From assembly GCF_947568905.1 (NCBI RefSeq), contig NC_079172.1, positions 27,032,001-27,096,000 of the forward strand: a DNA stretch of 64,000 bases, given 5' to 3'. A model generated the notes under the pieces. The model was not told where the DNA came from, did no database searches, and saw only the letters and a program-made list of their open reading frames with translations. This stretch comes from Ostrea edulis. Taxonomy: Eukaryota. Of this stretch, positions 1 to 64,000 are shown piece by piece. A program made the position numbers and the translations under genes. Within the stretch, counting starts at the first letter, position 1. Each line of letters starts with the position of its first letter.

Positions 1-12243: not shown

Positions 12244-12986
12244 ATATTGCTTTTTCTCCAAGGTATTCTTTTTATATTTCGGAAAGCAAAACTTTGCGCA
12301 TTGTTCTCATTAAATTCATTTCGTGTAGAAAAATTATCTCCTTACGAACATGTTACCACCCATGGTTAAAAAATTCAAGTATGATAAATTGCCATGAGAA
12401 CACCAAGAAATTTTCAGGTTATGCCTAAACAGCAAATTGAATTTCATTTTTGAAAGAGAATTTCCTTTCACTATATTCGTAATGGAACATTTGTAGCTTT
12501 TGCATTGGGTAGAAATAAAGACAATGTTACATGTATATATTTGCATAACTTCATTAACCTAGAATTAAAACACTAGAATTAAAACACTAGAATTAAACCA
12601 CATGGTATTATCAAATACGAGTAGCATCTTTATAAAACACAATGAAGTCTAAATTACACCAAATGATTAGTTTTTGGTCTAACATCATTAAAGTTGGACG
12701 TTAATATCGCTTATGTAATATATTCATATAATCTGCATAATTTTTACTTTCAATATCTTTAATTCTGTGTTTTAAACAAGCGGCATATAGATAAAAATGC
12801 TCGCTCATCTGCATGTATAATTTTGGGTTCGTGTCGTACTTAGTATGCGCCGTTGTCTCCCAAATAAAATCAAAAGTGTAGTTGTCCTTTGTAGACATTC
12901 AAAAGGTTGTGCACCCGAATGAAGATTGAGAAGTTGAAGCATCTATTTGTTTTCTATTCAGTAGTCGTAACTCAATTACGTGGTCG

Positions 12987-13076
12987 CAACTCCTCAAAGT
13001 AATATATCCCCTCGCGACGCGAGTCAACTCCTCAAAGTAATATATCCCCTCGCGACACGAGTAAATTCCTCAAAGT
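12987..13076. repeat. 38-bp tandem repeat, about 2.4 copies
   Basis: CAACTCCTCAAAGTAATATATCCCCTCGCGAC(G/A)CGAGT. Confidence 0.85.
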
Positions 13077-14320
13077 GCTCCTCTTCTCTTGTGACCTTGA
13101 GAATGTCTCAGTCTTACCTCGCTCTACGGTTTAGTAGACTGCACGATTGAATTTTTTTTTCCATTAATTAAGTAACCTGGGTTCAGATACAAAAAACGAT
13201 CACAATTACCTTCCAATCAACGCTATAAAAGCTGAGTTTTAATGAACATTTGTGCAACTGATTCCATTTTAAAATTGGTTTGTACTTAATTACGTTTCTC
13301 AACAGAACATCAAAATATATTTCCGATTTATATGCCCAAATGCAACTATATCGTATTATTGTTATTATTTAGTTGTTTATCAATTATACATATTAGGGAC
13401 AAGTGTCGAAATCGTGCAAATTACTCTACCGTAACCAAAAAACCAATAAATCCATTTACGTGTAATGCAGGTAAGAATTCATAACATTTTTGTTATGTAT
13501 ACAGGAAGACCAAAGGACAGCTCGGACAACACACGATGGTGTGCTTATTTTACGTTATGACGGACAAATTCCCCGTGCTTGACAATGCGATACAGACTAA
13601 AGGACCTTGGCTAGTTTGAGTTATAGACAATACCGGCGACTCCCAAAATGACCGGAAATAGTCTACACACCCACCCACGCAATGACGTTCAAAGGGATTT
13701 ATATTGTTTTGTTCTTCGAGAATCCGGGGGTGGGGTGGGGGGGGGAGTTCAATACTATATCAGTGAATATTCATTATTGTACTTTAAATATATCCTTTGT
13801 CTATATAAAGCCAATTTTGTCATTTCTTGTAATTACAATTGATCAATAAACACATGTGTACATTAGTTGCTCTTGACGAATAAACTAATGAGAAAATACT
13901 AGTAAAGTACCCGCAAAACGACATTTTACATTTAAACTTAAAACTGAACCGGGAAATGGATTTTCTGCTGGGTACAATGCTATAAGATAAGTAAATATCG
14001 AACAGGAAATAACAATCAACCTGAAAACTAAATCATCTCCAAACAGATGAGGTATTTAGTTTTCCCTCCCTCCTGAGACGTACATGTAGTTTGATGGCGT
14101 CAAATAATTCTTTTACAATCTTTTAAAGAAAGGAACCTATGCAAATCTTTATGCGAGTAGCATTCAATTTTGATTTTTAAAATGAAGAAATGTGGCTTTA
14201 TTATTGTAAAACACTGTGTGCAATAACAATCTCGGGTGATATGACCAGATTAAGGTTTTATGCAACGTCTTTATAAAAGATATCGACCATTGGTTATGAC
14301 GTCTTCGATGAAAAGCGCAT

Positions 14321-14712
14321 GAAGGTAACAAACACTAATCAATCTCAAAAATCCCATAAAGCATACAAAATTAAGAGTTTGATAAACATGGACCCTGGAT
14401 ACATCAGAGGTGGAATCAGGTATCTAGAAGGAGTAAGCATCTCCTGTTGACCGGTCGCACCTACCGCGAGCCCTCTATTTTGATCAAGTAAACGGAGCTA
14501 TCCGCAGTCAAAATCAGTGTCCCAAGAACGGCCTAACAATCGGTATGAAACACGTCAGACAGCATTTGACCCGATGAGAGGTTGTATTGGCAAACTAGAT
14601 CGTTATAACGACCACAGAATTTGTGAAATGCTGATTTCAAACGAGACTGTGGAAACCCCTTTAACATCAACTTATTTGTCAGTAGCTTGCCTCGATTTAA
14701 AAATATATGCAG
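14321..14712 (-). mobile_element. Penelope-like element 3' fragment
   Basis: ORF 14533-14781 contains LKSAFHKFCGRYNDLVCQYNLSSGQMLSDVFHTDC*. Confidence 0.7.
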
Positions 14713-17133
14713 AAATATCCTAGATGAGTTCAGAAGAATAGGCCCATTGTTACTATCAAGACACCATACCTCCCAAACCACAATTTGGCCGTCGAAATCC
14801 GGCTGAAATATAGTTTACTCGGCTCAAACTCCAAACAGTCATACTGTCCTTGAAGCGTAGGTTTAAGTTTTTAACTTAATTTTGACACTAGACAAACTTA
14901 TGTTAATTAATTGTTTAGATTTATGTAATATATTCAACCTTTTATACACAAATGACATTTATCATGTTGATACATTTGTACTAATATTCATAACAAATGC
15001 ACGATCTTCGACCTCTTAAAAGTTCATAAAATGACTCTGTAAAATTATGAACGGCCACTAGAAGACAAAATCGTACGTATACATATACAAATCCTATTTG
15101 GCATTTAGAACATGTATATATGCAGGTTTAAATTATGAAAATACAAGAAAAATTCTACAAAATCCCCTAATATACACACCGTGTACTTGAATTGTCCCAT
15201 GGCTAAATCAAAAAGTTCACATTCAGAAATGGGCGGAGTGGAAGCACACCTCGGCAGCTGCTCTGCTGTTTACAACATGGGGCGAAGCAAGATCGTCCAG
15301 TACTCCGTAATATAGCGGCAAATTAAGCTATGTTGTTACCTATTCAGAAAGGGTCGGTATTAATTTCTTTGATCAAGCACCTTTCAACTAGAAAATGAAA
15401 TAAATACACCTTTAGAGTACAGAATTAGCATTTCAAAATATAAAGAAGCATTATTACTTAGTATCACTCATTTGGTTAGAAAGAAAACAGATGTATGAAT
15501 TCGTTTATTATACGACACTAACCGTATTTTATTATATCTACCCACAATAAAATAATGAACACGACCTCAAAGGATTTCACAGAAGACCAGAAAATGAGTT
15601 CCTAAATATTACTTGCAACGTAAGAAATGTATTCATCTCGTATACCGCTATTTTCTGTAGAAGATTGTCATATTTTACGGGGTGTGTGTAAATACAAAAA
15701 TTAGAAGTTATCATATTGTAATTTTTGTATTTACAAGCACCCAGTAAATTAAGAAATTCTTAACCATATGACAAAACGAATCATAAAGTGACAACGCTTA
15801 GATGCAAGTCAGCAATGTTGTGGTCTTTCTCTAAGTTCCGTAAGTCGCAGTCATCCACATTTACTTTTCACAGAAATCCTGGTACTCAACAACTGGGAGA
15901 GTTCTTCCCCAATTCTCCGAGAATAAGGCAGAGGCGGCAAGTAATTTGTTATTAATTAATGGAATTTCACCAGTTCATATGAACTGAAGGTCCTCAAGAG
16001 GATATGACAGTCTACTCATAAACAGGGAGGAAATGACACCATTTTGTAATTAACCTGTATTGTAGACCACCAACGCCAATGTGATAAATGTTCGCTGTAC
16101 CAAGATTCGGATCTAGAGCACTATTGAGTACAGATGTATAAGCATTATTAATAGTGGACTTGGGAAATTGCAACCCCACCTCCCTCACGTTTTCATGACG
16201 CAAGCTTGCGATTCTCTTGGTGGACAGAAAAGCGGTGTAACTGTCATATGTTAGATTGTTTTATGGAATAAAATTGATAGACACATTTTAGTTCATATAA
16301 ATCTAATAACTGGATGATATTACAACATACCTCGTATAAATGATTCACAAAATGAGAAACCGTTTAAAGCATTTTTGCATTGTATTTTTAACAGTAATTT
16401 AGAACCATAAAAATTACATTACTCTACCATTAATTAAGCTTAGGGGCCAGCTGTACAGCAATATAGGTACGGAAATATCTTGTACAGAAGCTTTTAATTC
16501 ACAGGCTATGTTAATTGTGACGGGAAGCAATTTCAAAATGATATATGCCTTTCGTTCTATATTTAGCAAATAACATGTATTTGTGATCATATTTAACCAT
16601 CAAGTATACTCGTATTCATGTAAAAAAATAAAAATAAAAAAGGTGGTTTTGGGATAGAATTTCGCGTAATTTAGCTTTCATCAACGCTACTTCCATAATG
16701 AAATAATTTGAAATGCATTTATCCTCTTGATATACTTAGTAATTCCCTTTGAAATGTCTTCATGTTATTGATATGTTCGGAATATCTCTATCTCATTGAT
16801 ACATGTATGTTAATAAAATCTCTATCTCATTGATATGTTCGGAATATCTCTGTCTTATTGATATGTTTATAACATCTCTATCTCATTGATATGTTCGGAA
16901 TATCTCTGTCTTATTGATATGTTTATAAAATCTCCATCTCATTGATATGTTCGTTACGTTATGGTTTATAACATCTCTATCTCATTGATATGTTTATAAT
17001 ATCGTTATCTTATTAATATCTCTGTTTATAAACTCTTATTGCTTCTCTGATGGTCCAAATTGGATTAATAATGTATTTATCCTATTGATGTATTTGGAAT
17101 AGTTCAATGTTGTTGATATATATTTGTAATATC

Positions 17134-17405
17134 GACCGGTCGCGGTAGCGCAGTAGTAAAGCGTTCGCTTCGTACAGCCGAAGGGTCATGCGTTCTCGCG
17201 TCAAATTGTTCCTTCGCCAAACGCTCGGCATCTAGAAGTGAAAATCACGTGTCTTTTGGATTTTCAACCTTCAAAAGGGAGATCCCATGTCGCGGCAGGA
17301 GTTGGCACGTTAAAAAACTCTCACTGTAACGACCTTGAGATGTGGTACCTCACTTGATGACGTGAAATATGAGTGGAATATTCTGAAAGAGACGTGAAAC
17401 AAACA
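17134..17405 (+). mobile_element. tRNA-derived SINE (Meta-domain-like core, (AAAC)n tail)
   Basis: A-box-like GGTAGCGCAGTAGTA head; core CCCATGTCGCGGCAGGAGTTGGCACGTTAAA. Confidence 0.75.
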
Positions 17406-17496
17406 AATTTATTAGATGATTGAATAATTCCTAGCTCTCTAATTGGCTGAGATCGAACAATGTAGAAATCATACTACGTTATGTTTACCTGCACGT

Positions 17497-17600
17497 GACC
17501 TTCCAGGTGAACATAAGGAATTATTTTATCCACATAGGACCAAAAATAGACCTTCCAGGTGAACATAAGGAATTATTTTTTCCACATAGGACCAAAAATA
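17497..17600. repeat. 52-bp tandem duplication
   Basis: GACCTTCCAGGTGAACATAAGGAATTATTTT(A/T)TCCACATAGGACCAAAAATA x2. Confidence 0.9.
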
Positions 17601-17672
17601 GGTTGTTGAAACTTACAATTAGAGCAAAGAACAATCTTGAAGGGTTTTTTAATCATTTAATCATATGATAAA

Positions 17673-17815
17673 ACAATTATTGCTGTTTTTGAGGTCAATA
17701 CGATGATTTGGCCACCTTCGAAGTACAATATTCACCTCGCCCTTCGGGCTCAGTGAATATTGTACTCCTCAGGTGTCTAAATCATCGTATTGACCTCAAA
17801 AACAGCAATAATTGT
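17673..17815. repeat. Near-perfect 143-bp palindrome (foldback MITE)
   Basis: ACAATTATTGCTGTTTTTGAGGTCAATACGATGATTT... with a mirrored reverse complement and a GCCCTTCGGGC cap. Confidence 0.8.
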
Positions 17816-18269
17816 ATAATATCTTATCGAGGTGTTTGGGATGTCTCTATCCTAAAAAATACGCTTGCAACATCTCTATCGTATTGATATTATACATGTA
17901 TTTGGCATCATCTCGATCAATCTAATTGATATGTTCGGAATATCTCTATCTTATCAATATGTTTGTACTATTTTTATCCTATTGATATGTTCGGAATATC
18001 TCTATCTTATTATTATGTTTGTAACATTTTTATCCTATTGATGTATTTCTAATATCTTTATGTTATTAATATGTTCGGAATATATGTATGATATCTCTGT
18101 CGCATTGGTATGCTTGTAATACCACTGTCTATTGATATGTTTGAAATATATCTATTTAATATAAATGGTTGCTCTATCTATATTCCATAACAATGGAAAG
18201 AGAAGAAAACAGCTCGTTAAAATTGTATATCTTTACGTCCCATGTGAAAAAAACAGACTTTTGTAAAAG

Positions 18270-18512
18270 ATGAATATAACGGGTATTGGTCAATCTCATA
18301 AATCCAGTAAACAATATGAAATCGAGAACAGGGTGAACACGGACTCCTGGGAATATCAGAGGTGGGATCAGGTGCCTAGGAGGAGTAAGCATCCCCTGTA
18401 AAGTGTAGACTGTTTGCATCCGCCTAGCTTGAGCCCTTTTGTCTTGATCAGGAGAAGAAATGATCCGCAGTCAAAATCAGTATGTGAAGAAAGGTTAATG
18501 ATTGGTATTAAA
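18270..18512 (-). mobile_element. Penelope-like element 3' UTR fragment
   Basis: GAGGTGGGATCAGGTGCCTAGGAGGAGTAAGCATCCCC core. Confidence 0.65.
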
Positions 18513-18581
18513 CTCATATAGAGACATTACCAGCTTCAGGTAAAACGACAAAACTTATGACCTATGCATGGCCTTGAAAAC

Positions 18582-19785
18582 AGTAAGTAAGTAAGTAATT
18601 TATTTATTATAGTGACATGTGTTTTAAAATACAATATTTTACAACATTTTACAAAGTACATAAATTGTTAAACACCCGGCCCAAACGGACCTATATGTCA
18701 CTTTGAATCAATATATATGTATCATAACATTGTTTATATACATGCGAATGGTGATATAAGATTATCAATTTCTATGTAATTTTTGCTGTCTGATTTTGTA
18801 GGAATTAAATATAAAGTTTGCTGTCTGTCGTGGATAATTATTGATTACGTTTACAAATAAGGAATAATCTAAAATTAAATTTTGGTATTGAGATACACCT
18901 ATTCTGCTGAAGAAATCCTTTCTTAACCTATTATATAAAGAGCAGTGTAACAAAAAATGTTTCTCTATTTCTATTTCATTTTGTTCACACAAAACACATA
19001 TTCTGTCCTTAAATGGTTCGCATTTATATCGACCAGTTTCGACTCTCATGGTAAAACTCCACATCTAAACATGGCCATAGTTGATCTCACGTTTTTGGGG
19101 AGGTCGAATTCCACATATTTCTCAACAGTGTATCGAGTTTTAAAGAGAGAGTAAGTTCTGAGTTTGGGGATATTTTGAATATTTTGGAGCCAATGAACCG
19201 AGGATTGCTGATGTAATGTGGCTTCGGTGGCTTCTATATCGCATACTCTTAAAGTCAAGTAATGTTGAGTCATATCTAATGAATCCATTATGGCTTTAAT
19301 ATGTGCGGCCCAGTTTGACTGACTTGACTGAGCTCGATCCCAGTAAAATACTTTTTTGGTAGTTCGTTCCTCGTCCATCGTCAATATATGGTTCCAAAGG
19401 CGTATCATGTTCAGTTAATGTCGGCAGAATGAGGTTGACCATCCAATTTCTCCTTGGATCGCTAGGATCGGTGTAAAACGATGAACGCCGAGGCTCTGTT
19501 TTGGACCATTTCCACACAGTGATATTTTGTATAACCCCACACTCCACTACAATAATCTAGAATTGGTGCGTCACAATTAATTTTTCATGTTTTAAATCCA
19601 ACGTCTTTCAAAGAATGTATTTTTGAAATTACAGATCCCAATGCACGCCCTCCAGATTTTGCAAGGTTTTCCGCATTCCTTTTGAAGTCAATTTTTTCGT
19701 CAAATATCACTTCAAGATATTTATAAGATGTTTCATATTCCAGATGTTTATCTCCTATCAAACAAACACCTAATGTGATACAGAC
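18582..19785 (-). mobile_element. 5'-truncated non-LTR retrotransposon 3' end (RTE-X/CR1-like C-terminus)
   Basis: Frameshifted KLRTYSLFK...RVETGRY...CVLC-x8-HFLLHC motif; tail AATAAA followed by (TTAC)n at about 18582-18608. Confidence 0.8.
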
Positions 19786-19880
19786 ATCAAGGTCATGTCC
19801 AAAGACCCGTGACTTTCACTTTTAATGCCGGGCGCTTGGCGAAGGAACAGTCACTACGTATGTTAAATGTAGGCTTAACT

Positions 19881-20256
19881 TAGTGATGAAACGATTGTCG
19901 ATCGTTTTTGGCGCTTCGATTCCGATTATCGATTCTATTTTTCATAATCGATTGTCGCTTGTACACTAATTAATATCTAATCTGAGATTCATCTGACTGT
20001 TACTCCCGCTTTTATATCGAGACATGTGCGGGGGAGAGTCAGAGTGGACTCCACATTGAAAATTGGGAATTCAGTGACACCAGCTAGTGTGTATACTGCA
20101 CATATCCATAAAATTAAATAGAAATAACTCCAAAAATAATAAACATTATTAACTACATGTACATGTAATCACCGATTATCTCGATCATTGATCGAAACAG
20201 TTCTTTCGATTATGACCGATTATCGATTATGAAATTTTCCCGATTATTCAACACTA
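19881..20256. mobile_element. hAT-like non-autonomous element inserted into a SINE fragment
   Basis: TAGTG(A/T)TGAA termini and CGATT subterminal repeats; no clean TSD. Confidence 0.45.
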
Positions 20257-21371
20257 GGCCGCCGCTTAAAGTGGATCGATCCTCACGTGATTTCTCAATA
20301 TCCGTTTGTCATTAATCGCATTACAATTACACAATATCAAGCTCAGAGTTGTTTGTTCAGCTAAAGGCTATAGTCCCTTGTCTAATGGTTTTGCTTTTGT
20401 TTTGCATTTTAATAAATACAAATGACCTTTTCTGCAAAGTCGATTTATTTTAATTTGCGACGATTTACTAATTAATTATGTTTTGAACATATTATTGTTT
20501 TGGGTTGTACAAAAGTTCGGTCACACGTTATAAACCACTTTCTGATATCCTGAGTAAAACTATCACATGTATGTAGATGAATAGACACAGCATGAATAGA
20601 TCTCCAACGAGATCTCCTGTAATAACAACCAATTTGTTTTCCAAGTTTCACATTCTTTTAGTTTACATTATATTTGTTCATGTCGAAATACATCAGTTGT
20701 AGACCTATATGTCTATTTGCTCAGTAGTACCTTCTGTCGTCTGCAAAAAAAAAACGTCTGCATGATTTCCAGGCAGATGTAAACAGAAAGAATTTTGTTT
20801 TGGTGAAATATTCATCAAAAGTACATGTTTTACCATTCTTTAGTACTATGAATGTTTTCACTCCATGCATGCGTGTTTAAAGGTATATTTGACACTGCGT
20901 ATATCCACTCATATTTCAAAATAACACATCCATTAAAAACTTTATTAGTCAAACCTTTTTGATGCTTTTCCGACTGTCCTTTATTCATCTTATTCACAAG
21001 ATTGACCAAATTGACTGATTGTGGAAGACACAAAATTCAAAACAATAAAAGATTGATCTGACATGCTGCACCACAAGATGCATACTTGAACAGTGTATTC
21101 ATTATTTAACTTTCTTACGTTCACACAATACATGTAAATCTATATTTGTTTTGAAACGATCATACAAAATATGCGTAAACGCAAACATATGCTCGACATT
21201 TTTGCGCTCGTTTACCTGTATTGTTCATTGTCTTCCGTTCAAATTTCTCACCTTGCCGAGGTGGGAAATTTGTAATATTCGGTCACGATTTATTTACTCA
21301 TTCATACATGTGCGTATTTTGTGTTTACTCGCGGCATGTTTTGAAATGTGTAGGATGACGCTTTCGAGTAG

Positions 21372-21378
21372 TATAAAT
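21372..21378 (+). promoter_or_regulatory. Probable TATA box of paralog C
   Basis: TATAAAT about 80 nt upstream of the ATG at 21453, with an Inr-like TCATAT about 30 nt downstream. Confidence 0.45.
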
Positions 21379-21452
21379 GTCCTCCTGCATCCTTCACAAC
21401 CATCATATTCTTTCAAAACGGTTCTCGAATCGCATCTCTGTAAATTACAAGC

Positions 21453-22485
21453 ATGTCTACATTTAATGTTTGCGTCGCCCTTGCTGTATTCATATCTCAG
21501 ATACACGTATTGGTCTCTGTACCAATCTGGGATCGAGCCAGTCTTGTATGTCAAAATATTAATGGCAAACAGTAAGTATCATATAGAGTCAATTTTAAAA
21601 TCTGAGAAATGTCCTCTTTTTTTTTCTTTTTTCTTTTTTTTTTTTTTTTTTGATAACAACTTTTTTGCAAGAAAAAATTATATTCATCTTTTTTTTTTTT
21701 TTTTTTTTGGTTGAAAAACTGACAGATTTCAATTTCTAAACTGAACAAAAATCCTTTCAATTTCATTTTTGTAAACCGTCAAATTATGCAAAATGTATGC
21801 TCTTGCTTACAAGTTCTTTTGATTTAATTACAATATCATCAACAATTTCGTTTGTACAGTATTTGTTATATTTTAAATTCACGTTACTACATTTTCAGAA
21901 TAATTGATGAAGATTCACATCGTGAGTTATATGTTGACTCTGCATGCTCCTCTGGAGAGGTTGTGTGGCGCATGACCAAAACCCTGGTGACACTGCGCTT
22001 TCAGAAGGCTTCGCCATTCACAGTCTGTTTCAGTAGCAAGGCGCCTGTAGGTTACGAGAAGTTTGGTGTCTACAGCTTCTCGTTGAATAACCTCTTTGTT
22101 GGCAATCCAAATATTGGTACGTTTTTATAAGTCAAACAACAATGACTACTTAAATCACTAAAGCTGAACATTTTATCTTTACTGATACATTGTAGTTCAC
22201 AAATTAACTGACGTAATTATCAGATTCACGGCTTTTTAAATAATAAAAATATGATAATTTTGTATGATTTCATTTGCTGAGTTTTCTTCGTCACATTTTC
22301 TCTTTAAGGCAAACAATATTTTTCTTCATTATTATATGTGCACACGGTATAATTTTCCTTTCTTTCTTTCTCTAGAAACTGACGTCTGTTTGAATTCCGT
22401 CGGAAACGCCTTGGATGTAAACTTACTGTCGCTAGGGAAATACTACGCAATGAAAGCTTACTTCAAAGTCAGATGCCTCTCGTGA
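21453..22485 (+). CDS. Secreted 148-aa 5-Cys protein, paralog C; exons 21453-21571, 21899-22116, 22376-22485
   Basis: Spliced CDS of 447 nt: MSTFNVCVALAVFISQIHVLVS-VPIWDRASLVCQNINGKQIIDEDSHRELYVDSACSSGEVVWRMTKTLVTLRFQKASPFTVCFSSKAPVGYEKFGVYSFSLNNLFVGNPNIETDVCLNSVGNALDVNLLSLGKYYAMKAYFKVRCLS*. Exon lengths 119/218/110, identical to paralog B. Confidence 0.88.
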
Positions 22486-23414
22486 CGTCATTCATAATTA
22501 TAGCTGTTCGAAATCCCTCCAGTGTCCACAATTATTCATTGTGGACGTTCAGCGCTACTGACCAAGTTATCTAGGGCTTGGTGTAAATACAGACTGTAGT
22601 AGAAATGCGCAGTGATGCTTGAAATTACCATATACGGCTTCTAGATAGATTCACCATAAGAGCGATTGACGTTGCTCGTTGCAGACCCGGTGCTCAACAC
22701 AGTAATATATTGCGAAAGTCGCTGTGAATAGTTCCATGCATAAAAACATCTAAAATAGTTGTAGTGTACATAGAAACTGCTTTTCGCCATATTATTGTTC
22801 AATTGTTGCTGTCATTGTGTTACGGAATTTAACTTCCGTTTTGTAAACATGTGCACAGTATCGTATCAATTTGTAGATTTAATCTGCATTTCCACCAATT
22901 ACAAATTGAATAATTCAATTACTCAGACTTTATTGTATTTAGTACATGGGGAAATATCATTGATGCAATGCATGAGGATAGACAAACGGATCCTTGCATT
23001 ATGCCATTTAAGCGGAGAAAACACCGATCGCGCTTTCTCCATCTTGACAAAATACTTCTTTTTCAATCCCTCCTTTGCCCAAAATGAACAAATCAATGAG
23101 AGTATTGCACGGAAGCTTGAAATCATCATTATACGCTGGAGTTTAATAATAGGCATAAGGGCAGTTAAGATCATGTACATATAATTTGATTTAATTTTGT
23201 CTGCATCAGGGACCTATATAGTATATAGGTCCCTGGCTGCATATAGAATTCTGACAAATATATTGAGTTGATAATTATAATTTTACGAAATTTCTTAAAA
23301 TCTGCTTGCAATAAACATTGCAAAGTTCGTGGCATGTTTTTTATATTATTTTTTTAGGGAGAGGGGATAAATGAAAAAAGTTTAATTTTTATTAAAAGAA
23401 GGTATTTGTAACAT

Positions 23415-23842
23415 GCATGAAAGTTGAGGTTAACGAACAGTGAACAAACTCATAACTCCTATAAGCAATACAAAATAGAGAGTTGGGCAAACACGCTCCC
23501 CTGGACACACCAGAGGTGGGATCAGGTGTCTAGGAGGAGTAAGGATCCCCAGTCAGCCAGTCACACCCGCCATGAGCCCTATATCTTGATCAGGTAAACG
23601 GATTTATCCGTGGTCCAAATCAGTGTGCCAAGAACGGTTTAACAATCGGTATGAAACACGTCAGACAGCATTTGACCCAATATTAGGTTGTATTAGCAAA
23701 CTATATCGTTATAACGACCAACGAATTTACGAAATGCTGACTTTAAACAAGAGTGTTGAAACCCCTGTACCATCAACTTGTTTGTCAGTAGCTTGTCTCG
23801 ATTTAAAAACTGATCATACGCAGAACACACTCTTACGTATCG
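23415..23842 (-). mobile_element. Penelope-like element 3' fragment
   Basis: YARARYVRVCSAYDQFLNRDKLLTNKLM...GRYND plus the shared 3' UTR. Confidence 0.7.
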
Positions 23843-24199
23843 TGCTCTTGCATATTCAAAACAGTCAACGAAGTAAAGTATTACATGTAGTAATTTATTG
23901 TCAAAGTCTGACACTGGTACAAGAGGTTCATTGGCGTCCACAACACTCACCTGAGTCACCTTGAGCCCGCTGTTCTTAAGAGGGGGATTTTTAAAGAGTT
24001 TTACCCTCTTTAATCTCTTATTTTGACCCCAATCTAGCCGTGTGGGATTGTGTTTTAACTGAACTAACCTTAATCCCATGACAAATGTTGACATCATTTT
24101 ATGACATGGGGGTGCCTCAAAATCAAAATAGTTAACATGACTTCGCTGTTCTGGAGAAGAATTCCCCCTATATTCACGTTATTACTTAGAATTTTATCC

Positions 24200-24735
24200 C
24201 TGATTTCAGCTCCACCCTAACCCCCAGGGTCCATAAAAAATCCTAGATTTGGAGCATTTGCATATTGATATGATTTAGTGTGACCCTGTATTTTTTTTTC
24301 AAATTTCCTATATACGATTCCAATGTAAAACTTATTTCCTATTTAAACCAACCTTAGTCAAATATGAATCTGAATGCTTGCAAATTAATGCATGTATATC
24401 TTATCAGTAGGCCTAGTCCTTAAGAAAAATTTAAAGATTACATATATTTCAACGTACAACTTTTATCCCTCATCCTACCCCCGGGCCATGATTTGATTGA
24501 TTGATTGTATATTGTTTTACGTCCCTCTCGAGAATATTTCACTAATATGGAGACGTCACCTTTGTTGGTGAAGGGCTGCAGAATTTCGGCCTATGCTCGG
24601 CGCTTACGGCCTTTGAGTAGGGAGGGACCTCGGTTTTTGGAACATACTTCGAAAGTGTGTAAAGTTTACGGACAGACGGACGGACAACAGGTGTTCAGAA
24701 AAGCTCACTTGAGATTCTAGCTCAGGTGAGCTAAA
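24200..24735 (+). mobile_element. Helentron-like fragment carrying a SINE
   Basis: GGACAGACGGACGGACAACAGG...AGCTCAGGTGAGCTAAAA end. Confidence 0.55.
24487..24637 (-). mobile_element. 3' half of the 6393-type SINE
   Basis: (GATT)n tail and reverse match to 6540-6650. Confidence 0.7.
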
Positions 24736-25146
24736 AAAAAAAACTTGATAATTATATGTCACAACGAATAAAATAGTTATAATTATTAAAAGGCACTTAA
24801 TTTCATTCGGGGGATTGAGGTGTGAGGGTGTTAAAAGATAATTCGGGAAATGAGGTGTAGGGGTGTTCAAAAATGGTCACAACATGTATACTTAACCTCA
24901 AGGAAGCAACATTACCGCTGGAATATACTGGTAAATATTGCCGATGGAAGGATTAATTCAAACCTACAGTTCGATAATCAAGAAGTCAAAATAACATATG
25001 AGTATATCAATTTCTTGCTATTTACAAATGCTTCTCTGAAACAACATTTTAAAGCATAAATTGTATTTAGAAAATGAAATAAGATAATGATTTCTTTTAA
25101 AGTTGTAACTTTAAAAAACTCTTTGGAAACTGCTCGATAAGCTTTT

Positions 25147-25334
25147 AAAAAATCTTATGATACCACCAGGGCATCTTGTATCTGTAAAATCATATGCTTC
25201 ATTATTCCAAATAAACATTGATGCTAAAATTGGATAGATAGCGCATTAAATTTTAGCATCAATGTTTATTTGGAAAAATGAAGCATATGATTTTACAGAT
25301 ACAGGATGCCCTGGTTGGTATCATAAGATTTTTT
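25147..25334. repeat. 188-bp foldback palindrome
   Basis: ~85-bp arms with two mismatches and one indel; loop of about 16 nt. Confidence 0.85.
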
Positions 25335-25507
25335 CCACTAATGACTAATTTCTGCAAAACATTGAAAGGCAGTGAGCAGGACCATACGTCTTTAGAGATG
25401 AGAGAGAACAAAGGGAGGTAAGAAAAATATTTTTATGAAGTAATAGGGCAGGGTGTTTTGAGGTAGGTATTGAATATTGATCAACTGCTAAAATTTGCAA
25501 TAAGTGT

Positions 25508-25509
<2 letters not shown>

Positions 25510-25561
<52 letters not shown>
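25510..25561. repeat. (GA)n microsatellite
   Basis: Direct reading. Confidence 0.95.
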
Positions 25562-25564
<3 letters not shown>

Positions 25565-25631
25565 TAGGGATAGATAGTTTCAGGTTAAATATCAATGTAT
25601 GACACATCGTGTAAATAGCATATCAACTGAC

Positions 25632-27242
25632 AACAAGAGGCCCATAGGCCACATTGCTCACCTGAGTCATCTTGGCCCATATTTAAAGATGTTCCTTATA
25701 TATTCGCATGTAAACTTTGATCCCTACTGTGGCTCCAACCTACCGTCAGGAGCTATGATTTTTTACAAACTTGAATATGAACTATGTAAGGAGGTTTTCA
25801 CGTAAATGTAAACTTCTTTGGCCCAAAGATTCTTGAGAAGAAGATTTTAAAACAAATTCTCTATATATTTGTATACATGTAAAACTTTGATCCCCTATTG
25901 TGGGTCCCATCTACCCCCACCCACCCCCCGGGGGGGTCATGATTTAAAAAAAAAACAACACTTGAATATGTGCACTATGTCAGGAAGATGGATGTATGGC
26001 CAATATATGTGTCTGATGATGAAAACACATCTTCATAACTCTGAATCAGTTGAGAAAGTTGTTGTTTCTGTGCATCTGGTAAACAATCATCAACATGAAG
26101 TAATTCAAATTCACTGCTGTTTATGGCATTCACAGATGTAATTTCCTCAACGCTGACTGGTTGAATTTCACACAGTATAGCCTTTGGTGAAATAGTTACT
26201 GTCGTGGTTGTAATATTATCCACTTGAACTGGTATAGGCTGATCGCATGGGTACTGGAAATTTACTAATGAGGGTACAATGTCTAAGTCGGTGGGAATCC
26301 GAGACCTAGATGTTGCTTGCAACAGTGCACAAGTGGCATGATAAGGTAATACTTTGTCTACTTAACCTTGCAATGTGACTGACGAGTTTGGTGATACAAT
26401 GTTGACAATCCCAAGTCTGTTATATGGTTTTTCTGAAGTTTCCCCTCTTTACGTAGTAAAGATCTAAAAGATAATTGCCAAATTCATCTTACTGTCAGTG
26501 ATTCCAAATCCTGTAAGAAATATCTTTCTACCACTACCTGTGCAGTCTAACCAAATGTGGAACTCTACTCATAGACAAAGGGGTTAAAGGCCTTGGCGGG
26601 GAAAAACTAACCAATTTTGAATATTTAATTAATAAAGGGTTAAGAGTTTAAGGTTAAAGAAGACTTTTAAAGATTTTCTCTGTATATTTGTATGTAAAAT
26701 TTTGATCCCCTAATGCGGCTCCATCCTACCCCCGGGGGTCATGATTTTCACAAACTTGAATATGAACTATGTCAGGAAGCTTTCATGTAAAATTGTACTT
26801 TTCTAGCCCAGTGGTTCTTGAGAAGATTTTCAACGATTTTATCCATATAATCGCATGTAAAACTAGCTTTGATCTCCTATTGTGGCCCCATCCTATCCCC
26901 GGGGCCATGATTTCATCAAAGTTGAATCTGAAGTATGTCAGGAAGATTTCATGTAAATTTCAGCTTTTCTGGCCCAGTGGTTCTTGAGAAAGATTTTTTA
27001 GTAGACCCCACTCTATTTTTTGCATTTTTGTGATTATCTCCCCTTTAAAGGGGGCATGGCCCTTCATTTGAATAAACTTGAACTTCATTTAAGGATGATT
27101 TTGGGGAAAGTTTGGTTGAAATTGGTCTTGTGGTTCTGGAGAAGAAGTCGAAGATGTGAAAAGTTTACAGACAGACGGACAAACAGACGACGTACAACAG
27201 GCGATCAGAAATGGTAGAGCTTTCATATCAGGTGAGCTAAAA
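25632..27242 (+). mobile_element. Helentron-like non-autonomous element with ~165-bp internal satellite-like monomers, interrupted by a ~670-bp insert
   Basis: AACAAGAGGCCC...CTCACCTGAG start; monomers AAACTTGAAT...GAGAAGAAGATTTT; (GACA/GACG)n; CAGGTGAGCTAAAA end. Confidence 0.7.
25988..26560 (-). mobile_element. Gypsy/Ty3 pol fragment (pre-RT linker) inside a Helentron-like element
   Basis: TVTISPKAILCEIQPV...QLSQLIQSYEDVFSSSDTYIGHTSI. Confidence 0.75.
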
Positions 27243-27384
27243 GCAATGGAATACAAATGCATGTCACCTCGTACGAATAGCCATTGATTCATACAGGCTC
27301 TCAATTATTTTACATGATTTAAGGGTGGGGGGTCCAGGATGACGTTTGCAAATAAAACGTCGGGATGATCCAGATGATTGTCGT

Positions 27385-27909
27385 AAGATGGCGCTCAAAT
27401 CTCACAACATCCGGTTGAGGAAATTCGACATGAACCATTTGATGAAAAAAAGATGTGCAACTCTGCATGGGGATGAAAAGATATGCTTTGAAAACAGTAA
27501 ATAGATGGTAATGTTTAATAGTTCAGTTTGTCGATGGTTGCAAAAAAATTATTTCATGTCAGAGTAAGATTTACGTGAGCCCCAATGCATATACATGTAC
27601 AGTTACTTTGTATCTTTAATTGAAAGTTTAAAAGTTACAACCATTCGAATATTCAAAATGGCAACACGTACGGGTTCGAAATTGTAATATTTTTAAAGAA
27701 TATATTAAAGCAATTTATTTCATTAAGTGTGAATTTTGAACAAGTCCATTTTTTTCTAATGCAATATAGAGTTCTTTCCCTTGAACTATTGAAGTTAAAT
27801 TTACAAAATTATTATTTTTTCTTATTTCCATGTTACAGAATGCAACAATGGAAATAAAGAAAAACCATCTTCTTCCTAAGATGATATGTTGGTGCTGCTA
27901 CTGTTAAAG
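27385..27909 (+). promoter_or_regulatory. Probable TSS and 5'-UTR exons of the NR-ZnF gene (about 27385-27496 and 27839-27909)
   Basis: YY1-like AAGATGGCG at 27385; donor GTAAAT at 27497; strong pyrimidine acceptor ending TTACAG at 27838. Exon 27839-27909 has stops in all three frames, so it is read as UTR. Confidence 0.4.
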
Positions 27910-28119
27910 GTAGATCCTCTATATGTGCTGTATTAAACAGTATTTTGTTTGAAGTCATTTAAACTAACCAAAGTTTTGTCAGTATGATATTGGTAAACAA
28001 TGAAAATATTTCGATTTTACTATTTCCACAAATTATATACTGGTAATATGTCTTACGGCTTGATTGTGTTTGAGGGCGAAGCAAAAAGTATATTGGCATT
28101 AGTATGTCGATCTATAACA

Positions 28120-28518
28120 CATGGCTCGAAATTAACATATGCCCGTCAGTCTGTGACTGGTTAAAAGTCTGGCGGACTGACATACATTTGTTTTAGTCAG
28201 TCCGATTGGACTGGTTAATTTTCTAAAGCATCATTTTGGAAAATATATATATGAAATCTTATACACACATTAGGCATGCTTCGATCTGTAGATATCAGAC
28301 GAATTTGATTCGTAAATATAAATCCATTATAAGTGTTACAATATTGTCTGAGGCATATTGAGTTAATATTAAAATTTCATTTTAATAACATTAACGAAAT
28401 CTGCTTAATTATTTCTGGAAAACTCTGTTGAACTGATAAATTTTTCTGTGGACTGGTTGAAATTATACCCCATCAGTCCGGCTGGACTGGTGACATAAAA
28501 AGTTAGCTGCAAGCCCTG
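28120..28518. mobile_element. Non-autonomous TIR element with 5-bp TSD
   Basis: Imperfect TIRs CATGGCTCGAAATTAAC and GTTAGCTGCAAGCCCTG; TAACA on both flanks. Confidence 0.55.
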
Positions 28519-30755
28519 TAACAGGGTGAAAAATATCCCAAAGTTAGCATCTAAACTGTGAGGACAGATCTCTATTAGCCTATTCATTGAATGTGGGAAT
28601 TATAATGCAGTTGATGTAAACAGTGCATTGTGACATCATATTCAGTGTTTGTGTTTAGCATTTACAAACATAGGAGATGTGGTACAGGTACGTTAATCGA
28701 GGAGTGATTATATATTAAGAAAATGATTTACATGCTTTTACAGATGTTATGTAACATCTCAGAATAACGTGAACTAGGGTAGACAAGATGCAAAATGGAG
28801 AATTACATGTCTATGCGATTGTATTCAAATGGATACCATTTGAACCAAAATTTTCAAGTTCAAAAGGCATAGTTTAGTTTTTTATCAATTTTCTTTATTT
28901 TCCTTTTAAACATGTATATACGTGTTACCTACAGGGAGAGCTCCGCTCTCACGGCCCTTCGGCTGTGATAGGGCTTTGCCCTCTATTAAAGGGGTACTAG
29001 TCTTCTCAAAGTAAGGAGGAAATGATTTTTCTAGCAAATATTTATGAAGAAGAGACGTTTATGGTGGTAGCGTGAGAAAAATATTGTTACTAGAATAAAC
29101 ATCATGGAAGTTCAGGTATATAGTCATAATGGATGGTGGTTTCATGTTAAACATAAAATTTAACTCCCTTTCTATTGCTCAAAATGGTTCTCTCTACCCT
29201 CTTTTCTGTCTGACTGTCTGTCAGCAGCCTACAGGTCTTGCATGCTTTTATGTTGCCTTGTAGTTGTTTACTTATGGGGTGTTCACTATCCTACTCCGAG
29301 AATACATAATTAAATAGGAAATTAGGTTGATGATTTTTTAATCCGATCGAGTTAAATTGCATAATTTGCATAAAGTGTATAGCTTATATAGCTTGATATG
29401 AAATACACACGTTTTACTCCTGCAGTGATATCCAAAGAAAATGACATATATATAGCTTTAAGGCGAATTCCACATACATATCAATGTCTAAGGGGGATCT
29501 AGAATTTTTCATAGGGGAGTGGGTTCCACTCCATACAATTTTTTTTCAGGAGTTCCAATTTATACTCTGGACAAAATGAAATAGATAAGCATAATATTTA
29601 TTTTTGATCTAATCTAACCTTGGTATGACATAGGCTCATCGAATAGAAAAGATTATCCATTGAAGACACAAAAAAAACCTGGAAAACCTTTGTAGTGTAT
29701 TGAAAATCACACCATAGGAGATGGAAAAAAATCTTTATAAATATCTATTTAATAGCAAAGTGATGATGTATCCTTAAATTTTATGTGATAATTAATCCTC
29801 ATGCAGCATAAACATAGTTTTCATAGTTTAGAGAAATTAGAACAATATCATATACAGAATCCTATCTTTAACTCGCTGATTAAATATTTTGTAATTTAAT
29901 GTAGATTTAACTTAGCTACTGTTAGACCCCCCCCCTCCCCCTTTTAATAAAGTTGATTAGAATGGCATCTCCATGTAAAAGTAGTTCATTTTGCATATTT
30001 TCTTGTTCATTCAATTCAAGTGTCAAGAGATGAATTGATCAGATTATTTTATCATGTTTGAAAGGTAGACATTACTAAGCCATTCTCAAGAGCTTGATAA
30101 AATATATAGCTAAATCAAGATGTACCAGACGGGTTAAAGTATCATATAGTGTAGTCTCAAGTTTGCTTAAAGCATCCTCTTTGTTCAGTTCAGGCCTACA
30201 TTTGTAATCCAAAGTTTTTCCATGCTGCATAGGAATCACATTGATGTATGCTACAACAAAGGTCAACATCTCTTACAATTATTCTGAACAACTAGATTGA
30301 ATTTTAGTCAAATTTTGAATATATGCAAGTATTCCCTAGTAGTGTAAATTTGAGTTTGTTTGAACCATCAGCCTTAACATAGTTTGGGGCCACAATTGTG
30401 GACAGAGTAAGACATATTTCTACAAAAACAAAACAATCCACATCAGTGTTGTAGCCCTTTGACCATGTGTTCTCCGGATAATATCATAATATAATCTGAA
30501 GTAATCTAATTTCTATTTGTTTCAGGTCAATAGAAGTTTGGACAAAACCACTGTGATTGTTGTATAAGACCGGCTTCCTTTGAAAACGGAAAAGATCCCA
30601 AAATGCTTGTATTTTATTGGAACATGTAACAGAATCTCCTGTACTCAATGGAATACAAGTTTTTAGATTTTAATATGCACTGTGCATTCTCATATTTGTA
30701 CTAAATGAGAGCATATAGTGATACTATAGTTGTCCTGATTTCAAGATTTTAAACA

Positions 30756-31239
30756 ATGGAACAAAGTAGAACTGATAAAACACAGTCAGGTGAATTGATC
30801 AATAGAAAAGATCCTAGGAATTCCCCAGCTCTATGGGTACACCATAGACCGAATGCTGGGAGCAGCTCACAAACTTCAAATGAACAAAGTGTTGTAGGAA
30901 TCTCCTCACAACTACAGACAAATGCCTGTAGATCAATTAGTAGTACCCAGCAGAAGACATTTCCTGTTATTCAATTGAATGCAGATACCAACCAAACTGC
31001 ACTAGAATTCTTCAAAATTGAAAGTACTTCTTCTCCCTCGTGTCATGTTGGAACAGTGCGAAATATTATACCCAGTAATTTACAGTGCAGCGTGTCAAGG
31101 TCAGATAGAGATGACCTCCATCAGACAGTTATACCAGCCTTTATTGTAGTGTCAAAGAAACGGAAGCTAGGAAATGAGGTCATATGTATTGATGAGGAGG
31201 AGGAGGAGAATTCTTCTGGCAAAAAAGATGGCAAACCAG
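30756..31239 (+). CDS. Coding exon 1 (S/T/Q-rich; KKRK NLS-like; VICIDEEEEE SIM-like)
   Basis: ORF 30756; acceptor TTTCAAG ending at 30745; donor CCAG|GTAACT. Confidence 0.75.
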
Positions 31240-31954
31240 GTAACTACAAACTGACGGAGAGATGGTATATGGTCATTTGGCATTCATCTTAGTAGCTATA
31301 GAACGAGCTGTTTGGGGAAATATTTGGGGTATCCCAATTTTCAGTTCTACAGCTCTCTGCTTCATAATGTATGGATAGAATCATTGAAAACAATCTCTAG
31401 CTCATTGGAACTATACTTTTATCCCAGCCAAGTTTTCAATGGTGTGTGTTTATAGGTCACTGCTGATAAAGTAGTGATTGGATATTTGAATACTTGCGTG
31501 GTCATTTACATTAAAAATGGCTGATTATAAATGAATCCTAGTCGGGTTTATAATGACATGTTTCACTACTGATGTAATTACATCTGGAGATGGTTGGATG
31601 TGGTTGATGACTCGACGGTCCATGAACAACATCAAAGCTGTTTTAGGTGTCACTACTGATGTAATCCATAGATTGAATTTTTGAGTACTTGTTAGGTCAC
31701 ATTACCCAGAAATACAATGGATACAAAAGTCTTATGTGAGCTACACCACCCAATATCAATAATAAACACATAGTCAATCATTGTATAATTTTCTTTCTCT
31801 CTCTCTCTGATATCATGCACATGTATATATACAAATGTAGATATATACCGCATAACGGGTATTTTCTGCAGATGGAAAGTTTTGCAATTTGATTCATAAA
31901 TAGTAGCAAATTATAGTCTGGGTTTGACAGTTTCCAATTTCTTCGATTCGTTTT

Positions 31955-32011
<57 letters not shown>

Positions 32012-35000
32012 GATTGTTATTTTGTGGATTTTCCTATCTGCAAAAAGTGGACAACTGCGGAAAATACCCATTATATAGTAATACCCATTTACCTATGTAG
32101 CAGTAAGATAAGTTCGATCGCCTGTGGCCAGATAGCTTGGTAGAGCACCTGATTAGGGGGATCTGAGTTCAAATCCTAGTCTTGTCCATTTTCTCTCTTC
32201 CTGTGACACCTAAAACAGCTTTGATGTTGTTGATGGACTGTCAAGTCACCAACCGTATCCAACCAGCTCCAGATGTTTTATCCCCTAATCTTCGGGACGT
32301 AAGGACACCAGAAGGTGATCAGTTTTGGTTTGTATAATTATTTAAGCTGTTTTTATCTTTTCAGATCAGAGTACTAAGGCAACATCAAAGACAACACACT
32401 TAATTCAACCAGTGGTTGGCCAAGGAAGTGTTGGCAGCCAAGTGCTCATTCAAACACAAACTATAAGCACAGCTGGCTCTAGAGTACCCCAGCAACCTCC
32501 TACAACTATCCCCCAGTCCTCTAACCTTATAAGCAAACTCAACTCAACTCAGCCCAACCCAGCAATTAGTACTCAATCATCAAAACAGACAACAAAAGAC
32601 ATCTGCAAAATAGGAAATATAGATAAAGAAAATGTGCCCACTTCAGCCATACTGTCAAGACAGACTGGTTCTCTCCCAAATGCTGGTTCCTTGTGCTGCA
32701 GTAAGGAATGTACGTACTCATCCTCATCGATTCCAGCAACAGACATATCAATTGGTAAGTTCATGTTAGCAATAAAAAAAAGAGAGTGAATTTTGTAGAT
32801 TTCATTTGTTTTGCTACAGAAATTTGATAATGAGAGAAAAGCTGCCAATTAATTGCTTGGTCAAAAGGCTAAAGTTCAAGATCTTGGTCAGTGATTCAAT
32901 ATTGCTAATGTTTTGGATGCAACAGCAAGAGTCTCTCAGCCTCATACTTGCTACATACATGTACATGATTATTGTAGGTGGGAGGGAAAACATAGCTGGG
33001 ATTTTAATCTGTATGAAAACTTTTAAAGTAAATAACAATAGAGTAGTGTTTCAAAAGTTCTCTTTATTTTGTATACATTTGACCACAGATTTACCTGTAT
33101 AAAAAGCTAGCACCACACCAGACTAAGTTCACTAAAGGTTTAAACCCTGGTATGGACACAACAAAGTGAATTCCCTATTGAGAAAGTACTGCTTTTCTCT
33201 TTTGATTTATTAAAAAACTATAAAGTTGTAAAGTTTTTTTTACATGAAGGAGATATTTCCCCTTAATCACCTCCAATGGTCATCCCTAATCTGCATAATT
33301 TTCTCAAAAACGAAATTGTTCAGTATTTAAATTTTTTTTCCACAAAATGAAAATATTCAACCTATTTTCCATGGTAAATGGGGCAGAGCATCGGGCCATT
33401 AGAAGGTACCCTGGTTTTTTGGGGTTTTTTTTCCATATTGGATTATGAATGTCCTTTGGACATATTTCTAGTTTATATTCAATGTTAACTAAATAAGTAG
33501 AAACACTGTGAGAGCATGACACCCTGTCATTGAGTACTACTAATCATTCATAATTATTGCTTTAATAATGATGAATACAATGGCATGGTTACTCAATCAT
33601 GAAGCTTGGACTTAGGGGGTGCTAGTACCAAGTGATTTGGTAGAGTTAAACCTCTTTTGTTTGAGGGTGAAACCTGTACTAATTGATATAATTGGTTCAG
33701 TATTACTGTGTCTGTGAGGTGATCCATCAGCACCTTGGCTTGTGGGAAGGATATAAATACAGATGTAGTACTAATAAGGCAAGAATGATCAAACCAAACT
33801 TGGCATACTTGTTCCCCAATGTGAGAGGAAGATTCCTGTTATTTCTCAAGATTAAAGGTCTTGGGTAATCAAAAAGTGAAAATAGTAATAATGGGTTAGT
33901 ATTTTCAAAGTTGTATGTCTTCCCCATGGTGTTGGTTCCTAGTCTATTTAGGAACATAATATTTTGCTTCCCAAGTTATATTTTGTTTGAGGGAAATCTT
34001 TCTACTTTATGATATTTAACAGAGCCATTTGAGAAATAACATTTTGTTAAAACTTGCCAATACAGTATTAGAAACATACATGTATATTCTCTTGCAACTG
34101 CATCCTTGATTGTTTGAAATTGTGTTTAGTCAAGTTTTATTTTCTACATAATTTTTCATTGTCAGAACCATATTTTGACCAAAGAGTGGTTTATTTGGAT
34201 ATTAATCTTTGATTACTAAGTACTGCATTGGATGGGGTTATTGCAGTATGAGCATTGAAAGCAATGATGGAGGGGGGGGGGGGGGGGGGCAGAGATGAAA
34301 AGAATTATAAATGAAATGATATGTGATGATGTCTGGACAATTCTACTCAGCAGTAGTGTGTATGTTGCATCATCTGGTTTCATGAAGGATTATTTTCCAG
34401 ACTTTTGATTATATGATAAAACAATGTATGCTTTTTTTGAAAATGTTACTTAAATGAGAAAACTGTTATTATAATGTTTTTATATCAAAGTTGAATAAGT
34501 AAATTAGTTGTCATACTTTCATATTGTATGTGTTGAAATATTAATGTTGTTTTCATCTATATTATAGATCAGAGTACATCAACATCACCAGATATGTGCA
34601 ATGTCTATGATAATGAGGAACCAATATCACTCATACAGCAAGGCATTCCATTGATTGGTAACTCCCAAGATCTCTGTGAATCAAACCCAGGTAGGATATT
34701 TGTTTTGTTTTTGCAGGGTTCAAAGTTCAAATCCTTTGGGGAAAGGATTTCTTCAGACTTTATTGCTGGTATAGAAATCATGGACTTTACACTGAGTGAT
34801 GAAATCCTACAGGGGAAGGATTAGGTATAGCAAAATCCTACAGATGGACTTTACAATGGCTAAATCCTAAATCTTCAGGATTTTATAGTGGTTAAATCCT
34901 AAATATGAAGGACTTTATAATGTTTTATTCCTAGAGATGAGTAACCTAATGGTTCAACTCATAATGGTTGAATTCTGCAGATGAAGTTCATAATAGTTTT

Positions 35001-38000
35001 AAAGTCCTTTAAGAAAAAAATATAATTATGGTCATAGGTTGATGAAGAAAGCAACGATAAGGCCAATAAAAAATTAACTAATAGTTTCTCAGGCCCCGCC
35101 ACATCCGTTGAAAAAGATACCACATGGAATTGTTTTTCCACTTTATTGTTGTTTATTTATGTAAATGAGGTAACTCTTATGTAATAAAATTTTAAGTATC
35201 TTTTTGATCAAATAATTATTGAATGCATACTCATTTATGTGCAAGTGTTTAAAAATAATAGTATAAACCTAATAGTAAGTAATGTGAAGCTATTTTTGAT
35301 ATACATGAGGAAGAAAAGGGTAACTCATTCTACAGTCAGCATAAAAAGAAAGATAACTCATGCTTGTCTGCCTCATCAAAATTTGAAACTTTTGGCCTGA
35401 GAAACTATTTATTAATTTTTTGTGACCGAATTTGGTTAACTTTATAGGGTCCACTTTCCATTCGGACAGAATAATCTAAAAATATACTGATAACAGCATC
35501 AATGACCTGCATATTTCACAATTCCTCATGATTTTCCCTGAATATAGAGGGCACTAAGTATGTTGTAGTCCTTTATTCATGATGTCAGTACTAGGAATGA
35601 TAGAACATTTGTTATTACATGTATATTTGATTACAATATCAAGTGTCGGTTCAACATGTTCAAGGAATTTTTATGTCACCGTAATCAGAGATTCTGGGAC
35701 ATACAGGTTTTTTTTAAAAGTTAAGTGTAATGATTGAAAATGATACAATCGACCATTAATGTTCACCACTAATTTTATGTCTGTGTCCTTTTGCGAATTT
35801 TTATGCCACCATAGTCAGAGATCCAGGGACATATAGTTTTCTATCTGTTTGTCCATAAAAAACTTTAACCAGTTACCTTCGCCATAACTTTAGAATAGAT
35901 GGTGAAAAGCCTTTCATATTTCACTTGTGAATTCTTTGTGACAATTAAAGATTTTTTTTTTGTACCAAAATTTTTTACCTTGACATTTTGGCCATATGGG
36001 GGGTAGCAGTGTTTCACAGACATATCTTGTTGTGCAAGCAATATTGGGTCATAATGTAACAATGTACATGTATGTAATTATAAAGATAATGAATATGAAA
36101 CAACAAGTAAAAAACAACTAATGAAAAAAACCCAGTTTAAAGCAAGAAAATAACCTCTAAAGGGTTAGTAAAAGTACTAATAAGTATCGTCGACTGCCCT
36201 ATTTCAGTGACTGACCAGAATCGGTGACCTGTTGTTTACGTGTGCGCGTTGTCGTTTCCGGGTGTAGATTGCGTCATAAATTTCGCTGTAGTGTTTGCAA
36301 ACATATATAGAGTACGTCTTCAATTTTTTTCCGAAAATGAACTACTAGAAGGAGAGTATGCAAAAAATCAACACGAGCACCCCAAAAATAAGCCCATTTA
36401 CTTATTACTTTTTCAAGCAAACCTTCAAATTAATATAAAGTATACCAAAAGTCTAGAATTTTACACTATGTTATTTTATTCATTGACATTTAAATGTACA
36501 TTCCTCCTGTATATACGTTTTAACAGTTAAAAACTTTGGCAAACCTGTATTAACAATGATTACCGAAATAGGTGACGTCACCGTTTTCGGAGCACAAAGT
36601 GACATGTTTTTTGTTACAAAAATATATTCAATTAACGTACCAATGAATTTGGAATTTTTGGATGAAAGTAAAGGAATTTAATTACTTTAAAGGTAGGTGT
36701 GTAATTTATCTATTTAATCCAAGTGATTAATGAGAAAATCATGGTTTATCACTAAGGTCACCGAAACTGGTCAGTCGACGATACTAAAAGTACTAGTAAA
36801 AAGCATTAAAAGTACATTAGAACTGTACTATGATTGATGAACTTACAATGATATTTGTATCATATCATTATATAAATTTAGACTGTGGCATGAAGTAAAA
36901 AAAAATTTCTTTATTTGTTTATGTTTCAGAAATGTTGAAAGAAGTCCCAAGGATTTGTAAAGTGTGTGGTGAAGAATCCAAGGGGAGTCCATTTGGCGTC
37001 CCTGCCTGTCTTTCCTGTTCGGTATGATGCCGATCTAAATTATGTAAAATTGTATAGCTGGCTGGATGAAAACACACTTCATTTACATAAATTAAAAGTA
37101 AAGTGTAATTTTGAAAATTCAATGAGGAAACAAGCTCTAAAAATAGATACACGATAGCAGGTGTAATGTGCATATAGATGTTTGTTAGGGTTTGCTTTTC
37201 TTGATTTTATGTCCCAGTATAAATGGCACATTTTGTTCGCTAATTCATAAGTTATGAAATTCTTTTTGACAGGTGTTCTTCAGGAACTGTACTGAAGACG
37301 ACTTGAAGATAAGTAGACATCGACAGTACATGGGGCGCTGCGGTTGTCAGCTTTGTCATCTCTTCTGTTGCTACTTACGCGGGATGAAACCAGAAAGTAA
37401 TTATCAAACAGTCTGACACTCACATTAACTATGCTACTCACAAACAAACAGTGTGACACTCACATTAACTATGCTACTCAAATGATTCTAATTTCTCTAG
37501 AATCATTCATGTATGTAAATGTCAATATATATTGTGGTCAATGATTTTTTAATAAATTTCCTCCAAATTTTTTATGGGATGTAGAGTCAATCAGTAGTTT
37601 TAAATTGAAATATCATGATTATACACTTTAGTATTAGCTAAGTTCCCAGAAAAGAATGATTTCACACCATGATCACTCTATATAGAGCTAGAAATTTTCA
37701 TTAATAAATGTATAATGGATATGTCATAAATCTCTGTTTACAATAATCATAGGCATTGTTTTCTTCATTGTACCTATGTAATTTTCTTGCTTGATTTGTA
37801 ATTTTAATGAAGTATAATGTTTTATATTTCAGATTCAGATTTTCTGGTGTGTACAGTTTGTAGTAAACCTTTCATATTAAGATACTTTCTGATACAGCAT
37901 CAGAAAAATTGCCAGAAGTCTCCAGTCAGTCCAAAATGTGACACATGTGGCCTCACGTTTGCTACAGACAGTCAACTGAAACAACACAAGAAGAGCAAGG

Positions 38001-41000
38001 TCTTTTGTGAAAAGGACAGTACTGCTGGTAAATGCTTTAATTTATGAGGTGGCCAGTCATTACACTGTGCAGAAGATTTTCAACCACTCTTTAAAAAACA
38101 TTTCATCATCTGTTGTGGCCTCATCCTAACCCCATGAGCCAAGATTTGAAAGAAAAAATATGTAAGGAATGCATAAATGTTCTGGAGAAAAAAGATTTCG
38201 ATTGAGATGTGAAATTTTGAATATTTTTTTATTTCATTACGAAAATCTGATCCCTTATCACGGTCCCATCTTCACTCTTGTGCCCATGATTTGAACAAAA
38301 TTGAATCTGTTGCACAAGAGGATGCATGCACCTCATTTTTACAAATTGTAGTCTTGATCTCTAAAGGAGATTTTTTTATGCATTTGCCTGCAAACTTTTT
38401 CTTATAGTTCATCCCTATGGTGTGGATGAACTTCCTTTCAGTATTGTTTTGACTAATTATAATCCTCTTTTTAAAATGAAGATTTGTAAAGATCAAGGAT
38501 GTATAAGGAAAAAAATATAATGATAAACAGCTACACTACGAATTCCCAAGACATTATGATAAACAGCTACATTACGAATTCCCAAGACATTATGATAAAC
38601 AGCTACACTATGAATTTCCAAGACATTATGATAAACAGCTACACTATGAATTCCCAAGACATTATGATAAACAGCTACAATATGAATTCCCAAGACAATA
38701 TTATGATGAAAAGCTACACAAGACAATATTATGGCCCATAGGGTCAGGATGGAGTCACATTTTCACATTTGGAATCTTCAATATCCTTTCATGAATGACA
38801 AGGTTATAGTTTGCACAACATGCAAGCATCCTCATGTATTGTAGCTTCCGGGTTGTTCGTATCAGGATAGACCCATAATTTTACTTAGGAATATAAAATA
38901 TTAATGTACATATGAAAATATCTTCTAAAGACAACATGAAAGTGCCTCCATGTAAAGTCATCTTGGTTCAAACCTTGGCTGTACAGTCCAAAATGGCCAT
39001 TATAGGTCACGACAAGGGTTCATAGTTGTGCATGAAATTTGACAAATTTTGTCCCTTTTTGTTATGAAAATTAAGATTATACAGAAATAAATTAATTCAT
39101 TTTTGTTCTCAAAGAAGGCTATATTTGACTAAAATGCAATTACTGTACATTTTTGTGCAGTGTAGATTTATATGTTCATGGCCAGGCCTGCTTCTTTAGG
39201 GCAGAGTTTTGGGTACCGTAAGGGTGAAGTGACATACCTTCAATGATATATAAACAAGAATATATAGTTTGTCAATGTTGTTTGGTAATATTTATGTTTA
39301 TTTAATTTAATTACTTGCATGACTCTTTGTAGGGTTCAAAGGGGGGGGGGGGGGGGGGGGGGGGGGGTTACTAAAGAGATCCTTAGAAATATGCACATCT
39401 CCAATGTATACAGGAAATGAGAGAATATAAATGTTTGGTTGATTCAACAATTTCAAATGAAAATAAATGTCTCAAATTATTTCAGGAACCGATGGGAAGT
39501 ATAAATGCGATATCTGCTGGGAATCTTTTTCATTGCTGGGTGCCTTAGTATTGCATCGGTACACACACCTAAAGGTGGATGGTGAGTGTGTTTTAAAAGA
39601 TTGTTATGTAGAGTAAAGAATCTGTGAAACAGAGACATGTCCATGCACATTAGCACATGAAATTGTAATGAGAATTCTTTGATTTTCATGGTCTTCAAAT
39701 TCCATGTTTTTGGTATAGAGTACAATTTTATTGGTATGTAAATTTCAGGAGAACTACACTTTGTTTTCTCCTCTTTCATAAGTATTGGGCATCATTAGTC
39801 ACATGATTCCGTGGTCTTGCTTGACCACCAAAAAAACCCAGTCAAAATTGGTGTACAACAAATTGTGATACCTCGGTGTATCTTTTCTTTCACTTTCTCT
39901 TTACAAAATAATTATTTTACGGGTTTTTTTTCATTTTAACTATTATAGACGAGATGACAGAGATGGAAAATTCATTAGAAGTAAAGACATTCCAGATTAA
40001 TCCAGAAAACCCTATTATCATTGATGATTGTGAAGAATTAATTGTCATTGATGTTGAAAAAGAAGGGAAAAACAACGACTCGGAAACTAATGATGAAAGT
40101 GGGATTGCAGATAATGAAATCAAAACTCACCAAGATGGAATCCGAACACATATTGATAATGTTGAGCATGAGGATCAAAATTCGAATATTCCAGAAGAAA
40201 GAGAAAATATTAGACATCTTGTAGATGGTCAGCCTGGGAGCAATAGTGAAAAAATGTGTGTTGATGATAGTGCAGTTTATTCTGAGGAAACCGAAAGCAG
40301 ATTACAATCTGGAACACAATTATCACAGGGATCCCAGAAATGCTCAACTGTCAACGACAAGAGTGAAATAAGCAGTGATGACACAGGAGAAATGGAGTCA
40401 GAAGAAAACCATGTAAAGACAGTGATTGGTGAAGAAGAGACGGAGAAAGAGTCTGGTCTTGGAAACAGCTGCAGTATAATTGAATACAACGAAGAATCAT
40501 CAGATGAACTCCTGGAGGAGGAGGATGATGAGTACATTCTGGTCACCTTTGACTCCAGTGATGAGGAAGACAATGTTAGTACTGTGAATCACTGTGGAGC
40601 TGACTGTATGGATAACAATGAACAGGAACATGATAATTCAAAAGATCACGAGATTCCACCCACTGCAGATGTGATTATAAGAAATAACGAAATGTCCAGC
40701 CAGTTTGCCGAATCGGGATCCACAACTATGCTTCCCGTTTCAACATCACACCTGGTGATGGAATCAATTGCTGGTACAGACAAGAATATAACTGAAGGCA
40801 CCAAACAAGGCAATGCAATCCCAGAAGTCAGTGAAGTTTCAATGGAATGTCAACAAGAAATTTCAGAAGAAAAAAATGGTTATGAAAATACAGATTTTGA
40901 AAAGATGCAACCATCTATGGAAATAGAGGAGGAAGAAAAAGCGTGCATGGTGAAAACTAAATCTAACACGAATATTCAGAGTGCACAATCAGAAACAGGA

Positions 41001-44000
41001 GAGACATGGGAAAAAAATAATTCCCCAGAAAGCAGTAACAAAGATTCTACTGTTACTGTTGATAAAGCAACAGCCTTACAAGACAGTTCATTTTCAGCTG
41101 ATCAATCAGGATCGAAATCGCATGTGAAAGTAATCACAAATGAAGATGGAGGGGAAAAGCTAGAGGTCCATTTTGTTCTGGATGATAAGACGAAAACTGG
41201 GACACCTGATATCCTTGAGAGTTTATCCTCATCAGAGAATGCTGTCACCGTTGATGAAATTTCCAGTACAGTACCAGATGACATTAATGTAGAATATCCA
41301 TCAAACGAAAGTGCCATAGATAAGGAAAACATGACTCCTGGAATTCAACCTCCACAGAATGATGACAGTCAGTGTAAGACGACAGGAAAAAGTACAAATG
41401 AAAATATGAATACCTGTGAGGAATCAGCAGAATTGTCGACTCTCTCAGACAAGCAGTCAGATGTTGGGAGGAAAGATGGAGCAAGTATGCCGCTTATTCA
41501 AGATCAAGAGAAAAGTGAAAGCAAACAAAAATATCAGAAAAATGAAGAACAAATGGCTACAGCAGACATCATTTGTTTATCTTCAGATGAGGAAGAGGAA
41601 AATGTCAAGGAGAAAAGTGCTGGGTAAGTAAACCAAACGGCAGCATAAGAACCTTCATCTTGAATGGCGGGAAGAACGGCATCAACAGCTCATGTTTCAA
41701 ACACAGGCATTTATTATGTTCCAACAAAACCACATATTCATGTTCCTACACTAAATACTAGTATTCTGTATAGGTACTTTTAAAATTTGTAATGTATTCT
41801 CTTTAGAGGTATATCCATCATATTACAACTGCAGTGCAGTCTAATTAAATGTAGTACGGCATAACAAATAATAAAACGTAGGGGCTAATTTTAATTAGAC
41901 TGAACTGCAGTGAAAATAACATCTAGAAATAAAAGTACACAGGTGAATTTAAAGCAGAATGACAATAGATTTTAATCAAAAATGTGAAAATAATCAGGTG
42001 TGAATTCAATACTGTGTACAGTATAAGTAGGTAAAAGTCAAGGTCAAATTTGCCCAAGTCGCATTTAGCCATGGTTTAGCACTAATAGAATCCTCCATTT
42101 GTACAAATGTGTGATAGGGAAATTCCACCAAGGGAACAAGTTTCGAAGTTAGGATGAGGCTTTACAGAGTCCTAGACAGCGAATCTTGTTCCAGAGGTGG
42201 AATTTCCCTATCCCACACATGTAAATAATGAAGGATTATTATTCTCACATTTTATCCACAGTTTAGTCAATGCATAGATTCAGGAGCTTTAAGAAAATCC
42301 TCATTTGAACTTCAATACGAAAACTAATTAGACAGGCAGAGAGAGAGCATAGCCGATAATGACTTACACTTGAAGCGTAAGCTAAAAAAAAAAAACACCA
42401 AGGTTGTCCACCAAAAGCTACATGAAATTGAAATTTTAAGAAAAATACGAAATATTTTACTTCACTATGTAACACAATTAATAGAAAATATATATCACAA
42501 TCAATGATGTTGCAGCAGTGTATTACAGAAAAATCTCTCATACATGTAGCTGTCTCACATGGGTAAAGTCGATATAACACTGGTGTTAATGTGAGAAATA
42601 GTTTTATTAGTTATTTAAACAAAACATTTACAATGTATGAGGTAAAATGCCACTACTGTGTAACAGAGATATACAAGACCCACACGTAGCACAAAGATTG
42701 CTAATGACTACAGTCTGTCATGACACTGAGTCAAGTTCATTTAGTCAAGGTTAATGAGAAAAAAGTTAGAAATATATTTGTTTCAGGCCATTTGTAGAGG
42801 ATAAGTATTACTAGTTGATACTTGGCTAGATTTTTTATGATTAAACAATGTGATGTAAGTCTGAATTAGTTTCAGAAAGGCACAAAGTTTAAGTTGCCAT
42901 GTCTCTTACCAATTTCAGGGACACAGGCCAAGAAACTGTACAGATAACTGACGACTCTTCGACAAATGCCCAAACATGCAAGGTCATACAGAAAGCATCC
43001 AAAAACAATATTTTGGGAGATGATCCTAAGAAAGTACTCAGAAATGAGTATTTGGGGAGTCATGTTAGTGAGCTCAATCCATCTTCAACAGGAACAACAA
43101 GTCGGTCTCACAAGTTAAGTCACATGGATATCGTCATTGATTTGGACCCTGAGGAAGATTCGTACATTTGTTACTTATGTAAAAGCAAATTTCCTTCTGT
43201 TCAGGACATCCAGCTGCATTTAAAGAAAGTTCACTCTTATTTCAATAACAGTATCATCCTAGACGGTTTTTTCTGCTGTCATTGTAAGGATAAGTTCAAT
43301 TCTTTAGGGGAGCTTTCAATTCATGAGTCAACTGTTCATGGTTTCAAATTTTCATGCCCTTTGTGTGGGATTCACCAGAAAGACCATGAACTATTTTTAA
43401 CCCATATTATGGAACATCTATCACCATGGATCCTTTATTGTGTTTTGTGTAAACTGGAATTTAGAAAGGAAGATGAATTCAAGGAACATAATTCTATCAA
43501 GCATGGTGGCAAAGTGGTGTTATCAGAGTCCTTGAAATGCTGTATTTGTGACAGTTTCTTTGCTGACAAAGGGAAATATTATGAACATCTTAGAATTTTT
43601 CATGATAAATTGTTTAAGTTTCCGTGCAAGGTCTGCTTTCAAAGTTTTTGTACAAGATCTGCACTGAAAGTTCACAGAAGCTCTCTTGATAACTTTCTTA
43701 GTGGATCAAGAACCAAAATAGCAGAATTCATTTTGATTGATTCTAATGCAGTTGACGTTAAAGTGATCAGTGAAATTCCCTTGAGTAACTTTCATCGCAG
43801 ATATTTATCAACTCCAACAACCTCAGAAAAGGCAAAACTTGCTTATAAAAGAATAGACCAAGAATCCATACTTAGAAAATGTAGTTTGACAGATACAAGG
43901 AAAGGGATTGTTATTAGTGGTGTAAATTCAAGGTCATTGCAGAATGACGAAAGTGCAGACAGCACTTTGGAGAGCAGACAAGGTCAGCCTGTGACAGATA

Positions 44001-46672
44001 TCAGCACACATGGAGATCCAAATGACATGACGAATAGGAATATTGCATGTGAAGAGGAGAGCTTGCCAGATATACAGCGTCCTAAGCAGTCAGAAACCTC
44101 TGCCAGTAGTATAACTGATCTGGTGTCTGCAAATGACGTCACATCAACTGCTGAGGACATGGTTACCAATCTTAGAATTGTTGGACACAAAACGGATAAG
44201 GAATCACAGGGACATGAGAAGGAATCACAGGGACATGTGAAGGAATCACAGGGACATGAGAAGGAATCACAGGGACATGAGAAGGAATCACAGGGACATG
44301 TGAAAGAATCACAGGGACATGTGAAGGAATCACAGGGACATGAGAAGGAATCACAGGGACATGAGAAGGAATCACAGGGACATGAGAAGGAAACACAGGG
44401 ACATGTGAGTGAAGAATTAGCATCAAACAGAGACCGGATTTCAATGGAGGTTGAATGTAAGGATACATCTTCAGTTACCACTCAGTCTACAACATCAACC
44501 TCAATAAATGACACAGAACCTGCCAATCGACCGTTCAAAAATCCTGAAAAAAGAAATTCAGTTTTGCCAACTATTGACGGGAGTGGCATTTTAGATGAAT
44601 CCACTCCAATGTTAACAAGCTGCGAACAGGGGTCATCCGGAAGAATGCCTGATAGTCAGACAGTCGATTTAACTACAATAACTGATGCAGACTTTATAGA
44701 GGAGGATTCAGGACAATGTAGCAATGGGGAATCTTTTATTCCTATTGGTAATATCATGACCATTCAACCAAAAGAGATCCGTGAGAAAGGTAAGATGCTG
44801 TGTCTATCATTAGAATTTAGATAAATAGGGGGAAATTGATTGTTATGTTCCTTATGCACCCAGATTCCTGCAGAAATCAGGTAGAGGTTGTTATGTGGAT
44901 GTGTTAAGTTTAATTGTTTTATGTATTTTATAATAATTATAGGAACTTCTATTGTCAGTGTGTCCATGTACTACAGGATTGTATGCGCTGCAAGTTTGTT
45001 CTTTTCTTTTTTCTTTTGTATTTTACTTCAAACTTCTGTGCAGCAGCGTATCATTAGTCAAAAAGAAAAGAAAAACATACTGAATGCAGAAATTTAACAA
45101 TTTCTTTTTGTTTGATATGACGTGTTTATTCATAAATGCATTTAGTTGATGAGCTCCTTTGCTATTTATTCTAACAAGTCTTTTTTCCATTTTGTAGAAA
45201 ATACCGGAGTCATGCAACATAGAGGAAATGTTGACAGTGGTATGAAAGATTCAACCATTTTCAGTTTTGATTGTTTAGTAGAGAAGGTATTTGATGAATA
45301 TGAGCATAAGACGAGAGACGCTTGGAGTAAAGAGGTCATTGTTGTGGAAGACGGAATGCCAGATAGTGGAGAGGCTGGAGAATACCATTCGTCCCAAAGG
45401 ACATTGAGAAGAGTTCAAAATAATGAAAATTTACCTACATCTTCGTCCAAGAGTTTGAATTCATCTCAGGATGAAAATATACCAGTTGAGATAGAGAATG
45501 TAATTTCAAATCTCCTCAGCTATTGCAAGAGACCCAAGATGATGTCATCACAAAGAAGGTCTTCTAATGCTGTCGAACGTATCTCCCCAAAAGTGAATTC
45601 TATACCTTATAAAGGAGCAAAGGGAATGAATAACTTTCCAATATTGCAAGGCGATCTAAAACATAACAGTGTCCCAGTTATGGTTGATCAAACAACCGAA
45701 AGGAATTTAAATGTTGACCAATCTAGTGATTCGTTGAGAAGCTTATCATCTCAGGAACATTCCAGAACAGAAGAAATGGATCATCAAGTAGCATCAACAC
45801 CGGATAATATAAAGTCAAACAATTTCTTTGTGACGAAATCGGTGTTATCTGTGCTTGAAGGCAATCCTTCATTGTTGTTGAATGACTGGAAAGAAACTTT
45901 GGAGGAAAGTGGCAAAGGGACGCGCCTGCGTGCTATGCATCCAGATTTGAACGATTTTATCAAACTTACAAATTGGAAATCTTCGCCACTTGTACTTGCT
46001 AAAGTCAATGCCCTTTTGCACAAAAAATTTCCTGTAGACAATAATATATCTAGAGCCGATACAACCAGAAGTAAAGATGGTCGCATTTTGATTGGAGAGC
46101 GAAAGGAATTATTTGCTGATATAAAAAATACTTTGGAAAAATTTGAGGATGACCCACATCTGAAAAGAAATCCCATTAATTTTGAAAATTTGGATAGAAT
46201 GCAATGTACAAAGGATGAATCCCTATCTAAAGAGAAGCACAATATGAAGAATACTGTGGAGGCTCAGAAAACGTACGTTTACAGCCACACTGACCTAGAT
46301 AATGCTGTAAAGCGGCTTAGTTCAGTTGTCCAAGCTATTGCGAAACGAAAGCTGGATGAATGTGGTCCTCCGGACTCAACTGAAATGCAAGTTGAACAAC
46401 CCAAAAAGAAAATCAAGATCGTTCCGGCAAAAGATGTCCTAAATCAGGATCAGGTCGTTGTTTCTATGGAGGGGGAAATGAAAAATGATGGAAATGAACA
46501 GGGGCCTTCTTCAGAAACGTTGAATTCTAGAAAATTGTCAGACCCATCTGCAGTAGTCATGGCTTATCCAGTAACAGTCACACAATTGTCAACGACCGTT
46601 CCACAAGTAGATATTAACAACACACTTGGTGCTGAAGAAGGTGGAATGCAGTTTGACATTGTAAAAGAGTAA
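30756..46672 (+). CDS. 2174-aa nuclear protein: divergent nuclear-receptor C4 DBD + C2H2/C2HC zinc fingers + SIM-like motifs (10 coding exons)
   Basis: Exons 30756-31239, 32365-32754, 34568-34690, 36930-37021, 37273-37396, 37833-38027, 39486-39581, 39949-41623, 42919-44789 and 45198-46672 are all GT-AG with compatible phases and sum to 6525 nt, open to TAA at 46670-46672. AATAAA at 47370-47375. Confidence 0.8.
31956..32008. repeat. (CA)n(TA)n compound microsatellite
   Basis: Direct reading. Confidence 0.9.
32118..32207 (+). mobile_element. tRNA-derived SINE remnant
   Basis: A-box TAGCTTGGTAGAG and B-box GAGTTCAAATCC, but no complete cloverleaf. Confidence 0.55.
32365..32754 (+). CDS. Coding exon 2 (low-complexity S/T/Q/P)
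   Basis: TTTTCAG acceptor, GTAAGT donor, phase 1-1, open frame. Confidence 0.8.
34568..34690 (+). CDS. Coding exon 3
   Basis: TTATAG acceptor, CCAG|GTAGGA donor, phase 1-1, open frame DQSTSTSPDMCN...SNP. Confidence 0.7.
36184..36784. mobile_element. MITE with TAA target duplication (PIF/Harbinger-like)
   Basis: TIR GTATCGTCGACTG...GGTGACC paired with GGTCACC...CAGTCGACGATAC; TAA on both flanks. Confidence 0.75.
36930..37021 (+). CDS. Coding exon 4: nuclear-receptor-type zinc finger 1 (C-x2-C-x13-C-x2-C)
   Basis: Encodes EMLKEVPRICKVCGEESKGSPFGVPACLSCS; TTTCAG acceptor; donor GTATGA in phase 0. Absent from the ORF track because it is short. Confidence 0.85.
37273..37396 (+). CDS. Coding exon 5: NR recognition helix and remodelled zinc finger 2
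   Basis: Encodes VFFRNCTEDDLKISRHRQYMGRCGCQLCHLFCCYLRGMKPE, matching the NR patterns FFRR and CQxCRLxKCxxxGM. Confidence 0.85.
37405..37480. repeat. 40-bp-period tandem duplication just after the DBD exon 5 donor
   Basis: CAAACAGT(C/G)TGACACTCACATTAACTATGCTACTCA x2. Confidence 0.85.
37833..38027 (+). CDS. Coding exon 6: two C2HC/C2H-type zinc fingers
   Basis: CTVCSKPFILRYFLIQHQKNC and CDTCGLTFATDSQLKQHKKSKVFC; canonical splice sites. Confidence 0.85.
38517..38720. repeat. Intronic 36-bp minisatellite, about 5.5 copies
   Basis: ATTATGATAAACAGCTACACTATGAATTCCCAAGAC units. Confidence 0.9.
39486..39581 (+). CDS. Coding exon 7: one C2H2 finger
   Basis: YKCDICWESFSLLGALVLHRYTH; TTTCAG acceptor and GTGAGT donor. 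Confidence 0.85.
39949..41623 (+). CDS. Coding exon 8: long acidic disordered region with SIM-like motifs
   Basis: 557-codon open frame; TTATAG acceptor; GG|GTAAGT phase-2 donor. Confidence 0.9.
42919..44789 (+). CDS. Coding exon 9: six C2H2 fingers (last degenerate) plus 7-aa tandem repeat
   Basis: Fingers run from YICYLCKSKFPSVQDIQLHLKKVH to FPCKVCFQSFCTRSALKVH. The phase-2 acceptor TTTCAG|G at 42918 matches the previous donor; donor AAG|GTAAGA. Confidence 0.9.
44198..44407 (+). repeat. Coding 21-bp repeat x10 (KESQGH[E/V])
   Basis: AAGGAATCACAGGGACATG(A/T)G x10, in frame in exon 9. Confidence 0.95.
45198..46672 (+). CDS. Terminal coding exon 10
   Basis: TTTGTAG acceptor in phase 1; 491 codons to TAA. 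Confidence 0.88.
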
Positions 46673-47936
46673 CTGCAATATGTGACTTTTGAAAGAATTG
46701 AAAACATCTATATTTTAATACGTGTATGTGTTTTATATCTGTGTACTAGTGATTACTAGTATGGCCCAGAATTGGGACTATGCTGTTTTAGTCCCGTTTA
46801 TCAAGAATGAAGAAGTCATGGGGGTAATTCTTTTTCTTAAAAAGTGTAAATTTAACTGATTTATAATGAAATAATTTTTTTCCAAGTCTTATTTTCACCA
46901 TACATGTATGTTGAAAATGCATCAATCACTTTCAAAATGTCCATGAATATACGCACATGTGTGGTTCTACTATTTTTAAGTTTTTTATGTATATTTGATG
47001 TATACGCTGTGAGGGTTTAAAAGTGACATTGTTTCATGGTAAGTGATTAATGTATATTTTTGTTCTTTTGTTTTTAAAACAAAGTTAAGTTTTAAGTTAA
47101 TATATGATCTTGCAAAAAAAGAATTCCGTTCAGGGATGTTGATTTTCACCATTTGTTTGAATTGTATGATTATGAGATAATACATGTTTAATACTATATA
47201 TTTCTATGTATTATGATGTACTGTCACAAGGGATATATTGTCAAAGCTATCATGCAATTTTATTTTACTGTTACATGTTATAAATTGATATGCTGAGAAG
47301 TATCTGTTATGAATAATGTAGATGTACATGTAGACTTATTGATGAAATTTGTAAAGATAAATCATGATAAATAAAATTAATGTTGAATTGAAATCAAACC
47401 TAAGTATCAAATGCCATGAATATCCAATAATATAGGATACATTGATGGGTATAGAATAATATAGGATTCACTCAACTTTATTGATGGGAAGCTGTTTTAC
47501 TATTTCTTTAGAAAATAAGATATCTCTTATTTAGAGAGATATCTCTTATTTTAAAGAGATATTACTTATGAAAAGATATCTCTTTAGAAATAGATTGATT
47601 TTATTTGAACTGAAAATTTTCAAAATTTTATTTTTCCATCTTAAATGTTTGCAATGCTTAACTAGGGTGTTTCTAATGGTCAGCTAAAATTTGAATGTCA
47701 GTCGTCGAGGTACAAAAGAGATGCAGCACTCACAATTCTTTGTTATGTACATATAAACAAGGCTCATGCCATGTTTTTGTTTACATAGGTTAAATATTCC
47801 TTTTAAAAAAGTTTCATTTAAAGCAGATTTTTCAATTTACAAATTAATTCTGAACACAATTAAACAGTTTCTAGTCTTTGTAATATCTCATTTGTTTCAA
47901 ACATGATATTTCCTATTAAGCAATCTTAAATGTAAA

Positions 47937-48225
47937 CAAAAACATAGCACGAGCCTTGTTTACATAACAAAGAATTGTGCTGTGTCTTAAAACAGACATT
48001 CAAATTTTGCTGACCATTGCATTTACCGGTAACTTTTTGCCCCGCCCCTAAGCCCTCAGGGGTGCTGGAGACCTGAAATTTACAATTCTTGTCCCAAAGA
48101 TACTTCATACAAAATTTGAAAAGAATTGGACTGGTAGTTATCAACGAGAAGTTAAAAATGTTCAATTGTTGACGGACGACAACCGATTGCAATAGGTCAC
48201 CTGAGTTTACTCCGGTGACCTAAAA
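47937..48225 (+). mobile_element. Helentron-like fragment
   Basis: (GACG)n and CAATAGGTCACCTGAGT...GGTGACCTAAAA end. Confidence 0.55.
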
Positions 48226-49603
48226 AGATAAAACAGATGTTGAGGTGCAATTCTCCAAGACAGTCCCCCATGAGTCGTTGTTATGTAGCTACATGGGCTG
48301 TTTGATAATCCAAAGGGCATCCGGTTATGGGCGATTCTCTCATTTCATTCACAAACTGGCAAAGTATTGTCCCATGTTATTTTTTTTCAAATTATTACGA
48401 TATGTCTTGAAAGTTTGAATTGATTCTGTGTCTACACTTTAAAAGCTTACTAGAAAAAAATATAAATCCGTTTGGTCTAACAACACAACTCAAAATTAAT
48501 GAATGTTAATTGCCCAATTATCTCATTACAATGACGTGACGGTAATGTCCTATATTAAGTTAGTGTTGGAATTTTGAATATATTTCTTAGAAATGTTTGG
48601 AAAATAATGCAATTTAAACTTTTTACTTATTTTCTAAAGAAAATTAATTGAATGCATGGAATACATTGTGGGGAAAACCACTCATGGAATTATTTTTGAA
48701 AGAAAATATTTTGTCTATCAAAACATGTTCCATACCGTAACGCTTCTATTTTCTGCACTTATGATACACCCATGAACTTCATTGACATATTTCCCACCAC
48801 TGCAACATTTTATGACGTCATATTAAAACACATGTAATACTTTCTGAATGATGGTTGCCAGTGAATGCAAGAAGGCAGCAAATAAGTACATTTTCTTCAG
48901 TTGTAGTTAATTAACGTTATCTGTACCGTTCATTGATTTTTGATTAAATAATCCCTAGCAACCAACGATATAGACACATTCATTCAATTAATTTCCAAAG
49001 TAACAAGAATCGCTTAATTAGGACATGATTTGAAAAATATATATGGGATAATGTAAGAAAATATCCATACCACAACACTCCATACCGTCACATCAGTAAC
49101 AATAGCGGTACGATCTATGTTGTGACGGTATGGAAATTCTTTCAATTAAGTTAATAAAATTGATATTATGATTGGAAATTATTTTCAAAATGGCAAATAT
49201 ATAGGTTTTTTAAAAAACATAAAATCACATGAATTTGCTGAAACAGAAAAAGAAATACATGTATTAGGCCTATGGTTTCAAAAGCTTAAATCTGGTGCAG
49301 TGGCCCATGTCAGAATTTTATGTAAGTCTAAGAATGTATGATCTCACAGGGTAAGGGTTCTGACTACTTGTTATTTATATATATAAAGATAAGTCAACAT
49401 TACCGTAGAAAACAGCCAATCTGCATAGCAATGGTAAAAACGGCAGCTAATGAAAAAAATGTATAACATACAAGCTACATGTATCTGTCCTGTTTTGTCC
49501 AGCCAAATGTGCTTGTTTCAATCCCTCTGAACACATTTTTCATGAAATTATTTAAGAATGCAATGAATCAGAGCAGTCTACAGAAATTCGCATAAGTTGT
49601 AAT

Positions 49604-49737
49604 GGAAAGGTGAAGATAACGAACAGTGATCAATCTCATAACTCCTGTAAGGAATACAAGTTAAAGAGTTGGGCAAACATGGACTCTGGACAGGATATAC
49701 CAGAGGTGATATTAGGTGCCTAGGAGGAGTAAGCATC
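49604..49737 (-). mobile_element. Penelope-like element terminal fragment
   Basis: AAGGTGAAGATAACGAACAGTGATCAATCTCATAACTCC terminus. Confidence 0.65.
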
Positions 49738-49808
49738 AGATTTTCAAGATAGCAAGATAATGAAGGTCACAGATGGAGATGCAGAACTTATAGAGAAGTG
49801 CATCTTCG

Positions 49809-49884
49809 CAAGTCAATGGTTTCTGATCCGCTCCGCTCCACATATGTTTATGTGGAGTGGATCATATCAGAAACCCTTGACTTG
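49809..49884. repeat. 76-bp hairpin/palindrome
   Basis: CAAGTCAA(T/G)GGTTTCTGAT outer arms and an inner CTCCACATA/TATGTGGAG stem. Confidence 0.7.
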
Positions 49885-50779
49885 GGAAAATGAGGGAAGT
49901 GGTGCGTTGTAGAGTCTGATAGAAAACCATACCCAGGTACAATTTTGGGTGTAGACCATGCTTCAGTAGAGATCATGGGCCTTTAGAAACATGTATTAAA
50001 ATGAAATGTAGAAATTGAACATGCACCCTAGCAAGAATTCGTGCAACTGTTGGAGTATACAATGGATATGAATGCGATTGAGTGTGCTTGGTGATCGGAC
50101 TTATTTGATTAATGTATAGAAGCTGAGATATGAACTAAAAGATGAGTTAAATTCTGTTATTTTGATCAGTTGAGAATTGATGTGTGATGTTGCATTATTT
50201 GACAATTTCTTTCATAGTAAATCCCCTGATAGAATATCTCAGTTTGTTAATCAGTCTGTTATTCTGTACCGTAACATTGATGTCTTACCGTCACAATGCA
50301 TATTTTAACTAGCAACCTCTTAAAAGCAATGTACAATTATCATCATAATCTTTCAGAGGAACAATTATCTTATGGGATTTCCTGTATGATATAAACAGCC
50401 TTGATCTCTGTTCAAATTTGAGCGCAAATCTAAGTTTTCAAGTTCTTAAACGGGGGGAAATTCCACTTTCCGTACCATCACCAAATTTCTTGATAAAAGA
50501 TTATTTCTATTTAATTATCTTTTATAAAAGAATTATACGATGACTGTGAATCTCATCATTTTAGGCCATTTTAAATGTTTAACACCCAATAAACAATTAC
50601 AAAACAAATTTAACAATTATATTACGGTATGGAATTTTTTTAACACGTAACGTCGAGAATGACGTCATTACGTAAAATCCGTAAGTCCAAGTGTGTGGCC
50701 AAACAACATTTGACACCTTTAAACTTCATAATATTAGATTATAACTGAAAAGTTGGAAATAATTAACCTCAAATAAAAA

Positions 50780-51215
50780 TCAATACCCATTCTGAAATGT
50801 TAACTCAACGAGAGAATAGCCCTTATATTCAAAAACTCCTAGAGGACCCGCAGTAAAAGGTGCCCTTTCCTTGTGTTCCTTATCTATCTCAATTTGGTAG
50901 TATCCTGATTGTGCACCAAGTACGGTAAAGTAGTGATTCCCTGATAAATTGTCCACGATCTCAACGTGGGGCAGAGCATAGGCATCTTTTTTCGTCTTGT
51001 TCAGCTGCCTGTAGTCCACACACATTCTCAGGTCTCCATTCTTCCTCCTTACAAGGACTACATTGCTGGAGAATGGCGATTTGGACCTCCTAATCACCCC
51101 TGCCTCCACTAATTCCTGTAGGTGATTCCTAACTTCCTGGAACATTGATGGGGGAATACGTCCACATCGCTGCTTAAAAAGTGTAGGGTCCACCAACTCA
51201 ATCCTGTGCTTAACA
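50780..51215 (-). mobile_element. Gypsy/Ty3 RT N-terminal fragment
   Basis: VKHRIELVDPTLFKQR...SPFSSNVVLVRRKNGDLRMCVDYRQLN...KDAYALP...SGYYQI. Confidence 0.85.
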
Positions 51216-52041
51216 GAACATGCTCTTGTTTTATCAAATCAGTTAAGAGACATACAATGTATGAATACCACATGCAGGTGACAATGTAATATTGATACAT
51301 TGTATAATACTGGGAAGTTGACGATGGAGAAACTGAAGCCATCCAGTTTGACATCACGTGATCATCTGGGAAAATTCTATGAAGCTTATATGAATGGAGA
51401 AATGAAGATCTGAAGCTGTTTGTCACACAGGTGCTGTGCAAGGGCGGATGCGGAGGGGGGGGGGGGGGGGGCCGGACACACCCCCCCCCCCCTTGCGGAA
51501 CAAAAAGTTTAAGAGTTATTCAATTTTAACGAGACTTTGAGATGATATGAAAGGTGGATACTTACATGAAATTGCATCATTCAAACATATCAATAGCAGT
51601 ATATCATAGACGAAACACCGGTATACGAATATTTATAATAATTGAGAAAAGTAGCAAATTATGAAGCACTTTCAGACACCCCCCCCCCCTCAATTTTCGC
51701 TGTAAAATGTGTTTATACGAGTTATAAAACATGATGCAACCTATGAAAAATGTCCATCAATCTGTAAACTTCTGCAAAATATCATTAAAATTAAACTTTT
51801 GAATAGAATATGTAATTTTCAAAATATCATCTCTATTTGAATTCACATGAAATGCTTGAAAAAATAGTCTCGGAGAATCATTGACATTGCATGTTTTCTG
51901 TAGTTTCCGCATCTAAAACTAGCAACCGCTCGACCACGTCCTAGTTTAATTGTACCTGATGTTATCAACAGTGCCAACACATGGTCATTGTGACAGCTCC
52001 CTCCCACTTTCCTGCTACCCATGGCATTTAATTTAAATTAT

Positions 52042-52183
52042 NNNNNNNNNNNNNNNNNNNNNNNNNNNNNNNNNNNNNNNNNNNNNNNNNNNNNNNNNNN
52101 NNNNNNNNNNNNNNNNNNNNNNNNNNNNNNNNNNNNNNNNNNNNNNNNNNNNNNNNNNNNNNNNNNNNNNNNNNNNNNNNNNN
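52042..52183. other. Assembly gap (142 N)
   Basis: Run of N. Confidence 1.
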
Positions 52184-52314
52184 CATTGTTAGCTTGATTA
52201 ATCATAATCTCAATGCATTTCACTGACTGAGAAAAAGGGGGAGGGGTCCAACATGTATAGCAAACTTGAATCTACATTGATTTACAATATGTAAATGCTT
52301 CTTATTCAGTGAGT

Positions 52315-55300
52315 GTTGAATGTTTTTCATCTATCTGCACATCGTTTGTTCCTATATCCTTTGCCACATTAACGAAATAGTTGTTAAAAATATCACATAC
52401 AGCACCTTGATCGTTGACCAAACTGTCATTTTCACGTATGATAGTATTTCTGATGGTATTATTGCCCTTATTAGTCAAAAACGGTTTGATTGTAGGCCAG
52501 AAATCTTTGGACCCCCCCCCCCCCCCCCCCCCCCGTCACATATCTCTATAAAATGTTGATTTAGAGACTGCCTTTTGATTTTTGTGACGTAGTTTCTTTG
52601 AGTTGCATATGCTTTCCAATTTTTGTCTGTATTACATTTTTGAAATTTGTGAAATAGCATCTTTTTCCTGTAAACAGTCCTCTTCAGAGTTTTATTCATG
52701 AACGGAACTTGTTTAGGTAAAACCTTCCCCTCCTTGAAAGGAGCATGTTTTTCGATCGTTTCTAAGAATTTGTTTTCAAAATTTTGGTATGCCATATTGA
52801 CATCTTCTACATCAATAGCATTAATGAAATATATACCACTTAACTCTTCTAAAAAGCTACAGGGGTAGATAATATATCACCCTTGCTATTAAGATTAGCC
52901 GTGCCATCTATAGCTAAACCATTAGCATGTCTTATAAATAAGGCCATAGAAAATTCAGTTTTCCCCGATACATTAAAGAAAGTCAAAGTCTGTCCTATTC
53001 ATGAGAAAAACAGCTGTCTAGGCCAAGGAAATTATAGACCGTTCAGTGTGTTGCCAGCCATCTCAAAGCTCTTTGAAAGAGCCATCCATATACAGCTTTC
53101 TGAATATTTTGAATCTATATTTCATCCTTTCCTTGCTGCTTTTAGAACTGGGTATGGATGTCAGTCCACCTTAGGATCATGGAAGACTGGAAGAGAGCCT
53201 TGGATGAGAATAAGTATGTAGCCGCAATTCTTATGGATCTCGCCAAGGTTTTCAACTCCACCATTTGCTTCTCTTAAAACTTAAACACTACAGTCTTGGA
53301 AATGAAGCCTTAAGTCTTCTGGAAAGTTATCTCAGTGATAGATATTAATATGTGAAAATCGGGGAGTTTTCTAGTTTATTTCAATCATTTTCAAAAACGT
53401 TCCTCAGGGCTCGATACTTGGACCAATACTGTTTAATGTCTTTATAAATGATATTTTCGGTTTTATCTCTGACTCTTCCATTTATAATTATGCTGATGAC
53501 AACACTGTTTCTTACTCTCATGAAAAGCAGATATATTAAAGACCACATTGGGAAATGATAGCTTAGCCCCTTTAAACTGGTTCAATTGCAACAAAATGAA
53601 GGCAAACCCTGACAAATTTCAGTAGGAAAGAAGAGCAAAGATTTAAGAATTAACTTTTGATTTAGGAGAAACTACTCTATGCAGTGAATCGGGGGTTAAA
53701 CTATTAGGAATGACCATAGATTATCAATTAAATTTTAACTCCCATATTGCTGACATCTGTAGGAAGGCAGCTAGGCAATTAAATGTTTTAAAAAGAATAG
53801 GACACAATCTTAATCGTTTAAGTAAACTTACAATTTACCATTCTTTTATTTTATCAAATTTTAGCTACTGCCCCCTTACCTGGCACTTCTGCTCTGAGAT
53901 GAATACCATAATGATGGAAAAACTACAGAAATGAAATGGCCCTCCGTTTCATATATAATGATTATGTTTCTACATATGATGAATTGCTCCAGAAATATCT
54001 TCTCCCAACCTTAAAAGTAAGGCGTATGCGCACACTGGCTATAGAAACTTATAAAATTATAAACAAATCCAGCCCTCTGTTTCTTCATGACATCATTGCA
54101 TTTAAAGATCATTCTTAAAGTTTTAGATACACAAACACTGTCATTGTCCCCAGTGTCAGGACAACCAGGTATGGGATGCAATCCTTTAGGTACAGTGCTC
54201 CTAAGATCTGGAACTCTTTGCCAAATGAAGGTAGGCATCTTACCACCTTAAATCAATTTAAAAGTTTTATTTCCACTTGGTCTGTCCCCCACATGTAAGT
54301 GTAAATCATGAAGATCTTAGGTCCAGTGTACGTAGCTTTATATGTTGCTTCTATGGCAAGCCCTTTTACTATCTATTCGAAAAATCTCTTATTTTTAAAG
54401 AGATATCTCTTAAAAATGAGAGATATCTCTTAATCTTAAATCAAACAAAAGATGTTTAATTTGTTGACTAAATAAGATCATGAATTATAATTGGTTTGTA
54501 CATATGACACTCCTTGTTGTAAGTACACACATACACGGGATTACGTGTATACATGTGTAAATACGTGTACATGTGCGTTAATGACGTTTTGCCACCGGTG
54601 GGGGGGGGGGGGGGTATAAACCCGTGTGTTCTTTTCATTCTCTACCCACAGGTGTCACTGCTCGCTAACACCTCTGTCATTGCCGAAATTTCGAAATTCT
54701 TGTAAAATGCCTTGTAAATTCTTATACTAACGTTAAACTAAATTCGCTTAATCAATTTAAGATGCAAAATTTTAAGATAAAGTTGTTTTATCGCTTGTAA
54801 ACAATTCCCAAATTGTTGATTTTAATCAAAATGACCCCCCCCCCCCCCCCCCCCCGATTTTTACCGTTATCTTAGATTATCTACATTAATCATTCCAATT
54901 CTTAAATTCCGTTCCGTTTTCCGTTCCGCGTTTTAGCAACACCCTGATGGCTGCAATCCCGTGGGAAGATTTTTTGCTAATGTATACATGTATAGGTAAC
55001 AAAAAACAAAGACAAGAAATTGATGAAATATGCGAGCTAGACTAGATTTCGCCTCTCGGCAACTTGACAATGTTACCCCAACTACCTCTTCAACCTTTCC
55101 CGCCATTTGTACACTAGAAGTATTTTGCTTGGTTAAAAAATAGGGTTACATCATTTCAATGACAATGCAATAGGGAGAAGTCATTATGATCACCGGGGGA
55201 AAAATCTAAAGAGATATCTCTTTAGATTAAAAAGATATCTCTTTTTGAAAATTTAAAGAGATATCTCTTTTGTTTAAAGAGATATCTCCTTTTACATCGA

Positions 55301-56078
55301 TAGAGAGATATCTCTTTACCCTAGAGAGATATCTCTTTCTCTCTGAGAGATATCTCTTTAGCTTTGAGAAATATCTCTCAAAGAGAAAGAGATATCTCCC
55401 AAGCGTAAAGATATCTCTCTAACTTACAGAGATATCTCTTTAACCAATAAAGATATCTCTCTTATTTAAAAAGATATCTTATTTTACGAATAAATAGTAA
55501 AAGGGCTTGCCATATGCTTCTGTCCTTTTTCTCTATGCAGCGTTTATGTGGTGTGTTTGCATGGCTCAATAGACCTTTCTTTTCTAGTTTATTATTTATT
55601 TTTTTAGTTAATTCCAGCAGCAATGAATTTTTAAATATGTAGGCCTATACGATTAATTTACTACCATTATTGATTTTAATTATATTTAAATTATTTTCAA
55701 AATTCTTATACTATTTATCCAGCTTTCTATTTGAAACAGCTTACACTTTTCGCAATATTCGCAACAAACATTGCTATAATTGGGTTGAATTTTAATGATG
55801 ATTTTAATATACATATACTCTTGCTTGTAGTATTTTATTTCTTCCTCTTAATCTTATGCTTTCGTATCTGTATATTCTTGCATGAAATGTTTTGTTTTAT
55901 TTTGTATTCTTTTGTTAATCTGTGATATGTCTGTGTATATGTGTACATGCATGCTATGTGTCTTTGTCTTTGATATACATGTATGTGATAGTCGGTTAAA
56001 AGGCTCTACAGAGCTTGTGTTTGATTTGTTGAATGTATGTAGTTCCGACTTTAAATAAAATTTACTTTACTTTACTTT
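52315..56078 (+). mobile_element. Degenerate CR1/L2-group LINE with inverted 5' segment (52315-52855 minus; 52851-56078 plus)
   Basis: Plus strand carries KATGVDNISP, PQGSILGP (53402) and YADD (53489-53500), with frameshifts and a (TTTAC)3 tail at 56061-56075. Minus strand carries the ORF2 linker KHAP...KxVPFM. Confidence 0.85.
54352..55514. mobile_element. Non-autonomous TIR element with 6-bp TSD, nested in the LINE 3' UTR
   Basis: TIR TATGGCAAGCCCTTTTACTAT...; TSD TGCTTC at 54346-54351 and 55515-55520; many subterminal AGAGATATCTCT palindromes. Confidence 0.8.
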
Positions 56079-57859
56079 GAGTTCAAGAGTAGGATTCTGT
56101 ACAATGAGCAATATTGTCAATTTGTTCACGACTATGAAAAACCATAAGCTTGCATTGGTTTATCAAGTACATACATAATTTATTTTTGATGATTGCATGG
56201 CACGGTGAAAAGTGCGTCAATGATGGGGAGGGGTAGCCTACATGTACCTTGCTATTGATTTTTACCCTTTTTTTTTTTTTTATTCTTTTCGTAATAGACA
56301 TTGCATAATTTTTCCGGTGTGCTTTTTTCTCTATTACAGTAATTCTTTATTATTTATAATCGCCTTGGTTATTTAAGCAATATGTTAATTATTCCAGTTT
56401 GCAAAAGAACCCTGTGTCAGGCGCGCGTAAAAAAAGGGGGGGGGGTTAGATTGGTAGAAAATAAATATCACTTTTCCCTATTTGTATGCATCTTTGCTAG
56501 CTAAGAGTTTTCGGTCCACTCCGCTCCCCGTAAACGTCGTAGAAGCTAGAATGGGTGCGGCATTGGAGCTGTAGGCCTAGCGAAAATTACTATGATCAGA
56601 TGCACCTCCATTTGTAAGTGTTAGTCTCGAGTATAAATTGGACGTTCTGGAAAAAGTTCCATGGGGTGGAACATACTCCCTTGAGAAAAATTTTGATCTA
56701 CTAACGGTAAAACCGTCAACATATTTAAATGTCAAATAATCAACTGAACTTAGTGTCTATGCCCAAGACGACTTTAGTCACGTGGATACTTCAGCCAATG
56801 ATTTTTAAGTTTACAAATACCATTGGTTCGGCATGCTTGACCTCGGAAGCAAAGCAAAACACGACTGTGTTCAACGGTAGAGTTTTGTTCCTTCGCGATT
56901 ATCATATATATTTCTGTTCTGGATCAATTTAGTATTGCTGCCATGACTTGGTAAGTACATAACTAATAAACGAAACATCGCCAGAGGTTTTTTAAAGACC
57001 CTGATAGACGGTTTTTTATTTTCGATTGAGGTTTCTTATGTTTTCCCCATTAAACATGCTGAAGTGTTGTCAACAGGTAAATTTGTTAATTCATGACATA
57101 ATATATGAACTTGGAGGTAGGGATTTGTAGACTTGTGTATTATTTGTGCAATGATGTAAAAAAGAAGCGTTTAATAATAATGTTGGCGGGACTCAAAATG
57201 GGTCTGTATTATGAGAGGTGGCAAAAGAGAATGGGACGTTTCAAAGTGTGAAAATTTACATATAATTCCTGAAATACTGAAGATGGCAGATTGTATGCTA
57301 GAATAATTATTATAAGTATAGGTGTAACATGTGAAACAGTATCTATTCAATTGTTTCATGGAAAGGTAAGGTTTAAGAGACATTCTAAAGGAATTGAGTA
57401 AATATTGTGTACATTCCTATGAAGAAGTACGAGGATTCCGAACGATTTCAATGATAAGCGTTGGACGACGCGAGGGAAAATTTCAAAACTTAGATTGAAA
57501 TGTTATGACAGTTAACAGAATCGAAGATTCTGGGGCATGTAGTTTTTGGCCTATCTGTTTGTGGCAGAAAACTTTAACCTTGGTAAATCTTTTACACCTT
57601 AAGAGAAGGAGCTTTCATATTTGGTATGTTTATTTTTAGCTGCAATAATACATTATTCCTCTCTCCAATTTTTTGGGGTGGTTGGGGGGATAGCTACAAG
57701 CCTACAACTCCTAAAGATCTCCATAATGATAATGGTGCAGATACAGGAGTGATTCTCTTCAGCAACATTTTCAATCATTCTAAACATTTGCTGACTTTCT
57801 TTATGCAAATAAAATGATATTCTGCATGCAGGGATAGAAATTAACTTTTTTCACTACTA

Positions 57860-59239
57860 AAGGGTGTTAAGAAAGTTCGTTCCATGATTCACATCATGCC
57901 TAAACTTATTTATAAACAACTCATATACAAGTTTTTATGTTTTTAATAACCAGACAGTCCACCTTTGTTTTTCAATACATTTTTAATTCTGTTTGGCATT
58001 GAATGAATTAAAGAAATCAAATGTTTCTGAGGTATCTCCCTCCATGTACGTTGAAGTCGGCGGCGTAATTGGTTCATTGTTGTTGGGCGCGGATCTTTGT
58101 AGGCCTCGCTGTTCAGAATACTCCAAAGATTTTCTATACAATTTAGGTCTGGGGAATTGCCTGGCCATTCTTCTTTCGAAATAAAGTTTGGTAAATTATT
58201 TTCACACCAATTTTGTGTTAGGAGGGCAGTGTGAGGTGTCGCTCCATCTTGAACAAACGTAGCGTGTCCTGGATATTGAACCAACTTTCGTTCGTCAATC
58301 CCACCACTATTTTTCTGTCGATTCAGAGCAGGTTTTAGTTCTTTTTGAAGAATTTTCTTCACATAATAGTCAGCATTAATAGTTTTACCGACTGGAACAA
58401 TGTGAAGTTTGGACAAACCCTGAACTCCCATCGCACCCCATATCATGACTTTAGCGCTTGACTTGACACAGCTTACGTCTGGAACCTCATCTGACTGGGA
58501 CCCCCATACAACATCGTCCTGTCGGTTCGGAACATGAAACAAATATTTTGTAGATTCATCACTAAAGATGTAGTTCTCCCAGTCTTCAGCCGTCAAATGC
58601 TTGTGATCACGAGCAAATTTCAATCTCTTTTGCCTCTGTTTTTTTGTCAGAAGTTGATTTCTCGATCTTTTAAATGCCTTCCATTTTTTAACTTTTCGCA
58701 AATAATTATAAACAGTTACATGACTTACATTAAAGCCTGAGTTCTTAAGTTCCTTGCTGCATTTTCTTGTTGATTTTCCTCTTTTGTATTTTATGTTCTC
58801 CACTTTTTTCTTTACTACACCCATTATTTTCGATGGCCGACCGGATCTCGGTTGATCGGTTAGTTGTTTATTTTGCTCTCGCCTTTGTCTCCACTTTGTT
58901 ACCCATCGCTCACTTTTACATAGTTGCTTAGCCACATCCTTCACACTTAATCCTGCATCTAATAAAGCCAAAGCTTGAGCTCGTTCATTAATTGTATCGA
59001 CACTTGTACAGGACGTCTGCTTTTTCAACGAACTCGGCATATTTATTTCATGACGTAATAGACATTATGTTTACATCACTCCATAGCAACACGAGAGAGT
59101 GCACATAGGGAAGGATAACTATCGATATAATGGAAAACAAATTCTAAAGTGTTACCAGTAAAAATTTGAAACAAAAATATTTAGTTTTTCTATTTAATTT
59201 TTTAAATTTACAAACGGAACGAATTTTCTTAACACCCTT
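57860..59239 (-). mobile_element. Intact Tc1/mariner (ITm) DNA transposon, DD37E
   Basis: 24-bp TIRs AAGGGTGTTAAGAAA(G/A)TTCGTTCC at 57860-57883 and 59216-59239 with one mismatch; TA flanks on both sides; single uninterrupted transposase ORF. Confidence 0.95.
57943..59040 (-). CDS. Tc1-family transposase, 365 aa
   Basis: N-terminal HTH region; FSDES, FVQDGATPH and WPGNSPDLNCIENLW motifs; 37 residues between the second D and the E. Confidence 0.95.
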   Translation of the reverse strand: MPSSLKKQTSCTSVDTINERAQALALLDAGLSVKDVAKQLCKSERWVTKWRQRREQNKQLTDQPRSGRPSKIMGVVKKKVENIKYKRGKSTRKCSKELKNSGFNVSHVTVYNYLRKVKKWKAFKRSRNQLLTKKQRQKRLKFARDHKHLTAEDWENYIFSDESTKYLFHVPNRQDDVVWGSQSDEVPDVSCVKSSAKVMIWGAMGVQGLSKLHIVPVGKTINADYYVKKILQKELKPALNRQKNSGGIDERKLVQYPGHATFVQDGATPHTALLTQNWCENNLPNFISKEEWPGNSPDLNCIENLWSILNSEAYKDPRPTTMNQLRRRLQRTWREIPQKHLISLIHSMPNRIKNVLKNKGGLSGY

Positions 59240-60181
59240 TAGATCAAGCAAATTTTAGCTGGTGGATTATTTTGCAATTAACAAAATTGAGCTTTTACTA
59301 GCATTTTTCAATCAATTTTTTTTTTACAGGAATTTGAGAAAACTAGCATATAATAATTTATTCCTCTGTATCAAAATATATGAAAATAAAGCGCAATAAT
59401 AAAAATAAAGATTCAAGGTTGTTTAATTTTTTAGAACACTGTAGCTCAATAACAAGTATTACGACCCCAGTTTTTCTTTTCAATTTCCTAATTCTCCTTC
59501 GTAGAAATTAAAAATACACTTCCCAAAAAATTGACATTACTTCAAATGTCAGGTGCCAACCTCTTCAATCCCTGCTATTAAATGAATTCTCATCCGAGTG
59601 AGCCATCATGGCAGCTGTTATACAACATTTACACCTTGTCATATGTACAGGCAGTACACATGTGCACCATTAATTACAGCTGTGCATAATTGATTACATC
59701 TGTGCATATGTAATTACATTTGTACATGTGTATGTCACATCACCATAAAAATATAATGCAATGAATCCATTGATTTACACAAAATTATCATTTATACTGA
59801 AAATAAGACAAAACTTGGTGAAAACATGTAAAAACATTTCAAGGGTCACACCAAAAACATATCTTCTATCATGTGTATGATATACAGATTTAACTAACTC
59901 CTAGAATTTTTAACTTTAATTTGTTAAATATATGGAGATGCAGTAATAGAATATATATATCGAAGCACTATTTCCGTTATGCCTTAGGTGCCATTTTGTT
60001 TCAAATGGGTAAGTATGACAGATTCCAACCAATTTTCCATTGCATATCATTGTACACTGAAACATTCCAAACTCCAGTGCAGTACTGTATACTACTCAAA
60101 GACAATAATCAAAAGTGGTAGATGAAAGCTCACTGTAGACTCAATAATGTTGATTTTCTTTAGGTAAAATCCTCAGACGAC

Positions 60182-63168
60182 ATGAGTAACAGAACTGTAG
60201 GAGAGAGAGAGGATCCGTCTAGCACCATATCCTCCAGCCCTGCCGTCAACCTCCACAGCCATGCTGTCCATAGTCATTTATATCAAGAGCAACTGCAAGT
60301 ATGTACATGTGTGACTGGTCAGGCCTTAGACCTTTGAAATTCATTGATTGACGTTGGGCCAAAAGTAAATAAAATTATTCACATTCAGCCTTTTTTTTTT
60401 TCTACCATACATATGAGAATGGTACCTATACTCATTCCATTGGTCAAAATAGTGTAACTGTTTCATGTCACAAATGACATTTATTTTAAAGTTAACACTA
60501 AGTAAGCCATTTTTAAAAGAATAAACAAATGAACTAGTATTCATTGCTTACAATTTTACCAACGTGCACTAGCTATTTTATTGATCTCTACTTTGTATTT
60601 TTAATAGAAGAAGTGAAGAAATCAGATAACTTGTACAAGTTTCCATACAATGCAAATTATGAGCCTCAAATTACGATGCAATAGAAGTGTCTTACTGAGT
60701 ATTTTTTGCTTCAAAATTGGGGAAAACTTATTGTATTTGGCTTTGGGAATGGTACTATTTATTGTAGGGCTGTGCAGTGCATCGAAAATTTCGGTGTACC
60801 ACGATTCATACCATTCGATTCGATGCATCGATTACAAATTCCGGAGTTCGGTTCGGTTTAAATTTTACATGCACCAAAACAGCAAATATGGCGTCCGAGT
60901 GATGTGCAGAACATGTGGGTTTTTTATGCAACAGGGATTTAAATCACTATCGTGTTGAGAATTAGCATTTTCACCACTCGGATACGTAACAGAATATGGT
61001 CCGTAAGGTCATTGCAGTTTATCTTTACATGACATATAGCATTTCTGTCAGTGGTGAAATCAACATCGTAGGTAATGATACAGATTTGACAGTTAATATA
61101 AGAGAAGTAAATCAATAAAGGAGAGATTTTCAAAGACTCTCAATTGATAGAATTGTTGAATTTTTATGTATCAATGAAAACAATATCATATACATTTTAG
61201 ATTCACTATAGATTTGTTTAATAAATAATTAAAAATAATTGAATTGAATAATCCAAAACTTATGCAGCACATTAATATAACATTTTAATAGACTGTCAAT
61301 GTTTTCTTTTTTCAATCAAAGTTATAAAATGTCATTATAAATAGATATGATGTTTACAAATGACGACATATAGTTATATAACTTGAATAATATAAAATCA
61401 AAGATGCTACTCATTAAAATTGTTAATTTTTGTGCTATTATTAGATAAATTAGACCTAACATGAACCGAATCGAAAATAATCGAACCGTGGTGTTCAGAA
61501 TCGAAACCGAACCGAATCGAGCTAACCCTGAATCGTCCCAGCCCTAATTTATTGGTACCAGTTACACATACACATACACAGATATATATATATATATATA
61601 TATACAAGCTCTTATGGTAACTCGTGTACATAAGTAAGAGAATTAGTTAAAAATCCAACGTTTAGGCTACATTGTTTACCCTCATTTTCTGTCGTTTGAG
61701 TCATGTGACTTATGCAAGATGTCACCGTAACACATCTGCACAACTTGTACCAATAATTTTCAATTAACTAACATTCTAGAATGGGACATCATGATTATTC
61801 AAAAATAGATATTGATTGTATGTGTGGCTGCGATGTCAGTACTTTTCTTTCAACCATCATGCATGATTAGGCAAAAATTGTAAAACTAAACATCCAAGAA
61901 ATCAATTTTGAAAATAAGTTAATTGCTTTTAACGAATACATTTGGAAAAATATAAACTATTTAATTAACTATTTTCAAAAAAAGACATCAAAACAGTGAC
62001 AATTTTCCTTAATTTGATTCAGTTCACGATCAGTCATATTGAACACAGCTAGTTTGAGATAGATATTGTTTGACGCCTCATTCATGTCGTACAATTATGT
62101 TGTTAACACCGAAGCTAGATATGATGTCACAATTCACCGTTTACATCAACTGCATTATATTTCCTACATTAAATGAATAGGCAGATCAAATGTCTAAATT
62201 AGTGCTGCAAGATGATAAGATGTTTTGACAGCTGTCTATGCACATCCAGATAACTTTGGAATTTTTTTTATTCCACATTGCCTGTTGTGGATAAATCTAT
62301 ACATAAAAGTGTACACTGACTGTGCTTGCCCCAACAGTAACACTGTAAACTTATTATAAGAGGAAAAAACCTGAATCTTTATTTCCTCTAACCCAATTAA
62401 TCCATCGATTTTGCCGCCCACCAAAATTCTTTTTGCTTTTATGCTTTTAAAATTTTTAAAATATTCATGTTTGGTTTTCAATAAATGTATGGTTGTCAAC
62501 AGAATTGTATTCATCTTCAGATTGGGTCCTTGATATTACATGTACCTATACAACTGTACTACAGAATTGTAACTTGTTAGCAATTTGCCCATTCACAAAT
62601 TGCAATGTACTTAAAATTTCATTTGTGCGACAAGTAATGAAACCCTATCTAGTTGTTCACATCGTGAATGAAGTTTTTCATGAACATTCTTATTTACAAA
62701 TGTCTAATGAATTGTATCCTCAAACATTCCCATCTACAACTCAGATTGTATACTTTTACTTTCATTTTTCATGAAACAATTTTCTAACAAAGACCAAGAT
62801 CAAGCATATATGTTTATGTAGAAAATGAGGCAGTTTATCAAAAGGGTTTCAAAGCCCCCAGAAAAGAGTTGGGAATATTGAGGGAGCGTATAATAATGTA
62901 TAGAATGAAAGTTAGAAAACTGATGAGAGATAGAGTTGGAATGCTGGAAGGATATAAATTTTAAAAATTTGAAATTCGTAATTAAAAGTGAGAATATCTC
63001 TTTTGACCATTTCTCTGTATGTGTAATAGCTGTTGCAACATTGAATTTGATCAGTATCTTTTCCTCCTGTTCAGGCAGCATCGAAGACGTTAAACCAGAC
63101 AATGGTACCAATAAACCTGTCCAGTGGGAAAGCAGCTGAAGGGGCAAGTTTAGCCATTATTCCTCAAG
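60182..63168 (+). CDS. Probable first coding exons of an unidentified gene continuing beyond the window (exons 60164-60298 and 63075 to about 63168)
   Basis: Phase-0 join gives MSNRTVGEREDPSSTISSSPAVNLHSHAVHSHLYQEQLQ-AASKTLNQTMVPINLSSGKAAEGASLAIIPQG. Both acceptors are strong; the second donor is weak. A probable upstream UTR exon ends at 56950 (TTG|GTAAGT). Confidence 0.5.
60765..61546. mobile_element. Non-autonomous hAT-type element
   Basis: TAGGGCTG...CAGCCCTA termini; perfect 8-bp TSD ATTTATTG at 60757-60764 and 61547-61554; subterminal CGATTC/GAATCG repeats. Confidence 0.85.
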
Positions 63169-64000
63169 GTGCACAATCTCAAGTTTTTACTCTCAACTTC
63201 ATCAGCATTGCATTGTTGCATATTTTCACATACATATATACGGATCTGTATTTCACATGTCAATGTGAATCATAAGTTATTGTCAATAACTTTCACAATA
63301 TTCAAAGTAATGAAACATGATATGAAGCCACCCTTAGAAAATAATTGATTTGCTGCATGGAACTAACTCATCCAATTCTGGTCTACTCAAAATGTTTATA
63401 CCCCAGCATGACATGGCTGGGACATGCAGCATTACCCTTTCCTATCATTCCATCATAATTCAGTTTCTGCTTTGATATGTTATCTCTGCTATGTATGCAC
63501 ATATTCAGCTGAACTCTGAAACACGTGAATATCGGGCCAATTTTTTATTATCATTATCATTTATTTTATTTTTTTTGTTCTGGTTGAATAATTTTTTGAC
63601 AGAGTAGTGCCCCTTAGACTTAGAAAATTTCAAACAATTTATAGTTTCCACTTTTTATCTCAGTCACACATGGATTTTTTGAATTGAAATTTTGGATATC
63701 TAGAGAATATGCAGGTCAAGTTACCTTAAGGTTTCAGTCAGATCATTTTTGGCAGAGTTATGCCCCCTTTGAGTTAGAAATTTGTAAACAATGCAGTTTC
63801 TGCTTATTATCATATATATTTGAACATTTTAATTTCAAGTGTGGGATATACACTGTAGGTTACCCTGAAAATATGCAGATCAAGTTCATATTTGGTTCTA
63901 GTCCAATAATTTTTGGTGCTTTGCATTTAGAAAATTTCAAAGAATTCACGATTTCTGCACATTATCTCTGACAGTCATACATGAACATTTTGAATTAAAG

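What the first reader, a model, noticed from the sequence alone, without database searches (positions are those of the whole stretch)
30756..46672. Chimeric transcription factor: nuclear-receptor DNA-binding domain fused to C2H2 arrays, with no ligand-binding domain
Seen: one continuous 2174-aa spliced frame contains an NR-type C4 DBD (exons 4-5), directly followed by three C2H2/C2HC fingers (exons 6-7), an acidic spacer of about 640 aa, six more C2H2 fingers (exon 9) and a C-terminal region with no recognisable LBD signature. Established: nuclear receptors pair the DBD with an LBD (or lack it, as in knirps/NR0A), and C2H2 arrays belong to a separate superfamily. I know of no characterised protein combining them. 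Inference: exon shuffling (the DBD module is bounded by phase-1 introns) created a lineage-specific dual-mode DNA-binding regulator. This is the best candidate for an undescribed system in the window.
Basis: partly seen in the sequence, partly recalled or inferred. Interest (0 to 1): 0.88.

Follow-up and report, generated by a model that had tools for sequence, protein, structure and literature searches.

The report
Receptor-type zinc domain inside oyster finger protein
An oyster gene for a very long, mostly disordered zinc-finger protein really does carry a diverged copy of the DNA-binding domain of hormone receptors, without a hormone-binding part; the combination is unusual, but the domain has lost features needed for classic receptor-type DNA reading.

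Summary
Ten exons (30756-46672, + strand), each with AG/GT borders and matching phases, give one 2174-aa frame. Joined exons 4-5 pass Pfam's threshold for the nuclear-receptor DBD (zf-C4: 29.4 bits against a cut-off of 21.1, E 1.1e-6, profile positions 2-69 of 70). All 87 matches among solved structures are receptor DBDs. Three C2HC/C2H2 fingers follow, then an acidic spacer of about 640 aa, six more fingers, and a tail with no LBD.

RNA contigs of a sister species (about 95% identical) cover only the predicted exons 3-8 and break at their borders. Independent DNA contigs span exons 4-6.

The receptor-type domain is heavily altered:
- Finger 1 is intact.
- Finger 2 lacks two of its four cysteines and the D-box.
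- Two of the three base-contacting residues known from the glucocorticoid receptor are replaced.

The only homologues found (two Saccostrea species and a scallop, all 'uncharacterized') start at the exon-8 methionine and have no zf-C4. Saccostrea keeps stop-riddled remnants of exons 6-7 upstream.

My reading is a real, lineage-restricted domain fusion inside a fast-evolving nuclear zinc-finger protein with motifs that resemble SUMO-interacting motifs. 'Dual-mode DNA binding' is unproven and doubtful. I found no described protein with this combination. The scan has not noted it on other DNA.

The parts
30756..31239 (+). Exon 1. The ATG sits directly after an in-frame stop. Encodes a Ser/Thr-rich N-terminus with the motif VICIDEEEEE, which resembles a SUMO-interacting motif. 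Donor CAG|gtaact, phase 1.
32365..32754 (+). Exon 2, phase 1-1, low-complexity Ser/Thr/Gln-rich.
34568..34690 (+). Exon 3, phase 1-1, 41 aa. Covered by a 771-nt RNA contig of the sister species that runs on into exon 4. That contig carries an in-frame 6-nt deletion.
36930..37021 (+). Exon 4: first zinc module of the receptor-type domain (CKVCGEESKGSPFGVPACLSCS). All four cysteines are present with C-x2-C-x13-C-x2-C spacing.
37273..37396 (+). Exon 5: VFFRN plus a rebuilt second module (…GRCGCQLCHLFCCYLRGMKPE). It keeps the third and fourth cysteines of finger 2, the ninth conserved cysteine and the GM motif. It lacks the first two cysteines and the D-box (6-aa deletion).
37833..38027 (+). Exon 6: two C2HC-type fingers (zf-C2H2_jaz 31.4 bits). 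RNA contigs of the sister species start exactly at 37833 and run 18 or 28 nt further into the end of exon 5.
39486..39581 (+). Exon 7: one classic C2H2 finger, donor ATG|gtgagt.
39949..41623 (+). Exon 8: acidic, disordered spacer (24% Asp+Glu). It holds the conserved motifs YILVTFDSSDEED and IICLSSDEEEE, which resemble SUMO-interacting motifs, and ITNEDGGEKLEVHFV. Met504 (ATG at 39954) is where the Saccostrea homologues start.
42919..44789 (+). Exon 9: a block of six widely spaced C2H2 fingers, conserved in bivalves, then a disordered region. That region includes a 21-nt x 9.9 coding repeat (44198-44405) giving KESQGHE/V heptads.
45198..46672 (+). Exon 10: mostly disordered tail with a few conserved helices (…MHPDLNDFIKLT…, …DLDNAVKRLSSVV…) and the stop codon. 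No ligand-binding domain.

Best explanation
This is a real single-copy gene of an oyster-like bivalve. It encodes a 2174-aa, fast-evolving, largely disordered nuclear zinc-finger protein.

The conserved core is exons 8-10: an acidic region with motifs that resemble SUMO-interacting motifs, a block of six atypical C2H2 fingers, and a short helical tail. In this lineage the protein also carries an N-terminal extension (exons 1-7). That extension contains a diverged nuclear-receptor-type C4 domain (exons 4-5) placed directly in front of three C2HC/C2H2 fingers (exons 6-7).

Shown: the C4 domain is homologous to receptor DBDs, the exons are expressed and spliced in a sister species, and there is no LBD.

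Inferred: the domain no longer works as a classic dimerising reader of hormone-response elements. Two zinc ligands, the D-box and two base-contacting residues are gone. It more likely serves as an accessory zinc module, for DNA, RNA or a protein partner, within a multi-finger regulator of chromatin or transcription that may depend on SUMO. How the receptor module was acquired (exon capture from a receptor gene is the likeliest route) and when are unresolved.
For: - Gene model: 2174-aa open frame, consensus splice sites and matching phases.
- Receptor homology: zf-C4 at 29.4 bits against a cut-off of 21.1, E 1.1e-6, nearly full profile. All 87 PDB sequence matches are receptor DBDs. By my count from the alignment, identity to AncGR over the first 35 residues is 17/35, of which only 4 are cysteines. 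The motif is unique in the window.
- Transcription: in two RNA runs of a sister species, depth lies only on predicted exons 3-8 and is zero in the unique parts of the introns. One contig joins exon 3 to exon 4. Contigs start at 37833 and continue into the end of exon 5. Depth of about 4.0 on 38001-38027, on exon 7 and on 39949-40005 fits one contig joining exons 6, 7 and 8.
- Not a mis-assembly: an independent DNA contig of 1816 nt spans 36754-38569 at single-copy depth.
- Core family: Saccostrea echinata (46% identity), S. cucullata and Mizuhopecten homologues share exons 8-10.
- Conserved motifs resembling SUMO-interacting motifs.
- No LBD.
Against: - No RNA run of the window's own species was available. 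The RNA joints are inferred from contig ends and depth, and the exon 4-5 junction was not directly seen.
- No orthologue with exons 4-5 was recovered, so selection on the receptor-type module cannot be measured.
- Saccostrea makes do without the N-terminal extension and starts at the exon-8 Met. A short isoform could therefore be the main product here too.
- The SUMO link rests only on motif resemblance.
Confidence: 0.6

Rival explanations
1. Exon shuffling produced a working dual-mode transcription factor in which the receptor-type domain still reads DNA (half-site-like elements) alongside the C2H2 arrays. It would act as a ligand-independent factor, like the DBD-only receptors.
For: Finger 1 and the hydrophobic core (FGV, VFF, CY..GM) are fully kept. 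The module is a symmetric 1-1 unit. The exons are expressed in a sister species. DBD-only receptors such as knirps do bind DNA (established knowledge).
Against: The positions of GR Lys461 and Arg466 are Ser363 and Asn368. Two cysteines of finger 2 and the D-box are missing. 1-1 symmetry is shared by the neighbouring exons. No donor gene was found. Saccostrea has dropped the N-terminal extension.
Confidence: 0.2
2. The N-terminal extension is a dispensable or decaying appendage. The main product is the short protein that starts at Met504 in exon 8, as annotated in Saccostrea, and the receptor-type exons are a relic or a minor isoform.
For: The Saccostrea proteins start at the homologous Met (MSEMEN against MTEMEN). 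Exon 6 and 7 remnants with in-frame stops lie upstream in S. echinata, and half of exon 6 remains in S. cucullata. The receptor-type domain is already degenerate.
Against: 501 codons of exons 1-7 are stop-free in an AT-rich genome. The sister species expresses exons 3-7, and the depth pattern fits a contig joining exons 6, 7 and 8. Its exon-3 indel is in frame. Finger 1 is intact.
Confidence: 0.14
3. The resemblance to receptors is convergent. The C4 pattern would have arisen from a collapsed pair of C2H2 fingers after partial duplication of the six-finger block, and is not derived from a receptor gene.
For: Exon 6 best matches fingers 5-6 of the conserved block (E 6e-5 to 9e-5 in a search of six sequences). 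One alignment places CLSC…H over finger 4 of the scallop block. Another bivalve protein (P0003) carries two such blocks in tandem.
Against: The six-finger blocks give no zf-C4 match. By my count from the alignment, non-cysteine identity to receptor DBDs in finger 1 is about 42%, and the match runs over both halves to the GM motif.
Confidence: 0.06

Closest known systems
DBD-only nuclear receptors (NR0A: knirps, knirps-like and eagle in Drosophila; the two single-DBD sequences CgNHR40/41 reported for the Pacific oyster, PMC4070562)
   Same: A receptor-type C4 domain with no ligand-binding domain.
   Different: Those keep all eight zinc ligands and the basic recognition helix, and they carry no C2H2 fingers. 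Here finger 2 is rebuilt, the recognition helix is altered, and nine C2H2-type fingers sit in the same chain.
[quoted passage not shown] 1995; title seen in the reference list of PMC6647185, paper not read)
   Same: A precedent for a diverged receptor-type zinc domain inside a large chromatin protein that is not a receptor.
   Different: The protein context differs (SET-domain methyltransferase). I made no sequence comparison here.
TRPS1-type proteins (a GATA-type C4 finger combined with C2H2 and Ikaros-type fingers; from my own knowledge)
   Same: A C4 treble-clef DNA-binding finger and C2H2 fingers in one long repressor-like protein.
   Different: The C4 finger there is GATA-type, not receptor-type. 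No homology is implied.
2DBD nuclear receptors of flatworms and molluscs (PMC1810520, PMC4070562)
   Same: They show that receptor DBD modules can be duplicated or moved as units in lophotrochozoans.
   Different: They keep an LBD, and both of their DBDs are canonical.
Uncharacterized proteins LOC133202884 (Saccostrea echinata), LOC134259356 (S. cucullata) and LOC110464592 (Mizuhopecten yessoensis)
   Same: True homologues of exons 8-10: the acidic region with ICLSSDEEEE, the six-finger block and the C-terminal helices.
   Different: None has a zf-C4 domain or the N-terminal fingers. In Saccostrea, exons 6-7 survive only as broken remnants.

Membership tests
Nuclear receptor DBD (Pfam zf-C4, PF00105) | Profile match above the curated gathering score | tested here: met
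   29.4 bits against 21.1, E 1.1e-6, profile 2-69/70 on joined exons 4-5. Exon 4 alone gives 20.8 bits.
Nuclear receptor DBD (Pfam zf-C4, PF00105) | First zinc module C-x2-C-x13-C-x2-C with the G…G..[FY]GV core | tested here: met
   C342, C345, C359 and C362; sequence CKVCGEESKGSPFGVPACLSC.
Nuclear receptor DBD (Pfam zf-C4, PF00105) | Second zinc module C-x5-C-x9-C-x2-C, including the D-box | tested here: not met
   The alignments to AncGR and AR need two 3-aa gaps. The first two cysteines are absent. Only C388, C391 and the ninth cysteine (C396) align.
Nuclear receptor DBD (Pfam zf-C4, PF00105) | Recognition helix C-[EG]-[GS]-C-K-x-F-F-[KR]-R with its base-contacting Lys and Arg | tested here: not met
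   The helix reads CLSCSVFFRN. Ser stands where the Lys is and Asn where the last Arg is (alignment; contact residues from established GR-GRE structures).
Nuclear receptor superfamily (full members) | Ligand-binding domain (Hormone_recep, PF00104) | tested here: not met
   No Pfam match at E<=1 on exons 8, 9 or 10. The AF2 model of exon 10 has mean pLDDT 36.8 with six isolated helices. Atlas features resemble disordered nuclear proteins.
C2H2 zinc-finger proteins | C-x2-C-x12-H-x3-5-H/C fingers recognised by Pfam | tested here: met
   zf-C2H2_jaz 31.4 bits (exon 6), zf-C2H2 21.3 bits (exon 7), zf-C2H2_4 33.5 bits with four stretches (exon 9).
ZNF451-type SUMO ligase zinc-finger proteins | ZNF451 paired-finger profile (PF23108) | tested here: not met
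   E 0.78, 10 bits against a cut-off of 29. Only motifs resembling SUMO-interacting motifs are shared.
SUMO-binding proteins (SIM-bearing) | Hydrophobic core [VIL][VIL]x[VIL] flanked by an acidic/Ser run; binding to SUMO | tested here: inconclusive
   The motifs are present, and two are conserved in Saccostrea. Binding cannot be tested with these tools.

The most novel reading that the evidence does not exclude
The receptor-derived C4 module still binds DNA. Tethered to a repressor-like scaffold with motifs resembling SUMO-interacting motifs and nine C2H2 fingers, it would act as a ligand-independent competitor or co-reader at nuclear-receptor response elements in oysters. That would be a hybrid class of transcription factor not described so far, created by moving a receptor DBD into a C2H2 protein.
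Probability: 0.12. Interest if true: 0.75.

Novelty: new variant of a known kind. Interest (0 to 1): 0.5.

Why it matters
The DNA-binding domain of nuclear receptors is among the least mobile animal protein domains. It is almost always found with its ligand-binding partner, or alone in a few DBD-only receptors.

This case places it inside a C2H2 zinc-finger protein, with its second zinc module rebuilt and its DNA-contact residues changed. That gives a natural experiment on what the first receptor finger can do by itself and on how transcription-factor domains get recombined.

It also matters in practice. Inventories of mollusc nuclear receptors, used in endocrine-disruption work, would pick this gene up through zf-C4 searches although it is not a receptor.

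The protein family itself is uncharacterised and fast-evolving (by MAFFT, the two S. cucullata isoforms are 67-68% identical to S. echinata). It carries motifs that resemble SUMO-interacting motifs.

Tried and rejected
- Word-based protein search with the 75-aa receptor-type domain (candidates limited to 41-131 aa): one candidate shared words, and none scored. This says nothing about longer proteins.
- Profile search with an alignment of the Saccostrea proteins plus exons 8-10 of the window, made to reach proteins of 912-2900 aa: only the two Saccostrea proteins came back. No full-length orthologue with the N-terminal module could be fetched.
- tblastn and blastn of exons 1-7 against 10 kb upstream of the homologues in S. 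echinata, S. cucullata and the scallop: only exon 6 and 7 remnants in Saccostrea, and no trace of exons 4-5. Short neutral remnants could have escaped detection.
- Synteny check with the downstream glycosyl-hydrolase-63 gene of S. echinata: only repeat matches in the window.
- Atlas feature searches of the tail and of the six-finger block: only generic disordered or generic C2H2 look-alikes.
- AF2 of the tail: confidence too low for a fold search, so none was run.
- Literature searches for a zf-C4 plus C2H2 architecture: nothing relevant.
- Not attempted: structure prediction of the spliced receptor-type domain. It has no window reference, and a single-sequence zinc-finger model would say little.
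- Not attempted: a receptor phylogeny.
- Considered and rejected: assembly chimera (an independent DNA contig spans exons 4-6 at single-copy depth) and chance motif.
Full report
**What is in the sequence**

The window is AT-rich eukaryotic DNA (about 35% G+C). Between 30756 and 46672 on the + strand I rebuilt a ten-exon gene from stop-free segments and splice signals.

| Exon | Coordinates |
|---|---|
| 1 | 30756-31239 |
| 2 | 32365-32754 |
| 3 | 34568-34690 |
| 4 | 36930-37021 |
| 5 | 37273-37396 |
| 6 | 37833-38027 |
| 7 | 39486-39581 |
| 8 | 39949-41623 |
| 9 | 42919-44789 |
| 10 | 45198-46672 |

Every exon has an AG acceptor behind a pyrimidine tract and a GT donor. The exon 4+5 pair enters and leaves in phase 1 with a phase-0 intron between them. 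Exons 2, 3, 6 and 7 are 1-1 as well.

**The receptor-type domain**

- Exon 4 alone gives 20.8 bits on Pfam zf-C4, just under the cut-off.
- Joined exons 4-5 (aa 333-407) give 29.4 bits against a cut-off of 21.1, E 1.1e-6, over profile positions 2-69 of 70.
- A sequence search of all solved structures returns 87 matches at E<1, all nuclear-receptor DBDs. The best are the ancestral glucocorticoid and androgen receptor DBDs at 27.8 bits.
- By my count from the printed alignment, the first 35 residues are 17/35 identical to AncGR, and only four of those identities are cysteines. The match is therefore not just cysteine spacing.
- The pattern C-x2-C-x13-C-x2-C occurs once in all six frames of the window.

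I therefore take homology to receptor DBDs as established.

The domain is far from canonical:

- Finger 1 (C342, C345, C359, C362) is complete.
- The recognition helix reads CLSCSVFFRN. In the alignment to GR-type DBDs (CGSCKVFFKR), the Lys after the fourth cysteine is Ser363 and the final Arg is Asn368. From the established GR-GRE structure, Lys461, Val462 and Arg466 make the base contacts, so two of three are lost.
- Finger 2 needs two 3-aa gaps in the alignment. Its first two cysteines and the D-box loop are absent. C388, C391, the ninth conserved cysteine (C396) and the GM motif remain. Extra cysteines (C369, C386, C395) might rebuild a zinc site.
My alignments agree.

**The rest of the protein**

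- Exon 6 holds two C2HC-type fingers (zf-C2H2_jaz 31.4 bits) and exon 7 a classic C2H2 finger.
- Exon 8 is an acidic spacer (24% Asp+Glu) with motifs that resemble SUMO-interacting motifs.
- Exon 9 holds six widely spaced fingers. The sixth lacks its last ligand in oysters. A disordered stretch follows, including a 21-nt x 9.9 coding repeat.
- Exon 10 has no Pfam match to the hormone-receptor LBD at E<=1. Its language-model features resemble disordered nuclear proteins.
- AF2 on exon 10, with a four-sequence alignment, gives mean pLDDT 36.8 and six isolated helices, not a twelve-helix sandwich.

So there is no LBD.

**Is it one transcript?**

Only RNA runs of a sister species were available (organism A; exon matches differ at about 5% of positions). 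Four DNA-like runs of the window's own species were also listed.

Laid on 34400-40399, the two RNA runs have depth only on predicted exons 3-8 and on intronic repeats. Depth is zero in the unique intron stretches 37400-37799, 38400-39399 and 39600-39799.

| Link | Evidence |
|---|---|
| Exon 3 to 4 | A 771-nt contig lies on 34567-34687 with 96 further letters. The depth bins place those letters on 36927-37022, which is exon 4. |
| Exon 5 to 6 | Contigs of both runs begin exactly at 37833 and carry 18 or 28 more letters. The bin depth of 0.28 equals 18 nt at that contig's depth, placed on the end of exon 5. |
| Exon 6 to 7 to 8 | Depths of 0.55, 1.88 and 1.02 in three bins all give about 4.0 when divided over 38001-38027, exon 7 and 39949-39999. 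That fits one contig joining these exons. |
| Exon 4 to 5 | Not seen directly. Only exon 5 fits exon 4's phase-0 donor. |

The joint table was truncated to high-depth repeat joints, so these links are inferred from contig ends and depths rather than read from listed joints.

The sister species has a 6-nt, in-frame deletion in exon 3.

An independent DNA contig of 1816 nt spans 36754-38569, covering exons 4-6, at single-copy depth with four differences. The arrangement is therefore not an assembly chimera and not a repeat.

**Relatives**

An exhaustive HMMER search with exon 9 found these homologues, identified:

| Protein | Length | Species | Identity to exon 9 |
|---|---|---|---|
| P0001 | 1659 aa | Saccostrea echinata | 46% |
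| P0002 / P0151 | 1283 / 1330 aa | S. cucullata | 39% (P0002) |
| P0005 / P0153 | 1398 / 1405 aa | Mizuhopecten yessoensis | 37% (P0005) |

- All are 'uncharacterized' in their source annotation.
- The matches further down the list appear to be generic C2H2 proteins.
- All homologues begin at or after the equivalent of exon 8. S. echinata starts MSEMEN…, matching MTEMEN… at Met504 here. None has zf-C4.
- In the S. echinata locus, an exon-6 remnant with two in-frame stops lies 2 kb upstream of the start codon (L001:7922-8107, E 2e-13). An exon-7 remnant with one stop lies at L001:8874-8957.
- S. cucullata keeps only half of exon 6, with one cysteine replaced (L002:7177-7287).
- No trace of exons 4-5 was found there or in the scallop.

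So the N-terminal fingers predate the split from Saccostrea and decayed there. Whether the receptor-type exons were present then is open.

The family evolves fast. By MAFFT the two S. cucullata isoforms are 67-68% identical to S. echinata, and BLASTP gives 57%. No closer orthologue was retrievable.

**How it probably works**

The conserved elements are the six-finger block, the two acidic motifs YI[IL]V[ST]FDS..EED and [VI]ICLSSDEE, and the C-terminal helices. Together with the disorder and acidity, they point to a nuclear scaffold-type zinc-finger regulator that may bind SUMOylated partners. This is inference from motifs only.

The N-terminal composite of a receptor-type C4 module and three fingers is an addition found only in this lineage so far. 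Given the lost ligands, D-box and base contacts, I think classic receptor-type dimeric reading of response elements is unlikely. The intact first finger and hydrophobic core suggest that a folded zinc module with some other binding role is retained.

Rivals are given with odds in their own section:
- a dispensable relic, with the short Met504 form as the main product;
- convergence from collapsed C2H2 fingers, a weak lead.

**Comparison and novelty**

It is not a nuclear receptor in the full sense. It has no LBD, an incomplete second finger and an altered recognition helix. It is not a clean NR0A-type DBD either.

The nearest precedents are:
- DBD-only receptors, including two single-DBD sequences in the Pacific oyster inventory (PMC4070562);
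- the receptor-type DBD variant reported in Drosophila Trithorax (title checked through PMC6647185);
- 2DBD receptors;
- by design, C4-plus-C2H2 proteins such as TRPS1 (my own knowledge).

Literature searches found no description of a zf-C4 plus C2H2 protein. I class it as a new variant of a known kind.

The scan's earlier notes contain nothing like it on other DNA.

Noticed in passing
window:57943-59040 (- strand): An intact 365-aa ORF with HTH_29, HTH_Tnp_Tc3_2 and DDE_3 domains. This is a Tc1/mariner-type transposase, possibly still an active copy.
   Followed up: partly
window:35000-36800 and 38200-38400 (introns 3 and 6): High-copy repeats. Summed DNA contig depth is roughly 10 to 1000 times the single-copy level, and the repeats are also present in RNA contigs of the sister species.
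   Followed up: no
window:44198-44405: A 21-nt coding tandem repeat (9.9 copies, 96% matches) giving KESQGHE/V heptads inside exon 9. Copy number may vary between individuals.
   Followed up: no
window:38520-38719: A 36-nt tandem repeat (5.5 copies) in intron 6. It is open in several frames on both strands and mimics ORFs.
   Followed up: no
L001:7922-8107 and 8874-8957; L002:7177-7287: Pseudo-exons in Saccostrea. Remnants of exons 6 and 7, with in-frame stops or lost cysteines, lie upstream of the annotated start codon of the homologous gene.
   Followed up: yes
P0003 (541 aa, Logan contig, organism not recorded): A protein made of two tandem copies of the bivalve six-finger block. This shows that the block duplicates as a unit. 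Exon 6 of the window's gene weakly resembles fingers 5-6 of the block.
   Followed up: partly
   Followed up: no

What the first reader, a model, noticed from the sequence alone, without database searches (positions are those of the whole stretch)
36930..37396. Atypical P-box (CLSCSV) and rebuilt second zinc finger in the NR-like DBD
Seen: finger 1 keeps perfect C-x2-C-x13-C-x2-C spacing (CKVCGEESKGSPFGVPACLSC), followed by SVFFRN. The phase-0 intron falls at CS|VFF. Finger 2 retains CQLCHLFCCYLRGM but replaces the usual C-x5-C D-box with CTEDDLKISRHRQYMGRCG. Established: many NR genes have an intron at CEGCK|GFF, P-box residues set half-site specificity, and the D-box mediates dimerisation. 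Inference: this is a true NR-derived domain with new specificity (Leu/Ser/Val replacing Glu/Gly/Gly and loss of the base-contacting Lys), altered zinc ligation (His or extra Cys), or conversion to a protein-interaction module.
Basis: partly seen in the sequence, partly recalled or inferred. Interest (0 to 1): 0.75.

Follow-up and report, generated by a model that had tools for sequence, protein, structure and literature searches.

The report
Remodelled nuclear-receptor zinc domain in oyster gene
Two small, spliced and expressed exons of an uncharacterised flat-oyster (Ostrea edulis) zinc-finger gene encode a real but heavily altered nuclear-receptor DNA-binding domain that has lost half the zinc ligands of its second finger and most of its usual DNA-contact residues, so it probably no longer reads hormone-response elements.

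Summary
Exons 36930-37021 and 37273-37396 are separated by a phase-0 GT..AG intron. They encode residues 334-404 of Ostrea edulis LOC125657595, a 2174-aa protein with C2H2 fingers and no ligand-binding domain.

Evidence that this is a true nuclear-receptor (NR) DNA-binding domain (DBD):
- The spliced 71 aa pass Pfam zf-C4 (29.6 bits, E 1e-6).
- Transcript-like contigs from O. edulis and from a relative about 4% diverged lack the introns.
- All three intron phases, and the two alignable intron positions, match a DBD cassette of the Pecten maximus 2DBD-NR gene.
- An alignment-guided AlphaFold model matches only NR DBDs (TM 0.72-0.76, Z 9-10).

Finger 1 and the C-x2-C/helix-3 half of finger 2 are intact. 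A net deletion of 5-7 residues removes both D-box cysteines. Basic residues at four largely conserved positions (58-75 of 78 other DBDs) are replaced (S30, N35, H59, C62). Cys53 and Cys62 have no counterpart in those 78 DBDs.

My best reading is an exon-shuffled NR cassette that keeps its fold but has lost canonical half-site reading. It would now serve as an accessory zinc module. This function is inferred.

Orthologue conservation could not be tested, and the negative protein search is weak. The scan had already noted the chimeric gene (s1-311807).

The parts
30756..46672 (+). Host gene LOC125657595 of Ostrea edulis: 10 coding exons and a 2174-aa product (P0055). The product has C2H2 fingers, SIM-like acidic motifs and long disordered stretches. 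It has no ligand-binding domain.
   Evidence: An exact-sequence cluster look-up found XP_048744231.2 / XP_056005974.1. The locus L001 is identical to the window. Exons were mapped. Pfam finds only zf-C4 and C2H2. tblastn with NR proteins finds no second DBD and no LBD.
34568..34690 (+). Upstream coding exon spliced to exon A. The junction is phase 1.
   Evidence: Contig joint 34690|36930 (GT..AG) in X7, X2 and X1. The open frame is continuous across the junction.
36930..37021 (+). Exon A (92 nt): linker, zinc finger 1 (C9, C12, C26, C29 = 36956-37018) and the first five P-box residues CLSCS (37007-37021).
   Evidence: Exon A alone passes the Pfam zf-C4 cutoff with 21.9 bits against 21.1.
37022..37272 (+). 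Phase-0 GT..AG intron inside the recognition helix, at CLSCS|VFF. This is the same position and phase as CLPCK|SFY and CEGCK|KFF in Pecten maximus 2DBD-NRB.
   Evidence: X7 contig depth drops to zero across 37100-37271, while record 28 covers 66 nt of exon A and then 37272-37396. X1 shows a joint 37022->37275.
37273..37396 (+). Exon B (124 nt): V31, the rest of helix 1 (FFRN), C36 (37288-37290), the shortened loop with H46 (37318-37320), C53-G-C55-x2-C58 (37339-37356), helix 3 with H59, C62 and C63, then G67 M68 K P E. The exon ends in phase 1.
   Evidence: HMMER alignments show two gaps that remove both D-box Cys. Contig joint 37396|37833 in X7, X2 and X1.
37833..38027 (+). The next exon, which encodes two C2H2-type fingers directly after the NR-like domain.
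   Evidence: Pfam zf-C2H2 and zf-C2H2_jaz matches. Contig joint. Frame.

Best explanation
SHOWN. The two exons are a genuine nuclear-receptor DBD cassette inside a non-receptor gene, LOC125657595 of Ostrea edulis. That gene encodes a 2174-aa protein rich in C2H2 fingers. The cassette is transcribed and spliced as predicted. It is bounded by phase-1 introns on both sides, so it is symmetric (216 nt = 72 codons). It is split by the phase-0 intron typical of NR DBD genes.

The cassette keeps all four Cys of zinc module I, the FF core, the conserved Arg52, and the C-x2-C pair, helix-3 Cys and GM of module II. A net deletion of 5-7 residues has removed both D-box cysteines.

INFERRED.
(1) The cassette reached this gene by exon shuffling or duplication of an NR DBD cassette into a phase-1 intron.
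(2) The domain still folds like an NR DBD around zinc site I and the helix 1/helix 3 core. Zinc site II is either rebuilt from C55 and C58 plus two of C53, H46 and C36, or it is lost.
(3) The canonical base and phosphate contacts are replaced: K to S30, R to N35, R to H59, K/R to C62, and H/Y to P20. Net charge is +3 against a median of +7, and the D-box dimer surface is gone. The domain therefore no longer reads AGGTCA- or AGAACA-type half-sites as a dimer. It would act as an accessory zinc module next to the C2H2 fingers that follow it, either in weak or non-canonical nucleic-acid binding or in protein contact.
For: - Pfam zf-C4: 29.6 bits, E 9.7e-7, profile positions 2-69 of 70.
- The best PDB sequence matches are all NR DBDs.
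- All 40 language-model neighbours are zf-C4 clusters.
- Contigs lacking the introns show GT..AG joints 32754|34568, 34690|36930, 37021|37273 and 37396|37833.
- The RefSeq protein contains the identical peptide.
- In Pecten maximus 2DBD-NRB, the introns fall at CLPCK|SFY and CEGCK|KFF (phase 0) and three residues after GM (phase 1). Its second-DBD cassette also starts in phase 1.
- The AlphaFold model built with an alignment has pLDDT 81.5 and helices at 27-38 and 56-65. It matches only NR DBDs, with TM 0.72-0.76 and Z 9.1-9.8.
- The query keeps 15 of the 19 columns that are at least 80% conserved in 78 other DBDs. The four it misses are the two D-box Cys, the FFRR Arg and the CxxC-Arg.
- Cys53 and Cys62 occur in 0 of 78 other DBDs at those positions.
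- Net charge is +3 against a median of +7, and only 3 of 78 are as low.
Against: - No orthologue sequence could be examined, so selection on the Cys/His pattern is untested.
- The single change seen in the related species, T to C at 37274 (Val31 to Ala, in the P-box), comes from one low-depth contig. It hints at weak constraint there.
- The NR-like fold comes from a model guided by an NR alignment. The single-sequence model is uninformative, with pLDDT 46. The remodelled loop 41-50 has pLDDT 57.
- No coordinates were available to measure Cys/His geometry.
- Some multi-DBD proteins with equally odd P-boxes exist, and their DNA binding is unknown. Loss of canonical contacts does not prove loss of specific binding.
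Confidence: 0.6

Rival explanations
1. Neofunctionalised sequence-specific reader. The remodelled domain binds a new DNA (or RNA) motif through its new helix-1 surface (L27, S28, S30, V31, R34). It has a rebuilt second zinc site (for example H46 or C36 with C53, C55 and C58). It works together with the adjacent C2H2 fingers as a hybrid DNA-binding array.
For: - Structural positions are kept despite about 65% divergence from any known DBD.
- The new Cys53, His46 and His59 lie where replacement ligands would be needed.
- The domain lies immediately upstream of C2H2 fingers.
- A non-C4 second finger (CHC2) is conserved in flatworm HR96b, a gene reported there as essential for female sexual development. 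This shows that such changes can be functional (PMC8363021).
Against: - Basic residues at four positions that are basic in most of the 78 other DBDs are lost, and net charge is only +3.
- The loop that would carry the new ligands is modelled with low confidence.
- The P-box Val31 apparently differs (Ala) in a species about 4% diverged.
Confidence: 0.2
2. Decaying passenger. An NR DBD cassette was captured recently or long ago. It is carried in the transcript because it is frame-neutral (216 nt), but it has no function of its own. The loss of the D-box Cys and of the contact residues is neutral erosion.
For: - No orthologue with this domain appeared among 1.84 billion representatives or in the word search.
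- The host protein has no detectable relatives for its C2H2 region, which suggests a fast-evolving lineage-specific gene.
- DNA-contact residues and two zinc ligands are lost.
- A P-box residue differs in a close relative.
Against: - The frame is open and the splice sites are intact. Transcript-like contigs of both O. edulis and the related species lack the introns, so the cassette is spliced into the mRNA in both.
- Of 19 highly conserved columns, 15 are kept, including every ligand of site I, although overall identity to the other DBDs in the alignment is only 25-39%. This uneven pattern is not what neutral decay predicts.
- The negative search is weak. The O. edulis protein itself was missed because its cluster representative is a fragment without the domain.
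Confidence: 0.18
3. Artefact or chance: a mis-annotated or mis-spliced stretch that only resembles an NR finger.
For: Exon B alone has no Pfam match. The whole-protein zf-C4 score is just above the cutoff, 21.7 against 21.1.
Against: The Pfam E-value is 1e-6 for the spliced domain. The intron positions match a real NR gene. Independent contigs from four runs are spliced as predicted. The motif is expected 0.06 times per window by chance.
Confidence: 0.02

Closest known systems
Nuclear-receptor DNA-binding domain (Pfam PF00105 zf-C4), for example the GR, AR and RXR DBDs
   Same: The first finger is C-x2-C-x13-C-x2-C. The recognition helix has the FF core. The second finger keeps C-x2-C at the start of helix 3, the ninth Cys and the GM motif. 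The intron splits the P-box region after CxxC-x, and the predicted fold matches.
   Different: There is no C-x5-C D-box and no ligand-binding domain. K, R, R and K/R at conserved contact positions are replaced by S30, N35, H59 and C62. Net charge is low. The domain sits in the middle of a 2174-aa C2H2 protein.
First DBD of spiralian 2DBD-NRB (P-box CLPCKS; Cg2DBD-delta of Vogeler et al. 2014; Wu and LoVerde 2023, PMC10497141)
   Same: Leu is at the first P-box position. Cys follows F-x-x-R/N directly (R-N-C-T-x-D against I-R-C-T-K-D). Both have G-R-x-x-C-Q-x-C before helix 3. The phase-0 intron position is identical, and the phase-1 exon end is three residues after GM.
   Different: 2DBD-NRB keeps the Lys (CLPCK), the Arg, a full four-Cys second finger, a second DBD and an LBD. 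Profile scoring does not favour this group: 30.5 bits, against 31.5 for canonical and 33.9 for multi-DBD domains. Descent from it is therefore only a lead.
DBD-only receptors (NR0A: knirps, knrl, eagle; C. gigas CgNHR40 and CgNHR41)
   Same: An NR DBD without a ligand-binding domain (PMC4070562).
   Different: As far as I recall, those are small proteins with canonical C4+C4 fingers and basic contact residues. Here the domain is internal to a C2H2 protein and its second finger is remodelled. No sequence of CgNHR40 or CgNHR41 was available to compare.
CHC2 second finger of parasitic flatworm HR96b (PMC8363021)
   Same: A naturally occurring, conserved departure from the four-Cys ligand set in NR zinc module II.
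   Different: There, a single Cys-to-His change occurs in an otherwise full-length D-box of a complete receptor. Here, both D-box Cys are deleted along with part of the loop.
Multi-DBD proteins found here (P0002 from a mite with 3 DBDs; P0003 with 5 DBDs plus an LBD; P0004 with 4 DBDs plus one C2H2-like finger; P0005; P0006; P0011)
   Same: NR DBD cassettes are multiplied or combined with other domains. Their P-boxes lack the Lys (for example CYPCTK, CPECEV, CNACGI). Some copies lack one D-box Cys.
   Different: None lacks both D-box Cys or has the C-G-C motif. None is an orthologue: identity is 28-39%, and the named ones come from other phyla or classes.

Membership tests
Nuclear-receptor DBD superfamily (zf-C4, PF00105) | Sequence score above Pfam's gathering cutoff | tested here: met
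   The spliced domain scores 29.6 bits against a cutoff of 21.1. In the full protein it scores 21.7 bits.
Nuclear-receptor DBD superfamily (zf-C4, PF00105) | Zinc module I: C-x2-C-x13-C-x2-C | tested here: met
   C9, C12, C26 and C29 are present, along with the conserved G18, G22 and V11.
Nuclear-receptor DBD superfamily (zf-C4, PF00105) | Zinc module II: C-x5-C-x9-C-x2-C | tested here: not met
   Only the C55-x2-C58 half is present. Both D-box Cys fall in alignment gaps.
Nuclear-receptor DBD superfamily (zf-C4, PF00105) | Gene structure: a phase-0 intron one residue after the fourth Cys, and an exon end in phase 1 three residues after GM | tested here: met
   The same positions and phases occur in both DBDs of Pecten maximus 2DBD-NRB, locus L002. 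Only this one reference gene was examined.
Nuclear-receptor DBD superfamily (zf-C4, PF00105) | Double treble-clef fold with perpendicular helices 1 and 3 | tested here: inconclusive
   The alignment-guided model is NR-like, with TM 0.72-0.76 and Z 9-10. However, the alignment itself consists of NR DBDs, and the single-sequence model failed with pLDDT 46.
Nuclear-receptor DBD superfamily (zf-C4, PF00105) | Binds two zinc ions and a hexameric half-site | not testable with these tools
   This needs ICP-MS and SELEX or EMSA.
Typical nuclear receptor (DBD plus LBD) | Ligand-binding domain (PF00104) C-terminal to the DBD | tested here: not met
   P0055 has no PF00104 match. No LBD-like tblastn hit was found anywhere in the 64-kb window.
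2DBD-NRB, first DBD (CLPCKS type) | P-box CLPCKS and Cys after F-Y/F-I-R | tested here: inconclusive
   The domain shares Leu27 and Cys36 but has S28, S30 and V31 in place of P, K and S.
2DBD-NRB, first DBD (CLPCKS type) | Scores better against this group's profile than against other DBD groups | tested here: not met
   The scores are 30.5 bits for this group, 31.5 for canonical, 33.9 for multi-DBD and 21.1 for 2DBD-NRB second DBDs.
2DBD-NRB, first DBD (CLPCKS type) | A second DBD and an LBD in the same gene | tested here: not met

The most novel reading that the evidence does not exclude
Oysters carry a working hybrid transcription factor. In it, an exon-shuffled nuclear-receptor module has swapped its D-box cysteines for a new ligand set (Cys/His ... 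C-x-C-x2-C). It would read DNA, or dock a partner, together with adjacent C2H2 fingers. That would be a DNA-binding architecture not described for the NR superfamily.
Probability: 0.15. Interest if true: 0.75.

Novelty: new variant of a known kind. Interest (0 to 1): 0.5.

Why it matters
NR DBDs are among the most conserved animal DNA-binding domains. They are almost always studied as part of DBD-plus-LBD receptors. This is a transcribed example in which the two-exon DBD cassette has been placed in an unrelated C2H2 protein and remodelled. Zinc site I and the core are kept, while the D-box ligands and the basic contact residues are gone.

It is a natural experiment on what the fold tolerates. 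It also shows how symmetric phase-1 cassettes spread, by the route that could produce 2DBD and multi-DBD receptors. If the second site proves to be rebuilt with new ligands, it would add a new zinc-finger variant to the family. If the domain is inert, it documents the decay path of a captured DBD.

Surveys that count oyster nuclear receptors by zf-C4 matches would pick up this gene, although it is not a receptor.

Tried and rejected
- A word-index protein search with the 71-aa domain found nothing. It only sees proteins of 39-124 aa.
- The exhaustive representative search gave 11 hits and no orthologue. I do not use this as evidence of absence. The O. edulis protein itself was missed, because the representative of its cluster is a 554-aa genomic ORF fragment without the domain.
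- A word search with the C2H2 region of the 641-aa exon found no relatives within 352-1122 aa.
- A scan of JGI metagenome contigs with residues 330-410 found nothing.
- I tested whether the domain derives from the first DBD of 2DBD-NRB. Pairwise and profile scores do not single that group out, so I keep it as a lead only.
- The resemblance of CLSCSV to the steroid-receptor P-box CGSCKV put AR and GR at the top. The margin over RXR and RAR is about 2-3 bits, so I do not read anything into it.
- Single-sequence AlphaFold was uninformative, with pLDDT 46.
- Model coordinates are not exposed, so Cys/His distances around site II could not be measured.
- The supplement of Vogeler et al. 2014 gives only accession numbers for the DBD-only CgNHR40 and CgNHR41, so they could not be compared.
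- Literature searches for an NR DBD combined with C2H2 fingers in molluscs found nothing relevant.
- Read laying listed only the best-supported differences. Substitutions of the related species inside exons A and B are unknown, apart from the one at the splice joint.

Full report
**What is there**

The window is part of Ostrea edulis chromosome record OX387712.1, assembly GCA_947568905.1. Locus L001, fetched through the annotated protein, is identical to window 28756-48672. The finding lies in LOC125657595, an "uncharacterized protein" of 2174 aa (P0055 = XP_048744231.2 / XP_056005974.1). I found it because the 178-aa first-exon ORF is in the same 90% cluster. Its ten coding exons span window 30756-46672.

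**The observation**

Exon A (36930-37021) and exon B (37273-37396) are flanked by AG and GT. They are separated by a 251-nt phase-0 intron that falls exactly at CLSCS|VFF. The spliced 71 residues equal P0055 residues 334-404. I number them from M1 = 36932.

Finger 1 has the exact C9-x2-C12-x13-C26-x2-C29 spacing. After FFRN comes C36, then a short loop, then C53-G-C55-x2-C58, then H59, then C62-C63, and finally G67-M68.

The bare finger-1 spacing occurs once in the six-frame translation of the window. Simulated windows give 0.06 on average.

**It is transcribed and spliced**

Contigs were laid on 32300-38299 from an O. edulis run (X7) and from two runs of a related organism (X1, X2). The relative is about 4-5% diverged in the neighbouring exons. 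The contigs skip 32755-34567, 34691-36929 and 37397-37832, each with GT..AG ends.

For X7, depth arithmetic and record 28 show that 37022-37271 is absent, while 66 nt of exon A and all of exon B are present. X1 has a joint 37022->37275 with a single C between. I read that as the same splice plus T to C at 37274 (Val31 to Ala) in the relative. It rests on one contig of depth 4.

The five-exon frame is open throughout. It runs straight from the NR-like domain into C2H2 fingers.

**It is an NR DBD by descent**

- Pfam zf-C4 matches the spliced domain end to end, at 29.6 bits and E 9.7e-7. Exon A alone passes the cutoff and exon B alone does not.
- phmmer against PDB sequences returns only NR DBDs.
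- All 40 language-model neighbours are zf-C4 clusters.
- Gene structure agrees. In Pecten maximus 2DBD-NRB (L002), both DBDs are split at CLPCK|SFY and CEGCK|KFF in phase 0. Both second exons end in phase 1, three residues after GM. The second-DBD cassette also begins in phase 1.

The oyster cassette has the same three phases, and the two alignable positions are the same. It is thus a symmetric 1-1 cassette of 216 nt. That is the kind of unit that can be duplicated or shuffled without breaking a frame. No second DBD and no LBD are present in the window.

**What has changed**

These were 2DBD-NRB first and second DBDs, canonical receptors and multi-DBD proteins.

- The domain keeps 15 of the 19 columns that are at least 80% conserved. 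The four misses are the two D-box cysteines (in gaps), the second Arg of FFRR (N35) and the Arg after C-x2-C (H59).
- Position by position: Lys after the fourth Cys is Ser (K in 58 of 78). The K/R before the ninth Cys is Cys62 (K/R in 75 of 78). The H/Y before F/Y-G is Pro20.
- Cys53 and Cys62 have no counterpart in any of the 78.
- Cys36 is shared with 23 of them. These are mainly 2DBD-NRB first DBDs that still have four canonical ligands. Cys36 is therefore not necessarily a replacement ligand.
- Net charge of the C9-M68 core is +3, against a median of +7. Only 3 of 78 are as low.
- The segment between FF and C55 is 5-7 residues shorter than in Lottia 2DBD-NRB (first DBD), AR or RXR.

**Fold**

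With a 26-sequence alignment, AlphaFold2 gives mean pLDDT 81.5, with helices at 27-38 and 56-65. The remodelled loop 41-50 has pLDDT 57. Foldseek and the second-look aligner return only NR DBDs, with TM 0.72-0.76, Z 9.1-9.8 and 62-71 aligned residues.

The alignment consists of NR DBDs, so this is not independent evidence for the fold. The single-sequence run failed.

**Relatives**

The exhaustive representative search found 11 proteins with E up to 1e-3, and none is an orthologue. The real hits carry two to five NR DBDs. Those with a named source come from a mite, a stick insect, Lottia and Tegillarca.

This negative result is weak. P0055 itself was not hit, because its cluster is represented by a fragment without the domain. 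The C2H2 part of the host protein has no detectable relatives in the length range searched.

[quoted passage not shown] Profile scores do not single that group out.

**Reading**

Shown:
- It is a genuine, expressed NR DBD cassette in a non-receptor C2H2 protein.
- Zinc site I and the helix-3 half of site II are intact.
- Both D-box Cys are deleted.
- Most conserved basic contact residues are replaced.

Inferred:
- The cassette arrived by exon shuffling into a phase-1 intron.
- The fold is maintained. The conserved core against changed surface pattern argues against plain neutral decay.
- Dimeric half-site reading is lost.
- The domain is reused as an accessory zinc module beside the C2H2 fingers.

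A rebuilt site II using C53 and H46 or C36 is possible. There is a precedent for a non-C4 module II in flatworm HR96b (PMC8363021). Without coordinates, zinc measurements or orthologues, it remains open.

The rivals are a new sequence-specific reader (0.2), a decaying passenger (0.18) and an artefact (0.02).

**Novelty**

The gene is annotated but uncharacterised. I found no paper describing an NR DBD joined to C2H2 fingers, or an NR DBD without both D-box Cys. This library is incomplete.

I rate it a new variant of a known kind, of moderate interest. The scan had already noted the chimeric gene as a whole (s1-311807). I confirmed its architecture independently.

Noticed in passing
P0002, P0003, P0004, P0005, P0006, P0011: These proteins carry three to five tandem NR-type DBDs, more than the described 2DBD-NRs. 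P0003 (5 DBDs) and P0011 (4 DBDs) end in an LBD-like region. P0004 has four DBDs (one of them truncated), one C2H2-like finger and a SAM-like C-terminus. Named sources include the mite Dinothrombium tinctorium and the stick insect Bacillus rossius. Many copies have P-boxes without Lys, and some lack one D-box Cys.
   Followed up: partly
window 30756-46672 (P0055 residues 142-155, 698-712, 1042-1056, 1131-1142): The host protein has several motifs with a hydrophobic core followed by an acidic or Ser run (VICIDEEEEE, ILVTFDSSDEED, IICLSSDEEEE, IVIDLDPEED). They look like SUMO-interaction motifs. There are two C2H2 clusters, about three fingers at 411-497 and five or six at 1144-1315. From memory, this resembles SIM-rich zinc-finger proteins such as ZNF451. 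I did not test this.
   Followed up: no
window 35100-35500 and 35900-36900: Contig depth reaches 150-400 in all four runs, with many loose ends at 35911, 35944 and 36789. This indicates high-copy repeats filling the intron just upstream of exon A. Exons A and B themselves are at single-copy depth.
   Followed up: no
window about 44170-44420 (within exon 9, 42921-44789): There are about nine tandem copies of a 7-aa unit, KESQGH(E/V), in the coding sequence.
   Followed up: no
window 57943-59040 (-), 50780-51196 (-), 52475-53221: There is an intact-looking 365-aa Tc1/mariner-type transposase ORF, plus reverse-transcriptase-like ORF fragments. An assembly gap of 142 N lies at 52042-52183, which I did not fill.
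   Followed up: no
protein cluster of P0055: The 90% cluster that holds the 2174-aa RefSeq protein is represented by a 554-aa ORF fragment from a genomic contig. Domain searches against representatives can therefore miss whole eukaryotic proteins. This is a caveat for any absence-of-relatives claim made with that tool.
   Followed up: yes
window 37274: In the related species (run X1), the spliced contig reads C instead of T. That changes P-box Val31 to Ala. It rests on one contig of depth 4.
   Followed up: partly
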